From Dehalococcoidia bacterium (lineage in GTDB: Bacteria > Chloroflexota > Dehalococcoidia > Bin125): DNA of 64,000 bases. The notes beneath the pieces were generated by a model that was not told where the DNA came from, did no database searches, and saw nothing but the letters and a program-made list of their open reading frames with translations. Location of the stretch: contig JAJDYG010000040.1 in assembly GCA_022822855.1 (NCBI GenBank), positions 159,905 to 223,904 on the forward strand, given 5' to 3'. How positions within the stretch are numbered: the stretch's first letter is position 1; every line of letters starts with the position of its first letter. Position numbers and translations under genes: made by a program. Below are positions 1-64,000 of this stretch, piece by piece.

Positions 1-83
1 GTCAGCAAGCGCGCTCCGCAGTTCAGCGGAGCCTGAAACCAGACCAAGCAGCGGGGACCAATCCCGCACAGGAGGCCCGAACG

Positions 84-332
84 ATGCAACTCATTCTCGA
101 TGAAGAAGAAACCTGGTCGTTGATGACCCTGATCACCGCGCAGGTACTCGACCAGGTCGAGCTGTCCGACGAAGGTGTCAAGGCGATCCGCGACTGGCGC
201 GCCGGTGTGGTCGAGGGCAATGCCGCCATGGAGGCCGTCGCCAACGGCGTCAACGAGGCGCTGGGCAACACGATCGACGAGGAACTCACTCGCCAGATCC
301 GCCGCCGCGATTACTACCGCACGGTGCGCTAA
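84..332 (+). CDS. Small helical hypothetical protein (82 aa), paralog of 380..622
   Basis: Clean ORF after GGAGG RBS; aligns end to end with the next ORF (EE.W, LD.V.L, AIR.W, IR+.D). Confidence 0.75.
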   Translation: MQLILDEEETWSLMTLITAQVLDQVELSDEGVKAIRDWRAGVVEGNAAMEAVANGVNEALGNTIDEELTRQIRRRDYYRTVR

Positions 333-379
333 CCGATCCCGCTCAAGACAGGGCGAGGCACGCAGAGGGGAAGTCACTC

Positions 380-622
380 ATGGTCAAAGTCGAACTCGAC
401 ATCGAAGAAGCCTGGGCCGTGTTCAGCCAGGTCGTCAATCATATGCTCGACGAGGTCGATCTGCACAAGTCGGACAAGGCCGCCATCCGCCGCTGGAAGT
501 CAAGCGAGATGCGACCCGGCCGCGAGGAGATGGACGCCCTGCACGAGAAAATGAACGACGACATCGAGCGTCTCTGGGAAGTCCGTCGAAAGAGCGAAAT
601 CCGCAAACCCGACTGGCGCTAG
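380..622 (+). CDS. Small helical hypothetical protein (80 aa), paralog of 84..332
   Basis: GAGGGG upstream; GC-rich codon usage; shares motifs with 84..332. Confidence 0.75.
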   Translation: MVKVELDIEEAWAVFSQVVNHMLDEVDLHKSDKAAIRRWKSSEMRPGREEMDALHEKMNDDIERLWEVRRKSEIRKPDWR

Positions 623-979
623 ACGAGCCGACGCAGCTTGTCGACCAGACGGTCGATGTGACCTGGATATCGCTCGACTTCGTGGGCGGGCATGAACTGC
701 TCGTAGAAGTTGGCATGTAGCTCTTCCGCATGACCGAACAGCTCGCTCAAGTCTTCGTCGTCGGTCTCACTTCTGACATCGCGCAAGCTGCGTAGCAACT
801 GCTAGTGACGGTGATGGTCCCAGCCACGGCTCCTCGGCGACGGCTTTCAGCGCCGTCGCAGCCGCGCCCCAGCCCTTCTCTGATGCCGGCCCGAAGTCGC
901 CTTCGTGGAAGTGCAAGTGCGCCTTGCCCAGAGAGTCGCCGCTGAGCTCGCTGTAGTGGTCAGTGCGTGCGGTCGTCAC
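619..979 (-). pseudogene. PaREP1/HEPN-like protein, frameshifted with an internal stop
   Basis: Frame 1 reads GDFGPASEKGWGAAATALKAVAEE; after a 1-nt shift near 830 it continues RGWDHHRH*QLLRSLRDVRSETDDEDLSELFGHAEELHANFYE...RLV*, which matches PaREP1 motifs (ASEK.WGA, RGW.H, LH.NFYE). Confidence 0.7.
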
Positions 980-1008
980 AGAGCCACCACAGCGGTCATA
1001 CTGGCACC

Positions 1009-1743
1009 ATGAGCGATGCCCTGGTTCTCTACGACAAGCCCTTCGACGGCGTCGCCAGCATCACCCTCAACCGGCCCGAGGCGCTCAACGCGATCAACAT
1101 GGCGATGCGCGACGATCTCTGGACATTCGTCCAGGCCTGCCTGCTCGATCCGGATGTCAGAGTCCTTATCTTCCGCGGCGAGGGTCCGCGCGCGTTCTCT
1201 GCCGGAGCCGACATCTCCGAGTTTGGGACTGCTCCGTCGTTGCACGAATCGCGCGAAGCGCGACACCAACGCGACCTCTGGGCGCTGCTGGAGGATCTGC
1301 CGATTCCCACCATTGCCGCGCTGCATGGCTTCTGCTTCGGCGCGGGGATCGAACTGCCGCTCTACTGCGACCTGCGCATCGCGGCTGAGGACACGCGGAT
1401 CGGTCTGCCCGAGGTCACGCTGGGCTACATCCCCTCGGCCGGCGGGACGCAGATGATGCCGCGACTCGCTCCTCCCGGAGCGGCGGCGGGCCTGATCCTC
1501 AGCGGCGATCCGATCGATGCGCGGCAGGCCCTGAGATGGGGCATCGTTCATCGAGTTGTCGCCTCGGACCAGCTCGATGCGAGCGTCAACGCAATCGCCC
1601 AACGGCTTGCCGAGGCCGACGCCGAGCTCACCTCGGCGGTCAAACGCAGCGTTCGGCGCGGGCTCGATCTGCCTATGTCTGCTGCGATCCGGCAGGATGC
1701 GCAGACCGCACGCCGTTTGGCCAATAGACTGTCTGATCGTTAA
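1009..1743 (+). CDS. Enoyl-CoA hydratase/isomerase (crotonase family)
   Basis: ITLNRPEALNA, FSAGADI, GAGIEL, PEVTLG motifs. Confidence 0.92.
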   Translation: MSDALVLYDKPFDGVASITLNRPEALNAINMAMRDDLWTFVQACLLDPDVRVLIFRGEGPRAFSAGADISEFGTAPSLHESREARHQRDLWALLEDLPIPTIAALHGFCFGAGIELPLYCDLRIAAEDTRIGLPEVTLGYIPSAGGTQMMPRLAPPGAAAGLILSGDPIDARQALRWGIVHRVVASDQLDASVNAIAQRLAEADAELTSAVKRSVRRGLDLPMSAAIRQDAQTARRLANRLSDR

Positions 1744-1788
1744 CCGCATTCCTACCCGTTCGCCCAATCAAGCGCGAAGGAGCCTCCC

Positions 1789-3360
1789 ATGAACACTGCC
1801 GACATGCTCGATATCGCCGCAGCCAACGTGCCGGACCGCGTTGCTCTGCTCTGCGACGAGACCAGCAAGACATTCGCCGAACTCGCCGCCGATGTCACCG
1901 TGCTCGCAAACGCGCTGCAGGGACTCGGACTCGCACATGGCGACCACGTCGGCGTCATGTCCGTCAACTCGGCCGAGTACGTGATCATCTACTACGCCTG
2001 CGCCAAGCTCGGCGTCACCTTCGTGCCCCTCAACTACCGGGCCAAGCGCGAAGAACTCACGTACATGATCAACACGGTCGAAGCCAAGGCGATCTTCGTC
2101 TCCGACCGTTACCAGGACCTCGTCCGCGCAATCAAAGACGAATGCCCGACCGTCGCGCATTACATCGCCATGGAGAACGACATCCCGCTCGGTCAGCAGC
2201 ACTACCGCGACCTGATGGCATCCGGTTCCGACGACTTCCTCTACGCACCGGTCGAGGACCACGACGCCACCGTGATCATCTACACCTCGGGGACCACGGC
2301 GATGCCCAAGGGCGTGCAGGTCACCTATGGCGACCTCAGCAGCTACGCGATGAACACCATCGAGATGGCCGACCCAAGCGGCGTGCACAACAAGACCCTG
2401 CTCTCGGTTCCGCTCTTCCACATCGCCGGCGCCACCACGATGATCTCGTCGGTCTGGGGTGGTCGAACCCTGGTGATTCTGCCGCAGTTCTCGCCCGGCG
2501 CCTGGATCGACGCGGTCGACACGCATGGCATCACGCACTCGATGGTGGTGCCGACCATGCTCAAGCGCACGATGGAAGACGAGAACTTCGCCAGGTTTAA
2601 GGGTGAGACGCTGGAAGTGCTGACCTATGGCGCCGCGCCGATGCCCTACGACGTGATCCGCGCCGCTGTCGACGTGTTCCCCAAGAACGTTGGCTTCATG
2701 AACGCCTACGGCCAGACCGAATCGACCAGCACCATCTCCTTCCTCGGCCCCGACGACCACCGGCTCGACGGTTCGCCTGAAGAGGTCGCGGTCAAGGAGC
2801 ACCGCCTGCGCTCGGTCGGCAAGGTCATGCCCGACATCGAAGTGTTGATCATGGACCCGTCCGACAAACCGGTCGGGACCGGCGAAGAGGGCGAGATCTG
2901 CGTGCGCGGCGATCGCATCATGAGCGGCTACCTGAAGCAGGAAGAAGCCACCGCCTCCGCGATCCGCGACGGCGTCCTGTACACGGGCGATGTCGGCTAC
3001 ATCGACGACGAGGGCTACCTCTTCATCACCGGTCGGACCAAGGACCTGATCATCCGCGGCGGCGAGAACATCGCCCCCGGAGAGATCGAGCAGGTGCTTG
3101 AAGGCCACCCAGCCGTCGCCGAGGCCGCCGTCATCGGAGCGCCCGACCTCGAGTGGGGCGAAGTCGTCAAAGCCTGCGTCATCCTCCACGAAGGCGCATC
3201 GCTCAGCCTCGACGAGGCCGTCGCCCACACGAAGAGTCAGCTCGCCAGCTACAAGGCGCCCAGCTATCTCGCCGTCGTCGACACCCTCCCCCGCAACCAC
3301 ATGGGCAAGGTTCTCAAGAACGACCTCCGCAAAACCCACGGAGAAGCCAAGAACGGCTAA
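1789..3360 (+). CDS. Long-chain acyl-CoA synthetase / AMP-dependent ligase
   Basis: YTSGTTAMPKG P-loop, YGQTE, TGDVG, GRTKDLIIRGGENI, GKVLK motifs; AGGAG RBS. Confidence 0.95.
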   Translation: MNTADMLDIAAANVPDRVALLCDETSKTFAELAADVTVLANALQGLGLAHGDHVGVMSVNSAEYVIIYYACAKLGVTFVPLNYRAKREELTYMINTVEAKAIFVSDRYQDLVRAIKDECPTVAHYIAMENDIPLGQQHYRDLMASGSDDFLYAPVEDHDATVIIYTSGTTAMPKGVQVTYGDLSSYAMNTIEMADPSGVHNKTLLSVPLFHIAGATTMISSVWGGRTLVILPQFSPGAWIDAVDTHGITHSMVVPTMLKRTMEDENFARFKGETLEVLTYGAAPMPYDVIRAAVDVFPKNVGFMNAYGQTESTSTISFLGPDDHRLDGSPEEVAVKEHRLRSVGKVMPDIEVLIMDPSDKPVGTGEEGEICVRGDRIMSGYLKQEEATASAIRDGVLYTGDVGYIDDEGYLFITGRTKDLIIRGGENIAPGEIEQVLEGHPAVAEAAVIGAPDLEWGEVVKACVILHEGASLSLDEAVAHTKSQLASYKAPSYLAVVDTLPRNHMGKVLKNDLRKTHGEAKNG

Positions 3361-3386
3361 CTCACGGTCGACCGCACCGCAGTAAT

Positions 3387-3424
3387 GCGAGACGTCACAC
3401 CCGCGCTTGCCGCGGGTATCTCGC
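3387..3424. repeat. REP-like palindrome (GTCA(T/C)ACCCGCG-N-CGCGGGTAT family)
   Basis: GCGAGA..ACCCGCG CTTGC CGCGGGT ATCTCGC; resembles the reverse complement of 46721..46751. Confidence 0.6.
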
Positions 3425-3568
3425 CGATGGCAAGTCAATGTCGAAAGACCGGACATCGGCTCAGCGCAGGAGGCAACGGCAGTTGCCGACCCGTGCTTGC
3501 CCACATTGTCAACAGCTAGGGCGAGCCAGTTAGCGACCGTCAGCCTGCGCCCTCTCTAACGTGGCGTC

Positions 3569-4615
3569 ATGCGCCGCCTGCCCGTTCTTGCCGCACTAAC
3601 AGCCGCAGCACTGATCGCGGCCTCGGCTTGGCTCGTCATTGACGCCCGCTCCGACCCTCAGCCTCTGCCCAGCGGCGAACATCTACCTCGCGACGACCAA
3701 CAGTCACAACAGCAAGACGCTCAGGATGAACCAGAGCCGAGCCCTGACGACGCTCCAGAGCAGGACTCCGCCGAACAGCTTGAAGACTCCGACGAGGTGC
3801 ATGCATCTGAGGAGGAACCGGGGCCGTCTGCCGATGAGGACGACACGGAGACCGCGGAGGATGAGACAGACGAGCCTGCTGAATCCGAGCAGGCTGAAGA
3901 GTCGGCTGTCATCTCCGACGAAGACCTCCCAGAACACCGGCTCATCAAAGCAATCGACCTTGACCGTCGTCAGCCCGCAGAACCCGTCCGAGCAGAAATC
4001 GAGTACGAGGTCGAAATCGGTGACACGCTGGCCCTGATCGCTGACGCCCATGGCGTTGACATCTTTGAGCTCGCTCTGGCCAACGGCATCGATCCTGAGG
4101 GCATCATCCGCGTCGGTGATGTCCTCCGCATCCCCTCGGCCCTTGTCCACGTACCACTGGAGACACCGCCCGGCCCCGACGCCTACTCAGGCGGAGGCCT
4201 GATCTGGGGCACGATTACTGATCCTCAGCCAGAAGTTGTTCACACCGCCGTCGTCTACTTCATCGATCATCGGGCCGGCTTGGCCGGCGCACCGGACCTC
4301 ATCATTGGCTGCATCAACAACCGACTCGTGGTCGAACTTTCATGGACCCCGCCTGAATCCAACGGGCCGTCGGACGAGGTGCGCCTCTATTGGCGCGTCA
4401 ATCAGGGCCCGCTCCGTACGAGCCTCTGGACCGTTGGCGACGGAGTGCTCTCGGCTACTGGACCAAAGCAGTTCATCGACTCGTTGCGCGGTGCCCTCGA
4501 TCTCCGCCTCTATCCTGCCGCCTCCGATGCTCCGTACCGCTTCTATTGGTACCCCAGCGCCGGCGTGATGGTCGAGTCCCCTGTCCAGGCCAACATCGAC
4601 AACTGCGGCCGCTGA
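3569..4615 (+). CDS. Secreted or membrane-anchored LysM-domain protein with acidic linker
   Basis: N-terminal hydrophobic helix, D/E-rich linker, LysM (YEVEIGDTLALIADAHGV...LALANGI...IRVGDVLRIP), C-terminal domain with two Cys. Confidence 0.85.
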   Translation: MRRLPVLAALTAAALIAASAWLVIDARSDPQPLPSGEHLPRDDQQSQQQDAQDEPEPSPDDAPEQDSAEQLEDSDEVHASEEEPGPSADEDDTETAEDETDEPAESEQAEESAVISDEDLPEHRLIKAIDLDRRQPAEPVRAEIEYEVEIGDTLALIADAHGVDIFELALANGIDPEGIIRVGDVLRIPSALVHVPLETPPGPDAYSGGGLIWGTITDPQPEVVHTAVVYFIDHRAGLAGAPDLIIGCINNRLVVELSWTPPESNGPSDEVRLYWRVNQGPLRTSLWTVGDGVLSATGPKQFIDSLRGALDLRLYPAASDAPYRFYWYPSAGVMVESPVQANIDNCGR

Positions 4616-4691
4616 CCGCTCCCCTATCACCCGCATGCGATAATGCCCTGACGCAAGATTGAGGAGCGGCTTGTCGGTTAGGGGTGCTGCG

Positions 4692-6932
4692 GTGACCAAA
4701 GCGGCTGTGACATCGGATTCTGACAAACGCCGGACGGGAACGACCTCGACCGGCAAGCGGGTCTCCGCCCTGGCGATCCCCGCCTGGTTGCCGCTCGGCG
4801 GCATCTTGCTGGTCTCCGGCGCCGAGACCGTCCGTGTGACCGGCGCGCACCGCGAACTCTTCTTCAACATCGATCATTTCTGGGTGCTCTACATGCTGCT
4901 CCCGTTCGTGATCGGGATTATCATCTACGGCCTCATCCGACGCTCAAGAGTGTGGAGGCTCGGCCGGCCGATCATCTCCGGCCAGCTCTCCCGCGATTCC
5001 TTGCGCAGCGCCTTCGACGATCTCCCCGTCCGACTCGGCCGGCTGGTCAAGGGGGGCGGCGGCACCGAGCGTGTGCTTCGCGATCCCTACTCGGGTGTCA
5101 TGCACCTCTGCATCATGACCTCGATGATCGTCCTCTTCCTCGTCACGGCGCTGCTCGCCATCGACGACTACATCCCGGTCGACATCCTCGTCGGACCGCG
5201 CTACCTCGGTTACTCGCTGGTCGCCGACATCTTCGGCCTGGTTGGCATCATCGGCGTCGCCATGGCGGTCGCCCACCGCTGGGTCCGTCCGAGAACTGCC
5301 TGGCTGCCGACCTGGGAGGACTGGCTCATCCTCGGCGGTCTCGGCATGCTGCTGATCACCGGCTTCATTGTCGAGGGCCTACGCATCCACACCTCCGAGA
5401 TCGACGTACACCCCGAGTGGTCCTACTGGTCGCCGGTCGGCTACGTCGTGGCGCTGATCTTCTCCGGTGTCAAGGTCTCGGCCGCGCTCGACATCCACAC
5501 GACGTTCTGGTGGATCCACATGATCGGCGCCCTCTCCTGGATCACGCTGCTCGGCTACTCCAAGCTCAACCACCTCGTCCTCGCCCCGGCCAACGCCTTC
5601 CTCAAGCGCACCTCTGCGCCCGGCAAGCTGGACATGATCGAGAACATCGAGGAGCAGGAGCACTTCGGCGTCGCCCAGCTTGAGCACTTCTCGATGAAGC
5701 AACTCTTCGAGCTCGACGTCTGCGTGCGCTGCGGCCGCTGCACCGACAACTGTCCCGCCGACATCGCCGGACAGCCGCTCTCGCCGATGCACATCATCCA
5801 GGACCTGAAGTCCTACGCAACCGCAGTGGGAGAGCGAAAGGTCGCCAACCTCGTTCAGGGCAACGACCTCAACTTCGGCCTCGATGACGAGACGCCGATG
5901 GTCGGTGGCGTTGTCCGCGACGAGTCGCTCTGGGCATGCCGCACCTGCGGCGCCTGCGTCGAGGCTTGCCCCGTCTTCATCGAGCACGTGCCCACGATCG
6001 TCGACATGCGCCGCTCTCTCGTCATGGAAGAAGCCCGCATGCCCGACACCGTCCAGGGCACGCTGGAAACGCTCGAGCGCCAGGGCCACCCCTGGCGCGG
6101 CACACCCTACACGCGCGAGTCATGGATGGAAGGCATCGAGGACCAGGTGCCTGATTGGACCGGCGAGCAGGACTATCTCTATTTCGTCGGCTGCACCGGC
6201 GCATTCGTCGACCGGGCACAGGAGATCACCCGCTCGGTTGTCTCGCTGCTGCGCGCGGCCGACGTCTCGTTCGGCGTGATCAAGGGAATGGAATCCTGCA
6301 ACGGCGACCCGGCTCGCAGGCTGGGCCACGAGTACCTCTACCAGATCCTCGCCGAGGGCCTGATCGAGCTGTTCAACGAGACCGGCGTCAACGACGAACA
6401 GAAAACCGTCATCACCCACTGTCCGCACTGCTTCAACACATTCCTCAACGAGTACCCCGACATGGGCGCAAAGTTCCAGGTGATCCATCACACGCAGCTA
6501 CTGGAGCAGCTTGTCGATGCGGGACGACTCGTCCCAAGCCACGACGGTCCCGAGCAGACGATCACCTACCACGACAGTTGCTACCTGGGTCGCCACAACG
6601 ACATTTTCGAGGCCCCGCGCCGCATCCTCGAGCAGGTGCCCAACGTCACCCTGATCGAGATGCCGCGCAACCGCGAGCAAGGCCTCTGCTGCGGAGCCGG
6701 CGGCGGAAACATGTGGATGGAAGAACAGGGCAAGAGCCGCGTCAACGAGGTCCGGGTCGAAGAAGCCGTCGCCACCGGCGCCGAGTCCGCCTGCACCGCC
6801 TGCCCCTTCTGCATCCAGATGTTCGACTCGGGCATCGGAACCGTCCAATTGGATGTCGAGGATGAGGACAAGCTCAAGGTCCTCGACGTAGCGGAGTTGC
6901 TGCAGGCTGCGGCTGTAGCTGACGGGGAATAG
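4692..6932 (+). CDS. FadF/HdrD-like membrane Fe-S oxidoreductase (cytochrome b-like TM region, 2x4Fe-4S, CCG domains); start uncertain (4659 or 4692)
   Basis: TM helices with His, CVRCGRCTDNC, CRTCGACVEAC, CNG/CPHC and YHDSC...CCGAGGG motifs; directly upstream of etfBA. Confidence 0.9.
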   Translation: MTKAAVTSDSDKRRTGTTSTGKRVSALAIPAWLPLGGILLVSGAETVRVTGAHRELFFNIDHFWVLYMLLPFVIGIIIYGLIRRSRVWRLGRPIISGQLSRDSLRSAFDDLPVRLGRLVKGGGGTERVLRDPYSGVMHLCIMTSMIVLFLVTALLAIDDYIPVDILVGPRYLGYSLVADIFGLVGIIGVAMAVAHRWVRPRTAWLPTWEDWLILGGLGMLLITGFIVEGLRIHTSEIDVHPEWSYWSPVGYVVALIFSGVKVSAALDIHTTFWWIHMIGALSWITLLGYSKLNHLVLAPANAFLKRTSAPGKLDMIENIEEQEHFGVAQLEHFSMKQLFELDVCVRCGRCTDNCPADIAGQPLSPMHIIQDLKSYATAVGERKVANLVQGNDLNFGLDDETPMVGGVVRDESLWACRTCGACVEACPVFIEHVPTIVDMRRSLVMEEARMPDTVQGTLETLERQGHPWRGTPYTRESWMEGIEDQVPDWTGEQDYLYFVGCTGAFVDRAQEITRSVVSLLRAADVSFGVIKGMESCNGDPARRLGHEYLYQILAEGLIELFNETGVNDEQKTVITHCPHCFNTFLNEYPDMGAKFQVIHHTQLLEQLVDAGRLVPSHDGPEQTITYHDSCYLGRHNDIFEAPRRILEQVPNVTLIEMPRNREQGLCCGAGGGNMWMEEQGKSRVNEVRVEEAVATGAESACTACPFCIQMFDSGIGTVQLDVEDEDKLKVLDVAELLQAAAVADGE

Positions 6933-7155
6933 CGCGACCAGATCGTCGTTGCCGCCCGAAGAGAGGTGGTTAACGGAGTCAGACAGGGTTCCCGCCTTCA
7001 GGAACGGCGAGGAACGGCAGCTGAGTGCATGAGTCTGTATCCCATCTGACTGCCCGACTTCCCGCGGGCCGACACAATAACCAATTGGACGCGCGGCCTG
7101 ATTCGGGCCCGCCCCGAACTGCCTTGAGCACATCTTTCCAGTCAGTGAGGAACCG

Positions 7156-7959
7156 ATGGATGTCATCGTCTGCGTGAAGCAGATTCCCGATCCCGAAACG
7201 CCCGCCGCGGCCTTCAAGGTCGACGAGGGGGCCATGCAGGTGTTGCCTGCTCAGGGCATTTCGCCCGTGATCTCTCCCTTCGACGCCCAGGCGGTCGAGG
7301 CCGCCTTGCGAATCAAGGACGCCTCCGGCGACGGCACGGTCAACGTCGTCTCCCTCGGCCCCGATTCCGCCCGCGATGCGATCAAGCATTCGCTGGCCAT
7401 GGGCGCCGACGAGGGCTACCACCTCAAGGACGACGCCTTCGAAGGCGGCGACGCCTGGACGACCGCGCTGGCCCTGTCCAAAGCGATCCGGCATCTCGGC
7501 GTCCCCGATGTCCTGATCTTCGGCCGCCAAGCCGCCGACTGGGACCAGGGCACCGTCGGTAGTATCGTCGCCGAGCTGCTCGACCTGCCCTCCGCCACCG
7601 TGCTGCGCGCAGTCGAACTGAACGGCGACAGCATCACGGTCTCTCGCGTCGTCGCTGACGGCTTCGAGAACATCGAGCTACCGACGCCTTGCGTGCTCAC
7701 CATCTCCAACGAGTTCGGAGACCCGCGCTACCCGCAGCTTCGGCAGATCATGCAGGCCGCCCGGAAGCAGGTCACCGAGTTGACGGCCGCCGACCTCGGT
7801 CTGGCCGCCTCCGAAGTCGGCGCGGCCGGCTCGCGCGTGCAGATGCACGCCCTCTTCCAGCCGACCAGCGACGTGGAGGTTGAGATCATCGAGGGCGATA
7901 CCCCCGAGGAGAAGGCCTCAGGCCTCGTCAACGCCCTCCGCGAAGCAAAGATCCTCTAG
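7156..7959 (+). CDS. etfB: Electron transfer flavoprotein beta subunit
   Basis: MDVIVCVKQIPD, AMGAD, GRQAAD.DQG motifs. Confidence 0.95.
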   Translation: MDVIVCVKQIPDPETPAAAFKVDEGAMQVLPAQGISPVISPFDAQAVEAALRIKDASGDGTVNVVSLGPDSARDAIKHSLAMGADEGYHLKDDAFEGGDAWTTALALSKAIRHLGVPDVLIFGRQAADWDQGTVGSIVAELLDLPSATVLRAVELNGDSITVSRVVADGFENIELPTPCVLTISNEFGDPRYPQLRQIMQAARKQVTELTAADLGLAASEVGAAGSRVQMHALFQPTSDVEVEIIEGDTPEEKASGLVNALREAKIL

Positions 7960-7971
7960 CGGCGCTGAGAG

Positions 7972-8050
7972 CTCCCCCGCCGGGGGAACTGTCGCCAACC
8001 ATGTTCATTTCTCCCCCCGTTGGGGGGAGATGCCGAAGGCAGACGGGGGC
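7972..8050. repeat. Two REP-like palindromes (CTCCCCC-N-GGGGGAG family)
   Basis: CTCCCCCGCCGGGGGAAC and TCTCCCCCCGTTGGGGGGAGATGCCGAAGGCAGACGGGGG; the second recurs almost identically at 28134..28178. Confidence 0.75.
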
Positions 8051-8083
8051 TCCCTCGCTGCAGACCAAGTAAGGAAATCTCGA

Positions 8084-9058
8084 ATGGCTTCCATCCTCGT
8101 AATCGGCGAAACCGACGACGCCGGCCTGACCGCCCCCACCCTCGAGTTGCTCGGCGCAGCCTCACGCCTCAGCGCCGACCTGGGCGGCGGCGTCGCCCTT
8201 GCACTGATTGGCTCGGGCCTCGCCGACGCCGCTGCCGCAGCCGGACCCGCCGGCGCCGACTCCGTCTACACCGCCGACGCCGACTCACTCGCCTCCTACC
8301 AGACCGACAGCTATCTGCCGGTCGCGCAAGGCATCGTTGAGCGGGACTCACCCTCTGTCGTGCTGATGTCGCAGTCCAGCATGGGCCGCGACCTCGCGCC
8401 GCGCCTGGCAACAAGACTCGGCTCCGCGGCGATCATGGACTCGCTCGGGCTCGAAGTCGACGGCGACCGGATCAAGGCCACGCGGAGTTGCTACGGCGGC
8501 AACGCGCGGCAGGTCGTGACCGTCCAGACTGACCCCCAGGTAATCACCGTCCGACCAAAGTCTCAGGACCCGCTCGAAGCCGACAGCTCCCGCTCGGCCG
8601 AGGTGATCTCTGTCGATGTTGCGGAACCCACGCTCCGCGCTCGCACAACAGGCAAGGAACAGGCAGAGGCCGACGGGATCCGCCTCGAAGACGCTGAGAT
8701 CGTCGTTTCAGGCGGTCGCGGTCTGGGCGGACCGGAAGCCTTCTCGGACCTCGAGCGCCTCGCCGGCGTGCTGACCGCCGCCGTCGGTTCATCGCGGGCC
8801 GCATGCGACCTCGGCTGGTACCCGCCCTCGCAGCAGGTCGGACTGACCGGAACGGTCGTCTCGCCCACGCTTTACGTGGCGATCGCCATTTCGGGCGCCA
8901 GCCAGCACATGGCAGGCTGTGGCGGCTCGAAGAACATCGTCGCGATCAACAAGGACCCCGACGCCCCAATCTTCAGCTTCTCCCGCTTCGGCATCGTCGA
9001 CGACTATAAGAAGGTCCTCCCGGCCCTCGAGTCCGCCTTCGCCGAGGCGCTCGATTAG
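8084..9058 (+). CDS. etfA: Electron transfer flavoprotein alpha subunit
   Basis: [50 protein letters not shown] motifs. Confidence 0.95.
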
Positions 9059-9090
9059 GGCGGATCCCGCAGGCGCAACAGGCAGATCCA

Positions 9091-9118
9091 ACAAGGGCGC
9101 CCCGCGGGGCGCCCTTGT
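9091..9118. terminator. Perfect 28-bp palindrome between convergent genes (bidirectional terminator or REP)
   Basis: ACAAGGGCGCCCCGCGGGGCGCCCTTGT is its own reverse complement. Confidence 0.6.
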
Positions 9119-9151
9119 CATTGAGGCTTTTGGGCGTGGGGAAAGCGGAAC

Positions 9152-9688
9152 CTAGACGCCCTGCGTCTTGCGCCAGGTCCGGATTTGGCCGGCGTGTTCC
9201 ATGTCGTGTTCGATCAGGCCGTCGACCAACTCGTTCACCGAGATCTGCGTCTCATCTACGGTCAGCGATTTCTGCTCACGCTCTTCGTCGGTCAGACGGC
9301 TGACCCGGGCTGCCATCGTGTCCCGGATCGTGCGCAACATGTTGAGCAACTCGTCGATCGGCCGTTCAGCCCAGTCTCCCGGCGCTGCGTCGTTGATCTC
9401 GCGCTCTGTGGGGAACGGGCCGACGGGCATGTTCGCCGCCGAGCGCTCCAGCGCGTTCACCGCCCAGGCGTCCCAGCCGACCAGGTGCGCCAGACAGTCT
9501 CGGACGCTCCACGTTCCGACGACATCGGGGATATCGAACGCCTCCGCCTTCAGCCCCTCAACTGCTTCCAGCAGACAGCTACGCTCATCTGTGCAGTCGA
9601 AGGTGTCGGACTTGACATCTTCCGGCTGGTGTGCAGCGACCATCGATTGCTCCCGAGATGCTCTCCGAGGCCGCAACGTCTGTGACAT
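9152..9688 (-). CDS. DinB / maleylpyruvate isomerase N-terminal family protein (start may be 9643)
   Basis: WSVRDCLAHL...EHDMEHAGQI His motif. Confidence 0.85.
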   Translation of the reverse strand: MSQTLRPRRASREQSMVAAHQPEDVKSDTFDCTDERSCLLEAVEGLKAEAFDIPDVVGTWSVRDCLAHLVGWDAWAVNALERSAANMPVGPFPTEREINDAAPGDWAERPIDELLNMLRTIRDTMAARVSRLTDEEREQKSLTVDETQISVNELVDGLIEHDMEHAGQIRTWRKTQGV

Positions 9689-9902
9689 TCGGAGGACGCG
9701 GTGGATACCGGGGATGCCGCGCGCAGCGCCTCGACATCTCCGCGTATCGCAAAACGGAAGCCGACGGATATCTCAACCGGCTTCCGCAGAATCGTCAACT
9801 GGTTGTTAACCCTAGCAATCTGGTCAGGGGCGTCCTGCTGACTGTGACACAGTTCGCAGTGACCGGCTCGCGGGCGACCGGCGAGCGACATTTGCGCCTA
9901 AG

Positions 9903-9931
9903 TTGACCACTCCCAGCCCCGCCAATAGCCT
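9903..9931 (+). promoter_or_regulatory. Sigma70-type promoter for the coaE leader/operon
   Basis: TTGACC-17 nt-TAGCCT. Confidence 0.6.
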
Positions 9932-9939
9932 GAGGTCTC

Positions 9940-10055
9940 AGCGTGCGTCCGCGTGGCTGGTTGCCTGGGTGTCTGTCCTCGGCCTGAACGAGGACCGGAT
10001 TGAGGCAGTTGGTTAGAGGCGGCTGGACGACGCCAAGCTGCGGGGACGCGGACCG
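9940..10055 (+). ncRNA. Candidate structured 5' leader (three-way junction) upstream of coaE
   Basis: GTCCGCGT (9947-9954) pairs with ACGCGGAC (10046-10053); internal GTCCTCG/CGAGGAC hairpin; GCGGCT/AGCTGC hairpin; many G-U pairs that work only on the + strand. No known family recognised. Confidence 0.4.
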
Positions 10056-10058
10056 ACT

Positions 10059-10655
10059 ATGCGCTCGATTGGACTTACCGGCGGGATTGCCTCAGGCAAG
10101 TCAACCGTCGTCAACCAACTCCGAGGACTCGGCGCGGCCACGATTGACGCCGACCTCCTTGGTCACCAAACCTACGAACCCGGTACAGAGACCTTCAAGC
10201 AGGTCGTCGCCGCCTTCGGTGAGGACCTCGTCGCCGAGGACGGCACGATCGACCGCGCCAAACTCGGCCCCAAGGTCTTTGGCCACCCCGACGGCATGAA
10301 GCGCCTGACCGACATCGTCTGGCCCGGGATTCGTGCCCTGGCCGAAGCGGAGCTCGCCCGCCTCGAAGCGGCCGGCACCGAAGTCGCCGTGCTCGAAGCC
10401 GCTGTCATGATCGAGGCCGGCTGGCAGGATCTGGTCGACGAGGTTTGGGTCGTCGCTGTCAGCCGCGACACGGCCCGCGAGCGCCTCATGGCGCGCAACA
10501 GCTTCTCTGCCGAGGAGGCGGACAAGCGAATCGACTCCCAGATCACCAACGACGAACGACTCAAGCACGCCGATGTCCTGATCTCCAACGACTGCAGCAT
10601 GGAAACGGCCTCCGGGCGCGTCGCGCGAGCCTGGGCCGGAATGCAGTCCGAATAG
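10059..10655 (+). CDS. coaE: Dephospho-CoA kinase
   Basis: IGLTGGIASGKS, IDAD, IDRAKLG, RLMARN...RIDSQ, D.LISND motifs. Confidence 0.95.
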   Translation: MRSIGLTGGIASGKSTVVNQLRGLGAATIDADLLGHQTYEPGTETFKQVVAAFGEDLVAEDGTIDRAKLGPKVFGHPDGMKRLTDIVWPGIRALAEAELARLEAAGTEVAVLEAAVMIEAGWQDLVDEVWVVAVSRDTARERLMARNSFSAEEADKRIDSQITNDERLKHADVLISNDCSMETASGRVARAWAGMQSE

Positions 10656-10738
10656 CATCGACCACTGGGCCTACACAAAGGAACAGCACCTGAGCACACA
10701 CTCGCCGCTGATGATGCGGCAGAGCGGGAGAGCGTTTG

Positions 10739-11635
10739 ATGACCACTGCCACCGATCCGATCACCGAGTATCGCAGCTGGGCTGTTGAGGAATTCCGAGC
10801 AGAAGAAGAGCCGTACTACGTGCCCGTCTCGGATGAAGTCGAAGTCTTCGAGGCCGCCTGGAACAACAAAATTCCAGTGCTGCTCAAGGGACCGACCGGT
10901 TGCGGCAAGACCCGGTTCGTTGAGTACATGGCCTACCACCTCAACCGCCCGCTCGCTGTCGTCCGCGATGGCAAGGCGGAGGTCGAGTCCGAGTCCAACC
11001 TGCCGCTCGTCACCGTCGCCTGCCACGAAGACTTGACCGCCTCCGACCTCGTCGGCCGCTACCTGCTCGAAGGCAACGAAACCGTCTGGATCGACGGCCC
11101 CCTCACCCGCGCCGTCAAGGCCGGAGCCATCTGCTACCTCGATGAGGTTGTCGAAGCCCGCAAGGACACCACGGTCCTCATCCACCCGCTCACCGACCAC
11201 CGCCGCATCCTGCCCGTCGAGAAGAAGTCGCAGCTCCTCCAGGCTCGCGACGGCTTCCTCCTCGTCATCTCCTTCAACCCCGGCTACCAGTCGGCGCTCA
11301 AGGACCTCAAGCAATCGACCCGCCAACGCTTCGTCGCCGTGGAATTCGACTACCCGCCCCGCGAAACAGAGGCCGAGATCGTCCAGCACGAAGCTGAGTG
11401 CTCCTACGAAGTCGCCTTGAACCTCGCCAAGATGGCCGAGAAGATCCGCAACCTGCGCGAACACGGCCTCGCCGAGGGCGCGTCCACACGCCTCCTGATC
11501 TACGCCGGTCGCATGATTGCCGCCGGCGTCTCTCCGCGCCGCGCCTGCCAGGTGGCCATCGTCTGGCCACTCACCGACGACGGTGAAGTCCAGCGCTCGA
11601 TCGAGGAAGTCGTTTCCTCGATCTTCGAGGACTAG
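10739..11635 (+). CDS. CbbQ/NirQ/NorQ-family MoxR-type AAA+ ATPase
   Basis: [54 protein letters not shown] motifs. Confidence 0.93.
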
Positions 11636-11653
11636 GACCGGACCCGGCTTCCA

Positions 11654-12226
11654 GTGCGGATCGGCATCGTCTCGGACATCCACTGCAACGCAGCCGCCCT
11701 TGATCGCGCCATCGAGCAGATGGGTGACATCGACGAACTGCTCTGCGCCGGTGATGCCTGCTATCAGTACCGCTTCTCCAACGATGTCGCCGAGCGGCTC
11801 AAGCAGCTCGGCGGTCGCTATGTGCTCGGCAATCACGAAGAGATCCTGCTTTCCGAGGCCGGCGCCCGCGCCCAGGCCTCGCCCAGCGTGGATCGCTCGC
11901 TGCTCGAGTGGACGCGCGAGCAACCGCACCTGATTCGCACCGACATCGGCTCGAAGAAGCTTCTCATGTTCCACGCGACGCCCTGGGCGCCGTACCGCGA
12001 CTACCTGTTCCCGCACGACCCGCAGCTACAGCGGCTCGCCGAGGAAGAGGCCGACTTCATCATCTACGGGCACACGCATGCGCCGTTGGTCAAGCGGATA
12101 GACCGGGCGCTGATCATCAACCCCGGTTCGGCCGGGGAGATGCGCGGGACCGAGCAGGTCCTGACCTATGCTGTGCTGGATACGTCCGACGATCACGCCG
12201 AGATCGAACAGATTCGGTTTGACTGA
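11654..12226 (+). CDS. Metallophosphoesterase (YfcE/calcineurin-like)
   Basis: DIH, GD, GNHE, H, GHTH, NPGS motifs. Confidence 0.9.
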   Translation: MRIGIVSDIHCNAAALDRAIEQMGDIDELLCAGDACYQYRFSNDVAERLKQLGGRYVLGNHEEILLSEAGARAQASPSVDRSLLEWTREQPHLIRTDIGSKKLLMFHATPWAPYRDYLFPHDPQLQRLAEEEADFIIYGHTHAPLVKRIDRALIINPGSAGEMRGTEQVLTYAVLDTSDDHAEIEQIRFD

Positions 12227-12292
12227 CCGTGAGCCCCACAACGGCTGCCCGTTGCCAGTGAGCTATCGGGGGGCCGGCTTGGATAGACGCCC

Positions 12293-15200
12293 ATGACCGA
12301 CACCCACTCCAACCCGCTCGTCGAAGAGGCACGCGAGGGACTGCGCCAGTTCCCGCCTGCGCTGGCTCAGGAATTCGAGGCCGCGCTCGACGCCGTGGTG
12401 CCCGTCCTCGAGCCGGACGAGCTCGCTCAATGGCTGCGTGATGGCCTGGACATCGCCCGGCACTCGCTGCGTAGCTGGGAAGCGTCCTCCGAGTATTTCC
12501 GAGCCTCGGGGCCGGTCCTCGAGCAGATCACCTACGACCGCATGCGCGAGTGGTGCGCCGTCGGCATCGAGCTGATGGAAACGTCTCCGGCGCTCTCCGG
12601 CGCACTCTTCCGCGCCTCTCCGGCCGTGCTGCCGCATCTCTCCGTGCCTCAAGCCAACGATTGGGCAGCCCAGGGCAAGTCGCTCTACAAAGGGACGTGG
12701 AAGTCTGGCTCGCTCTCGGCCCAGTATTTCGACGTCTCGCCGCAGATTCTTCCCCACCTTCCGCTCTCACAGATGCGGCTCCTGGTCGACCTGATCGACT
12801 CACTCGCTTCGCACTCCTACGAGCTCGCCTCAGCCTGCCTCGGCATGGCGCCCGGCGTGCTCTCCCAGCTTGACCGCTCCGACCGCGCTCCGTTCCTCGA
12901 GTTCGGAGGCATCGTTGCGCACACCGCCTGGGTCGACGCCCGCGTCTACTTCGAGCGCGGACCCGGAGCTCTGCGACAGGTCTCCGAGGAGCAGCGACCG
13001 CGCTACCTCTCCCTCGCCGGACAGGTGGCGATGCAGGTCGGAAGACTCGGCCACCCTTACTTCATCGAGGCCGCTCAGGCCTTCTCCGAAGTCGACAAGG
13101 ACATCCACGAGGGACTGCTGGAGCTGGCCGAGCAGCTCTCCCAACACTCCGGCGATGCTGCCATGGAGTTCATCAAGTCCTCGCCTCGCGTCGCGCAACG
13201 CCTCGGCATCGACGACATTGCCCGCTGGCAGGAGTTCGGACTGAACATCCTCCAGCAGTCTCGCGACGGCGGCGAAGCCTTCTTCCGGCTCGAGTCCGCC
13301 CGCGGCGAAGAGGTCATGGAAGCGCTCAGCAGCCGCGTTGACCTCGACCGCGTCTCCGAGTTGATTCGCATGTATTGCAAGGCCCTGACCGGCGTCGACG
13401 TCGGCGTCAAGGCCTCCGAGGAATTGACTGCCAAGGGCGTCGGCTGGGTCGACGAAAGCAGCCCCACGACCGAGGGCACCACGATCTATCTGCCCGAAAA
13501 CGTCGAGCGCTACCCGACCAAGGACGAAAACTTCGCGGTCTACAAGGTCTTCGCCACCCACCAGGCCGGCCGACTGGAATTCGGCTCCTTCGAGTACCAG
13601 TCCGAGATCAACCCGAAACTCTTCCCTGGCGACCAGAACGGCACGCGCAACGGCCACGGAGGCAGTTCCGGCAACGGCGTCGCTCCTGCGGTGGTCGAAG
13701 CCGAAGAGGGCGAGATCCACACCGACATGGAGCGCTTCTTCGACCAGTTCGGCGACCGCCGCCTCGCCCACGATCTGTTCACCATCGTCGAGGACACCCG
13801 GATCGACACGATCGTCAAGCGCGAGTACGCCGGGGTGCGGCGCGCCTTCTCGCGACTCCAGCAGGCTGCCATCGACCGCCGTCGGCCGGTCGAGGACATG
13901 CCCGCCCGCCAGGCGATGGTTGAGAACCTGCTGCGTGCGTCGCTGGACGAGATCGGCCGGATCCGCTGGCCCAACGAACTAGCCGAAGAAATGCGCGCGC
14001 CGCTGCGCATCCTCAACCGAATTCGGCAGGATGGCGCGACCGTCCAGGACAGCGCCGCCGCAACGGCCCTGCTCTACGAATGGCTCTCGCAGATCCCCAA
14101 CGTCGAACTCGACACCGAGGACTGGTCCGACTTCGAGCAGGAAATGTCCGGCGACCCCGACTCGGGCGAAGACTCGGACATGATGCCGGGCTCCGGATCG
14201 TCCGGTCTCGAAGAGTCGTTCATGCCCTTCATGCCCGGCTCCGAGGAACAGCCCTACGACAGTCCCGACCCCGTCGACTTCCGCGGCGATTTCAAGCCCG
14301 AGCTCGTCCAGTTGCTGATGAAGCTCAAGGGCGAGACCGGCACCGGCGACGCGCCGCCGATCCCGTTGACCAAGGAACAGCTCCAGGAACTGCTGGAGAA
14401 ATCGGTTGAGATCTCGATCAACGAGCTGATGGACATGGACTTGGCCGAGTCCTCAGGCATGTTCCTCGACAACCTGCTCAAGGAAGTCAACCAGATCCAG
14501 GGCGAGCGCCAGGAAGGCCAACAGGCCATGGGCGACGACTCGACCGGAGCCGAGGACGGCGAGGAGCTGCCCGTCGAGGCGGCCTCGTTCTACTACGACG
14601 AGTGGGATTTCCGCGCCGCCGACTACAAGCCCCGCTGGTGCCGGGTGCAGGAACAGCGCGGCGAGTCGGGCACGGCCAGCTACTACGCCGAGACCCTGCA
14701 CGAACACACCCAGCTCGTCCAGGAAACGCGCAAGCAGTTCGAGATGCTGCGCCCGGAAATGTTCCGCAAGATGAAGCGCCTGACCGATGGCGAGGACTAC
14801 GACCTCGACGCCGTGATCGAGTGGTACACCGAGAAGATCGCCGGCGGCGCCTCGGAGACCAAGCTCTTCTACCGGCGCAACAAGGTCGAGCGCGACGTCG
14901 CAGTGGCCTTCCTGCTCGACGTCTCCGCCTCAACCGACGAGGAAATCCAGAAACACCACGATCAGCGCCAGGACGACCAGTTCGACGACGACCCCCGCAA
15001 GTACCTGAGCTGGTGGGCCCAGCGTCGCGCCGAGGCCGCACGGCACCCGGGCAAGCGAATCATCGACCTCGAGAAAGAGGCGACCGTCCTCCTGATCGAG
15101 GCCCTGGAGACGATCGGCGACAAGTACGGCGTCTACGGCTTCTCCGGCTACGGCCGCGACAACGTCGAGTTTTTCGTCTACAAGGACATGGACGAGCCCT

Positions 15201-15580
15201 TCGGCGACCGGATCAAGGAGCGCATCGACAAGATCGCGCCGGTCCGCTCAACCCGCATGGGTCCGGCAATCCGGCATTGCATCTGGAAGCTGCAGAACAC
15301 CGACGCCAAGGTCAAGATCCTGATGCTGCTCTCCGACGGTCGGCCGCAGGACCATGGCTACGGCCGCGACCGGACCGAGAAGGAATACGCGATCCACGAC
15401 ACCAAGATGGCGCTGACCGAGGCGCGCCGCGAGGGCATGGTCCCGTTCGCGCTAACCGTCGACCGCGCCGGGCACGACTATCTCAAGCAGATGTGCCAGG
15501 ACATGGCCTACGAGGTCGTCGCCGACATCGAGTCCCTCCCCCGCCGCCTGCCCGCCCTCTACCGCCGCCTCACCGGCTAG
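12293..15580 (+). CDS. NorD/CbbO-like VWA-domain protein (1095 aa) with N-terminal 37-aa helical repeats
   Basis: C-terminal MIDAS (LLDVSAS, STRMG, LSDGRPQD); YDEWD..A.DY motif typical of NorD/CbbO; in operon with the CbbQ-type ATPase. Confidence 0.88.
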   Translation: MTDTHSNPLVEEAREGLRQFPPALAQEFEAALDAVVPVLEPDELAQWLRDGLDIARHSLRSWEASSEYFRASGPVLEQITYDRMREWCAVGIELMETSPALSGALFRASPAVLPHLSVPQANDWAAQGKSLYKGTWKSGSLSAQYFDVSPQILPHLPLSQMRLLVDLIDSLASHSYELASACLGMAPGVLSQLDRSDRAPFLEFGGIVAHTAWVDARVYFERGPGALRQVSEEQRPRYLSLAGQVAMQVGRLGHPYFIEAAQAFSEVDKDIHEGLLELAEQLSQHSGDAAMEFIKSSPRVAQRLGIDDIARWQEFGLNILQQSRDGGEAFFRLESARGEEVMEALSSRVDLDRVSELIRMYCKALTGVDVGVKASEELTAKGVGWVDESSPTTEGTTIYLPENVERYPTKDENFAVYKVFATHQAGRLEFGSFEYQSEINPKLFPGDQNGTRNGHGGSSGNGVAPAVVEAEEGEIHTDMERFFDQFGDRRLAHDLFTIVEDTRIDTIVKREYAGVRRAFSRLQQAAIDRRRPVEDMPARQAMVENLLRASLDEIGRIRWPNELAEEMRAPLRILNRIRQDGATVQDSAAATALLYEWLSQIPNVELDTEDWSDFEQEMSGDPDSGEDSDMMPGSGSSGLEESFMPFMPGSEEQPYDSPDPVDFRGDFKPELVQLLMKLKGETGTGDAPPIPLTKEQLQELLEKSVEISINELMDMDLAESSGMFLDNLLKEVNQIQGERQEGQQAMGDDSTGAEDGEELPVEAASFYYDEWDFRAADYKPRWCRVQEQRGESGTASYYAETLHEHTQLVQETRKQFEMLRPEMFRKMKRLTDGEDYDLDAVIEWYTEKIAGGASETKLFYRRNKVERDVAVAFLLDVSASTDEEIQKHHDQRQDDQFDDDPRKYLSWWAQRRAEAARHPGKRIIDLEKEATVLLIEALETIGDKYGVYGFSGYGRDNVEFFVYKDMDEPFGDRIKERIDKIAPVRSTRMGPAIRHCIWKLQNTDAKVKILMLLSDGRPQDHGYGRDRTEKEYAIHDTKMALTEARREGMVPFALTVDRAGHDYLKQMCQDMAYEVVADIESLPRRLPALYRRLTG

Positions 15581-15605
15581 CAGCCAAGACCTATCCCTTC
15601 CGATC

Positions 15606-15705
15606 CCCTCTCCCTCTGGGAGAGGGCTAGGCTGAGGGCCGCACGTGGTCCTTGCTCCCCCTCGCAGGGGGAGCTGTCCCGTAGGGACCGAGGGGGTCCC
15701 CCCGT
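15606..15705. repeat. REP-like palindrome cluster
   Basis: CCCTCTCCCTCTGGGAGAGGGCTAGGCTGAGGG and CTCCCCCTCGCAGGGGGAGCTGTCCCGTAGGGACCGAGGGGGG. Confidence 0.75.
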
Positions 15706-15717
15706 TACCATGACCTC

Positions 15718-16071
15718 ATGACACTCCTCGCCGGGACCCTGACCACCGCGGGCATCGCCGCCGCCTTCGTCGCCACCCTGATTAACCAGGATTCGACCGG
15801 CCTCTACATCGTCTGCGCGGTCGTCGCGGCCGCCGGTCTGCTGCTGATGCTCCTCCAGGTCGCCCGAACCCGCCGAGACGCCGCGCCCCGTTACGCCTGG
15901 TACGCCCTCGCCCCGATGGGGATCGTCGTCGCCCTCCTCGGCATCGCCGCCTCGGGAGCCACCTGCGGAGTCGCCTGCATCGCCTGGGGAACCCCAGCGG
16001 CCGCCGCAACCCTCGCCGCCCCCGACATCCGAGGCTGGTTCGACCGCAAACGCCCGCTGAGAAGCCCGTAA
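15718..16071 (+). CDS. Small four-TM membrane protein, function unknown
   Basis: 117-aa hydrophobic ORF that fills the gap and converges on the permease gene. Confidence 0.55.
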   Translation: MTLLAGTLTTAGIAAAFVATLINQDSTGLYIVCAVVAAAGLLLMLLQVARTRRDAAPRYAWYALAPMGIVVALLGIAASGATCGVACIAWGTPAAAATLAAPDIRGWFDRKRPLRSP

Positions 16072-16138
16072 CGTCTCTGGGGAATCCCAGTGGAGCCAGA
16101 TCTTGTGGCTGCGGCTGCCCGTAGATCCGCCGCGCAAC

Positions 16139-19100
16139 TCAGTTCGTCAACCGAAGCTCGCGATTCAACTCCAGCTTCAGGAACCACCGCCAGGTCGCCA
16201 GCACCCCGATCACCAGCACGCCAATCAACACCGCGAACGCTACCCCGAGAATCTGCCAATCCGTCTCGATCTGGAACGGCGGCAGCACCGTCCGGCCTGT
16301 CTCGTCGATCTCCAGGTAAGCCAGCAACAACAGCGAGATCCGGTTCCCCAGCAACACCCCCAGCACCAGCCCCGTCCCAACGATGATCGCGTACTCAAGG
16401 AACAACTGGATCAGGATGCTGGCGTTGCCCACCCCAACGGTGCGCAGCAACGCCATCTCCAGTCTTCGCTGTCTCGCCGAGACCGCCATCGACACCAGGA
16501 AAGCCAGCGCCAACAACAGCGAGATCGCGATGAACGCGACCAGCAGAATCCCCGATCCACCGGCGGTCGTCAGAGGATCGCGGCCGCTGTCATCGAGCCG
16601 TTCGTCGCGGTCGAAGAACTTACCCAGCGAGTAGCGCGGGCGCTCGAGTTCCTCCTTCGCCGCAATACGCAGCTCGGGGTCGTCCGACAGATCGAGCCAC
16701 GCTTCCGTCGGCGTCACGGCCGGGCGCAGAGCCGTCACCGAGCCGAAGTGGGCGAGCGCGTCGTAGTCGGCCACGATGAACGACAGCTCGTCAGGGCGCA
16801 GGGTCGGGAACAGTGGCACGATGTTCGACACTCTCGCCATCACGACGACGGTGTCCAGGCGCAGCGGATAGCGATCGCCGATCTCCAGCCGCTGCCGTGC
16901 GGCGAAGTCCGCGCTAATGATCGTGGGTATGGTGCAGCGCGTGTTGCTGCAGAACGAAGGATCGGCGAAGTGCGCGGCACGCAGCCCGGGCGATTGACCG
17001 ACCCCGGGATAGAAGGCCATCACGTGCTCGCCCGAGATCGGATCGTCGTCGGCCTCGAACTCGACCTCGTCTCCGGTTCCGCGGCGCTGGACGAACTCCA
17101 ACCAGCCGCGGTTCTCAAAGTCCTCAATGATCAGCTCGCGCCCGTCGGGCTGGATCGCTGTGATCGCGTCGTAGTAGACCGTTGACGGCTCCGACGCGAA
17201 CAGACCGAACGGTTCGCTCATCACGAGCGAGTGCAGCGTGTACGGACCGGAACCGCCGGCGCCCACGATCTCCCCCTGGAAGTCGATGTCCATCGCCGTC
17301 CAGGGCGAGCTGGACGGTGGCATCTCCAGGCCGCCGCCGGTCAGATACCGGCCGTCGCCGTCGCGTACGCGGATCCAGAAGGACTGATCGGTCTCTCCTT
17401 CGCCCATCCTGACCCAGACCCGGAGCGTCTCGGTCCCCTCCGGAATCCCCACCCCGCGGCCGACCGGAGGCACGTCGATCGACGAGATTAGTTCCTCGAA
17501 CGTGATCAACGACATGTCCTCCCGGAACCACATCATCTCGACGGCCGCTTTCGGTTCGAGTCCGAGCAGCGTCACGCTGGTCGTCGTTCCCACGCTGCGC
17601 CCCGCCGACACCTTGCTCCGGAACACCGAGGCGATCCCGTCGACACCCTCGATCGGACCCAGCCGGTCGCGAACGCCGTTGGCCGTGGAGTATCCGGTGT
17701 CGCCGAGCCCGACCCGGAACTCGACCCCGTTGTCGTACTCAATCCGCTCTGCCAGCGACAATTCGACGGTGTCCGCATAGGAGGCCGCGAACGTCCCCAG
17801 GGCAGCCCCCAGCATCAACAGGATCGTGAGCCGCGCCGCCGGCCCCACCGTTCTGCTCACGTAGCGCAGCGTCGACGCCACAGAGAGCGGGAACCGGTCG
17901 TAGGTCAGCCAGGCGAAGAATCGATAGAAGTAGGGCAGGAATCTCAGAATCACCAGCGTCGCCGCGAGCGCGAACAGGATCGGCGTACTCAGCAACAGCG
18001 GATCGGCGGAAAGGCCGCCGACGCTATTCCGCTCGAAGACCGTCCCCTTCAGATCGGCCTCGAAGATCAGACCCACCGCGACCAGCACCAGGGCCACGTC
18101 GAGGAAGTAACGCTGCAGAGCGTTCGGCCCGGCCGGTCGCGAGACGCCGCGCAGCCGCTCGGAGAGCACCCGGGTCCGGCTCGCGACCACGAGCGGGGCG
18201 AGCGTGAACAACACGGCCACGATCGCGCCCGCCGCCGAGAGCAGGAAGGCCATGTCGGTCAACGTCGTGGGAATCGGCGCACTGCCGGTCAGCGGCTCGA
18301 AGACCGGCGTGTAACCCAGCAGTCCGATCACACCCATCGCGATAAACGGCGCGACCGCCGCGGCAATGATCGCGAGCAGGATGCCCTCGATCGCCGTGTG
18401 CGAGATGACCTGGACGATCGACGCGCCTCGGGAGCGCATCGAGAACAACTCTTCCCGACGCTGGGCCACCTGCACGCCGGACACGATCACGACGTAGAAC
18501 AACGCGATCCCCACGACCTGAGCCAGCAGCATCAGGATCGGCACCTGCGTGAAGTTCAGGTCCTTGACGAACGACTCCAGCCGGGGCTCGATCGGTGACC
18601 GCATGCCCCCGCCGACCGAGCGCAGATCCTCGCGCAACAGATCGAACGACTCGCGGGTCTCATCGAGCACGGCCACGTTCAACTGGTCCGTGTCCAACTC
18701 CGAGATCCACATCGTGTTGACGAGGTAGCCGCTCATCACGCGCGGCAACTCGCCCACGAACGTCTCCGAGGGAATGATCAGCGGAATGGTCTGCAGTCGG
18801 GCCGGCCCTGAGTAGACGCCGAAGGTGATCTCTCTCGGCACCCGCTTCCAGAATGCGCTCTCCGGGTTGTCCGGTTCAACGATGCCGGTCACGACGATCG
18901 GGATGAAGCGAGCAATCGCCATCGTCGGCTCGCACGGAGGACGCGGCGGCGGCGGCGGCCCACCGGGCGGCGGATCCGGCTCGCGGTCACACTCGTCAAA
19001 CCCGTCGACGACTTGCCAGGTCGATCCGACGCTCACGCCGTAGCCGCTGGCGACGCGCTGAGTCAACGCCACTTCGAGCGGACCCTCAAGCCACCCGGCC

Positions 19101-19558
19101 GCGTTCACGACCGGCGGCGAGGGAAAGCTCCCCTCAAGCATCGTGATGTTGTCCTCGGCGTCATCCAATGCGGCGAAGTAAGAAGTGGTCGGTATGACCT
19201 GGCCCTGCCTCGGCGGGAAGTCGACCAACGTCGGCACCGTCGTGCGGTACCGGAGCTGTTGCGATTCCAGCTCACCGAATCGCTCGCTGATCGACTCGTC
19301 GGCATATTCGCGAGCCGACTCGTTCGGCCCGCCGCCCATCGGTAGGCCGTTGAGGAAGGTGAACATCTGCCGGCGCTCGGTCAGGTCCTCGCGCAGACTC
19401 ACGGTCAACGAGAGATCGGAAACCGCCCGCGTGTAGATCGTCGTCGAAGACATCAGCACGGCGGCCACCAGGATGCCCGCCGCGATCACCAGTTGGATCC
19501 GCCAACTGTCGCGCATACGGCGTAGGACAAAGCCCAGAACGGCGCCGAACGACTCCAC
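16139..19558 (-). CDS. FtsX/MacB-type ABC transporter permease with two TM modules (1139 aa)
   Basis: Two RR.E...+R..GA motifs (RREELFSMRSRGA, RRLEMALLRTVG); large extracytoplasmic domains. Confidence 0.88.
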   Translation of the reverse strand: MESFGAVLGFVLRRMRDSWRIQLVIAAGILVAAVLMSSTTIYTRAVSDLSLTVSLREDLTERRQMFTFLNGLPMGGGPNESAREYADESISERFGELESQQLRYRTTVPTLVDFPPRQGQVIPTTSYFAALDDAEDNITMLEGSFPSPPVVNAAGWLEGPLEVALTQRVASGYGVSVGSTWQVVDGFDECDREPDPPPGGPPPPPRPPCEPTMAIARFIPIVVTGIVEPDNPESAFWKRVPREITFGVYSGPARLQTIPLIIPSETFVGELPRVMSGYLVNTMWISELDTDQLNVAVLDETRESFDLLREDLRSVGGGMRSPIEPRLESFVKDLNFTQVPILMLLAQVVGIALFYVVIVSGVQVAQRREELFSMRSRGASIVQVISHTAIEGILLAIIAAAVAPFIAMGVIGLLGYTPVFEPLTGSAPIPTTLTDMAFLLSAAGAIVAVLFTLAPLVVASRTRVLSERLRGVSRPAGPNALQRYFLDVALVLVAVGLIFEADLKGTVFERNSVGGLSADPLLLSTPILFALAATLVILRFLPYFYRFFAWLTYDRFPLSVASTLRYVSRTVGPAARLTILLMLGAALGTFAASYADTVELSLAERIEYDNGVEFRVGLGDTGYSTANGVRDRLGPIEGVDGIASVFRSKVSAGRSVGTTTSVTLLGLEPKAAVEMMWFREDMSLITFEELISSIDVPPVGRGVGIPEGTETLRVWVRMGEGETDQSFWIRVRDGDGRYLTGGGLEMPPSSSPWTAMDIDFQGEIVGAGGSGPYTLHSLVMSEPFGLFASEPSTVYYDAITAIQPDGRELIIEDFENRGWLEFVQRRGTGDEVEFEADDDPISGEHVMAFYPGVGQSPGLRAAHFADPSFCSNTRCTIPTIISADFAARQRLEIGDRYPLRLDTVVVMARVSNIVPLFPTLRPDELSFIVADYDALAHFGSVTALRPAVTPTEAWLDLSDDPELRIAAKEELERPRYSLGKFFDRDERLDDSGRDPLTTAGGSGILLVAFIAISLLLALAFLVSMAVSARQRRLEMALLRTVGVGNASILIQLFLEYAIIVGTGLVLGVLLGNRISLLLLAYLEIDETGRTVLPPFQIETDWQILGVAFAVLIGVLVIGVLATWRWFLKLELNRELRLTN

Positions 19559-19727
19559 CCGAACCCCCGCTGCTCGCTCAGAACACGTCGCTGCCGATTG
19601 CTCGGTCGGACGCTGGAATTTCCCTGATCCCTAGTAGTCTACGAAGGCAACGCGGTCGAACATACCCCTGACCAGCCAGTCCGGCAGCAGACCCGGCGCG
19701 AGGTACGACGAGGCGGCACGAGGCAGC

Positions 19728-22700
19728 ATGGGCGGCATTCTCAGTTCGTTCCCCACCGCGTTCCGGATCGCCGTGCGGCGACTGAACGGCAACCGCCGGC
19801 TGATGGCCGCCGTCGCCGTCGGCGTAATCCTCGCCGTGGCCCTGATGGCCTCCACGACGATCTATCGCAACGCGCTCCAGGACCTCGGCCTGCAGACCGA
19901 CCTGCGCCGCACCTCGGACGCCGAGCTCGATGTGCGCATCCTCAACGCCGCTCATGGCTTGTCCAGCGGTCTCGCCGAGGAATCGTTCGACGTCATCGAC
20001 CGCCGGCTCAGAATTCCCAGCCAGTACATCTCCGACACGAAGAAGTCGCTCACCTCAGCCACGTTCTTCATGACCGAGGTCGGCGGGATCCCACCCGACG
20101 AGGATCCCCGAGACCGGGCCCGCGTCCTCTGGTTCGAGGGCGTGCGAGAACATATCGAGCTGGTCGAGGGTCAGTGGCCGGATCCGGCCCCCGCCGCCAC
20201 GCCCGAGCAACCGCCGGTCGTCGACGTCGCCATCGGAACCGACGCCGCAGCCTCCGGCGGATTCACGATCGGCGAGACCCGCGACATCCACGCCTCCTGG
20301 CGCGACGACGCGGAGCCGATCCAGATCCGCGTCGTCGGTCTCGTTCGGCCAATCGACTACAACGACAGATATTGGGGCGTTCGCCGCGATCACTTCCATG
20401 TGCCGGTCGAGAAGACGGACGCCTTCGCCTTCTTCGCGCCCAGGTCCACGCTGATCGACTCGATGGCCGGCTACATGCCCGAGCTCCGCGCTCGCCTCGA
20501 GGTCTACGCCCAGGTCGATCGCTCGGCCTTCGTCGCTGACGAAGCCGGCCTCGCCGCCATTCGCTTCCGCGCCGCCTTCGAGGCAATCGCCAAAGAGATC
20601 GAACGCGCCAGGGTCGAGACCGAGATCGTCTCCGTGCTCAACGACTACGAGACCAAGGAGTTCTTTTCCTCCATCCCGCTGCTCGTGTTGACCTTGCAGA
20701 TCGTCGGCATCGTCCTCTTCTACCTCGTCCTCGTCTCGACCATGGTCGTCGAGCGTCAATCGGCCGAGGTCGCGCTGCTCAAGTCCCGCGGCGCAGGTCT
20801 CGGCCACATCATGTCGATCTCAACCATCGAAGGCTTACTCCTGGTCGCGCTGGCCCTGGGAGTCGGACCGATCGTCGCCCGCGAAGCGATCGCCTTCCTC
20901 GGTTATTCGCCCGCGTTCGAGGGGCTCACCGGCGGCGCGCGCCTCACGGTTGAACTGACCGCCGAGGTCTATATCTACGCCGCCATCGGAGCGGGGCTCA
21001 GCTTCATCGCCCTGATCTGGCCCGCCTGGCGATCCAACCGCGCCACCGTCGTTCATTACGCTCGCTCAACGTCGCGGCCCGAGGACAGGCCGGCCTTCCA
21101 GCGTTACTACCTCGACCTCGTCGTCGTCGGAGTCGGCGCGCTGCTCTTCTTCCAGTTGCAGGAATCGGGCTCGCTCGTCACCGAGGACCTGTTCGGCGGC
21201 CTGCAGCAAGACCCGCTGTTGCTCATCGCACCGGCCGTGTTCGTGGTCACCGTGGCCGTGCTCTTCTTGCGGCTCTTCCCGCTCCTGCTCTCCGCCTTCG
21301 GCGGCATCGCCCGAGTCCTTGGCGGCGCCTCGACCCAGATGGTGCTCTGGCACCTGACCCGCGCTCCGGTTCAACCCGGACGTCTGGCGCTGTTGCTGAT
21401 CATGGCCACCTCGCTCGGCATGTTCGGAGGAACCTTCGGGGCAACCCTGGACAAGTCCTTCGACGACCGCGCCTCCTATCAATCCGGCGCTGCCTTGCGC
21501 CTCGCCGACCTGCGCAGCAGCGGCGCTTCCGTCGCCATGCTCGAGGAGGACCTCGCCGAGGCCCCCGGGATCGGCGAGATCTCGTACGTCGTCCGACAGA
21601 ACGCGTCCTTCTCCCGCGGCGCTCTCGATGTCACCGATGCCACCGTGCTCGGCATCGACCCGCAGTCGTTCACCGATGTGCTCTGGTACCGCGAGGACTT
21701 CGCCCTCAACGACGTCCGCGAGTTGGTCAATCGAGCCACCGGGCCGGAATTTGAGGTTGAACAGATCGTCATCCCTGCCGACGCGACCTATGTCGGCATG
21801 TGGTTGTGGCTGCCCGATACCAGCGGCGTCATCGCGCCCAATCTGCGCATGCAGGACGGCCAGGGCCGCTACCGCGATGTCGCAATGCAGGGCCTGCCCA
21901 GGGGCCGCGGTTTCGGCGGAGCCGAGCTGCCCGAGGGTTGGCGATTCCTCTACGGCGACCTCTACGCAGGCGCTGGCGCGCCGCACCAGGGCCCATGGAC
22001 GCTCCAGGGCATTTCAATCCGCACCGGCGGCACCGCCAACTTCTCCGGCACCGTCGGCTATGACGCGATCCAGTACACGACGCAGTCCAGCCTGCCCGAG
22101 AACATCATTGAGGTCGGCTTCGACGACGGCGTCATCATCGAGAGCTTCGAACAACAGGGCCGATGGACCGTCTACACCGACACCTCCCGCGCCGGAGCTC
22201 TGCCGGACGACGCCCGCCTCTCGCCCGAGCAGGCCCGCGACGGCCAGTTCGGCATGCGCTACATCTGGAACCGCGATGTCCGTTCCGGCCTGCCTCGCGG
22301 CGTCCGGCTCGCCGGCCCGGACGCGCCGGTGCCCGTGGTCGTCAGCAAGGACTTCCTCGCCGAGGCCTCGCTCGACGAAGGCCAGACCGCCCTGCTGAGC
22401 ATGGCCAGCGTCTACGTGCCGATCAAGATCGTCGGCAGCTTCGACCTCTTCCCGACCTGGAACCCCGAGGATGCCCGCTCACTGATCATCGCCAATCGCG
22501 ACTACCTCTACTACCGCGTCAACCGCAATCCCGCCTCAATCGGCGCAGCCGCGCCCAACGAGGTCTGGATCCAGCCGTCCGACGACGACGGCCTGCGCCA
22601 GTTGCGCACATTCCTCGAGGTCACCCCGCCCTGGAAGCACGAGGCTTACGACGTCGACGCCATCCGCAACCTGCAGGACGAGGACCCGCTCGTCGCCGCC

Positions 22701-23126
22701 GGCTGGGAGGGCCTGCTCTTCCTCACCTTCATCGCAATTGTCCTCCTCGCGGCCTTGGGCTTCCTCGTCGCCTCGGTGCTCGTCGCCCAGCAACAGCAGG
22801 GCGAGTTCGCCGTGCTCAGAACGATGGGCTTCTCCCTGCCTCAGGTGTTGCTGGTCGTCGGGATCGAGAAAATCCTCATCATCGCCGTCTCGATGGCCCT
22901 CGGCACCGCGGTCGGACTGCAGCTCGGAACGATGATGCTGGAGTTCGTCGGATTCGTGGAAACCGGCGAGACCGTCCTGCCGCCCTTCGTCACCGTCACC
23001 GACTGGGCCACCATCGGCGGAGCCTACGGAGTCCTCGGCCTCGTCTTCCTCGGAGCCATCGCCGTCATCGTCGCCCTCTACATGAGAATGACCATCGGCC
23101 AGATCCTCCGAATCGGCGCCGACTGA
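19728..23126 (+). CDS. FtsX/MacB-type ABC transporter permease with two TM modules (1132 aa), paralog of 16139..19558
   Basis: ERQSAEVALLKSRGA and EFAVLRTMG motifs; LQ.VGI.LFY, RYYLDL, DPLL and LPPF...TDW are shared with the divergent gene. Confidence 0.88.
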   Translation: MGGILSSFPTAFRIAVRRLNGNRRLMAAVAVGVILAVALMASTTIYRNALQDLGLQTDLRRTSDAELDVRILNAAHGLSSGLAEESFDVIDRRLRIPSQYISDTKKSLTSATFFMTEVGGIPPDEDPRDRARVLWFEGVREHIELVEGQWPDPAPAATPEQPPVVDVAIGTDAAASGGFTIGETRDIHASWRDDAEPIQIRVVGLVRPIDYNDRYWGVRRDHFHVPVEKTDAFAFFAPRSTLIDSMAGYMPELRARLEVYAQVDRSAFVADEAGLAAIRFRAAFEAIAKEIERARVETEIVSVLNDYETKEFFSSIPLLVLTLQIVGIVLFYLVLVSTMVVERQSAEVALLKSRGAGLGHIMSISTIEGLLLVALALGVGPIVAREAIAFLGYSPAFEGLTGGARLTVELTAEVYIYAAIGAGLSFIALIWPAWRSNRATVVHYARSTSRPEDRPAFQRYYLDLVVVGVGALLFFQLQESGSLVTEDLFGGLQQDPLLLIAPAVFVVTVAVLFLRLFPLLLSAFGGIARVLGGASTQMVLWHLTRAPVQPGRLALLLIMATSLGMFGGTFGATLDKSFDDRASYQSGAALRLADLRSSGASVAMLEEDLAEAPGIGEISYVVRQNASFSRGALDVTDATVLGIDPQSFTDVLWYREDFALNDVRELVNRATGPEFEVEQIVIPADATYVGMWLWLPDTSGVIAPNLRMQDGQGRYRDVAMQGLPRGRGFGGAELPEGWRFLYGDLYAGAGAPHQGPWTLQGISIRTGGTANFSGTVGYDAIQYTTQSSLPENIIEVGFDDGVIIESFEQQGRWTVYTDTSRAGALPDDARLSPEQARDGQFGMRYIWNRDVRSGLPRGVRLAGPDAPVPVVVSKDFLAEASLDEGQTALLSMASVYVPIKIVGSFDLFPTWNPEDARSLIIANRDYLYYRVNRNPASIGAAAPNEVWIQPSDDDGLRQLRTFLEVTPPWKHEAYDVDAIRNLQDEDPLVAAGWEGLLFLTFIAIVLLAALGFLVASVLVAQQQQGEFAVLRTMGFSLPQVLLVVGIEKILIIAVSMALGTAVGLQLGTMMLEFVGFVETGETVLPPFVTVTDWATIGGAYGVLGLVFLGAIAVIVALYMRMTIGQILRIGAD

Positions 23127-23136
23127 CCAACCTCCG

Positions 23137-23481
23137 CCCAGCTTCCCCTTCGCCCCGCGCCCCCACGCCGGGCCCAGCTTCCCCGTCGCCCCGTGCTTGA
23201 CACGGGGCCCAGAGCACCCAATGTCATGCGCGAGATGACCTTGGCCTCACCTCGATGCTCGCACGGAAGTCCCCTCGCCCCACCGTCAAGCTAGGAAGGA
23301 AGGCGTTGTTCCTCGCAACCGATCGATGCCCCGTGCTTGCCTGCCCCGCACTTGATGCGGGGACACGGGGCCCAGAGCACCCAAGGTCATGCGCGAACCG
23401 AAGTTGGCCTCACCTCGACGCTCCCGCGCGTAAGTCCCCCTTCCACAGTTGAGCCAGGGACGAAGGCATCGCTCCTCGCAA
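23137..23481. repeat. Degenerate tandem repeat: two ~130-bp units (23189-23318, 23329-23481) plus a 24-bp duplication (23137-23160, 23173-23196)
   Basis: Both units start CCCCGTGCTTG..ACACGGGGCCCAGAGCACCCAA.GTCATGCGCGA and end GAAGGC...TCCTCGCAA; the second unit carries a 22-bp insert. Confidence 0.85.
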
Positions 23482-23537
23482 GCGTCAGGGGGCTGAGGCG
23501 GTCGATCGCCCCATCGGCGCCAGCTTGATCTGAAGAG

Positions 23538-23577
23538 CTCCCCCTCTGGGGGAGCTGTCGCGGTGCGACTGAGGGGG
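23538..23577. repeat. REP-like double hairpin
   Basis: CTCCCCCTCTGGGGGAGCTGTCGCGGTGCGACTGAGGGGG, same family as the 15655 and 47754 copies. Confidence 0.75.
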
Positions 23578-23671
23578 CCCGCCTCCCAACACCTGCTCGT
23601 CGTACCCGTGGTTGCCACGGGTATCCCGATGTGGTTCCCAAAAGTCCAACAGTCCAAGACTCCGCCAACGA

Positions 23672-25123
23672 CTACCCGCCGCCCCCGCCACCACCACCAC
23701 CAGCCCCGCCGCCGCCAGCACCCAGCCGCTCCTCCGCCACACTCTGCTGAGGCGCAGGACGCGCCGCGAGATCGAGCGGCCCAATCGCTGCGCTCACAGT
23801 CGCCGCCGCCGTCCGCACCACCTCCTGCGCCATCCGCCGACCCTCCTGCACAATCTCACCGTTGCGAATCACCGACCGGATCCGCGGCAGCACCAGCGCA
23901 ATGATCATGATCGCCGCGAAGATGAAGCCCGGACCGATCAACAACGGACGAATACTGATGTAGTCCGCCGCCAACCCGTTCGCCAGGATCATCACGGCCA
24001 TGATCCCACCGGCGAACATCGCGTACAGCGACATCACCCGGCCACGCACCGAGTCCGGCACCACCGCCTGGATCATCGCGCTGGTCAGCGCCATGAACAT
24101 CGCCTGGCTCGCGCCCGCGATCACACCACCGATCATCGCCATCAACAGCGAATCCGCGAACCCGACCCACACGAGCGACAGCCCCGAGAACACTCCCGTC
24201 ACCATGAACACCCGGCCGCGCACCCTGCCCATCGGCAGCATCGACAGCACAATCGTCGAGGCCAGCGCGCCGCCTCCGATCGCCATCAGCATGTAGCCGT
24301 ACTCCGACTGCCCCCCGCCCAGGATCAGGTCCGCGTACGCCGGCAGCAGCGAGAAGTCGAACGCCATCGTGAACATGCAGTGCAGCGAGACCATGATGAT
24401 CATCAGCCGCACCGACCGTGCTCTGCCCAGGTAGCGCAGCCCTTCCCGCATGTGCCCGGCGGTGTCGCGCATCAACCCGCTCGTGTGACCCTGGATCCCG
24501 CCCGTCGAGCGCGTCGTCATCCGGGTCATCTGCAGAATCGACAGCAGCAACAACAGGGCGGCCGCGGCGAACACCCACTCGGGACCGAACGCCTTGATGA
24601 TCGGCCCGGCCACCGGACCGATCACCTTCGACCCGAATTGCATCATCGAGGCCATCGTGATCGCGCTCAGCAGCGCGTGCATCTTCACCGTGTTTGGCAG
24701 CAGCGCCTGCTGCGACGGCATCTCGCCAGAGCGAATGATCCCCGACACCAGCGTGATCAGGACCAGGTTCCACATCTCGATCAGACCGGTGAACGCCAGG
24801 ATCGCTAGCGCCACGGCCGTCAAGGCCGCGCCGAATCGACAGACGATCACGATCTTGGCCCGATCAAAGCGGTCCGCCAGCGCCCCGCCGATCGGGGCCA
24901 GCACCCACGGGCCAATCGCCGCAAACGTGACAATCCCCGTCCCCGACGGGTTGCCCGTCAGCTCATACCCCAGCCAGCCGCGAGCCGTGATCATCGCCCA
25001 CAGCGAGATCGCAGACAGCCCCGCCGCGTAGAACATCCGGCGGTACTCGAGGTACTCCATCGCCGGGAAGACGCGCAACAGGAACCCCGGCGGCTTGCTC
25101 CCGACGTCAACCCGTTGACTCAT
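23672..25123 (-). CDS. MFS transporter (DHA3/macrolide-efflux-like, 12 TM)
   Basis: GGALADRFDR motif A, DSVRGRVMS, about 12 hydrophobic segments. Confidence 0.92.
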   Translation of the reverse strand: MSQRVDVGSKPPGFLLRVFPAMEYLEYRRMFYAAGLSAISLWAMITARGWLGYELTGNPSGTGIVTFAAIGPWVLAPIGGALADRFDRAKIVIVCRFGAALTAVALAILAFTGLIEMWNLVLITLVSGIIRSGEMPSQQALLPNTVKMHALLSAITMASMMQFGSKVIGPVAGPIIKAFGPEWVFAAAALLLLLSILQMTRMTTRSTGGIQGHTSGLMRDTAGHMREGLRYLGRARSVRLMIIMVSLHCMFTMAFDFSLLPAYADLILGGGQSEYGYMLMAIGGGALASTIVLSMLPMGRVRGRVFMVTGVFSGLSLVWVGFADSLLMAMIGGVIAGASQAMFMALTSAMIQAVVPDSVRGRVMSLYAMFAGGIMAVMILANGLAADYISIRPLLIGPGFIFAAIMIIALVLPRIRSVIRNGEIVQEGRRMAQEVVRTAAATVSAAIGPLDLAARPAPQQSVAEERLGAGGGGAGGGGGGGGG

Positions 25124-25229
25124 CCGCTACCGCCTGTATCCATCCAACTCTTGCATCCTAACTGCTCCACGCCTGTAGTTCCTGATAGCGTGAGAACATA
25201 AGTGTCAGTCAGCCTGTTAGGAGCAACCC

Positions 25230-25466
25230 ATGAACCCCCTGCCCGCCTCGGCGCCGTCCCTGCCGCCAACCAACCAGAACCACTTCACACCCCAATTGCT
25301 GCCCCAACTGGTGATCGCCAAGCTCACCGACCTGCTCGATGGAACACCCGCCTACGTCCAACACTCAGCCCGGTCGCTGCTCGATCGGATCAAGAGCGCA
25401 TCGTCCCTCGACGCCGAACCGACCCCCGAAGAAGCCAACACCGAAGAGGAGGAAGAACCGCTCTAA
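25230..25466 (+). CDS. Small hypothetical protein with acidic tail (78 aa)
   Basis: AGGAG RBS 6-7 nt before ATG; helical core LTDLLDGTPAYVQHSARSLLDRI. Confidence 0.6.
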   Translation: MNPLPASAPSLPPTNQNHFTPQLLPQLVIAKLTDLLDGTPAYVQHSARSLLDRIKSASSLDAEPTPEEANTEEEEEPL

Positions 25467-25625
25467 TCCCCGTCTCGCTTCTCTTTTTTTCGCCGTTGTT
25501 TTTTTCCAGCGGCCGGAATCCCCGAAAACACCGCCGACCTCACCGGCGGCCTTGTCGTGTCTGTCACAACCAACACCGCAGCTACGCTAGGCAGGAAACA
25601 AGCAGATCCGGATCAGGCAAGACAC

Positions 25626-27320
25626 ATGACCTCGCAAGACCACCCCAATAACAACCTCCGCGAACGATCCAGCGTCCTCGTCGACGGCCCCAACCGCGCC
25701 GCCGCACGCTCACAGCTCTACTCCGTCGGCTACGACGACGAAGCCCTCTCCAAACCCCTGGTCATGGTTGCCCACAACTGGATCGGCACCATGCCCTGCA
25801 ACTTCTCCCACCGCGAACTCGCCCAGGACGTCATGCGCGGCATCCGCGAGGCTGGCGGCACTCCGATGGAGGTCAATACCGTCTCCATCTCCGACGGCAT
25901 CACCATGGGCACCGAGGGCATGAAAGCTTCGCTCATCTCCCGCGAGATCATCACCGACTCGATCGAACTCTGCGCCGTCGGCTACGCCTTCGACGCCGCC
26001 GTCGTCATCTGCGGCTGCGACAAGACCATCCCCGCCGCCGCCATGGCCATGGCCCGGATCAACATCCCCTCGGTCGCGCTCTACTCCGGCTCCATCGCCC
26101 CCGGACGCCACCACGACGGCCGCGACCTCACCATCCAGGACGTCTTCGAGGCCGTCGGCCAGCACTCCGCCGGCACGATCGACGACGACGAACTCCACCA
26201 GGTCGCCCTAAACGCCTGCCCCGGCGCTGGGGCCTGCGGCGCCCAATACACCGCCAACACCATGGCCACCACGCTCGAGTTCCTCGGCCTCTCGCCGATG
26301 GGCTCGGCCACCGTCGGCGCCACCGACCCGCGCAAACACAACGTCGGCGAAGCCGCCGGACAGCTCGTCATGGACGTCCTTCGCCGCGGCGTCATGCCCC
26401 GCGACATCCTCACCCGCGAAGCGTTCGAGAACGGCATCGCCTGCGCCGCCTCCACCGGCGGCTCGACCAACGTCGTCCTGCACCTCCTCGCCCTCGCCCG
26501 CGAGGCCGGCGTCGAGCTCAGCATCGACGATTTCGATGAGATCTCGGAACGCACCCCGTTGATCGGGGACCTTCGCCCCGGCGGACGCTACGTCGCTCTC
26601 GACATGGACCGTGCCGGCGGCACGCCGCTGCTGGCCAAACGCCTGCTCGAAGGCGGCAAGCTCCACGGCGACGCGCAGACTGTCACCGGGCAGACCATCG
26701 CCGAAGCAGCCGCCGACGCGCAGGAGACGCCCGGCCAGGACGTCATCCTGCCCGTCGACCAGGCCCTCAAGGACACCGGCGGACTCGTCATCCTCAAGGG
26801 CTCGCTCGCTCCGGACGGCTGCGTCGTCAAGGTCGCCGGTTACGAGCGCCAGCTCCAGACCGGCCCCGCCCGCGTCTTCGAACGCGAGGAAGACGCCATG
26901 GACGCTGTTACCCACAACCGGATCAACGCCGGCGATATCGTCGTCATCCGCTACGAGGGTCCCAAGGGAGGCCCGGGCATGCGCGAGATGCTCGGAGTCA
27001 CCGCCGCCATCGTCGGAGCAGGCCTCGGAGAATCCGTCGCCCTGCTCACCGACGGCCGCTTCAGCGGAGCCACCCGAGGCCTCATGGCCGGCCACGTCGC
27101 CCCCGAGGCTTACGTCGGAGGCCCCATCGCCCTCGTCGAAGAGGGAGACCAGATCACCCTCGACATCGCCAACCGCCAACTCAACCTCGACGTCGACGAA
27201 GCCGAGCTCGCCCGCCGCCGAGCCAACTGGCAACCGCCCGCCCCCAACTACGCCAACGGAGTCTTCGCCAAGTACGCCACCCTCGTCTCTGGAGCCGAGC
27301 GCGGCGCAGTCACAAGCTAG
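25626..27320 (+). CDS. ilvD: Dihydroxy-acid dehydratase
   Basis: [48 protein letters not shown] motifs. Confidence 0.96.
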
Positions 27321-27334
27321 CTACCCTCCCCGCC

Positions 27335-28126
27335 ATGACCCGACTACAAATCGCCCCGGACCTCTCCCTCGATCTCGCCGATCAAGGCGACGGCCCGCTC
27401 GTCATCCTCATCGCCGGCGGCATGATGGACATGGACCAGTGGGCGCCCGTCTCCGACGCTCTGCCGGATACCTACCGCGTCGTCCGCTACGACCAGCGCG
27501 GGATCGGCGAGTCCGACCAGCCAACCGAGGGCTACACGGTCGACCAGTTCGCCGAGGATGCCGTCAACCTGATCAAGACCCTCGACGCAGGCCCCGCCGT
27601 CCTGATCGGCAACTCCCTGGGCGGGACCGTCGCAATGGGCGCCGCCTTCCTCGCCCCCGAGCTCGTGCGAGGCATCGTCACCTGCGCCACCTCCGCAGGC
27701 CCGACCGGACCGCCAACGCCGCCCGAGACCATGCAGTACATGATGCGCGGAGCCCAACTCCCGGTCCCCCAGGCCGCCGCCGCGATGATGGACATCCTCT
27801 TCGCCACCGACTTCATCGACGAGCACCCTGACATGCTCGACAACGCCGTCGAAAAGCGAAGCAAGGGAGCGCCGATGATCGCCACCCTCGGCCCGCTCCA
27901 GTCCGCACTGATCTTCGACCCGATCGAACGCCTCAAGGCGCTCGGCATCCCTATGCTCGTCCTGCACGGAGAGGAAGACGTCCTCGTCCTCCCCGACCAC
28001 GCCCAACTCCTCGCCGACGCCGCCGGGACCACCGCCCAGCTAATCCCCAACGCCGGCCACGCCCTCGTCGTCGAGCAATCGGATGCCGTCGCCGAAGCCC
28101 TGACCACGTTCCTCACCGATCTCTAG
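27335..28126 (+). CDS. Alpha/beta hydrolase
   Basis: YDQRGIGES, GNSLGG nucleophile elbow, HGEED, AGH. Confidence 0.9.
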   Translation: MTRLQIAPDLSLDLADQGDGPLVILIAGGMMDMDQWAPVSDALPDTYRVVRYDQRGIGESDQPTEGYTVDQFAEDAVNLIKTLDAGPAVLIGNSLGGTVAMGAAFLAPELVRGIVTCATSAGPTGPPTPPETMQYMMRGAQLPVPQAAAAMMDILFATDFIDEHPDMLDNAVEKRSKGAPMIATLGPLQSALIFDPIERLKALGIPMLVLHGEEDVLVLPDHAQLLADAAGTTAQLIPNAGHALVVEQSDAVAEALTTFLTDL

Positions 28127-28133
28127 CTTCCCT

Positions 28134-28178
28134 TCTCCCCCCGCGCAAGCGGGGGGAGATGCCGAAGGCAGAGGGGGG
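28134..28178. repeat. REP-like double hairpin between convergent genes
   Basis: CTCCCCCCGCGCAAGCGGGGGGAGATGCCGAAGGCAGAGGGGG. Confidence 0.78.
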
Positions 28179-28216
28179 CAACGGTCAGTTGATCAGCGGC
28201 TGTCCTTAGCTCCTCG

Positions 28217-29599
28217 CTACACCTCAAGCTCCGGACGCTGCAGAATCCAGTCCGTCGACTGCTCATACGCATGAGCCACCCGACAGACCGTCGCCTCGTC
28301 GAAGTGCCGACCACCGATCATCAGGCCAATCGGCATCCCGTTGCGGTCATACCCGCAGGGAATCGAGATCGCCGGAATCCCGGTCACGTCGTACGGAGCC
28401 GTCAGCCGTGCCAGCTCCGCCGTCGGATCGCCATCCTCGATCAGCGGCGCCGTCCTTGAGCAGGTCGGCGAGATCAGCACATCCACGTCCTGCAGCACCT
28501 CGACTGTTTCGTCGATGAACTTGCGGCGCAGCCGCTGGTCGTTGATGTAATCCACCGCCGTGACTGAAAGACCGGCTTCCACCCGCTCGAGGATGTCGCC
28601 GTACTCATCCCGCCGCTCTTGCAGCCACTTGGCGTGATAGGCCGCTGCCTCGGCGATGATCGTCAACCCCCGCGGACGATCGGTCTGCAGCGGCATCTCG
28701 ACCTCCGTCACGGTCGCGCCCATGCTGCGCAGGTGATCGACCGCAATCTCGCAGTGCTCGACCACGTCCTCCTCGCAGCCCTGCCAGAGCATCTTGCGCG
28801 GAATCCCGATCCGAATCCCGTCCACGCCTTCAACCAGCGTCTCTGTGCAATCCCCGACCGGTACATCGGCGCTGCCCGGATCGTGCGGGTCGTACCCCGC
28901 GATCGCATTCAACACCAGTCCCGCGTCCTCCACCGTCTTGGTCAACGGACCGACATGGTCCAGCGTCCACGACAGCGGCAGCACGCCCCGTCGCGACACC
29001 CGACCGTACGTCCCCATCAGCCCGGTCACGCCGCACAGGCTGGCCGGAATCCGGATGCTGCCGCCGGTGTCCGATCCCAGCGCGCCCAGAGACGAGCCCA
29101 CCGCAACCGACGCGCCCGAACCCCCGCTGCTCCCACCCGGCGTCTTCGTCACATTCCACGGATTGCACACAGCGCCGTAGTGCGGATTCCGGCTCGTCGT
29201 CCCAAAGGCAAACTCGTGCAGGTTGAGCTTGCCCGGCATCACCGCGCCGGCTTCCTGGAGCTTGGTGTAGACCACCGCGTCCGTGTCCGGAATACGGTCT
29301 CGAAGGAAGCCGCCGCCACCGGTCGTCGCGATCCCGGCCGTGTCGACCAGGTCCTTCAGCGCAACGGGAATCCCGTGCAGCGGACCCAAATCCCGCCCGT
29401 CCCGCATGGCGTGGTCCGCCACCGACGCCTGCTCGCGCGCCAGGTCGGCCGTCACCGTGATGTACGCGTTCAACAACGGCTCCGTCGCATCCACACGCGA
29501 CAGCACCGACTCGGTCAGCTCGACCGCAGTCAGAGAACCGTCCCGCAACGCCGCACCGGCCTCAACGATGGAAAGTTCGTGCGCCTCGCGATGATCCAT
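28217..29599 (-). CDS. Amidase-signature family enzyme (GatA/AtzE-like)
   Basis: HGIPVALKD, GKLNLHEFA, PGGSSGGS, GSDTGGSIRIPA; GGAGG RBS before ATG at 29599. Confidence 0.93.
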   Translation of the reverse strand: MDHREAHELSIVEAGAALRDGSLTAVELTESVLSRVDATEPLLNAYITVTADLAREQASVADHAMRDGRDLGPLHGIPVALKDLVDTAGIATTGGGGFLRDRIPDTDAVVYTKLQEAGAVMPGKLNLHEFAFGTTSRNPHYGAVCNPWNVTKTPGGSSGGSGASVAVGSSLGALGSDTGGSIRIPASLCGVTGLMGTYGRVSRRGVLPLSWTLDHVGPLTKTVEDAGLVLNAIAGYDPHDPGSADVPVGDCTETLVEGVDGIRIGIPRKMLWQGCEEDVVEHCEIAVDHLRSMGATVTEVEMPLQTDRPRGLTIIAEAAAYHAKWLQERRDEYGDILERVEAGLSVTAVDYINDQRLRRKFIDETVEVLQDVDVLISPTCSRTAPLIEDGDPTAELARLTAPYDVTGIPAISIPCGYDRNGMPIGLMIGGRHFDEATVCRVAHAYEQSTDWILQRPELEV

Positions 29600-29600
29600 C

Positions 29601-29813
29601 TCAGTCCTCCACTCCACCGCGCAGATCGCCAACGTCATAACGCAGCCCATAAGCGGGCTCGGTCTCCCCAAGGTCCGGCAGTGGTTCACTGCTCAGCGCG
29701 TTCTTCAGCGTGCGAGTCACGATCGGCAGCGCCCGCTCCAGCTCCGCCCCTGAGGCGGAAGCGCCAAGTGACGCCGCCAATGCCCCCAGCGCCTCCAGTG
29801 GTGAATCAGCCAT
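29601..29813 (-). CDS. Small GatC/AtzG-like amidase partner (70 aa)
   Basis: MADSPLEALGALAASLG...LPDLGETEPAYGL; GAGGAG RBS; stop codon abuts the amidase start. Confidence 0.6.
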   Translation of the reverse strand: MADSPLEALGALAASLGASASGAELERALPIVTRTLKNALSSEPLPDLGETEPAYGLRYDVGDLRGGVED

Positions 29814-29939
29814 GCCCACTCCTCTCCCAGTCCATGCGTCAGCCCGGTTTGGCCTCGATGATACGAGTGCTGCCCCTATCCTGCCTGCATCCGACCGGTA
29901 TGCATGCCCAACCCAAGAATGCTCTGAGGAGTTCCCCGA

Positions 29940-30728
29940 ATGGCCGATGAAGTCCTGTTTGATGTGTCCGAGCGAGTCGCCACCATCACCCTCAATCGCC
30001 CCGACAAGATGAACACGATCAACAGCGCCCTCGGCTCTCAGCTGATCGAGTCGCTGCTCGAAGTGCGAAACAACGACGAGATCCGCAGTGCCGTGATCAC
30101 CGGCGCCGGCGACCGCGCCTTCTGCGCAGGCGCCGACCTCACTCAGGGCGACGGACCTGCTGCCTCCGCCGGACCCGCGGGCCACTTCCCCACCAACGCC
30201 GCCGACCGATTCGACGAGTTCGACGCCAAGAAACCGCTCATCGCCGCGATCAACGGCCACGCGCTCGGCGGCGGCTTCGAGATCGCCCTCGTCTGCGACC
30301 TGCGCATCGGCGCCGAGAACGCCCGCGCCCGCCTCGGACTGCCCGAGATCACGCTCGGCTTCTTCCCCCTCGCCGGCGGTCCCATGCGCCTGCCCCGCGC
30401 CATCCCCCAGGCCTACGCCAACGAGATGCTCTACCTCGGCCGCCGCCTCAGCATGGAGGAAGCCCTCCAGTGGGGCGTCATCTCCCGTCTCGTCCCCCAG
30501 GACCAGCTCCTTCCCACCGCCCAGGAGATGGCGGCCCAGGTCGCCGGCTACGCTCCGATCGCCGTCCGCGCGATGAAAGAACTGATCAACGCCCAGGGAG
30601 ACATGACCCTCGCCCAGGCCAACCGCTTCGGCGGCTCCCTCCGCTGGATCGTCGGCCAAACCGCCGACTCCAAGGAAGGCCCCCGAGCCTTCGCCGAAGG
30701 CCGCCAACCCGAGTTCAAGGGCGAGTGA
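29940..30728 (+). CDS. Enoyl-CoA hydratase/isomerase
   Basis: TLNRPDKMN, FCAGADL, GGGFEIAL, PEITLG, EGPRAF. Confidence 0.93.
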   Translation: MADEVLFDVSERVATITLNRPDKMNTINSALGSQLIESLLEVRNNDEIRSAVITGAGDRAFCAGADLTQGDGPAASAGPAGHFPTNAADRFDEFDAKKPLIAAINGHALGGGFEIALVCDLRIGAENARARLGLPEITLGFFPLAGGPMRLPRAIPQAYANEMLYLGRRLSMEEALQWGVISRLVPQDQLLPTAQEMAAQVAGYAPIAVRAMKELINAQGDMTLAQANRFGGSLRWIVGQTADSKEGPRAFAEGRQPEFKGE

Positions 30729-30746
30729 TCGAGACAGGACCAACAC

Positions 30747-31337
30747 ATGCGAAGCCAGGAATCCCTCAACGAACTCCGCTACCTCCGACGCATCCACGAG
30801 GATGTCGAAGACCAGTGGCGCGCCCCTCGACCCGACCTCAACCGTCTCCACCGCACCCTGGCCCTGCTCTACACCAGCCACGGCCTCGTCTGGAAATCCC
30901 ACGGCTGCTCGGGCGCCGGAGAGCATGACCCCTACGCCGGCGAAATCGTCGAACTCGCCCTGCGCATCGAACGATCAGTCCAGCGAGGTGCCCACCGAGC
31001 CTTCAGCCTCTTCGAACAGTGGCGCTGCGAGGCCTGTAGCTGGAACCACAACGCCCTCTACACCCTCTGGGCCACGACCGCCGACCCCGGCGCTGAGTTC
31101 CAACCCCTCGACGCCATCGACGACCACCGAGCCATGCACGAGCGGGCAGACCAGGGTCTCGACCAACCCCTTCCCGAAGCCCTCGACATCCGCAACAACG
31201 CTGCCAGCATCCGACTCGAAGCCAACGCTCAAATCGCAAGGCGACTCCAACACTGGACCGCCGAAGGCCTCCTCAGCAACGATGTCGACAAGCGTTACGC
31301 AGCCGAACTCGCCGCACCAGCCGTAGTGCCAGCCTGA
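30747..31337 (+). CDS. Hypothetical protein (196 aa)
   Basis: Fills the gap between the crotonase and CoA-transferase genes with tight spacing and host-like codon usage; no motif recognised. Confidence 0.65.
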   Translation: MRSQESLNELRYLRRIHEDVEDQWRAPRPDLNRLHRTLALLYTSHGLVWKSHGCSGAGEHDPYAGEIVELALRIERSVQRGAHRAFSLFEQWRCEACSWNHNALYTLWATTADPGAEFQPLDAIDDHRAMHERADQGLDQPLPEALDIRNNAASIRLEANAQIARRLQHWTAEGLLSNDVDKRYAAELAAPAVVPA

Positions 31338-31341
31338 TCCC

Positions 31342-32520
31342 ATGACCTACCTCCCCCTCGACCATCTCTTCGTCCTCGACCTCACCCGAGCCCGCGCCGG
31401 GCCGACCGCCACCCGACAGCTCGGCGACTGGGGCGCCGACGTGCTCAAGGTCGAGCAGCCCGAAGAGGCCGAGGGCATGACCGGCGGCCGCGAGTCCTCC
31501 GACTTCCTCAACCTGCACCGCAACAAGCGCTCGCTCACCCTCAACCTCAAGGAGCCCGAGGCCGTCGAGATCTTCCTCACCCTCGTCGAACGCGCCGACG
31601 TCGTCGTGGAGAACTACCGCGCCGACGTTAAGCGCCGGCTCGGCATCGACTACGAGGCCTGCCGCGCCCGCAACCCGCGCATCGTCTACGGCAGCATCTC
31701 CGGCTTCGGACAGGATGGACCCTACGCCTGGCGCGCCGGCGTCGACCAGATCGCGCAGGGGCTCGGCGGGATCATGACGGTCAACGGACTGCCCGGCGGC
31801 GGACCCGTCCGCGTCGGCATCCCGATCGCCGACCTGACCGCCGGTGGCTTCCTCGCCCAGGCCATCCTGATCGCCCTGCTCGAGCGTGAGCGCTCCGGCG
31901 AGGGTCAGTGGGTCCATACCTCGCTGCTCGAGGCCCAGATCGCCATGCTCGACCTCCAGGCCACCCGCTGGACGATCGACGGCGAGGTCCCGCCCCAGGC
32001 CGGCAACGATCATCCCACCTCCATGCCGACCGGCGTCTACGAGACCGCCGACGGGCACATCAACATCGCCGCCTCCGGGGGCGTCATGTTCGCCCGGCTC
32101 TGCCGAGCCATCGAGGCCGAGGAACTGCTCGACCACCCCGACTTCGCCTCCTCCGTCCGACGCTCGAAGAACCGCGCCGACCTCAACGAGCAGATCAACC
32201 AGCGCACCCGCACCGACACCTCCGAGCACTGGATCGAGTGTCTCAACGAGGCCGGCGTCCCCTGCGGACCGATCTACGACATCCCCGCAACCTTCGCCGA
32301 CGAACAGGTCAAACACCTCGGCATCGCCCGCCAGGCTCCGCACCCCGACCGAGGAGAAATCACCGTCGTCGGACAACCGATCAACCTCACCCGAACCCCC
32401 CAACCCGAGAGAATGCGCCTCGGCACCCCAGCCCTCGGGCAGCACACCGACGAAGTCCTCACCGACCTCGGATACACCCCCGACGCCATCACCGACCTCC
32501 GCGCCCGCGGCGTCATCTGA
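31342..32520 (+). CDS. Family III CoA-transferase (CaiB/BaiF/Frc)
   Basis: VLDLT...AGP, LGDWGADVLKVE, RNKRSLTLNLK, ENYR, GFGQDGP, catalytic D in IADLTAG, LGQHT. Confidence 0.95.
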   Translation: MTYLPLDHLFVLDLTRARAGPTATRQLGDWGADVLKVEQPEEAEGMTGGRESSDFLNLHRNKRSLTLNLKEPEAVEIFLTLVERADVVVENYRADVKRRLGIDYEACRARNPRIVYGSISGFGQDGPYAWRAGVDQIAQGLGGIMTVNGLPGGGPVRVGIPIADLTAGGFLAQAILIALLERERSGEGQWVHTSLLEAQIAMLDLQATRWTIDGEVPPQAGNDHPTSMPTGVYETADGHINIAASGGVMFARLCRAIEAEELLDHPDFASSVRRSKNRADLNEQINQRTRTDTSEHWIECLNEAGVPCGPIYDIPATFADEQVKHLGIARQAPHPDRGEITVVGQPINLTRTPQPERMRLGTPALGQHTDEVLTDLGYTPDAITDLRARGVI

Positions 32521-32544
32521 GCGTTCAATCCCAGGAGACCACCT

Positions 32545-33351
32545 ATGAAACACCACGTCCCCCTCGACACCGACAAGATGCTCGCCTGGTCCGAGGACGG
32601 TATCGGCTGGATGGTCTTCAACAACCCCGACAAGCTGAACGCCATGGGCGTCGCCATGAACGCCGCCATCCCCACCATCATGCACACCTTCCGCGACGAC
32701 GCTGACGTCCGCGTCGTGGTGATGAAGGGCGCCGGCGACCGCGCTTTCGTCTCAGGCGCGGACATCTCCGAGTTCGAGGCCCAGCGCTCCAACCCCGAGA
32801 CCATCGCCAAGTACGACCGCATCGGCGCCGCGGCCGGCCGAGCCTACGGCGAACTCGACAAACCCATCATCGCCATGATCCAGGGCTACTGCATGGGCGG
32901 CGGACTGCTCACCGCCCTCCGCGCCGACCTCCGCATCGCCTCCGACGATTCCCAGTTCGGCGTCCCCGCCGCCCGCCTCGGCCTCGGCTACGGCTACGCG
33001 GGTGTCAAGACGCTCGTCGACCTGGTCGGCTTCGCCGCTGCACAGGAGATCCTGCTCACCGGCAAACGTTTCCCCGCCGCCGACGCGGCGCGCTGGAACC
33101 TGATCAACCGGGTCACCACCCTCGAAGACCTAGAACCCACCGTCCACGACCTCGCCGCCACCATCGCCCAGAACGCTCCCATGACCATCCGAGCCATCCG
33201 CCGAGCCATCCAGGAAATCCCCAAAGACCCCGACCGCCGTGACCTCGACGAAGTCGACCGCCTCGTCCAGGCCTGCTTCGCTTCCAACGACTACAAAGAA
33301 GGCCGAACCGCCTTCATGCAAAAGCGCCGCCCCGTCTTCCGCGACGCCTAA
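32545..33351 (+). CDS. Crotonase-family protein lacking both canonical catalytic Glu
   Basis: NNPDKLNA, FVSGADISEF, GGGLLTA, PAARLG. Confidence 0.92.
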   Translation: MKHHVPLDTDKMLAWSEDGIGWMVFNNPDKLNAMGVAMNAAIPTIMHTFRDDADVRVVVMKGAGDRAFVSGADISEFEAQRSNPETIAKYDRIGAAAGRAYGELDKPIIAMIQGYCMGGGLLTALRADLRIASDDSQFGVPAARLGLGYGYAGVKTLVDLVGFAAAQEILLTGKRFPAADAARWNLINRVTTLEDLEPTVHDLAATIAQNAPMTIRAIRRAIQEIPKDPDRRDLDEVDRLVQACFASNDYKEGRTAFMQKRRPVFRDA

Positions 33352-33490
33352 CCCCCTCCAATCCCCTCTCCCCCGCGGCGCGGGAGGCCAGAGCTTGCGC
33401 GCTGGGCGCAGCGGAAGCTGGGTATGCGGGACTGGATCCCGCAGGTCGACGGGGATTGAGGGTGAACGCGAGAAAAAACGCGGACGGGTA

Positions 33491-33844
33491 TTAGGGAGGT
33501 TCGTCCTCGTCCTGATTGGAGGCTTCGTCGTCGTCCTCGTCCTGCTCGGCTTCGGCCTCAGCTTGGGCTTCCGCTTCGAGCCTGGCCTTGGCTTCGGCCC
33601 GTTCCATGTCCATCAGGCGGTCGATCTGCTCGTCGCTCATCAAGGTGACGAGAAGAGCGGGATCGTCCAAGTCGGGTAGCTGCTGCTGCGGGAGGGCGTC
33701 GTGCTGACCACGAGGGAAGAGGTCGAGCAGGCGGCAGAGCGAGTCGAGCGCGCGGACCTGGACGTAGCCGCGCTCGTTGGGGTCGTTGGCGATGGCCCAG
33801 TAGCGGTCGTGGATGGTTTGTCGGTTTGCTTGCGGGGTGTTCAT
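33491..33844 (-). CDS. Small hypothetical protein with acidic tail (117 aa), weak terminase-small-subunit-like helix motif
   Basis: YWAIANDPNERGYVQVRALDSLCRLLDLF core, EAEA linker, D/E tail. Confidence 0.6.
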   Translation of the reverse strand: MNTPQANRQTIHDRYWAIANDPNERGYVQVRALDSLCRLLDLFPRGQHDALPQQQLPDLDDPALLVTLMSDEQIDRLMDMERAEAKARLEAEAQAEAEAEQDEDDDEASNQDEDEPP

Positions 33845-33860
33845 GGCGGGTCCCTTCGGT

Positions 33861-33872
33861 GAACATGCGTTT
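33861..33872. promoter_or_regulatory. Putative LexA (SOS) box upstream of 33491..33844
   Basis: GAAC-ATGC-GTTT fits GAAC-RNRY-GTTY; a weaker second site (GAAA-GAGT-GTTC) lies at 33889-33900. Confidence 0.45.
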
Positions 33873-33954
33873 GGGGTTGATGGTATGTGAAAGAGTGTTC
33901 GGAGTTTGTATCGTGGTTGGCGGTTGGGGAGCCACAGGGAGTCCCCCTTTGTCT

Positions 33955-34112
33955 CCGCATCCCCTGATCAAGTCAGGGCAGGCAAGTGCGAGGCAGGCGT
34001 TCGGCGTCTCCCCCACGCACCCCCCCGTCATTCCCGCGCAGACGGGAATCCCGCTCCATTCCCTCTCCCCCGCCGCCAGCGGGGGGAGATGTCCCGTTGT
34101 GACAGAGGGGGG
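33955..34112. repeat. Mixed REP cluster: nested TCAAG palindromes, dRS3-like GTCATTCCCGCG-N-GGGAATC, CTCCCCC family
   Basis: CCGCATC[CCCTGATCAAGTCAGGGCAGGC]AAGTGCGAGGCAGGC; GTCATTCCCGCGCAGACGGGAATC; CTCTCCCCCGCCGCCAGCGGGGGGAGATGTCCCGTTGTGACAGAGGGGGG. Confidence 0.8.
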
Positions 34113-34166
34113 CGCCCCAACCTATGCGACAATCCAACACAGGAACGCCGCACAGGACGACGAAGT

Positions 34167-35609
34167 ATGGCCGAGCCGAACTGGAACAACCGCACGCTGT
34201 TCGTCGCCGACAACGTCCGAGTCCTCCGAGGCATGAACTCGGAGAGCGTCGACTGCATCGCCACCGACCCGCCGTTCAACAAGAAACGCATCTTCAACGC
34301 GCCGCTCGGCTCCAGGCAGGCTGAACAGCGCTTCGATGATCGCTGGCGCTGGGACGAGGTGACAGACGAATGGCAAGACTTGATCGCGACCGACCATCCG
34401 GCGATCAAGGAGATCATCGAGGCGGCGGTCGTCATCGAGGGCGGAAGCATTGACCATCGCACCGGGAAGATCGACACAGGCCGAGTCAGGAACTCAATCG
34501 CCGCCTACCTCGCCTATATGGCCCCGCGCCTCGTCGAGATGCACCGCGTGCTCAAGCCGACGGGCGTACTGTTCATGCAGTGCGACACGGAGGCCAACGC
34601 CTATCTGAGGCTGCTGCTCGACGCAGTGTTCGGCCGTCGCAATTTCATCAACGAAATCACACGGCGGCGAGTGGAAGCCAAAAGCTATCCCACACGGCGC
34701 CTGCCGGCCAACAGCGACACGATCCTTGCCTATGGCAAGTCCAACAAGCACAAGTGGAACTCGTCCTTCGAGCCATACGACTTGGCCAATCTCGACGAGA
34801 AGACAGAGCGTCAATACGACCTGTGGGACGGCGCTCGCCGCTACACCCTCGATAACTTGGTGCATCCCGAGGGCAACCGCCCGAATCTGACCTATGAGTT
34901 CCTGGGAGTCACTCGGGTCTGGCGCTGGGAACGGGAGCGCATGGAAGCAGCGTATGAAGCGGGGCGGGTCGTCCAGACCGCGCCCGGCAACGTACCGCGC
35001 TACAAGCGCTACCTCGATGAACAGCCTGGTCGCAAGCGGGACGATATCTGGGACGATGTCGTCCAGTTGGAGACCAGCGAGTTGGATTGGGACACGCGCA
35101 AGCCGCTCAGTCTCTACAAGCGGCTGATTGAATGCGGGTCCGACGAAGGGGACATGGTGCTCGATCCCTTCGCCGGCTGCGCGACGGCCTGTGTCGCAGC
35201 CGAGGATTTGCAGCGCAAATGGGTCGGGATCGACATCGATCCCGTCGCCGAGGAAGCGACGTACATCCGGCTGCGCGAGGCGACAGGGCTGAACATGACG
35301 GAACAGCCGGTCACCGTGCGCAAGTCGCCGCCGCGACGCCAGGACGTACAGCGGGTCCCGGACGACAAGCTGCGAGACGTCCTCTGGAACCGGCAGGGCC
35401 GTCTATGCGCCAACCCGTACTGCGATGCGGAGAATCTGCGCAAGGTCGATCTGCAACTCGATCACCGCATCCCAAAGGTCCGCGGCGGTGAAGACGGAGT
35501 GATGAACCGAATCGGCCTATGCGGAAACTGCAACGCTCGCAAGGGCAGCAAGGCTTGGGGTCTGTTCCTAGACGAGGAACGAGCCAAACTTCCCCACAAG
35601 AAGGTGTAG
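34167..35609 (+). CDS. Beta-class N4/N6 DNA methyltransferase fused to a C-terminal HNH endonuclease
   Basis: DN..VL..M...SVDCIATDPPF, RKPLSLYKRLI, VLDPFAGCAT; C-terminal CANPYC...DHRIPKVRGG..N..GLC..CN..KG. Confidence 0.9.
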   Translation: MAEPNWNNRTLFVADNVRVLRGMNSESVDCIATDPPFNKKRIFNAPLGSRQAEQRFDDRWRWDEVTDEWQDLIATDHPAIKEIIEAAVVIEGGSIDHRTGKIDTGRVRNSIAAYLAYMAPRLVEMHRVLKPTGVLFMQCDTEANAYLRLLLDAVFGRRNFINEITRRRVEAKSYPTRRLPANSDTILAYGKSNKHKWNSSFEPYDLANLDEKTERQYDLWDGARRYTLDNLVHPEGNRPNLTYEFLGVTRVWRWERERMEAAYEAGRVVQTAPGNVPRYKRYLDEQPGRKRDDIWDDVVQLETSELDWDTRKPLSLYKRLIECGSDEGDMVLDPFAGCATACVAAEDLQRKWVGIDIDPVAEEATYIRLREATGLNMTEQPVTVRKSPPRRQDVQRVPDDKLRDVLWNRQGRLCANPYCDAENLRKVDLQLDHRIPKVRGGEDGVMNRIGLCGNCNARKGSKAWGLFLDEERAKLPHKKV

Positions 35610-35690
35610 GGCTGGCAGTCCCGCAGTCGACATGCCGCCATGAGGTAGTCGATGGCGCTGAGGGCGCTGCCTGCGCCGGAGCTGGTCGTG

Positions 35691-36548
35691 TCAAATATGC
35701 GGCTGTGATTCCGCAGCGTCTTCTCCAACAGCGAGTTCCCTAATCTGAGGCGATACTGGCACAAGCAACGGATCTGGCCGAAGCTCCGCGCCGACTGAGA
35801 CGGCAAATCTGTATTCCTGTTGCCATGCGTACTTATTCCTCTTGATAAAACACGCTGCGATCGATTTCTCCAGTTCATTCAATCGCTCAACAATTGAGAA
35901 GCTATCGTCGGTGTAAAGAACTCGGCCATGATACACGTGAACTATCCGCTCGTATCCTTCCGCAACCTGAAGTGCGTGAATCAGTTGCTGTTCGCCATCC
36001 CTACGGAGGCTTGACCACGGAACAGTCCCGCCAACAGCGTCTCCTAGCTCTAGGGCAAAGTCTGACGGATTTCCTATCCTTGTGGCATAGTTCGTCCCGA
36101 ATGTCTCCTTCATCCTCTGAACAACACTGCTCGAAGAAGGCTCAAGGGCTGAGCAATACAACCACATGTTGCCTGCTTGCCAAGTTACGGTACCGGACAG
36201 CGAATCCAAAAGATCCGAGCTCGTGTTGCTCGATTTGGCAATGAAGTCAACGACATCTTGATTGAATCGACCCTCCATACTGTCACCTATCCCGTCTGCC
36301 GCCTCTTCAATCTGTCGATAGTGCTGAAGAGATCCAAGCTGTATTGTGTCCGCAAATGGAATCGCGTATCGCTTTTCGGACAGTTTTACTAGAGTCGGCG
36401 GATCCGGTGAGACATCATCCTTGAATTCGACTTGGAAGGTGAATACGGTGTATCTCGGGTGAACCTCATGAAAACCGGCTTCGGGCCTAGTAATCCCTTG
36501 CCAAGGCAGTACGGCCGATCTGTCGGAGTTGTGAAACGGAATCCTCAT
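35691..36548 (-). CDS. Low-GC hypothetical protein, DUF2971-like motifs (start uncertain)
   Basis: GSLQHYRQIE..GIGD..EG, LYCS, FIKRNKYAWQQEYRF; visibly lower GC than its neighbours. Confidence 0.65.
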   Translation of the reverse strand: MRIPFHNSDRSAVLPWQGITRPEAGFHEVHPRYTVFTFQVEFKDDVSPDPPTLVKLSEKRYAIPFADTIQLGSLQHYRQIEEAADGIGDSMEGRFNQDVVDFIAKSSNTSSDLLDSLSGTVTWQAGNMWLYCSALEPSSSSVVQRMKETFGTNYATRIGNPSDFALELGDAVGGTVPWSSLRRDGEQQLIHALQVAEGYERIVHVYHGRVLYTDDSFSIVERLNELEKSIAACFIKRNKYAWQQEYRFAVSVGAELRPDPLLVPVSPQIRELAVGEDAAESQPHI

Positions 36549-36650
36549 TTGCTCTCACATTCGCCGTGCGCCCGACCGAGGACCGAAAGCGTTATGCGAA
36601 GCTTATCTCGCGTCGGCTGACCTTGAACCGGGCGGAAAGTGTCTTCCGGA

Positions 36651-37211
36651 TCAGACGGTGTTTCTCTCACCCTTCCGACAGCCCAGCGAAGTCCTCAGCA
36701 GACCCGCAATGCGATGCTGCTGTTCCTGACTCAGCTTGCCGCAGCTTGTTCGGGCGTGCAGCGTGTCTGTCAAGGCCGCGAACACCGCAGCGGCGGGATG
36801 CGTCAGCGACTGGCCCTTGTGGTCCCGGAACCAGTTGATGATCTCCTGGGCTCGCCAGAGTGGGTCCGGATCGTCCGGATCGCTCAGATGAGGCGGGAAC
36901 GCCGGGTCGCCGACTAGCCGGCGAGTCTCCGCCAGCGAGCGCCCGCTGCGCTCTGCAATGTCCCCGAGCGTCCAGAACGACTCGTCGCGCAACCCTACTA
37001 CGCGTACGCCGTTGATCCGCTCGACATCGTCGATCGCCGAGAGCACAGCATCCTCCACGGTCTCGGCTTCGCGGCTGAACAGGATCTCAGAGACACCGTC
37101 GTAGGTGCCGATGAGCGGCCCATCTGCGCAGGCGCCCCAGAGCGCGTCAAAGCCTCCATCCTCGCCGGCATCTATCCCGCTCAGGATCAGAGAGAAGTCC
37201 CAGGTGCGCAC
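36651..37211 (-). CDS. Putative antitoxin: HicB-like N-terminal domain plus AlpA-like HTH
   Basis: FSREAETVEDAVLSAIDDV; TLGDIAERSGRS...FP...PLWRAQEIINWF; directly downstream of the HicA-like gene. Confidence 0.75.
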   Translation of the reverse strand: MRTWDFSLILSGIDAGEDGGFDALWGACADGPLIGTYDGVSEILFSREAETVEDAVLSAIDDVERINGVRVVGLRDESFWTLGDIAERSGRSLAETRRLVGDPAFPPHLSDPDDPDPLWRAQEIINWFRDHKGQSLTHPAAAVFAALTDTLHARTSCGKLSQEQQHRIAGLLRTSLGCRKGERNTV

Positions 37212-37228
37212 TCAGGGGTCTCGATTCG

Positions 37229-37456
37229 TTAGTGCGGGCAGCGTCTCAGCGCTGCCCGCAGCGCGGCCACATGCCGTCCGACGTTGCGGGGCGTCGAGTT
37301 CACAGACGGACGACACCCGCCGCGTTGCCCATACGGACACAGCATATGTCCCCACGGATGCGCTCGCCCGCCGCGGCTCAGTTCGATGCGCCATCCAGCT
37401 GCCTCCGCTTCGCGCAGCACCGTCTCAATCTCCTTGATCGGATGCCGGCGTCTCAC
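37229..37456 (-). CDS. HicA-like toxin (75 aa)
   Basis: HPIKEIE.VL..AE..GW, GGRAH.WG..CP, S..STPRN; basic protein of dsRBD-like size. Confidence 0.7.
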   Translation of the reverse strand: MRRRHPIKEIETVLREAEAAGWRIELSRGGRAHPWGHMLCPYGQRGGCRPSVNSTPRNVGRHVAALRAALRRCPH

Positions 37457-37542
37457 CGCTCAACGATACCCCCCGAAACCGACAATCCTCCCAGCCCATG
37501 ACGCCCGATCGACGCACCGGCATGGCGGATGGACGCATTGAC

Positions 37543-40500
37543 TCAGTGCCAGTCGTGGCTGCTGGGCAAGGAGATGTCGGCGCCGATGGCTTCGACTCGC
37601 TCGGCGGCGATGTTGGTCGTGCCGTCCCAGCGGTCGATCCGGCCCGAGAGCAGGATGATCTGATTGGACAGCGCCCGCCGGCTGCGAGCGAACACCTGAG
37701 GTGAGATGACGGCCTGGACGTCGCCGGTCTCATCCTCGATCGTGACGAAGACCATCCCCCCCGCGCCTTGCGGGTGCTGGCGCGCGATCGGCCAACCGGC
37801 GACGCGGATGCGTTCGCCGTCTCTGGCGCCGTAGGTATCGGCCGTCGTGCGCACGCCCGCGTCGAGCCTGGGCCGGATGAACTCCATCACGTGGCCGCGG
37901 GGGTAGATGCCGAGCGCACGGTACTCGCTGACCATCTTCTGATAGTCGCTGATGTCCTCGAATCGCGGCGGCGCGTCCTCGCCGATGATCGGGAAGGCGC
38001 GCTGTCCGTTGCGAGCGGGACGAATCGAGAGTCCCGCCTCCCAGAGCGCGGCGCGGCGGTTGGGAGTGAGCGTGTCGAACGCGCCCGCCTCGATGAGCGA
38101 ACGGACAGCCTGCGGCTTGAGTCCGGTGCGACGCACGAGCTCGCCCGCGTCGGCGTACGGGCCGCCACGCTCGCGCTCCTCAACGATCAATCGCGCTGAC
38201 TCGGAGCCGATGTCTTTGACCATGCCCAGGCCCAGGCGGGCCGCGCCATCCTCCGGGGAGCAGCGGATCTGGCTGCAATTGATGCAGGGATTGAGGAACG
38301 GCACGCCGAACCGGCGCGCGTCCTGTTTCAACGCCTCCAGCGGATAGAAGCCCATCGGCTGTTGGTTGAGCAACGAGACGAAGAACTCCAGTGGGTAGTA
38401 ACACTTGAGCCAGGCAGCCTGGTAGGCAGTGATCGCAAAGGCGTGCGAGTGCGACTCGGGGAACATGTAATGCCCGTTGATCTTGGCGAAGATGCGCTCA
38501 GCGGTATCCGCCGGGACGTCGTTCGCGCTGGCGCCCTCGAGGAAGCGCTTGAGGTGCGCCGCGATCAGATGCGCGTTGTTGGGCTTGGCGAAGGCGCGGC
38601 GCACCTCATCGGCCTCGGCCGCAGTCATCCCGGCCACGTCCATGATGAGCTGCACGACCTGCTCCTGCCAGACGATGATGCCGTAGCCACGCTTCAACGC
38701 GCGTTCCTCCAGCGGGTGGTCGTACTCCCACTCGGCCCCGTGTCGGTAGCGCTCGACGAACTGGCTGACGGCGCTGCCCTGGGTGCCCACGCCGGGCCGG
38801 ATCAGCGCGACCTGGTAGGCCAGATCCCGCAGGTTGCGCGACTTGAGCCGCTGACCCATCTTGAGCTGGGCCGGCGACTGGAGCAGGAAGACGCCCTTCG
38901 CCCGGCCCTCGTTGATCAGGTCGTAGACTCCATCGTCCTCGGGACTGATCTGGCTCAGGTCGGGCCGCAGGCCTTCGCGCTGTTCGATCAGGTCGAGCGC
39001 TTCCTCGAGCTGGTCGAGTACAGGCAACGAGAGCAAGTCGATCTTGGCGAAGTTGGCGTCCGCCACGCTGTCCTTGTTCCAGTCCATGATGTAGCGGCCG
39101 GTGATCGCGCCGGCCCGCACCGGAACCATTTCCGGAATCGGCGAGTCGCTCAAGATCATTCCGCCCACGTGCTGGCCGAGTCCGCGCGGCGCGTCGATCA
39201 GCTGGGGCGCGAGCGTGATGAGGTCGCGCCAGCCGTACTCTTCGACCTTGTCTCGGAATGCGGGCAGTTGCTCCATCTGCTCACGCAGATCGCCCCCGCC
39301 GCGCGAGTGCAGATGCTCCGACAACGATCGCAGATCGTCCGGCAGCAGGCCCAGCGCCTTGCCCAGATCCTGGATGGCGCCCTTCAGCGAGTAGGTCGAG
39401 ATCGCCCCGGCCAGGACGGCGTAGTTACGACCGAAGTGTTCATGCACTCGCCGGATCAGTTCCTCGCGCAGCTCGCGGGGGAAGTCGAGGTCAATGTCCG
39501 GCAGCGAAGTCATGTCGTCCGGCAAGAAGCGCTCCAGCGAGAGATTCCACTTGAGCGGATCGATGTGACTGATCCCGATCAGGTAGCCGACCAGCAACGC
39601 GACCGAAGAACCGCGACCGCGTCCGGGCGGGCGCTGCTCCAGCGGCGTCTCCGGTTCGATCAGGCCGCGCTCTTCCATGATGCCCCGGGCCAGTTGCACG
39701 ATCTCGCGGTAGAGCAGCAGGAACCCGGCTAGTTCGTGTCGCTCGATTAGGCGGAACTCTTCGTCCAGACGTTGCTTGACCTCCTCGGTGACAACGCCGT
39801 AGCGCCGCGCAGCGGCTTCCTCGCAGAGACGCCGGAGGTATGTCTCGGGCACATAGCGCAGCGGCACCGGCGGATCAGGCAGGGTGTAGCCAAGGTCGGC
39901 GTCGAGATTGAAGGAGCACTGCTCGGCGATGCGTTGGGTATTGCAGAGCGCTTCGGGGAGGTCGGCGAAGAGCTGCGCCATCTCCGCCTCGGACTTGAGG
40001 TGCAGATGGTGGTTCGGATGAAGATGGCGCAGCGCCTGATCGAGCGTGGTGTTGTGTTTCGCGGCGACCAGCGCCTGTTGCAGGCGGTGGCGCTCGGGCG
40101 CGTGGTAGTGCGCGTTATTCGTGGCTACGAGCTGTGCGCCGACCTCACGGCCCAGCGAGACCAGCTCGCGATTCCGCTCGCTGTCGCCGCGCAGGAAGTT
40201 CTGTTGCAGCTCGACGTAGACCGAGTCCGCGCCGTACCACTCCCGATAGCTCCCAAGTAAGGCGCGCGCTTCTGCGCGGCATCCCTCCAGGACGAGCCGA
40301 GAGAGCGGTCCGTCGCGGCCACCGCTGAGCAGGACGAGACCTCCAGCATGAGCGGCCAGGTGCGCAGGATCGAGTTTCGGTTCGCGCCGATCGACCTCGT
40401 TGGCCAGCGTGAACAGCCGCGAGAGGTTGGCATAACCTGCGCGTGTTTTGGTCAGCAAGACGAGGCGGGAGCCGTCCGTCAGGGTGAGTTCGCCGCCCGT

Positions 40501-40683
40501 GATCGGCTGGACCTCGAGGCTGTTGGCCAACCGCGCGAACTCCAGCGCGCCGCAGAGGTTGGTATCGGTCAGGGCGAGCGCCGGCATCCCGAACTCGGTC
40601 GCCTGCGTGAGGAGTTCGTGGACATGAGACGCGCCCAGGCCGAAAGAAAAAAAACTTTTCGCGTGCAGCTCGACGTAGGTCAT
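37543..40683 (-). CDS. dnaE2: Error-prone DNA polymerase III alpha subunit DnaE2/ImuC
   Basis: YVELHAKSFFSF PHP start, GRGS, PDIDLDF, GQHVGG, KIDLLSL, FPESHSHAFA, NQQPMGFY, OB-fold end; ATG overlaps the imuB stop. Confidence 0.95.
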   Translation of the reverse strand: MTYVELHAKSFFSFGLGASHVHELLTQATEFGMPALALTDTNLCGALEFARLANSLEVQPITGGELTLTDGSRLVLLTKTRAGYANLSRLFTLANEVDRREPKLDPAHLAAHAGGLVLLSGGRDGPLSRLVLEGCRAEARALLGSYREWYGADSVYVELQQNFLRGDSERNRELVSLGREVGAQLVATNNAHYHAPERHRLQQALVAAKHNTTLDQALRHLHPNHHLHLKSEAEMAQLFADLPEALCNTQRIAEQCSFNLDADLGYTLPDPPVPLRYVPETYLRRLCEEAAARRYGVVTEEVKQRLDEEFRLIERHELAGFLLLYREIVQLARGIMEERGLIEPETPLEQRPPGRGRGSSVALLVGYLIGISHIDPLKWNLSLERFLPDDMTSLPDIDLDFPRELREELIRRVHEHFGRNYAVLAGAISTYSLKGAIQDLGKALGLLPDDLRSLSEHLHSRGGGDLREQMEQLPAFRDKVEEYGWRDLITLAPQLIDAPRGLGQHVGGMILSDSPIPEMVPVRAGAITGRYIMDWNKDSVADANFAKIDLLSLPVLDQLEEALDLIEQREGLRPDLSQISPEDDGVYDLINEGRAKGVFLLQSPAQLKMGQRLKSRNLRDLAYQVALIRPGVGTQGSAVSQFVERYRHGAEWEYDHPLEERALKRGYGIIVWQEQVVQLIMDVAGMTAAEADEVRRAFAKPNNAHLIAAHLKRFLEGASANDVPADTAERIFAKINGHYMFPESHSHAFAITAYQAAWLKCYYPLEFFVSLLNQQPMGFYPLEALKQDARRFGVPFLNPCINCSQIRCSPEDGAARLGLGMVKDIGSESARLIVEERERGGPYADAGELVRRTGLKPQAVRSLIEAGAFDTLTPNRRAALWEAGLSIRPARNGQRAFPIIGEDAPPRFEDISDYQKMVSEYRALGIYPRGHVMEFIRPRLDAGVRTTADTYGARDGERIRVAGWPIARQHPQGAGGMVFVTIEDETGDVQAVISPQVFARSRRALSNQIILLSGRIDRWDGTTNIAAERVEAIGADISLPSSHDWH

Positions 40684-42149
40684 GCCGCCGCGCCCTGCTG
40701 GTACCAGCGGTCTTCGCGCTGGTCGCGAAAAAGTGTGAGCTGGCTCCCATCCGCCTGGCTGACCCGGTAGTAGGAGCGCGTCACGGGCGTTTGCCGCCAC
40801 CAGAGGTCGAAGCTCCATTGATCCTCGATCCGCGTCACTTCGCGCCAGCGCTCGCCGATCCGAACCGCGCGTGGTTCCCGCGCAGGCCCCTCGCGGACTG
40901 CGACGCTGTCTGGCGTCGTCAACGGTTGCATGCCGTCGTCGGCCGACGGATCGATCGAGACCTGTACCGTGCGCTGCTCCGGGACAGGATGCCAGGGCGC
41001 GACCTCGACCAGGCGGCGGAGCGAGCGCTTGCCGTTCAGCCGCGCCTGGAGCCGCCGTTCGGTCTCCAGCAGGCGCTGCTCGCGGTCGTGGCGCAGATCG
41101 GGGAAGAAGGAGGCTTGCACTCCAGCCGCGCCGCTGAGGTTGGTCAGCGTGAGTGTCATCGCTTCGACCGGCGCTCGCGGGTGCTCAGTTTCCAGCCGCG
41201 CCTTGATGATCTCGGCGGCCCGTCGCCAGTGGCCGGCGCGATTCTTGAAATGGAAGGCTCGCTCCCAGGCCGGCGCGTCTTCGAGCTCGCAGACCAGCGT
41301 CGCCGTCCCCGCATAACGGCCCTGCATCCGCGGCTGCGCATAGGCGCGCTGGAGCAAGGTCTCCACCGCTGCCCGCAGGAGCTCGAGCGTGGTCGACTCG
41401 ACGGGCAGCGAGAGCGTCTCCGTGATCGGCTCCATGTACGCCCGAGGCTGCAGCGGACGCTCGTCGATCCCGTTGGCCAGCTCCCAGACGCGACGCCCCT
41501 CGTGTCCGAAGCGGTCGAGCAATGCGTGCGCTTCCTGCGCTGCGACATCGCCCAGTGTGTTAAGTCCGAGCTGGTGCAACTCTTCCCGCAGCCCGGACGA
41601 GCAGGGAAGCAGATCGATCGAGTGCGGCGCGAGAAACGCCGCCGGAGCGCGAGACACTGTGGTCACGCCCGATGAGCGGCGCACCCGAGCCGCGACGAAC
41701 GAGATGAACTTGTTCGCTGCGATCCCGATACGCGGCTCAAGGTGATCGGGCACGGAGCGAAGCAGAGCGTCGTACAACGGCGCCTCGCCGCCGTGCATCG
41801 CGGCCAACCCGCCCAGCCCCAGATAGGCGACGCCCAGTTCCTCGCCTTCAACCCGATCACTCACCTGTTCAAGAGCACCGAGCATCTGCTCGAACATCTG
41901 CCGATAGTGCGGCTCGTCCGCCTCCAGGACCACGGCATTGGGCTGGATCGAGAGCGCCTGCCGCAGATTCCGGCCCAGCGTCCGACACGACGCCGCCGGG
42001 AGATGATCGATCACCACCGCCTGGTCAGCGGAACGATCCACGATCACGCCGGCGCGATCCACCAACTCCGGCCGCCGCGCCAACTCCAGGCGCGCGCGTA
42101 AATGCGTGACCAGGACACAGGAGATCGGCGAAGTCTGTTTCATCTGCAT
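40680..42149 (-). CDS. imuB: ImuB-like inactive Y-family polymerase with a C-terminal WW-containing extension
   Basis: Y-family fold motifs (RIGIAANKF.S..AA, LHQLGL.TLGDV) without the catalytic DxD; C-terminal DQWSFDLWW...RSYYRV...LFRD. Confidence 0.85.
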   Translation of the reverse strand: MQMKQTSPISCVLVTHLRARLELARRPELVDRAGVIVDRSADQAVVIDHLPAASCRTLGRNLRQALSIQPNAVVLEADEPHYRQMFEQMLGALEQVSDRVEGEELGVAYLGLGGLAAMHGGEAPLYDALLRSVPDHLEPRIGIAANKFISFVAARVRRSSGVTTVSRAPAAFLAPHSIDLLPCSSGLREELHQLGLNTLGDVAAQEAHALLDRFGHEGRRVWELANGIDERPLQPRAYMEPITETLSLPVESTTLELLRAAVETLLQRAYAQPRMQGRYAGTATLVCELEDAPAWERAFHFKNRAGHWRRAAEIIKARLETEHPRAPVEAMTLTLTNLSGAAGVQASFFPDLRHDREQRLLETERRLQARLNGKRSLRRLVEVAPWHPVPEQRTVQVSIDPSADDGMQPLTTPDSVAVREGPAREPRAVRIGERWREVTRIEDQWSFDLWWRQTPVTRSYYRVSQADGSQLTLFRDQREDRWYQQGAAA

Positions 42150-42177
42150 CTCATCTCAGAGTCACTACATATGATAC

Positions 42178-42191
42178 AGAACTTGAGTTCT
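42178..42191. promoter_or_regulatory. LexA (SOS) box controlling imuB-dnaE2
   Basis: AGAAC-TTGA-GTTCT, perfect GAAC-N4-GTTC, about 30 nt upstream of imuB in an AT-rich promoter region. Confidence 0.85.
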
Positions 42192-42302
42192 CTTTATGTA
42201 TAGAGCCTCTCACTCGCCCTCTCACTCGCAACGCGACAGACGATGAATCATCTCCCCTATCCTGATCCTCTGAGATTGTGATTCCAGCGAGTGGGGTGAG
42301 CC

Positions 42303-43418
42303 ATGCCCGTCGAATTCCTCGGCATGATCGGCGTCAAGCCGTCCGAATCCAACGCCGCCATGCACATCATCGGCGGCGGCATCGACCACGATTACCTCTG
42401 TCGATTCACCAAAGCCCACGAAGACTCCGACTTCGACGGCGTCCTTGTCGGCTACACCTCCGCCTCCGCCGACGGTCTCCACGTCGCCCAGGCCGCCGCC
42501 GCCTGCTCGGACCGGATCAAGTTCCTCATCGCCCACCGACCAGGGTTCGTCGCCCCGACCCTCGCCGCGCGCAAGTTCTCTACCCTCGACTTCTTCACCA
42601 ACGGTCGCGTCTCAGTCCACATCATCACCGGCGGACACGACGTCGAGCAGCGCCGCGACGGCGACTGGAAGACCCACGACGAGCGTTACCGACGCACCGA
42701 CGAATACCTCAGCATTATGCGCCGTACCTGGGAGCACGACGCTCACGGGCGCGAGCCGTTCGACTTCGAGGGCGAGTTCTACCAGGTCGTCGGACAGAAT
42801 CCCGAGGTCGCGCCGGTCCAGCCGGGCGGCATCCCCCTCTACTTCGGCGGCGCATCCGACATCGCCTTCGAAATCGGCGTCAAGCACGCCGACGTCTACA
42901 TGATGTGGGGCGAACCCCGCGCCTCGATCGCCTCAACCATCGAACGCGTCCACGAGGGCGCTGCCAAGCACGGCCGCAAGCCCAGACTCTCCGTGTCCTT
43001 CCGCCCGATCATCGCCCCGACCGAGGAGCAGGCCTGGGAAAAGGCCCACAACTACCTCGCCGCCGTGCAGAAGCTGGCCAAGCAACCGCTCGACTTCCGG
43101 CCCCAGTCGCGAGGTTCGCAGCGGCTGCTCGAGTTCGCCGCCAAGGGCGAAATCCACGACGAGCGCCTCTGGATGCCGATCGCCGAAGCCAGTGGCGCCG
43201 CCGGCAACAGCACCGCGCTCGTCGGCACGCCCGAGCAGGTTGCCGAAGTCCTGCTCAAGTACATCGACCTGGGTGTATCGACGATCCTGATCCGCGGCTT
43301 CGAACCGCTGCCCGACGCGATCGACTACGGCCAGGAACTCATCCCGATGGTCAAGCAGGAAGTCGCCCGCCGCGACGCCGAAGCCGAGCGTCAGGACGCT
43401 GCCGCAGTCGCGGACTGA
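42303..43418 (+). CDS. LLM-class flavin-dependent monooxygenase (SsuD/alkanesulfonate monooxygenase-like)
   Basis: FLIAHRPGF, GRVSVHIITGG, RYRRTDEYL, PLYFGGAS, ALVGTPEQVA. Confidence 0.92.
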   Translation: MPVEFLGMIGVKPSESNAAMHIIGGGIDHDYLCRFTKAHEDSDFDGVLVGYTSASADGLHVAQAAAACSDRIKFLIAHRPGFVAPTLAARKFSTLDFFTNGRVSVHIITGGHDVEQRRDGDWKTHDERYRRTDEYLSIMRRTWEHDAHGREPFDFEGEFYQVVGQNPEVAPVQPGGIPLYFGGASDIAFEIGVKHADVYMMWGEPRASIASTIERVHEGAAKHGRKPRLSVSFRPIIAPTEEQAWEKAHNYLAAVQKLAKQPLDFRPQSRGSQRLLEFAAKGEIHDERLWMPIAEASGAAGNSTALVGTPEQVAEVLLKYIDLGVSTILIRGFEPLPDAIDYGQELIPMVKQEVARRDAEAERQDAAAVAD

Positions 43419-43420
43419 TC

Positions 43421-44551
43421 ATGAACGACGCCGAACGCCGAATCCGCGCCTACGAGGAAATGGGCGACCATCGCACTGGCCGCGAGGCGGACAACCACGC
43501 GACCTGGTGGATGACTGAGGAACTGCACAAGGTCGGCGTCGACGCCGACTGGCAGACCTGGCGCTTTCCCCGTGTCGAAATCCACGATGCGTCAGTCCGC
43601 TTCGGCGGCTGGGACATTCCCGCCGTTCCGACCTTCGATTGCACCTTCACCGATCACAACGGGGTGACCGGCGTCCTGCGCCGAGACAACGGCCCGGGCA
43701 TCGTCGTCTGGGAATTCGCGCCCGACGATCAGGAACGCATGGCCGCCGGCATCTACACCTCCTTCGAACTCGCCCGCGCCGACGGCGTTGACGGAATCAT
43801 CATGATCATGGGCGATCCCGACGGTTATCCGGTGGTCCGCAACGCCGAGCGCCCGCTCGATCCAATCGACCTGCCCGTCCTGCAAGTCGCTCCAATGGAC
43901 GCCGGCCCGATCCTGGACGCCATCGGCTCCGAGGCGACGATGATCGTGGACGGCGGCCGTGTCGACGCGCCTGCAGATAACGTCGTCGCGACGATTCCGG
44001 GTACTGATCCTGACGCCGCACCGGTCACGCTGATGACGCCCAAGTCCGGTTGGTACACCTGCGCCGCCGAGCGCGGCGGCGGCATTGCCATCTGGATGGA
44101 AATCGCTGGCCGAGTCGCCGCCAGTCCCGGCCGCCGACCCCTCAACCTCGTCGCCTCAAGCGGACACGAACTCCACCACCTCGGCCTCGATCACTACATC
44201 AGCGAGTTGGGAGACGCCGCTCACGAAGTCCACGCCTGGATGCACCTCGGAGCCTCAATCGGCTCCCGCAACGGACAACCCAGCTACGCCGCCTCCGACG
44301 ACGAGCTTTTCGATGTCGCGACCAAAGCGCTGACCAAGCAAGGCCTCGAGCGTCGAGCCTTCCCGGTCGGCAACGCGGGATTCGGAGAAGCGCGAAACAT
44401 CGGAGAGATCAACGGCCGCTTCGCCTCCTTCCTCGGAGGCCACCCCTATTTCCACAGCCCGCTCGACACCTACGACCGCTGCGTCGACCCGGAATCCTTG
44501 GCCAAGCACACCGACGCCGCCGAGCAAATCGTTCGCTACATGCTCACCTAA
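43421..44551 (+). CDS. PA-domain / M28 peptidase-like protein with atypical metal ligands
   Basis: PA-like insert, NVVATIPG, ERGGG, SGHE, HLGA, YFHSPLD; starts 2 nt after the LLM stop. Confidence 0.7.
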   Translation: MNDAERRIRAYEEMGDHRTGREADNHATWWMTEELHKVGVDADWQTWRFPRVEIHDASVRFGGWDIPAVPTFDCTFTDHNGVTGVLRRDNGPGIVVWEFAPDDQERMAAGIYTSFELARADGVDGIIMIMGDPDGYPVVRNAERPLDPIDLPVLQVAPMDAGPILDAIGSEATMIVDGGRVDAPADNVVATIPGTDPDAAPVTLMTPKSGWYTCAAERGGGIAIWMEIAGRVAASPGRRPLNLVASSGHELHHLGLDHYISELGDAAHEVHAWMHLGASIGSRNGQPSYAASDDELFDVATKALTKQGLERRAFPVGNAGFGEARNIGEINGRFASFLGGHPYFHSPLDTYDRCVDPESLAKHTDAAEQIVRYMLT

Positions 44552-44556
44552 GCCCT

Positions 44557-44586
44557 CCGTCATTCCTGCGTAGGCAGGAATGACGG
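44557..44586. repeat. dRS3-like REP palindrome between convergent genes
   Basis: CCGTCATTCCTGCGTAGGCAGGAATGACGG. Confidence 0.75.
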
Positions 44587-44592
44587 CGAGAG

Positions 44593-45834
44593 TCAGACGA
44601 CTCCAGACCGCCGCAGCCGGGACAATTCCGAGCCGCCAACCCCCACCTCCGACAACACCTCAGCCGTGTGTTCCCCCAGCAGCGGCGGCCGACGCCGAAT
44701 CGCCCACGGACTCTCGCTCAGCTTATAGGGCGCGCCCGGCAACCTGATCGGCTCCTCGAACTCCGGATGCTCGATCTCCGCCCAGAATTCTCGCGCCGCC
44801 AGGTGCTCCGATTCTGCCACCTCGCCGATTGTGTGGACTGGTTGAAACGAGATGTGGTTCTCGCCGAACAGCTCCATCAGTTCGGCCTTCGTCCGCTCCT
44901 TCATCCAGGGATGCCAGAAGGCGTCAAGCGCCTCGGTGTGCTGGAACGCGAGCCAGCGGTTCTGCAGCCGTTCGTCGTGCTGCCAGTCGGGGTCGCCCAT
45001 CAGCTCCATGAACCGGTTCCACTGGCGGTCGACCATCGTGATCACTTCGTAGTAGCCGTCCTTGACCGGCGTTACCTGCCAGGGATAGAAGGCGTTCATG
45101 TGCGTGCCGGCGCGGCCTCTCGACTGACCGGTGAAGACGAACGGCGCGACCCCCGCGCCGGCCATCACGTTGCTGATGATGTCGACAATCGACAGCCAGG
45201 CATGCTGCCCCTGACCATCCTCGCGCGCCGCCCGGCGGGCCAGCAGCGCCGCGATCGCCGCATGAATCCCCCCCTGGAATTGCGGAGCGTCATACGGAAG
45301 CCCAAGCGGCGACCGATCCGGATCGCCGATTCGATACGAGATCCCGCTCGCCAACGACGCGATCAACGATTCCGCCTGCCAGCCCTCGCGCTGCGTCCCG
45401 ATCCCGAACACGGTGATCGTGACCTGGTTGAATTCTGGTGTGTCGGACGACAGGTCCTCCCAGGTCAAGCCCAGCTCTCGTTGCTCGGCGATGTGCCTCG
45501 ATGTGATCACCATCCCGCAGCGATGCGCCAGATCTCGATAGATCCGCCGGCCGGTTGCAGAGTCAAGGTCCAACGTCACGCTGCGCTTGTTGGTGTCGAG
45601 AAAGAGGTGCAGACCGCTGCGTTCGCGACCCGGTCGGTCGGCCATGAACGGAGGCTTGCGGCGCACCTCGTCGCCGCCCGGCGCTTCGACCTTGATCACG
45701 TCCGCGCCAAGATCGGCCAGCAGCTTGCCCGCATACGACGCCGCTATCCCGCCGCCATCCTCGAGGACCGTCATCCCCGCCAACGCCGCCAAGGCAGGGG
45801 ACGGCTCGGCTTCCCTCGTCGTTTCGGTCGTCAT
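44593..45834 (-). CDS. Family III CoA-transferase (CaiB/BaiF)
   Basis: GKLLADLGADVIKVEAPGGD, TNKRSVTLDL, PPLLGEHT. Confidence 0.92.
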   Translation of the reverse strand: MTTETTREAEPSPALAALAGMTVLEDGGGIAASYAGKLLADLGADVIKVEAPGGDEVRRKPPFMADRPGRERSGLHLFLDTNKRSVTLDLDSATGRRIYRDLAHRCGMVITSRHIAEQRELGLTWEDLSSDTPEFNQVTITVFGIGTQREGWQAESLIASLASGISYRIGDPDRSPLGLPYDAPQFQGGIHAAIAALLARRAAREDGQGQHAWLSIVDIISNVMAGAGVAPFVFTGQSRGRAGTHMNAFYPWQVTPVKDGYYEVITMVDRQWNRFMELMGDPDWQHDERLQNRWLAFQHTEALDAFWHPWMKERTKAELMELFGENHISFQPVHTIGEVAESEHLAAREFWAEIEHPEFEEPIRLPGAPYKLSESPWAIRRRPPLLGEHTAEVLSEVGVGGSELSRLRRSGVV

Positions 45835-45896
45835 GGCAGAGAGGGTAGCGTTAGCCTCTGTGCAGGCTTGAGCAGGCAGTGAGGAGGACGGACACC

Positions 45897-46718
45897 ATGG
45901 ATGACTTGAGCGGCAAGGTGGCATTGGTGACGGGCGCCGGATCGGGTATCGGACGAGGCATCGCGCTCGCCTGCGCCGACGAGGGGATGCACGTGATCCT
46001 GGCCGACGTGCAGGAGGGCACGGCCCAGGCCGTCGCGGCCGAGGTCGAGGCGAAGGAGGTCCAGGCGCTTCCGGTCGACCTCGACGTCACCGACACCGTG
46101 AGCTATGAGTGGCTGGCCGAACAGGTCTACGCGGAGTTTGGCGAACTCAACCTGCTCGTCAACAACGCCGGAGTGATGACCGCCGGATCGGTCAGCCAGT
46201 CGACCCAGGCCGACTGGGATTGGACATTCGCGGTCAACCTGACCGGGGTGGTCAACGGCATCCAGACGTTCCTCCCGCGAATGCGGGCGCAGGACGGCGA
46301 GGCGCACATCGTCAACACGGTCTCCATGGCCGGGCTGCGGCTGAACGAGGTCGTCCAGCTCGGCGTCTACAGCGCCAGCAAACATGCCGCGTTCGCATAC
46401 ACCGAGTCGCTGCGCAGCGAGTTGGCCGCCGAGGGCATCGGCGTCTCAGCGCTCTGCCCCGGCGGCGTCGACACACTGATTGGAGAGGCTGGACGCAACC
46501 GCCCCGATCAGTTCGGCGGGCCCCGAGAGGGCCCCGAACCCGGTTTCAGCCCCGGGATGATGTCGCAGCAGATGGATCCCGAAGACGTCGGCCGCATCGT
46601 GGTCAAGGGCGTCAAGGCCAACCGCTGGCTGATCTTCTCGCACCCCGAACTGCGCTCGCACGTCGAGCGCCGCTACCAACGGATCATGGACGACTTCGAC
46701 TTTTTCGCCAACGAATGA
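45897..46718 (+). CDS. Short-chain dehydrogenase/reductase
   Basis: TGAGSGIG, NNAG, YSASK; GAGGAGG RBS. Confidence 0.95.
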   Translation: MDDLSGKVALVTGAGSGIGRGIALACADEGMHVILADVQEGTAQAVAAEVEAKEVQALPVDLDVTDTVSYEWLAEQVYAEFGELNLLVNNAGVMTAGSVSQSTQADWDWTFAVNLTGVVNGIQTFLPRMRAQDGEAHIVNTVSMAGLRLNEVVQLGVYSASKHAAFAYTESLRSELAAEGIGVSALCPGGVDTLIGEAGRNRPDQFGGPREGPEPGFSPGMMSQQMDPEDVGRIVVKGVKANRWLIFSHPELRSHVERRYQRIMDDFDFFANE

Positions 46719-46720
46719 TT

Positions 46721-46751
46721 CGTCATACCCGCAGCAAGCGCGGGTATGACG
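46721..46751. repeat. REP-like palindrome
   Basis: CGTCATACCCGCAGCAAGCGCGGGTATGACG. Confidence 0.75.
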
Positions 46752-46771
46752 GTAGAACCTAGGAGCAGCAG

Positions 46772-47722
46772 GTGAGCACCGAACACACTTCCCACAACGA
46801 CATCCTTCCCGCGCCCGAGGTCGTCGAGGTGTCCGAGGGCATCTTCGCCTACATCCAACACGACGGCTCCTGGTGCCTGAACAACCCGGCTTTCGTCGAC
46901 GCCGGCGGTCAGGTGATCGCCGTCGACGCCTGCGCAACTGAGCGCCGCACGCGCGCCTTCCGCGACGCTATTGCCGGTCTTTCGCCCAACCCGGTCCGTA
47001 CGCTGGTCAACACGCACAGCCACTTCGATCACACCTACGGCAACTTCCTCTTCGCCGACGACGCAGTGATTGTCGGGCACCGCCGTTGCCGCGAGGATGT
47101 GCTGCGCGACGCGCCCGATCTGCCCGAACGCGCGCCGATGATGTTTCCCGGCGTCGAGTGGGGCGAGTTCCGCCCAGCCGCACCGAGCGTCGTCTTCGAC
47201 GACGCCATGACGCTGTTCGCCGGCGATCTCGAACTGCAACTGATCTACCTCTCGCCCGCGCACACCAACACCGACGCCGTCGTCTGGATTCCCGAACGGC
47301 GGGTGCTGATCGCCGGCGACATCGTCTTCAACCAGGGCACTCCGTTCGCGTTGATGGGCTCGGTCGCGGGCTGGCGTTCGGCGCTCGTCCGCCTGAAGGA
47401 GCTACCGATCGAGACCGTGATCGCCGGTCACGGACCGGTCGCCGACGCCTCGGTGCTGGACGAAGTCGACGCCTACCTGGAGTTCGTCCAGGACTCGGCC
47501 CAGGCGGCCTTCGACGGCGGAGTTGATCCGCTTGCCGCGGCCCGCGATCTTGATCTCGGCCGATTCGGGGAGTGGACCGATACGGAGCGCATCGTCGGCA
47601 ACCTACACCGTGCCTACAGCGAACTGCGCGGCGAAGCGTGGGGCGCGGAAATCGACATGCTCGCTGCCATGGGTCAGATGCTCGAGTTCAACGGAGGCCA
47701 GCCCCTCCGCTGCCTGGCCTGA
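46772..47722 (+). CDS. Metallo-beta-lactamase-fold hydrolase (cyclase-like)
   Basis: THSHFDHTYGN, AHT, AGD, GHG motifs. Confidence 0.92.
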   Translation: MSTEHTSHNDILPAPEVVEVSEGIFAYIQHDGSWCLNNPAFVDAGGQVIAVDACATERRTRAFRDAIAGLSPNPVRTLVNTHSHFDHTYGNFLFADDAVIVGHRRCREDVLRDAPDLPERAPMMFPGVEWGEFRPAAPSVVFDDAMTLFAGDLELQLIYLSPAHTNTDAVVWIPERRVLIAGDIVFNQGTPFALMGSVAGWRSALVRLKELPIETVIAGHGPVADASVLDEVDAYLEFVQDSAQAAFDGGVDPLAAARDLDLGRFGEWTDTERIVGNLHRAYSELRGEAWGAEIDMLAAMGQMLEFNGGQPLRCLA

Positions 47723-47753
47723 CAGAGAACACCGCGCTCGCCCAAGAATCTTG

Positions 47754-47856
47754 CTCCCCCTCGCAGGGGGAACTCCCGCGAAACGGGTGAGGGGGTCCTT
47801 CCGACGCTCTGCCCCTCTGTCGCTGCGCGACACCCTGCCCGCAGGGCGGGGGGAGG
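47754..47856. repeat. Inverted pair of CTCCCCC-family REP elements between convergent genes
   Basis: CTCCCCCTCGCAGGGGGAACTCCCGCGAAACGGGTGAGGGGG followed by an inverted CCCCTCTGTCGC..GCGACA...GGGGGAG copy. Confidence 0.7.
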
Positions 47857-47875
47857 AATTGATTGGGTTTGGTCG

Positions 47876-48970
47876 CTAAACCGGAATCTTCTCAACTTCC
47901 TCTTCGGGAGCGATCCCGGCCCACTTGCGCAGTTCCTCGTTCAGCCGATCCTCCCGATCGCCGAGGTGACACTGCCGCAGATAGCCGAGATAGGTTTCGA
48001 CTTGCTCGCGACGCAGCTCGGCTACGTCGACCATCGCCTCTTCCGCGCCCTCGCGGCCATCGCCCATGACCACGGCGAGCGCGCTGTAGAGCGTGTCGTC
48101 GCCGTCCTTGGCCAGGTACCACTCGGCCTTGTTCATGTAACGGTGAATCTCTTCCCGGCGCACCGGCTCCTTCAGCATCAGGTAGCGCATGTGGTCAACG
48201 AAGTAGGCCAAATGCCGTTCGATGTCCTTCTGGCAGAGTTCGTAGATCGAGCGCTCCGCCTCGGTCTGGGCGAGCTGTTCACCGTGGCGCAGCAGCGCCA
48301 GCAGCATCGAGTCATGCATGATCGACGCGACGCAGAATTCGCTGAAGGTGTACGACTGGGTCAGCGGCAGGAACTTCCAGTTGCGGCCGCCGCGGCCAAG
48401 ACCGCCGCCGTTCGCCAGCGCTCGCTTGCGCCAGACCTCGTACAGCCGGGCGCCGTCGAACACGACGGTGCCGAGGAACAGTTTCACCTCGATGTAGCCG
48501 TAGGAAATCTCCTGCAGCCAGCGACCCGTGGTCTGTGCCTTGGTCCAGCCATACTCCGACATCAACGTCGCGATCTGGCAAACTGCGCGCTCAAGATCGG
48601 AGCCGATCGGCTCCAGCGTGTCCCAGGGAATGTCGGCCGATGAGTTCCAGCGATCGGCGATCGCGTCCTCGTAGAGACCGGCGCAGAGGTCCGACCAGAC
48701 TTCGGCCTTGTTGAAGATCGAGTAGCCCATCTGCTCGGTGCGAGTGTCGGGAATCGCACCGCGCGGAATCTCAGTGTTGTTTTGCCAGACTTCGGGCACC
48801 TCGCCGTAGACGTCGACGTTCAGGTACTCAAACCGCAACCCGCCATTCTCCGGAGTGGCCTGCTCTTTGGCCTTCACGCCCCAATGCACAGGGGCGTCCA
48901 ACCAGTCCGACGGCAGGCCAGACTCTTCGAGTCGTTTCTTCGCGGCCGCGACGACATCGCTGTCAGGCAT
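47876..48970 (-). CDS. Ferritin-like protein with degenerate di-iron ligands (beta-like subunit)
   Basis: Aligns along its full length with 49043..50110 (WGV, YG..P, PRGA, DIPWDTL, RKRALANGGGL) but has DGARL and DIERH in place of DEARH and DESRH. Confidence 0.85.
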   Translation of the reverse strand: MPDSDVVAAAKKRLEESGLPSDWLDAPVHWGVKAKEQATPENGGLRFEYLNVDVYGEVPEVWQNNTEIPRGAIPDTRTEQMGYSIFNKAEVWSDLCAGLYEDAIADRWNSSADIPWDTLEPIGSDLERAVCQIATLMSEYGWTKAQTTGRWLQEISYGYIEVKLFLGTVVFDGARLYEVWRKRALANGGGLGRGGRNWKFLPLTQSYTFSEFCVASIMHDSMLLALLRHGEQLAQTEAERSIYELCQKDIERHLAYFVDHMRYLMLKEPVRREEIHRYMNKAEWYLAKDGDDTLYSALAVVMGDGREGAEEAMVDVAELRREQVETYLGYLRQCHLGDREDRLNEELRKWAGIAPEEEVEKIPV

Positions 48971-48987
48971 GGTGATTCTCCTCCGCA

Positions 48988-49020
48988 GAAAAAAGCGGCG
49001 CGGGCTGCAACCCGCGCCGC
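48988..49020 (-). terminator. Intrinsic terminator-like hairpin between the two ferritin-like genes
   Basis: Minus strand reads GCGGCGCGGG TTGCAG CCCGCGCCGC TTTTTTCT, immediately before the GGAGGAG RBS of the downstream gene. Confidence 0.6.
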
Positions 49021-49042
49021 CTCCGAGATCCGATGAGAGATC

Positions 49043-50110
49043 CTAGTTTTCGTCGAGTGCTCCCGACAGCGCCGGATGCAGACGCCCGGTCTCGAGACGG
49101 CCGCCGAGGCCAGCGACGTCGAGCCGGTGCAGGTACTCGAGCACCTGCTTGCGGCGCACGTGCCAGAACAGACGCCAGCCCTCGTCCACATCGCCGTCGC
49201 CGAGCAGATAGACCAGCGCGCCGGCGAGGCCCGGGTTGGCCTGGTCGGGGTCGACCAGCGTGTCCTCGAACATGTCGAGCGTCCAGTGGACTTCCTCGGC
49301 CTTGTCGGGGTCGTTCTCGAGCGTGTACTTGAGGTGAGTGACGCCGTACGCGACGTGGCGCGACTCGTCCTGCGCGGCCAGGCGGAAGATGCGCTTCTCT
49401 GCCTCGTTGTGCGCGATCAGCTCGCCCAGGCGGAAGAGCGACTGGACGAAGCCCTCGCCGAGGATGTGCAGCATCGACGACATCTGAGTGAAGTCTTCGG
49501 CTTCGAGGATCTGGCGCAGACCGCCGCCGCCGCCCTGCAGCAGCAGACCGCCGCCGTTGGCCAGCGCGCGCTTGCGGAAGACATCGGTGTGCCGCGCTTC
49601 GTCCATCACCTGCGACATCAGGAAGAGTCCCGACTCGAAGTGGTCGGCGGCGATGCGCGGCAGCCACTTGCCCGGCACGTCGCCGGCGATGAACTCAACC
49701 TCGGTCAGCGAGGTGCAGAGCTGCGCCATCGCGCGCTCGATGTCCTCGGGCAGTTCGTCCAGCGTGTCCCAGGGAATGTCGGTCGCCGACGACCACTGCC
49801 GCGAGACCGCTTCGTCGTACAGCAGCGCGGCCGAGTCGGAGAAGGTCTCAGTTGCGTCGCCCAGCACCCAGGGGGTCATCCGCGGTGTCGCGCCCTCAGG
49901 CGCCGCAGCGCCGCGAGGTCGCGCCGAGCTGTCCTCGGAGGTGGCAGGAATGTCCCCATACAGGGACTTGTTGATCTGCTGCAGAGTCAGACCCTTGCGC
50001 CCGGGTTCGGCGCTCACGCCCCACTCGGTGTCCAGGTTGAGCCAGGACAGGTCCAACTCCGGAACCTCCGGCTCAAGGCGCATCTCTTCCAACTTGTCAA
50101 CGGTGACCAT
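49043..50110 (-). CDS. Ferritin-like di-iron carboxylate protein (alpha-like subunit)
   Basis: Complete ligand set: TEVE, DEARH, GEG, DESRH; GAGGAG RBS before ATG at 50110. Confidence 0.88.
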   Translation of the reverse strand: MVTVDKLEEMRLEPEVPELDLSWLNLDTEWGVSAEPGRKGLTLQQINKSLYGDIPATSEDSSARPRGAAAPEGATPRMTPWVLGDATETFSDSAALLYDEAVSRQWSSATDIPWDTLDELPEDIERAMAQLCTSLTEVEFIAGDVPGKWLPRIAADHFESGLFLMSQVMDEARHTDVFRKRALANGGGLLLQGGGGGLRQILEAEDFTQMSSMLHILGEGFVQSLFRLGELIAHNEAEKRIFRLAAQDESRHVAYGVTHLKYTLENDPDKAEEVHWTLDMFEDTLVDPDQANPGLAGALVYLLGDGDVDEGWRLFWHVRRKQVLEYLHRLDVAGLGGRLETGRLHPALSGALDEN

Positions 50111-50320
50111 CGTTCGACTCCTCAGACAATCGCGAACCGTCCCGCAGAATGCACGAACGGCCAACGCCGTACGGGCAACTGTATATTCGGAAACAGGGTA
50201 AGGGGTCAGCGAGCGGCTTGTCGAGGGTCGTGGAGGGTGTATGTCCTTCCAGAAATCGAACCTCCGCTCGTGGTGACGGGTTGCTTGGCGGGACGGGAAG
50301 CGGAATCAGGAGCGGTAGCC

Positions 50321-50584
50321 ATGACGACATTGCCGAGCGTCACCTTCAACGAGCCGGGTGACATTCTCTACGTCGAGCTGGAAGAGTCGTCGGTTGCCAA
50401 GACTCGAGCCTATGGCGATGATCGGCTGGTTGATTTCGGCAGCGACGGGCAGGTAATCGGGGCCGAGTTCATCGGTATTGCCAGTTCTGTGGATCTGCGC
50501 GGCCTCCCGGAAAGTGAGCGCCTTCGAGACGCAATCACCTCGCGTGGCAACCGGAAACTGGCGGTTTTGGTCGACCCGGTCTAG
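50321..50584 (+). CDS. DUF2283-like antitoxin (87 aa)
   Basis: DILYVEL...LVDF..DGQVIGAEFI motif; AGGAG RBS. Confidence 0.75.
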   Translation: MTTLPSVTFNEPGDILYVELEESSVAKTRAYGDDRLVDFGSDGQVIGAEFIGIASSVDLRGLPESERLRDAITSRGNRKLAVLVDPV

Positions 50585-50662
50585 GTCTCTCAATGGCGCG
50601 GTGTTGCGCGGCACAGGCGACATGGGCACTCACAAGACCGGGCCGACCAGCCGTGTAGGCGC

Positions 50663-52528
50663 TTAGTTGTCCGTCCGATACAGATAGCGAACGTCCCACA
50701 GACCGTAGAGCGTCGCCGTCGTGTTGCCGAACACGTTTCGGACCGCGCTGAGGCGCTCGGGATGTGACGTGTAAATCACCGGCAGGTTGTCGGCCACGAT
50801 CTCCTGGGCCCGGTGGTACAGCTCGTACCGCAGCTCGCGATCCAGCTCCTGGCTGGCCCGAATGAAGAGATCGTCCAACTCAGCTTCCCAGGCGGTCACA
50901 GGCTCCGGCTGGTTCGGATACCAGAGATGCAGGTTCTCCGAACTGTGCCAGAGCACAATCGCGCCGTACGGATCGGGTCCTCCGGTAAAGCCGATCACGA
51001 TCGCGTCCCAGTCGTAGGACGTGGTCAGTTGGCCAACCAGTTCGCCGAAATCGACGACGAGAAACTCGACGTGCAGGCCAGCCTCCGTCATCCCCTGATG
51101 GATGATGCCGGTGACTTGCTCGCGCACGCTGTTGCCCTCGTTGGTCGCCATCGTGAACGTGATCTCATTACCGCGGTCATCTTCTCGGAAGCCATCGCCG
51201 TCCCGGTCAACCCAACCAAGCGCATCAAGGATGGCCACTGCCCGAGCGGGGTCGTACTCGTAGGTCGCAACGTTCGGATTGTGGAACCCACCGGCTGCCG
51301 GGCTGATCGGCGACCACTGCGCATAGCCAAGTCCATGCTGGACCTGCTCGATGATCGCGTCCTTGTCCACGAGGTGAGCCATCGCCCGACGAAACGCCAG
51401 GTTGCCAAACCAGTGCAGCTTCTCCTCGGAGACGTACGGCTCGCCCGATTCCGGATTCGCGCCCCGGTTCTGGTTGAAGGTCAGGAACGTTGAGCCGAAC
51501 GTCGGTCCGCGTCGGTGAATCGTGAAGTTCTCATCTTCAGCCAGCGGCGCCAGGCTCGCGAATTCGTGCCCGAGCACTCCGTGAACATCGGCCAGGCCGC
51601 TGCGAAATGCCTCGAGTTCGCTCTCCAGATCCGGCACCACCACCTGGACCACCTGGTTGAGATAGGGCAGACGATTCCCGTCGCGGTCGGTCATCCAGTA
51701 GTCCGGGTTGCGACGGAACACGACCCGCTCGCCGGCCACGTACTGGTCGATCAGAAACGGCCCCGTACCGACGATCTCTGCCGGGTCCGTATCGATCCCC
51801 CAGACCTCGTTGAACGTGCCGGCATCGACATGCGGCTGCAGGATGTGCTGCGGATAGATGGCGGTCGCCATCGAGCGCAGGAAGGGGGCGAACGATACCG
51901 GCAAGACGCACTGGATCGTGTAGTCGTCGATCGCCTCAACGCTCATTTGCGCTTCCTGCCACTCGCCGTTCTCGTCCAGCAGCCGGAAGTTGAACGCCGC
52001 GCGCGTCGAGGTGGGAATCTCCTCGTTGTAGATGATCTCGTTGAAGGTGAACTCGACATCTTGCGCGGTGAACGGCTCGCCGTCGTGCCAGCGCACATCA
52101 CGCCGCAGGTAGAAGGTCCAGGTCAGCCCGTCGGCCGACACGTCCCAGGACTCAGCCAGGTTCGGCAGCGGCTCGCCGCTCAGCCAGGAAATGTCTGTCA
52201 GGCCCTCGAAGAGATATCCAAGCGCGGCCGCCGATCCGGCGTCGTTGGCCAGGGCCAGATTTAGCGTCAGCGGTTCGGCGATAGTCGCGAACGTCAGCGT
52301 GCCGCCGTATGTGCCAGTCTCATAATCGAACGCCTCGGCGTTGGCCGTCAGTCTGCCGACCGTGTCCTGATCGACCCCCTCCTCGTCCGACGCGCCTGCA
52401 TCCTCGACTGCGATCACCGCATCGGCCGTCTCCGGGATCTCGTCCGCGCATCCGACCAAAAGGGCTGCGGCGACGAACAGCGCCGACAACACAGAGATCC
52501 AACCAGTCTGGCGAAGATTCGAACTCAT
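50663..52528 (-). CDS. ABC transporter substrate-binding lipoprotein, family 5 (peptide/nickel)
   Basis: Lipobox LLVGC, LFEGL, PNLAESW, WTFYLR.DV.WHDGEPFTA.DV.FT, GTGPF, FRRAMAH. Confidence 0.92.
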   Translation of the reverse strand: MSSNLRQTGWISVLSALFVAAALLVGCADEIPETADAVIAVEDAGASDEEGVDQDTVGRLTANAEAFDYETGTYGGTLTFATIAEPLTLNLALANDAGSAAALGYLFEGLTDISWLSGEPLPNLAESWDVSADGLTWTFYLRRDVRWHDGEPFTAQDVEFTFNEIIYNEEIPTSTRAAFNFRLLDENGEWQEAQMSVEAIDDYTIQCVLPVSFAPFLRSMATAIYPQHILQPHVDAGTFNEVWGIDTDPAEIVGTGPFLIDQYVAGERVVFRRNPDYWMTDRDGNRLPYLNQVVQVVVPDLESELEAFRSGLADVHGVLGHEFASLAPLAEDENFTIHRRGPTFGSTFLTFNQNRGANPESGEPYVSEEKLHWFGNLAFRRAMAHLVDKDAIIEQVQHGLGYAQWSPISPAAGGFHNPNVATYEYDPARAVAILDALGWVDRDGDGFREDDRGNEITFTMATNEGNSVREQVTGIIHQGMTEAGLHVEFLVVDFGELVGQLTTSYDWDAIVIGFTGGPDPYGAIVLWHSSENLHLWYPNQPEPVTAWEAELDDLFIRASQELDRELRYELYHRAQEIVADNLPVIYTSHPERLSAVRNVFGNTTATLYGLWDVRYLYRTDN

Positions 52529-52697
52529 TGCGTTCTCCAAATCAAACTGAGCCTAACAGCGGATCGCCGCGATCTCGCTGCGCCGTCCGCTCGGGTCCAG
52601 CCGTCGAGTCAGGCGTTGCTCGTTCAACCCGCTGAAGCGTCGGATAGGATTGGGACGAACTTCCCGACAGTCCCACTGCCCCCCAGGAGACCGCTCT

Positions 52698-53588
52698 ATG
52701 TCCCTTCCAACCTTCGAGAATGTCCTGCTCGACCGCACCGGTACCGACGATCGGATCGGCGTGGTCACGCTCAACCGGCCCGAGAAGATGAATGCGCTCT
52801 CGCAGGAACTGATCTACGACTTCCGCGACGCGCTCGAGTACTTCGAGGCCGACGACGATGTCCGCGTGCTGATCGTCAAGGGCGCCGGACGCACCTTCTC
52901 GGCCGGCTACGACCTGACTCCGGCCGGCGGCTACGGCGCCGACGCCGTCCACCGCCGCTTCCGCACCGTCGACGACGACGGCAACCGTCTGATCATGGGT
53001 ATCCGCGGCGGCATGGCCCGCGTCACCGACATCTGGATGTACTTCTGGAACATGCAGAAGGTGACCATTGCCCAGCTTCACGGCTACGCGATTGCGGGCG
53101 GCTTCGAGCTGTCGATGATGGCCGACCTCGTGGTCGCCGCCGAGGACACGCAGATCGGCCACCCCGGCCTGCGCTTCGCCGGCTCGCGCACCTCTGCGAT
53201 TCTGCCCCTGCTGACCAACATGCGCAAGGCCAAGGAGCTCTTCTACACCGGCGACCCGATCCGCGCGACCGAGGCGGCCGAGCTCAACCTGATCAACTAC
53301 GCGGTTCCGAAAGACGAGTTGGAAGAGAAGACGCTCGCCCTCGCCGAGCGCGTCTCCAACCTGCCCGCCGACCACCTGGCCCAACTCAAGGTCCACGTCA
53401 ACCGCTTCTACGAGAACATGGGCATCTACTCCTCGCTGCGCTCCTCGACCGACCTCGACGCGGTCGGCACGTTCACGAGTCAGCACTACGAGTGGTCGCG
53501 CCGGATGCGAGACGAAGGCCTCAAGGGAGCCCTCGCCTGGCGAGACGGCCCCTTCGGCGACTACTCCCAGGCCCCGCGCAACCGGTAG
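52698..53588 (+). CDS. Enoyl-CoA hydratase/isomerase family protein
   Basis: TLNRPEKMNA, FSAGYDL, AGGFEL; second Glu position replaced (HPGLRF); AGGAG RBS. Confidence 0.9.
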   Translation: MSLPTFENVLLDRTGTDDRIGVVTLNRPEKMNALSQELIYDFRDALEYFEADDDVRVLIVKGAGRTFSAGYDLTPAGGYGADAVHRRFRTVDDDGNRLIMGIRGGMARVTDIWMYFWNMQKVTIAQLHGYAIAGGFELSMMADLVVAAEDTQIGHPGLRFAGSRTSAILPLLTNMRKAKELFYTGDPIRATEAAELNLINYAVPKDELEEKTLALAERVSNLPADHLAQLKVHVNRFYENMGIYSSLRSSTDLDAVGTFTSQHYEWSRRMRDEGLKGALAWRDGPFGDYSQAPRNR

Positions 53589-53591
53589 GGA

Positions 53592-54341
53592 ATGCCCACA
53601 TTCATCGGCCTCGACCTCGCCTGGTCTCCGAACAAAGAGAGCGGTATCTGCTGGTTGACTGGCCACTCGTCGGAGAGTCTGAAGTGCGAGCGGCTCACGG
53701 CACAGGTCTCCGACATGGCCGCGGTTGCCGAGGAGATCGAGCGAGTTGAGGGCTCGGTCGTCGTCGCCATCGACGCGCCGGTGCTGTACAGCCCCGAACG
53801 CAGCGTTGAGCGCGAGATTGGCCGGCGATTTGGCAAGTTCAAGGCGTCTGCCCACTCCCCTCATCCCCACGTCAGGGCGGGTCGCCGGGCTGGGATCGAC
53901 CTGGGCGAAGCCCTGGTCAGGCGCGGCTTCACGCTGGACCCGGCGCGACTGTTGTGCGGCGATCGAACCGGTCGTACAGCCATTGAGGTCTTTCCTCACA
54001 CCATCCATGTTCGCCTCTTCGACCTGACCGAACGCATTCTTTACAAGAAGGGTCGCGTTGCACAGAAGCGAGCTGGACTGTTGCAGTACCAGGGGTACCT
54101 GCGAGGACTGATCGAGGCACAGGCCCCCAACTTGTTCGAGCACCCCGATGTTGACCGCGCCCTAGGCCCTGCGACCGCCCGGGCTGCCAGGGGCAAGGGC
54201 ATCAAGCGGCTCGACGACACTCTTGACGGGCTGACCTGCGCCCTCGCCGGCTGGCTGATCTGGAAGCAACCTGAGCGCTGGGAGATGATCGGCGACCTGA
54301 ACGGCTACATTGTCGCGCCGCGGGAGGCTCAGGCTGGATAG
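53592..54341 (+). CDS. DUF429-like predicted RNase H-fold nuclease
   Basis: FIGLDLAW, VAIDAP, IEVFPH, DTLDGL.CA motifs. Confidence 0.8.
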   Translation: MPTFIGLDLAWSPNKESGICWLTGHSSESLKCERLTAQVSDMAAVAEEIERVEGSVVVAIDAPVLYSPERSVEREIGRRFGKFKASAHSPHPHVRAGRRAGIDLGEALVRRGFTLDPARLLCGDRTGRTAIEVFPHTIHVRLFDLTERILYKKGRVAQKRAGLLQYQGYLRGLIEAQAPNLFEHPDVDRALGPATARAARGKGIKRLDDTLDGLTCALAGWLIWKQPERWEMIGDLNGYIVAPREAQAG

Positions 54342-54874
54342 TTGGGATGCTCCTTTAGCGCTTTGATCTGTCGCGTGTGATCACCGTCGTGGAAGGCCTG
54401 GAAGAGGGGCCAGGCCATTGAGGGGAGGGGGCCGAAGAAGGCGTGGGGGACGGTGGTCTGGTTGTCGATGTGTTCGGGGAGGGCGTTGCCGACGCTGAGC
54501 AGGCGTTCGCTGACCGACGTGACCTGGAGGCGGAGATCGTCGACATCCGAGGCGGGGGCGGTGATCTGACCCGGCGGGCCTTTGACCACCGTTTCACCGT
54601 TGGCTGTGGCCGCGATGATCTCGGCGATGTTGGGTGAAGCGGTGATGATGTGGCGCATGACCTCGCCGATGGACCAGGTTGACTCGTCCTCGGCGTCCAT
54701 CTCGCCCGGAGTCCAGTCGGCCTGTTCCTGGGTGACGCCCTGGATGGCGTCGATCAGGGCGAAGCGGGCGTTGGCCATGCGCAGCCAGATCTGGTCCCAG
54801 GGCAGCGAGGCGGCGCCGTCGAGGAACTCGGCGCGTTTGCGTTCGCGGAAGTCCGGGTTGCGCAGGTCGGCCAT
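54329..54874 (-). CDS. DinB family protein
   Basis: WSIGEVMRHI...HAFFG...FQAFHDGDHTRQI. Confidence 0.85.
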   Translation of the reverse strand: MADLRNPDFRERKRAEFLDGAASLPWDQIWLRMANARFALIDAIQGVTQEQADWTPGEMDAEDESTWSIGEVMRHIITASPNIAEIIAATANGETVVKGPPGQITAPASDVDDLRLQVTSVSERLLSVGNALPEHIDNQTTVPHAFFGPLPSMAWPLFQAFHDGDHTRQIKALKEHPNYPA

Positions 54875-55085
54875 GCGGTTTCAGGTATTCAGGCAACTTT
54901 TTTTCTGGGCCGGAAAAAAAGGAAATCCCCGACGATCTCCAGTGTATTGCTGAAGATCGTGCGCTGAGGGCTTTCAGGTTTTTTCAGCTTTTTTCAGGTT
55001 CCTCCAGGTTCCCTCGCGTTCGCCGTGTTCGGCCGTGTTCGGCCATGTCGCTCCCCCTCGGCGAGTCGGCCGCCGCACATCCATT

Positions 55086-55169
55086 CTACCTCGCCTCCCA
55101 GAGAGGTGGGAGGCCATCGACGATCTTCATCGTCTCGACGCTGACGGTGGTGACCCGCTTGATCAGGTC
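55086..55169 (-). pseudogene. Remnant of the extreme C-terminus of a Type ISP restriction-modification enzyme
   Basis: Reads DLIKRVTTVSVETMKIVDGLPPLWEAR*, matching the recalled Type ISP terminal motif (DL+KRV.TVS+ETMKIV..LP); the rest of the gene is absent. Confidence 0.6.
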
Positions 55170-55250
55170 GCGCGAGCCGGACCCTGAGGCTGGAGTCTCC
55201 GGATCGCCCGTTGCCGCGGGTCTGATCATCCGGACGACAATACCCAGGTC

Positions 55251-55733
55251 CTATGCCTTCGATTGCAGCTCAGTGATGTACTCGTTGCCCTTCTTGCTTA
55301 CGAGGACCCCGTTGGTTTCATCATCCCTGAAGACCTTCTTGGACTTCAGGAGGTTTGAGATTAGGCCAGAAGGGTGAGCAATGTTTACGCCGTGTTTCTT
55401 CAGCAAATCGCGTGCTTCGTTGCCGGTGAAAACTGGGTTGCTTCTCCCCTGCGTCAAGAAGTGGCCAGCAACAAACACTTCGTCCGTGTCGGTGAGCTTG
55501 CCGAAGGTATCGCGGTACTCCCCAAAGGATTGCGGCAGCACCCCCTTGCCATTGGACTTTGGCGCTGAGGCGATGCTCAATTCTTGGCTCGGAGCTGACT
55601 GGGAATACGCCGCAGCGCCTTCGATTAGAGGCTGCACCTTCTCCCAGAATCTCTTGATGAACTCCTCGCTTCCTTCGCCCTCGAATTCTCCTGCTCCGAG
55701 CTTGACTCGTAGCCTATACTGTCCATCTGTCAT
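55251..55733 (-). CDS. Hypothetical protein: N-terminal KLGAGEFEGEG domain plus C-terminal winged HTH
   Basis: 160 aa from ATG at 55733 with GGAAAGG upstream; lower GC; C-terminal half aligns with the N-terminus of 55779..56624. Confidence 0.75.
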   Translation of the reverse strand: MTDGQYRLRVKLGAGEFEGEGSEEFIKRFWEKVQPLIEGAAAYSQSAPSQELSIASAPKSNGKGVLPQSFGEYRDTFGKLTDTDEVFVAGHFLTQGRSNPVFTGNEARDLLKKHGVNIAHPSGLISNLLKSKKVFRDDETNGVLVSKKGNEYITELQSKA

Positions 55734-55778
55734 AGCCCCTACGCCTTTCCGAGCAGACGATAGCACAGGATATCGAGG

Positions 55779-56624
55779 TTGTCTGTAGTGGAGAATGCAC
55801 GGCTTCGCCTCCAGACTCTGGAACGGCAATCAGATCAGGTTCTTGTGATCGCGCACATCAGTGCCCTGCGCTCCAGCGGAGTCCATCTCACCCGCGCTGG
55901 TGTGGAGTCCACCTACGCCGAACTTCGAGTCCCGCCACCCAGGAATGTCGGCGCAGTGTTGTCGAATCTGAGAAGTGACGGGCTGCTCGTCAAAGCTGGA
56001 TCAAGTCAGTGGGCCCTTACGCCGCTTGCGGACGCACGAGTTGCTGAGTTAGGAATCACCATCGGCGCTGCCGACTTCCAAACTGAGTATGCCGCGGAGC
56101 TAGCTGGGAGCGTTCACAACACAATCGGAGCCGAGTTCGCACCCCTCCCCCTGTCGGGACCGATCGGAGGATTCTTGCAGAACCATCCCTTTGATCGCAA
56201 TGTGTTCGGCATTAGCCGATACCCGAAGAAGGACGACGACACCGATCCTCTGGCTCCAGCACTCGAAAACGCTCGGTCCATCCTTGAGGATTACGCCCTT
56301 GACTTCCACCTCGCAGCGGATCGGAACGTATCAGACGAGATTTGGTCGAATGTTGCAGCATGGATGTGGGCCTGCCGCTATGGAATCGCCTTCATCGAGG
56401 ATCGCGGTAAGCAGGGCCTGAATCAAAACGTCCTTATCGAAGTGGGCGCCATGCTCATGACAGGGAGACGCTGTGTGCTCCTCAAAGATCGCACGGTCGA
56501 CGCTATACCGACCGACTTGGTCGGCCACATCTACAAGTCGATCGACCTCGATGATCCGACAACCGTTGAAGCCGCCTTGAGACAATGGTGCGAGGACGAC
56601 CTGCAGCTCAAGAGACCGGCCTAA
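55779..56624 (+). CDS. wHTH fused to a TIR/nucleoside-deoxyribosyltransferase-like domain
   Basis: NVFGISRY, AADRNVSDEIWSNV, GLNQNVLIEVG (conserved Glu), IPTDLVGHIY; start codon uncertain. Confidence 0.75.
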   Translation: MSVVENARLRLQTLERQSDQVLVIAHISALRSSGVHLTRAGVESTYAELRVPPPRNVGAVLSNLRSDGLLVKAGSSQWALTPLADARVAELGITIGAADFQTEYAAELAGSVHNTIGAEFAPLPLSGPIGGFLQNHPFDRNVFGISRYPKKDDDTDPLAPALENARSILEDYALDFHLAADRNVSDEIWSNVAAWMWACRYGIAFIEDRGKQGLNQNVLIEVGAMLMTGRRCVLLKDRTVDAIPTDLVGHIYKSIDLDDPTTVEAALRQWCEDDLQLKRPA

Positions 56625-56630
56625 GGCGCG

Positions 56631-59435
56631 TCACAACCGCTGATTCGACACAACCGGCTCCGACGCCAAGAGCGTCCTGAGCACTGCCAAGTCGGGCAAG
56701 TCCAGAATCTCTGAGAGACCATCGTCCAGGGCTTTGCGGGCGGGGCAATCGGCCATTGCGGGTAGCCGTTCGAAGGTCGCATCCGACAAGTCATCGAACA
56801 GCGTTTCCAGTGCCCTGAGTTCGGAATCGGACAGTGATCGAGTGTCTAGTACTGGCAGCGTCCGTAGATCAGCTTTCTTCATCTGGACCCAGGGTCCCCG
56901 CGTCGTGTTTCTCGTACCGAGCAGTGCTGACAAGCCGATGCTGCTGTTCATCCAAAGAGCGAGGGCCGCTTCCTGGGCTCTCTCGGCAAGCTTGACAGGC
57001 CAAAACGCGTTTGAGAGCACGCGGACGTTAGTGCGCATCGCGACGATCCGTGTTGTGTTCAGCCAAAGCCGCTGGCCGACAAGCAAGTTGGCCGCCTTTG
57101 GCCATAACTGGTCAAACGGCTTGAGGTTCCGCCCAGGTCGCGCCTCAACGAGCGGCACCAAGTACTTGTTGTGCTTACCCGTCAAGCCAGTCTGCTCATC
57201 GGTGTCGTGATTCTCGACCATCGGGTAGGCGGTTATGGCGTCGGTGCGTTCGAATCCGTCCGTCACATCACGGATGTCAGGGCCGATCTCTCCCAACCCA
57301 GCCAGTGCGCAGAGTGGCACATTTGTCGTCGTTGGCTCGCCTGGAATCCAGACTTCACCATCCTTGAGCAGCCGAAGCGCGCTTCGCGTCAAGTCCGCTC
57401 GCGCGAACTGAATGCCGCGCCATTGAGTGCCAGCGCAATCTGACTCGGAGATCGAAACCGCTTCGCCAACGTGCTGACCGTCTACGGACAACAAACCCAT
57501 GCCTGAGCCTTCCACGGGAGCCGGCGTTGTTGACGCGATCGCGTCGGCGACCCGACCGGCCTCGAAGACGCTGGGGCTGTTGCGCCAAAGGTTTACGAAT
57601 GTCGTCAGATGTTCGTCAGACTCATCTTCGATCCTCTTGCGGCGCGTTGCGATCAGCAGCGCTTCGGATAGGTCCGTGGAGTCCGAAAAATTCCATCGAG
57701 TCGGATCATGGGAGACGATTACAACGTCCAGCGTGAAGTCGCGCTCGATCAGAGTTCGCGTTTGCTGCCAAGACGAACCAGTACAAACGCTGATCGGTAG
57801 GACAAGGGCCAACCTACCCTCGCCCTCTCGCAGCTTCGGCGCGGCGGCGGCAACGAATGCCGCCCCTAATCCTGCTGTGGCGGTCGCTTGGCGGTTCTTG
57901 AGGCGCTTGGACAGTTCCTTGCGCAGCTTGGCGCGATCTGATTTTGGCAGGCTCCCGAACAGCAGGTTGCCGACGACCGACCGGGTGAACGGGGGATTCA
58001 TGATCGCGAGGTCGAGTTCGGGGAGTTTGGCGGTGACCCCTGCCTCAACGCCTTGCGGGCCTTCACCGCTGACTCGCTCCGCGCCCGGCGTAGGGATTTC
58101 CGGTGAGAGCGCGAACTGGACGGCAACCTCGTCCTCGCCGAGGAAGTCGAGCGAGCCGAGCGCGACCTTGCCGTCATCCGCGCCGTAGTCCATGACGTAG
58201 AGGTTCATGCGGTCGAACTCGATCTGCGGATTGAGCATGGCCAGGCTCGTGGCGGCGAAGTGGATGGCGGAGAGCTGCACGTCGTATCCGTGCAGGGCCT
58301 GCTCGACCATCGCCTTGTGCAGCTCGGCGGAGCGCTCGCCTCCGGCGGCTTCGTGTCGGCGCTCGGCCTCGGCGGCGACCGCCATGAGCAGCGTGCCGGT
58401 GCCGCAGGCGAGGTCGGCGACGCTGAGCGAGGCGGGAAACTCGTGGTCGGCCCAATCGACATTCGGCGGCCAATCCTCGAACACCAGACGCGCGAGCAGC
58501 GTCGCGGCGGGGACGGAGGTGTAGTAGGCGCCGGTGAACTTGGCGTCGGAAAGCAGCGTGTGAAACAGGCGGCCGGAGAGATCGTGACCCTCAACTTTGC
58601 TCGTCTGTTGGACGGCCTCGATCAGCGGAGCCATGGACTGGTGCTGGATTTCGTCCGGCGCGGCGCTGAGGATGTCCAGCAGTTCTGCGGCGAGTTGGAA
58701 GACGGGGATGTAATCGATCTCATCGCAGATGGTGAGCCAGGCGTCGCGAAACTCGACGACCGGGGACTTGAGCATCTCACCGAGTGTGGGGACATCGCCA
58801 TTGATGGCCGCGAGACGGTCCTGAAATGCGAGCGCGTTGAAGATGATCAGACAACCAATGCGCAGCGCGGCGGCGCGATCCTTCTCTTGGTCGGTCTGGG
58901 CGATGGCGTCGGCGATCCGCTTCGAGATCCGCGCGTGGTCACTGAGCGCTTTGGCCGACCGGTCGAGCGCGTACCCGACCGCTCCAGCCGCGACGATGAC
59001 GCGGTCGACGCCTTCGATTTCCAGCGGGAGCAGTCGCAGGTGGTCGGCGAGTTGGTCGACCGTGCCCTCGCGCAGCGGCGGGTCGGCGTAGGTCTGTTGG
59101 CGGGAGCTATGCAGGAACCACTGGAGGTTGAGGGTGTGTTCGAGTTCGTCGAGGATGTCCTCCTCTTGCTTGAGCCAGTCGGGGTAGAGGACGCCGACGC
59201 GGGCGATGGCGTCGGGGAAGTCGGTGAGTCGGTCGTTGAGTTGGTCGAGCAGGTCTGCGTGGCCGGACTCCCACTTGCATTCCAGCAGGACGAGTTCGCC
59301 GGTGGGGAGTTCGTATCGGATGTCGGGGGTGTCGCCTCGGCTGCGTCGCTCGGCGCGGGCGGGGATGCCTCGGGCTCGGAGGAGTTGCCCGAGGAGCGGG
59401 TTGACGGCTTCCTCGCGGGCGGTTTCAGAGGGCAT
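56631..59435 (-). CDS. Type IIG-like restriction-modification enzyme (PD-(D/E)XK nuclease, N6-adenine MTase, TRD)
   Basis: PD..LLECK, GAYYTSVPAA, DLACGTGTLL, MNPPF. Confidence 0.85.
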   Translation of the reverse strand: MPSETAREEAVNPLLGQLLRARGIPARAERRSRGDTPDIRYELPTGELVLLECKWESGHADLLDQLNDRLTDFPDAIARVGVLYPDWLKQEEDILDELEHTLNLQWFLHSSRQQTYADPPLREGTVDQLADHLRLLPLEIEGVDRVIVAAGAVGYALDRSAKALSDHARISKRIADAIAQTDQEKDRAAALRIGCLIIFNALAFQDRLAAINGDVPTLGEMLKSPVVEFRDAWLTICDEIDYIPVFQLAAELLDILSAAPDEIQHQSMAPLIEAVQQTSKVEGHDLSGRLFHTLLSDAKFTGAYYTSVPAATLLARLVFEDWPPNVDWADHEFPASLSVADLACGTGTLLMAVAAEAERRHEAAGGERSAELHKAMVEQALHGYDVQLSAIHFAATSLAMLNPQIEFDRMNLYVMDYGADDGKVALGSLDFLGEDEVAVQFALSPEIPTPGAERVSGEGPQGVEAGVTAKLPELDLAIMNPPFTRSVVGNLLFGSLPKSDRAKLRKELSKRLKNRQATATAGLGAAFVAAAAPKLREGEGRLALVLPISVCTGSSWQQTRTLIERDFTLDVVIVSHDPTRWNFSDSTDLSEALLIATRRKRIEDESDEHLTTFVNLWRNSPSVFEAGRVADAIASTTPAPVEGSGMGLLSVDGQHVGEAVSISESDCAGTQWRGIQFARADLTRSALRLLKDGEVWIPGEPTTTNVPLCALAGLGEIGPDIRDVTDGFERTDAITAYPMVENHDTDEQTGLTGKHNKYLVPLVEARPGRNLKPFDQLWPKAANLLVGQRLWLNTTRIVAMRTNVRVLSNAFWPVKLAERAQEAALALWMNSSIGLSALLGTRNTTRGPWVQMKKADLRTLPVLDTRSLSDSELRALETLFDDLSDATFERLPAMADCPARKALDDGLSEILDLPDLAVLRTLLASEPVVSNQRL

Positions 59436-59463
59436 GCAGGGATTGTTGCACAGGTCGGGCGAG

Positions 59464-59497
59464 CCCTCACCCTAACCCTCTCCCTGAGGGAGAGGGG
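59464..59497. repeat. REP-like element
   Basis: CCCTCACCCTAACCCTCTCCCTGAGGGAGAGGGG; inverted relative of 15606..15638. Confidence 0.75.
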
Positions 59498-59611
59498 ATT
59501 CGGAAGGGGGTGGGGTTGGGTTTGCGGTGGGCGCGTCCATCACGTCCCACGTCGTCGGCCAATGATAGACTTAGTCCATCGAACCGGACTAATGAGGAAT
59601 CGTGAGCAGCC

Positions 59612-59851
59612 GTGCGCGTCGTCAACATGCATGAAGCGAAGACGCAGCTCTCCAGGCTGGTGCAGGCGGCGGTTGAGGGCGAGCCGTTCATCATCGCTCG
59701 CAGCGGCAAGCCGCTGGTCAAGGTCGTGTCGATCGAGGCGCCGGCCGGCGCTGCGCAACGAACCGGCTTCCTGCCCGATATCTCGGTGCCGCCCGACTTC
59801 GACCGCATGGGCGCCGATGAGATCGAGCGACTCTTCGGCGGACAGCGGTGA
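59612..59851 (+). CDS. Phd/YefM family antitoxin
   Basis: VNMHEAKTQLSRLV..A..GE..IIAR.GKPLVK. Confidence 0.92.
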   Translation: MRVVNMHEAKTQLSRLVQAAVEGEPFIIARSGKPLVKVVSIEAPAGAAQRTGFLPDISVPPDFDRMGADEIERLFGGQR

Positions 59852-60234
59852 GGCTCCTGCTCGATACGCACGTCCTGTTGTGGGCGGCAGGCGAGCCGGA
59901 ACGACTGCGGCCCAGCGCACGCTCCCTGATCGATGACCCCGAAAACGAGCCGCACTTCAGCGCTGCGTCGCTCTGGGAGGTGGCGATCAAGAGCGGTTTG
60001 GGACGCGACGACTTCCGCGTTGACCCGCGAGTCCTGCGTCGGGCGCTGTTGGAGCATGGCTACACGGAACTGCCGATCACCGGCGCTCACGCGGTTGCAG
60101 TGGATCTGTTGCCACCCATTCACCGCGATCCGTTCGATCGCCTGCTCGTCGCCCAGGCCCAGATTGAGGCGATGACGCTATTGACCGCCGACACGACCGT
60201 CGCGGAATATCCCGGACCGATTCAGCTGATCTGA
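59848..60234 (+). CDS. vapC: VapC/PIN-domain toxin
   Basis: LLLDTHVLLW, SAASLWEVAIK, HRDPFDR.L.AQA, TAD; 4-nt overlap with the antitoxin. Confidence 0.93.
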   Translation: MRLLLDTHVLLWAAGEPERLRPSARSLIDDPENEPHFSAASLWEVAIKSGLGRDDFRVDPRVLRRALLEHGYTELPITGAHAVAVDLLPPIHRDPFDRLLVAQAQIEAMTLLTADTTVAEYPGPIQLI

Positions 60235-60248
60235 CCGACAGCGGAGGG

Positions 60249-61160
60249 CTAGCGAAACTCCGGGGCGATCTCCTCGATGAAGCGGTCCATTTGCTCGGTT
60301 CTCTGGAAGGCGTTGGCTCCGAGGGTGAAGTCGGGGAGGATGAGTTCGTCGACGCCGGCGTCGATGTAGGCCTGGACGGTTTGCTTGATCTCGTCATTGG
60401 AGCCTGCGAGGACGGGGCGGCCGCTGGCTCGGATGGGGCCGAGGACGTCCTCGTCGTCGGTCATCATCAGCAGCATGCAGGCGGAACGTTCGATCTCGGC
60501 GGGGTCGCGGCCGACGTCGGCGCAGTGGGCGTCGAGGACTGACTGCTTGTGGGTGAGGGTCTCGGGCGTGCCCCAGACGTTCCACTCGTTGGCGTACTTG
60601 GCTGTGATGCGCAGGGTGCGGCGCTCGCCGCCGCCGCCGATCATCAAGGGCAGCGGGGTCTGGATCGGCTTGGGCTCCATCGGCGCGTCGATCAGCTGGT
60701 AGTGCTCGCCGGTGAAGTTGGTCTTCTCGTAGCGGAACATCTCGGTGATCAGCTGGCAGGCCTCCTCGAAGCGGTCCATGCGCTCCTTGAGCGTGCCGAA
60801 GTGGATGCCGTAGGCGTGGTGCTCGTTCTCCTGCCAGGCCGCGCCGAGGCCGAGGATGAATCGGCCGCCGGAGATGATGTCGATCTGGGCGGCCATCTTG
60901 GCGGTCACGGTCGGGTGGCGATAGGTGTTGCCCGAGACCATGTGTCCCAGTTTGACCCTCGGAATGCGCGCCGCGAACGCCGCCATCGTGGTCCAGGATT
61001 CGTGCATGATCTCGTCGGAGGCGTCCTCGCCGACGGGCTTGTTGGGCATGAAGTGATCGGCGAACCAGATCCGGTCCCAGCCGGTGCGTTCGGCGTGTCG
61101 GGCGACGGTCAGTACCTCGGCCCAGGGGTTGGATGCGCCTGGCCAGAATCCGAATCGCAT
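60249..61160 (-). CDS. LLM-class, probably F420-dependent oxidoreductase (Rv1855c-like)
   Basis: DRIWFADHF, ESWTT, GNTYRHP, GRFILGLGAAW.E.EH.AYG, PLMIGGGGE.RTL. Confidence 0.9.
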   Translation of the reverse strand: MRFGFWPGASNPWAEVLTVARHAERTGWDRIWFADHFMPNKPVGEDASDEIMHESWTTMAAFAARIPRVKLGHMVSGNTYRHPTVTAKMAAQIDIISGGRFILGLGAAWQENEHHAYGIHFGTLKERMDRFEEACQLITEMFRYEKTNFTGEHYQLIDAPMEPKPIQTPLPLMIGGGGERRTLRITAKYANEWNVWGTPETLTHKQSVLDAHCADVGRDPAEIERSACMLLMMTDDEDVLGPIRASGRPVLAGSNDEIKQTVQAYIDAGVDELILPDFTLGANAFQRTEQMDRFIEEIAPEFR

Positions 61161-61254
61161 GATGATTGTCCTTCGATGGTGTGCCTCTTGTGGCGGGCTT
61201 TGGCGGCAGGCTAGTGCTCGCGCGGGTTGCTGCTCAGCCCGTCTCTACTCGTTG

Positions 61255-61602
61255 CTATTCGCGGTCATCTTGCTCGCGAAGCGCGTCAAGGGTCAGCGGT
61301 CGACCTGCGCGCCTCGCCTCCTGCCAGCGCTGGAACGAGCGGGCGCTCTCGCCCGACGGTCGGCCGGCGAGCAGACCCTCGATGCTGAGGTCCTCGTCGA
61401 GGTCGGGCCAGTGGATGTGCCGACCCGCGGCATGCAGTTCCAGGTTGTCGCGTTCGTCGGGCGTGGCCTGCAACAGGCGCGGATACCAGGCCAGCGGGAC
61501 CGAGAGTGTGCGACCGTCCATGAGGTCGGCCGTCAGGGTGTCCTCGGTGACGGTCACGCGCTGGGCTCCCGGGATTTCCAGCTCAACGATTGAAGTAGTC
61601 AT
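61255..61602 (-). CDS. DUF2442-domain protein (predicted antitoxin)
   Basis: DGRTLSVPLAWYPRL..AT..ER......G.HIHWPDLDEDLSIEGLL. Confidence 0.88.
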   Translation of the reverse strand: MTTSIVELEIPGAQRVTVTEDTLTADLMDGRTLSVPLAWYPRLLQATPDERDNLELHAAGRHIHWPDLDEDLSIEGLLAGRPSGESARSFQRWQEARRAGRPLTLDALREQDDRE

Positions 61603-61819
61603 TCCACTGCTCCAGAAACTGGCTGCGCTTCCGATCGACGATTCTGTGAATGTCGCGAAGCTCAGTCCGGCTCAGGTTGCCGCTGCTCTCAAGCTCGACC
61701 GGGTTTAGCCCCGGCTTGGCGAATCCAGCATCCCGGCGGACATGCACGTGAGGCGGCTCGCCCCGATCGCTCGACACGAAGTAGAACCGGTAGGGGCCCT
61801 CTCGCAAGATCGTCGGCAT
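61583..61819 (-). CDS. DUF4160-domain protein (predicted toxin)
   Basis: MPTI...GPYRFYF.S....EPPHVHV; overlaps the DUF2442 gene. Confidence 0.88.
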   Translation of the reverse strand: MPTILREGPYRFYFVSSDRGEPPHVHVRRDAGFAKPGLNPVELESSGNLSRTELRDIHRIVDRKRSQFLEQWNDYFNR

Positions 61820-62045
61820 CGCTATTGCAACCCTACCGCTCGTTGACTCGCACTGCGAGAGCCGTGTCCGCCTCGGTCGCCATCCGCCCCGTGGCGCACG
61901 GGTTTAACGGAACGCCAACCACAGCGCCGCCGGCAGAGGGCGTACCATAATTGCGGCGGATTGCGGGTGGCCTTCTCACTGTCGAGCGGCTGCCGCGTTC
62001 ATGGCCCTCCTGAGACTTGGCGTTGACTCGTTGAGAGGCCGTGCG

Positions 62046-62723
62046 ATGCGCACCCTGTTGGTCGTCGAGGACGAGAGACCGCTGGCCGAGACCCTGCGGT
62101 TCAATCTGGAGATGGAAGGCTACCGAGTCCGCACGGCCGAGGACGGCGTCGAGGGACTCTCGATGGCTCGCGCTTTGCAGCCCGATCTGGTCCTGCTCGA
62201 TCTGATGCTGCCGCGCATGGACGGACTCGATGTCCTGCGCGGGATCCGGGAGCAATCGCAGGCGCCGGTCCTGCTGCTGACGGCCCGAACGTCGGAGGCG
62301 GACCGGGTGAAGGGGCTCGACCTGGGGGCGGACGACTACATCACGAAGCCATTCTCGCTGGCGGAGCTGAAGGCTCGGGTTCGGGTGCATCTGCGTCGTA
62401 AGCAGGAGGTGACGGTCGAGGATCGGGTGCTCGAGTTCGGTGAGTTTGAACTCGACCTCAATCGCCATCTGCTCACCAGGGACGGCGAGCCGATCGCTCT
62501 GCGACCGAAGGAGTACGAACTGCTCGCGTATCTTGCCCAGCGCGACGGCCGGGCCTTCACCCGAGACCAGTTGCTCAACGATGTCTGGGACATCTCCTTC
62601 GCCGGCGGGACACGCACCGTCGATGTCCACGTACGCTGGTTGCGAAAGAAGATTGAGAACCCGGACGGCCCGCCGCGCCACCTGATCACGGTGCGGGGAG
62701 CGGGGTATCGATTCGAGCGCTGA
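62046..62723 (+). CDS. OmpR/PhoB-family response regulator (PhoB/RegX3-like)
   Basis: VVEDE, LLDLMLP, LTA, GADDYITKPF, RTVDVHVRWLRKKIE, RGAGY. Confidence 0.95.
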   Translation: MRTLLVVEDERPLAETLRFNLEMEGYRVRTAEDGVEGLSMARALQPDLVLLDLMLPRMDGLDVLRGIREQSQAPVLLLTARTSEADRVKGLDLGADDYITKPFSLAELKARVRVHLRRKQEVTVEDRVLEFGEFELDLNRHLLTRDGEPIALRPKEYELLAYLAQRDGRAFTRDQLLNDVWDISFAGGTRTVDVHVRWLRKKIENPDGPPRHLITVRGAGYRFER

Positions 62724-62726
62724 GCC

Positions 62727-63995
62727 GTGCGTACGGTCGCTGTCGGTGTCGCTGGACTTCTCCTCGGAGTCGGGCTGCTCGCCTCTGAACTGACGATCAC
62801 CGGCGGCGCGATCGCCCTGGTAATCGGCCTCGGATTGTGCGCGCTCGGACTGATCTCCGCCGCCCGCGCAGCGGCCGATCTGCGCGACCAATCGGCGAGC
62901 CAATCGCTGACCGCCGAACGATTGCAGGACGAACTCTCGGCCCGGACCGCCGAGCGCGACCAACTTGAGCGCGCCCTCGCCTCCACCGGCGACATGGTCA
63001 TCGCGCTCGACGCCGACGCCAGGATCCAGTACCTCAATCCCGCCGCCGAGCTCGCCCTGCGCTCCGGCGAGCGCGAGATGATCGGCTCGCCGCTGCTCGA
63101 AGCGGTCGAGGATCCGGACCTCTACGGCACGGTACGGATGGCGATCGACGAGGGCACGCCCGCTGTCCTGGTCGTCCTGCGAGCCGAGAGACGCTTCCGC
63201 ACCGTGGTCGCTCCGGTCTCGGCGCTCGCCCAATCGGGACCGTGGTCCGTCGTCCTGGCCATGCACGATCTGTCGGACCTCTACGAGGCCGAGATCGCCC
63301 GGCGCGACTTCTTCATCAACGCCTCGCACGAGTTGCGCACGCCGCTGGCGTCGATCTCCGCCGCCGCCGAAACGCTCGAAGTCGTCAGCAAGCCGCAGGA
63401 CTCCGAGCGCTTCCGCGCGATCATCCAGTCCGAGGCCGGGCGGATGAGCCAGCTCGTCGAAGAGATGCTCGCGCTGGCGCGGTTGGAGTCGGGCCTGACG
63501 GAGCCGGAGATGGAGGTCGTCGGTATGGAATCGCTGCTCCAGGATGCCGTCGACAGCATCCGGCCGCAGGCCGAGCGCGAGGGTCTCTCGCTTCACTACA
63601 CGGGCCGTCACGGCGAGCCGGAGACGATGATCACGGCTGATCCGGAGTTGGTCGAGCGCGCCGTGCTCAATCTCCTGCACAATGCGGTCAAGTTCACGGC
63701 CGAGGGCGGGATGATCGAGCTGTTGGCGGAGCCGGGAGACGATGGCGATCCCGCGCCGATGGTCTGGATCCGGGTTCGCGATACCGGCATCGGCATTGAG
63801 CCCGCCGAGCAGGCGCGTATTTTCCAGCGCTTCTATCGGATCGACCGCGCCCGACAGTCTGGTGGCGGGACCGGTCTCGGCCTCGCCGTCGTGCGGCACA
63901 TCGCGGAAGTGCATGGTGGCGCGGTCTCGCTGCAAAGCGCGCCGGGTGAAGGCTCGACGTTCGGCTTCAGCGTGCCGCTCGCGCAACAGAGCTGA
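62727..63995 (+). CDS. PAS-domain sensor histidine kinase (PhoR/SenX3-like)
   Basis: N-terminal TM, PAS, FF.NASHELRTPL, NLLHNAVKF, DTGIGI, FYR.D.AR, GTGLGL. Confidence 0.95.
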   Translation: MRTVAVGVAGLLLGVGLLASELTITGGAIALVIGLGLCALGLISAARAAADLRDQSASQSLTAERLQDELSARTAERDQLERALASTGDMVIALDADARIQYLNPAAELALRSGEREMIGSPLLEAVEDPDLYGTVRMAIDEGTPAVLVVLRAERRFRTVVAPVSALAQSGPWSVVLAMHDLSDLYEAEIARRDFFINASHELRTPLASISAAAETLEVVSKPQDSERFRAIIQSEAGRMSQLVEEMLALARLESGLTEPEMEVVGMESLLQDAVDSIRPQAEREGLSLHYTGRHGEPETMITADPELVERAVLNLLHNAVKFTAEGGMIELLAEPGDDGDPAPMVWIRVRDTGIGIEPAEQARIFQRFYRIDRARQSGGGTGLGLAVVRHIAEVHGGAVSLQSAPGEGSTFGFSVPLAQQS

Positions 63996-64000
63996 TCGGT

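What the first reader, a model, noticed from the sequence alone, without database searches (positions are those of the whole stretch)
47876..50110. Active + dead ferritin-like paralog pair: candidate undescribed alpha/beta di-iron oxygenase
The upstream gene has a full di-iron carboxylate ligand set (E, DEARH, E, DESRH). The downstream gene is a full-length paralog (shared WGV, YG..P, PRGA, DIPWDTL, RKRALANGGGL) with the ligands removed (DGARL, DIERH). Catalytic plus structural paralogs are how soluble methane/toluene monooxygenases and PaaA/PaaC are built (established), but these sequences do not look like MmoX, TmoA, PaaA, BoxB or NrdB, and no reductase, ferredoxin or coupling protein is adjacent. 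In a genome rich in CoA-ester chemistry, this is a plausible new acyl-CoA-dependent oxygenase, epoxidase or desaturase, possibly matured by the client-less CbbQ/NorD pair.
Basis: partly seen in the sequence, partly recalled or inferred. Interest (0 to 1): 0.8.

Follow-up and report, generated by a model that had tools for sequence, protein, structure and literature searches.

The report
Conserved active/dead R2-like protein pair
Two neighbouring genes encode a ferritin-like (ribonucleotide-reductase-R2-type) protein with a complete two-metal site and a sister copy that has lost that site. The pair is kept as a two-gene unit across Dehalococcoidia-type Chloroflexota, fits no characterised family, and its substrate is unknown.

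Summary
Gene A (49043-50110, minus strand, 355 aa) has all six metal ligands: E139, E171/H174, E219, E249/H252. Gene B (47876-48970, minus strand, 364 aa) is a full-length paralog (35% identity, E 6e-55) that keeps only H252.

The pair is not a local oddity. The same A-then-B tandem occurs in 41 of 87 loci examined, including the cultured Tepidiforma flava. Copies keep either 6 of 6 ligands or at most 2 of 6, with nothing in between. B is under strong purifying selection (dN/dS 0.11; A 0.08). The A/B split is ancient, and B subclades largely mirror A subclades.

Neither protein passes any Pfam or NCBIfam cut-off or clearly matches a PDB sequence. Predicted folds are closest to R2lox and RNR R2 (TM about 0.5-0.65), but the R2lox Tyr-Val cross-link residues and the R2 tyrosine are absent.

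No reductase, ferredoxin or effector gene is a conserved neighbour. The proposed links to acyl-CoA chemistry and to a CbbQ/NorD pair have no support.

Best reading: an uncharacterised R2-like O2-activating protein working as an A/B heterodimer, with a catalytic and a scaffold subunit. The heterodimer and the chemistry are inferred. The substrate is unknown.

The parts
49043..50110 (-). Gene A: 355-aa R2-like ferritin-fold protein with a complete dinuclear-metal ligand set (E139, E171, H174, E219, E249, H252). It also has the family-invariant second-sphere residues A142, F178, H215 and Q223.
   Evidence: AF2 model core (residues 90-355) has pLDDT about 85. Foldseek best hits are R2lox and RNR R2.
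47876..48970 (-). Gene B: 364-aa full-length paralog of A. The ligand positions read G, G, L, D, I, H, so only the last His is kept. The scaffold residues D170, R173, D248, R251 and the RKRALANGGGL loop are retained.
   Evidence: AF2 model pLDDT 91.7. Foldseek gives RNR R2 and R2lox. dN/dS 0.11.
50118..50123 (-). Shine-Dalgarno-like GAGGAG 8 nt upstream of the ATG of A
   Evidence: Read directly from the sequence
48978..48984 (-). Shine-Dalgarno-like GGAGGAG 8 nt upstream of the ATG of B
   Evidence: Read directly from the sequence
48989..49020 (-). Intergenic hairpin between A and B: a 10-bp all-G/C stem (GCGGCGCGGG / CCCGCGCCGC), loop TTGCAG, then T6. It looks like an intrinsic terminator or attenuator. 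It is specific to this lineage, so it is not part of the conserved unit.
   Evidence: MFE -38 kcal/mol, z = -3.5. It is not conserved in relatives, some of which have only a 6-nt gap.

Best explanation
A and B are the two subunits of an uncharacterised R2-type (ferritin-fold) metalloprotein found in Dehalococcoidia/Tepidiformia-type Chloroflexota.

A binds a carboxylate-bridged dinuclear centre (Fe/Fe or Mn/Fe) through four Glu and two His, and activates O2 there. B is a metal-free paralog that takes the place of the second protomer in the usual R2-type dimer. It would act as a scaffold, docking or substrate-binding subunit. This is analogous to Rnr4 next to Rnr2 in yeast RNR, or to the non-catalytic beta subunit and PaaC in multicomponent oxygenases.

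Electrons would come from a general cellular donor, because no dedicated reductase is linked. The substrate is unknown. A hydrophobic or lipid-like molecule is a guess by analogy with R2lox, ADO and the desaturases.

Shown: paralogy, the ligand pattern, the fold class, conservation of the tandem, and purifying selection on both genes. Inferred: metal binding, O2 chemistry and the heterodimer.
For: (1) All six ligands are invariant in the 85 ligand-complete homologues. A-specific second-sphere residues (A142, H215, Q223) are also invariant. The 45 B-type copies keep 0-2 of the 6 ligands, with no intermediates, and carry variable residues at E171 and E249.

(2) The A-then-B tandem, on one strand with gaps mostly of 3-230 nt, occurs in 41 of 87 loci examined. 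These include distant lineages (A about 52-57% identical to the window) and Tepidiforma flava.

(3) The NJ tree places all A copies in one clade. All B copies fall outside that clade, and B subclades largely repeat A subclades. Within-locus A-B identity is only 27-42%. This points to one ancient duplication, inherited together since.

(4) B is under strong purifying selection (median dN/dS 0.113; A 0.076). B has its own conserved residues and folds with high confidence (pLDDT 91.7).

(5) Both models match R2lox and RNR R2, which to my knowledge are dimers.

(6) 29 positions are conserved in both A and B, including the R179-K-R-A-L-x-N-G-x-G-L189 loop and D248/R251. This fits a shared scaffold or interface.

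(7) No reductase, Rieske, ferredoxin or effector gene recurs among 89 neighbouring proteins of 26 pair loci.
Against: No physical or structural evidence for an A-B complex.

About half of the loci hold a ligand-complete A with no adjacent B. A-type proteins can therefore presumably work without a neighbouring B, perhaps as homodimers.

Some B-type genes (a longer form with an N-terminal extension) stand alone, followed by a conserved 145-aa protein. I could not test genome-wide co-occurrence of A and B.

Distance correlation between A and B is weak once close relatives are removed (r = 0.21).

Metal content and any oxygenase activity are untested. Gene context gives no hint of a substrate.
Confidence: 0.55

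Rival explanations
1. A is a self-sufficient homodimeric di-metal oxidase, as the singleton copies suggest. B is a separate, non-enzymatic protein that is only co-expressed with it, for example a metal-loading or assembly chaperone or a ligand-binding or carrier protein. It would not be a stoichiometric subunit.
For: Singleton ligand-complete copies are common and sit in unrelated housekeeping contexts, such as after hisD-hisC-hisB or divergent from a 2-oxoacid dehydrogenase operon. Solitary long B-type genes exist with their own small partner. In the window a terminator-like hairpin separates A and B.
Against: The tandem order is kept across deep divergence. Several lineages have gaps of only 3-9 nt, which suggests translational coupling. 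B keeps the whole R2 fold and the loop shared with A. The hairpin is not conserved.
Confidence: 0.2
2. One reading: an acyl-CoA-dependent epoxidase, oxygenase or desaturase of the PaaA/BoxB type, matured by the CbbQ/NorD-like pair elsewhere in the window.
For: The window holds much CoA-ester metabolism: two family III CoA-transferases, an enoyl-CoA hydratase, an AMP-binding ligase, an SDR and ETF-like genes. An RKR...NGGG loop could in principle bind a phosphate-bearing substrate (my inference).
Against: The CoA-transferase/SDR/MBL neighbours persist only in relatives with 87% or more identity in A. Among 89 neighbours of 26 pair loci, CoA_transf_3, AMP-binding and ECH each occur once. There is no Pfam hit to the PaaA/PaaC or phenol-hydroxylase families. 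The VWA protein is more than 33 kb away, and no AAA+/VWA gene neighbours the pair in any locus.
Confidence: 0.07
3. Not an oxygenase. The protein is related to metal homeostasis or redox sensing, for example a ferroxidase-type or Mn/Fe-binding protein, or a radical or cofactor generator for an unlinked partner. It may be under metal-dependent regulation.
For: In one clade of five loci a DtxR/MntR-like regulator is divergently transcribed from the pair. The fold is shared with the radical-generating R2 proteins. No substrate-related genes are linked.
Against: The regulator link is confined to one lineage. The invariant second-sphere residues (H215, Q223) and a 350-aa R2-like fold, rather than a cage-forming ferritin fold, suggest catalysis. 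There is F178 and no Tyr at the R2 radical position.
Confidence: 0.1
4. B is a degenerating duplicate with no function.
For: Loss of five of the six ligands.
Against: dN/dS is 0.11 across 15 relatives with dS of 0.7-0.9. The reading frame is intact in 45 B-type genes across the class. B has its own conserved residues and a confident fold.
Confidence: 0.01
5. The pair simply belongs to an already characterised family (R2lox or class I RNR beta).
For: The best fold matches are R2lox and R2. There are weak R2lox HMM hits of 27-34 bits, and an EARHxxVFR motif resembles the EEAKHTQVFR of R2lox.
Against: Scores are far below the R2lox cut-offs of 194-315 bits, and there is no PF00268 hit. PDB sequence E-values are 0.15 or worse. 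The Tyr-Val cross-link residues are absent and there is no R2 tyrosine. A conserved extra N-terminal region of about 90 aa is present. No NrdA-type neighbour was seen.
Confidence: 0.05

Closest known systems
[quoted passage not shown] M. tuberculosis Rv0233, Geobacillus GkR2loxI)
   Same: Best structural match for A (Foldseek E 1e-4, TM 0.5-0.65) and among the best for B. Same ligand set of four Glu plus two His. Phe at the position of the R2 radical tyrosine. Similar motif after the second ligand helix. A stand-alone gene without a dedicated reductase. The physiological function of R2lox is also unknown (PMC9314684).
   Different: Sequence similarity is marginal (27-34 bits against cut-offs of 194 or more). 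The Val and Tyr that form the R2lox ether cross-link are replaced by invariant A142 (or I141) and M/L214. A has an extra conserved N-terminal region of about 90 aa. It has a conserved ligand-less paralog next to it. To my knowledge R2lox is a homodimer.
Class I ribonucleotide reductase beta subunit, especially the yeast Rnr2-Rnr4 heterodimer
   Same: R2 fold. From established knowledge, yeast Rnr4 is an R2 paralog that lacks several metal ligands, pairs with the metal-binding Rnr2, and is needed for its folding and cofactor assembly. That is the same active-plus-dead logic.
   Different: No PF00268 hit. No radical Tyr (F178). No NrdA/R1 partner nearby. Bacterial rather than eukaryotic, and a separate family.
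Bacterial multicomponent monooxygenase hydroxylases (sMMO/toluene/phenol alpha-beta) and PaaA/PaaC
   Same: A catalytic di-iron subunit paired with a structurally related non-catalytic subunit (established knowledge). sMMO alpha appears among the weaker fold hits (TMq 0.43).
   Different: Those systems are encoded together with a reductase, an effector and sometimes a Rieske ferredoxin. None recurs here. The subunit sizes and sequences differ, and no Pfam hit was found.
VlmB-type azoxy synthase / 'protein 60' with ADO activity (PDB 8wvr, 6d9f)
   Same: Top PDB sequence hit for the A+B profile, though weak (E 0.17). The DEARHxxVFR-type motif matches. It also appears as a fold hit.
   Different: The match is not significant. 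These are actinobacterial secondary-metabolism enzymes, and no paired dead paralog is known to me.

Membership tests
Ferritin-like superfamily, R2-like branch | Helical bundle carrying two (D/E)ExxH motifs plus two further Glu, with a fold similar to R2, R2lox and BMM hydroxylases | tested here: met
   A has E139, DEARH, E219 and DESRH. The AF2 models are all-helical. Foldseek probability is 1.0 to R2lox and R2 for both proteins.
R2lox | Scores above the curated R2lox HMM cut-offs | tested here: not met
   NCBIfam NF006200 gives 26.9 bits for window A and 33.8 bits for T. flava A, against a cut-off of 194. B has no hit.
R2lox | Tyr-Val ether cross-link residues (Val three residues after ligand Glu 1; Tyr five residues before ligand Glu 3; PMC9314684) | tested here: not met
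   E139+3 is an invariant Ala (the neighbouring I141 is also invariant). E219-5 is Met or Leu. No Tyr lies in that helix turn. Positions were assigned by register from the ligands, not from a solved structure.
R2lox | Mn/Fe cofactor and a bound long-chain fatty-acid ligand | not testable with these tools
   Needs metal analysis and a crystal or MS study.
Class I RNR beta (NrdB/NrdF) | PF00268 membership, a radical Tyr four residues after the first His ligand, and a partnered NrdA/NrdE | tested here: not met
   No Pfam hit. F178 is invariant at that position. No RNR alpha was seen among the neighbours.
Bacterial multicomponent monooxygenase hydroxylase | A Phenol_Hydrox-type alpha and beta encoded together with a reductase and an effector protein | tested here: not met
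   No Pfam hit. None of these genes is in the window neighbourhood or recurs among 89 neighbours of 26 pair loci.
PaaA/PaaC phenylacetyl-CoA epoxidase | PF05138 membership and paaB/D/E neighbours | tested here: not met
   No Pfam hit at E <= 1. No such neighbours.
Active/dead heteromeric R2-type dimer (Rnr2-Rnr4-like logic) | A ligand-complete and a ligand-deficient paralog, both under selection and co-inherited | tested here: met
Active/dead heteromeric R2-type dimer (Rnr2-Rnr4-like logic) | A physical 1:1 complex of the two paralogs | not testable with these tools
No multimer predictor was available.

The most novel reading that the evidence does not exclude
The A/B pair founds a new class of heterodimeric R2-like Mn/Fe or Fe/Fe oxidases, confined to aerobic Dehalococcoidia/Tepidiformia. 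It would have its own active-site design (invariant His215 and Gln223) and a conserved N-terminal arm. It would carry out a core, non-operon-linked oxidation, for example of a lipid or cofactor, that no known di-iron family performs. In some lineages it would be assisted by a further unknown 145-aa protein.
Probability: 0.35. Interest if true: 0.7.

Novelty: new variant of a known kind. Interest (0 to 1): 0.55.

Why it matters
Di-metal carboxylate proteins of the R2/R2lox type perform some of the hardest oxidations in biology, and the physiological role of R2lox itself is still open.

This family is large and strongly conserved. It comprises 1159 clusters at 50% identity, at least 566 loci in species-representative genomes, and often several copies per genome. 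It has no annotation beyond 'ferritin-like domain-containing protein'. It also has an anciently fixed catalytic-plus-dead subunit arrangement.

A cultured host, Tepidiforma flava, carries the pair, which makes it experimentally tractable. Working it out would add a new branch to R2-like enzymology. It could also explain a widespread, unannotated O2-dependent function in Dehalococcoidia-type Chloroflexota.

Tried and rejected
- **Family and sequence searches.** Pfam and NCBIfam scans of A and B gave nothing above cut-off. PDB sequence searches with A and with an A+B profile gave only E >= 0.15.
- **Gene context.** I looked for a conserved reductase, ferredoxin or substrate pathway. Neighbours differ by lineage. 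They include response regulators, GGDEF/HD proteins, UPF0182 and a DtxR-like regulator in single clades, and hisDCB or 2-oxoacid dehydrogenase next to singletons. None recurs across lineages.
- **Linked-chain AF2 model.** I built an A + (GGGGS)6 + B construct with 13 paired rows (alignment A5).
- **Mirror-tree correlation.** It is high overall (r = 0.97) but driven by close relatives. It falls to r = 0.21 when A identity is below 70%. I rely on clade composition in the NJ tree instead.
- **Promoter and terminator scan.** The scan missed the obvious intergenic hairpin on the minus strand. I found it by reading the sequence and by folding. It is not conserved.
- **The 145-aa partner of long B-type genes.** It has no Pfam, NCBIfam or PDB hit and is absent from the window.
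- **Literature.** Searches for this family in Chloroflexi or Dehalococcoidia, and for R2lox heterodimers, found nothing relevant.
- **Genome-wide co-occurrence of A and B.** This could not be done. The single genome scan returned only the best 80 loci, nearly all chosen for their A-type match.
Full report
**What is there.** The finding's coordinates hold two minus-strand genes.
- A is 49043-50110 (355 aa). It starts at an ATG with GAGGAG 8 nt upstream.
- B is 47876-48970 (364 aa). It starts at an ATG with GGAGGAG 8 nt upstream.
- A has the classic four-Glu, two-His set of a carboxylate-bridged dinuclear site: E139, D170-E171-A-R-H174, E219, D248-E249-S-R-H252.
- B has G, D-G-A-R-L, D and D-I-E-R-H at the same columns, so only the last His survives.

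**Is it a known family?** No.
- Neither protein reaches any Pfam cut-off (best hit E 0.17).
- NCBIfam gives only fragmentary hits of A to R2-like ligand-binding oxidase models, 27 bits against a cut-off of 194. The Tepidiforma ortholog gives 34 bits.
- PDB sequence searches give E >= 0.15.
- Public names are only 'ferritin-like domain-containing protein' or 'hypothetical protein'.
- The AlphaFold2 models are helical. A has pLDDT 71 overall and about 85 for residues 90-355, with a low-confidence N-terminus. B has pLDDT 91.7.
- Foldseek places both nearest to R2lox and class I RNR R2, at probability 1.0, E 1e-4 to 1e-3 and TM 0.45-0.65. An ADO-like/VlmB-like protein and sMMO alpha lie further down the list.

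The family therefore sits in the R2-like branch of the ferritin-like superfamily but is not a member of R2lox or RNR beta.
- The residues that form the R2lox Tyr-Val cross-link (PMC9314684) are replaced by invariant Ala142 and Met/Leu214.
- The R2 radical-Tyr position is an invariant Phe178.
- Pfam finds no match to its RNR R2 family (PF00268).

**How widespread is it, and is the pair conserved?**
- A profile search finds 1159 clusters at 50% identity with E <= 1e-3, and 208 with E <= 1e-30.
- A scan of species-representative genomes finds at least 566 loci. All named ones are Chloroflexota MAGs, mostly labelled Dehalococcoidia, plus the cultured Tepidiforma flava YIM 72310.
- I called ORFs in the window and 86 fetched loci, searched them with the A profile, and read the six ligand columns.
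- The copies are bimodal. 85 have 6 of 6 ligands. 45 have 0-2 of 6. None is intermediate.
- In 41 loci a ligand-complete gene is followed on the same strand by a ligand-poor one. Gaps are mostly 3-230 nt, and several are only 3-9 nt.
- These tandems include lineages whose A is only about 52-57% identical to the window's, and T. flava (L077 5980-7032 and 7070-8278).
- In B-type proteins E171 and E249 are replaced by many different residues (G, A, Q, S, L, H... and L, I, R, K, S...). The A-specific invariant residues A142, H215 and Q223 are also lost.
- In contrast D170, R173, D248, R251 and the R179-K-R-A-L-x-N-G-x-G-L189 loop stay conserved in both.

**Evolution.**
- An NJ tree puts all ligand-complete sequences in one clade and all B-type sequences outside it. 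The B subclades largely repeat the A subclades.
- Within-locus A-B identity is always 27-42%.
- This indicates one ancient duplication followed by joint inheritance, not repeated local duplication.
- Among 15 close relatives, median dN/dS is 0.076 for A and 0.113 for B, at dS about 0.5-0.9.
- B evolves faster than A (mean pairwise identity 46% against 62%). That is usual for a non-catalytic partner.

**Complications.**
- About half the loci carry a ligand-complete gene alone. These sit in unrelated housekeeping contexts: after hisD-hisC-hisB in eight loci, divergent from a 2-oxoacid dehydrogenase operon, or elsewhere.
- Several genomes have more than one A-type locus. One locus has two ligand-complete copies in tandem (L071).
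- A longer B-type form, with an N-terminal extension of 50-110 aa, can stand alone. It is then followed by a conserved protein of about 145 aa with no detectable family. The same small gene follows the A-B pair in three loci. It is absent from the window.

So A-type proteins probably can act without an adjacent B, and the partnership may also work in trans. I could not test genome-wide co-occurrence.

- In the window the pair lies between an SBP_bac_5 gene on one side and MBL, SDR and CoA-transferase genes on the other.
- That arrangement is kept only in close relatives with 87% or more identity in A.
- Among 89 neighbours of 26 pair loci, no family occurs more than five times. The recurring ones (response regulator, GGDEF/HD, UPF0182, a DtxR/MntR-like repressor) are each confined to one lineage. 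No reductase, Rieske, ferredoxin or effector recurs.
- CoA-related families occur once each.
- The only VWA protein I located in the window is at 12293-15580, 33 kb away. Nothing of that kind neighbours the pair elsewhere.
- The acyl-CoA and CbbQ/NorD suggestions are therefore unsupported.

**Most likely mechanism.**
- A binds a dinuclear Fe/Fe or Mn/Fe centre and activates O2.
- B, which keeps the R2 fold but has no metal site, occupies the second position of the R2-type dimer as a scaffold or docking subunit. I rate this at 0.55.
- This mirrors yeast Rnr2-Rnr4 and the alpha/beta or PaaA/PaaC logic (established knowledge).
- The lack of a linked reductase resembles R2lox, ADO and the soluble desaturases, which use general electron donors.
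- Shown: paralogy, ligand pattern, fold class, operon conservation and selection.
- Inferred: metal binding, O2 chemistry and the heterodimer.
- The substrate is unknown.
- Rivals: A as a homodimer with B as a chaperone or carrier (0.2); a metal-homeostasis or radical-generator role (0.1); the acyl-CoA/CbbQ version (0.07); membership of a known family (0.05); a decaying copy (0.01).

**Local detail.** Between A and B the window has a 10-bp all-GC hairpin followed by T6 (48989-49020; MFE -38 kcal/mol, z -3.5). Relatives have either a 6-nt gap or other GC-rich palindromes at this spot. The hairpin is a lineage-specific insertion that may tune the A:B ratio, not a conserved part of the unit.

**Verdict.** This is a real, conserved and uncharacterised R2-like family with an anciently fixed active/dead paralog pair. 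It is a new variant of a known kind. It is moderately interesting and is testable in a cultured organism.

Noticed in passing
window 48989-49020 (minus strand); same intergenic spot in L007-L018: A terminator-like 10-bp GC hairpin plus T6 lies between A and B in the window. Relatives carry different GC-rich palindromes at the same spot: GCTCCCCC...GGGGGAGC, sometimes in two copies, in L010/L012/L014/L018, and GGGGCGACCC...GGGTCGCCCC in L007/L008/L013/L016. L001/L002/L017 have only a 6-nt gap. These look like REP-type repeat insertions.
   Followed up: partly
L005 9413-9856, L006 9241-9672, L081 2982-3425, L040 8335-8772, L049 8367-8801, L074 2897-3361: A conserved protein of about 145 aa (51-81% identical across loci; motifs FPSxEWF, TFEAF, HTLNTxD, FYRFNQ) lies immediately downstream of long B-type genes, and of A-B pairs in three loci. 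It has no Pfam, NCBIfam or PDB match and is not present in the window.
   Followed up: partly
proteins P0139-P0227 (e.g. P0142, P0146, P0190); L005 8001-9374: Many B-type homologues are 400-480 aa long. They carry an N-terminal extension made of one or two repeats of roughly 'IPE.L..KA...GWP..LV..ALA.GA', which gives a faint SinI hit. The window's B lacks this extension.
   Followed up: no
L038 4011-4718, L054 4809-5483, L062 4790-5515, L082 4876-5583, L086 3559-4266 (all minus strand): In one clade a DtxR/MntR-like metal-dependent repressor is divergently transcribed from the A-B pair, next to a conserved 513-aa protein. This hints at Fe/Mn-dependent regulation in that lineage only.
   Followed up: partly
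L026, L030, L046, L052, L053, L056, L057, L060 (upstream of the singleton A); L003/L004 7700-4400: One subclade of singleton ligand-complete copies always follows hisD-hisC-hisB on the same strand. Another subclade sits divergent from an E1alpha-E1beta-E2 2-oxoacid dehydrogenase operon.
   Followed up: partly
window 50306-50629 (minus strand): A 107-aa ORF lies in the 550-bp gap between the SBP_bac_5 gene and A. It has 36-39% identical counterparts at the same place in L007 and L016, so it may be a real small gene.
   Followed up: partly
window 37543-42149 (minus strand): A DnaE2-like error-prone Pol III alpha (1091 aa) is preceded by an ImuB-like Y-family protein (489 aa). This is a mutasome-type cassette.
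   Followed up: no
window 12293-15580 (+), 42278-44551 (+), 52542-54143 (-), 56631-59435 (-): Large ORFs with little or no family assignment: 1095 aa with only a C-terminal VWA domain, and 757, 533 and 934 aa with no Pfam hit.
   Followed up: no
window 33906-35609 (+): An N6/N4 DNA methylase fused to an HNH nuclease domain sits in a lower-GC stretch (about 61%).
   Followed up: no
window 4659-9058 (+): A 757-aa protein with CCG and 4Fe-4S dicluster domains lies directly upstream of two ORFs that look like electron-transfer flavoprotein beta and alpha. The ETF assignment comes from reading the N-terminal sequence only and was not scanned.
   Followed up: no
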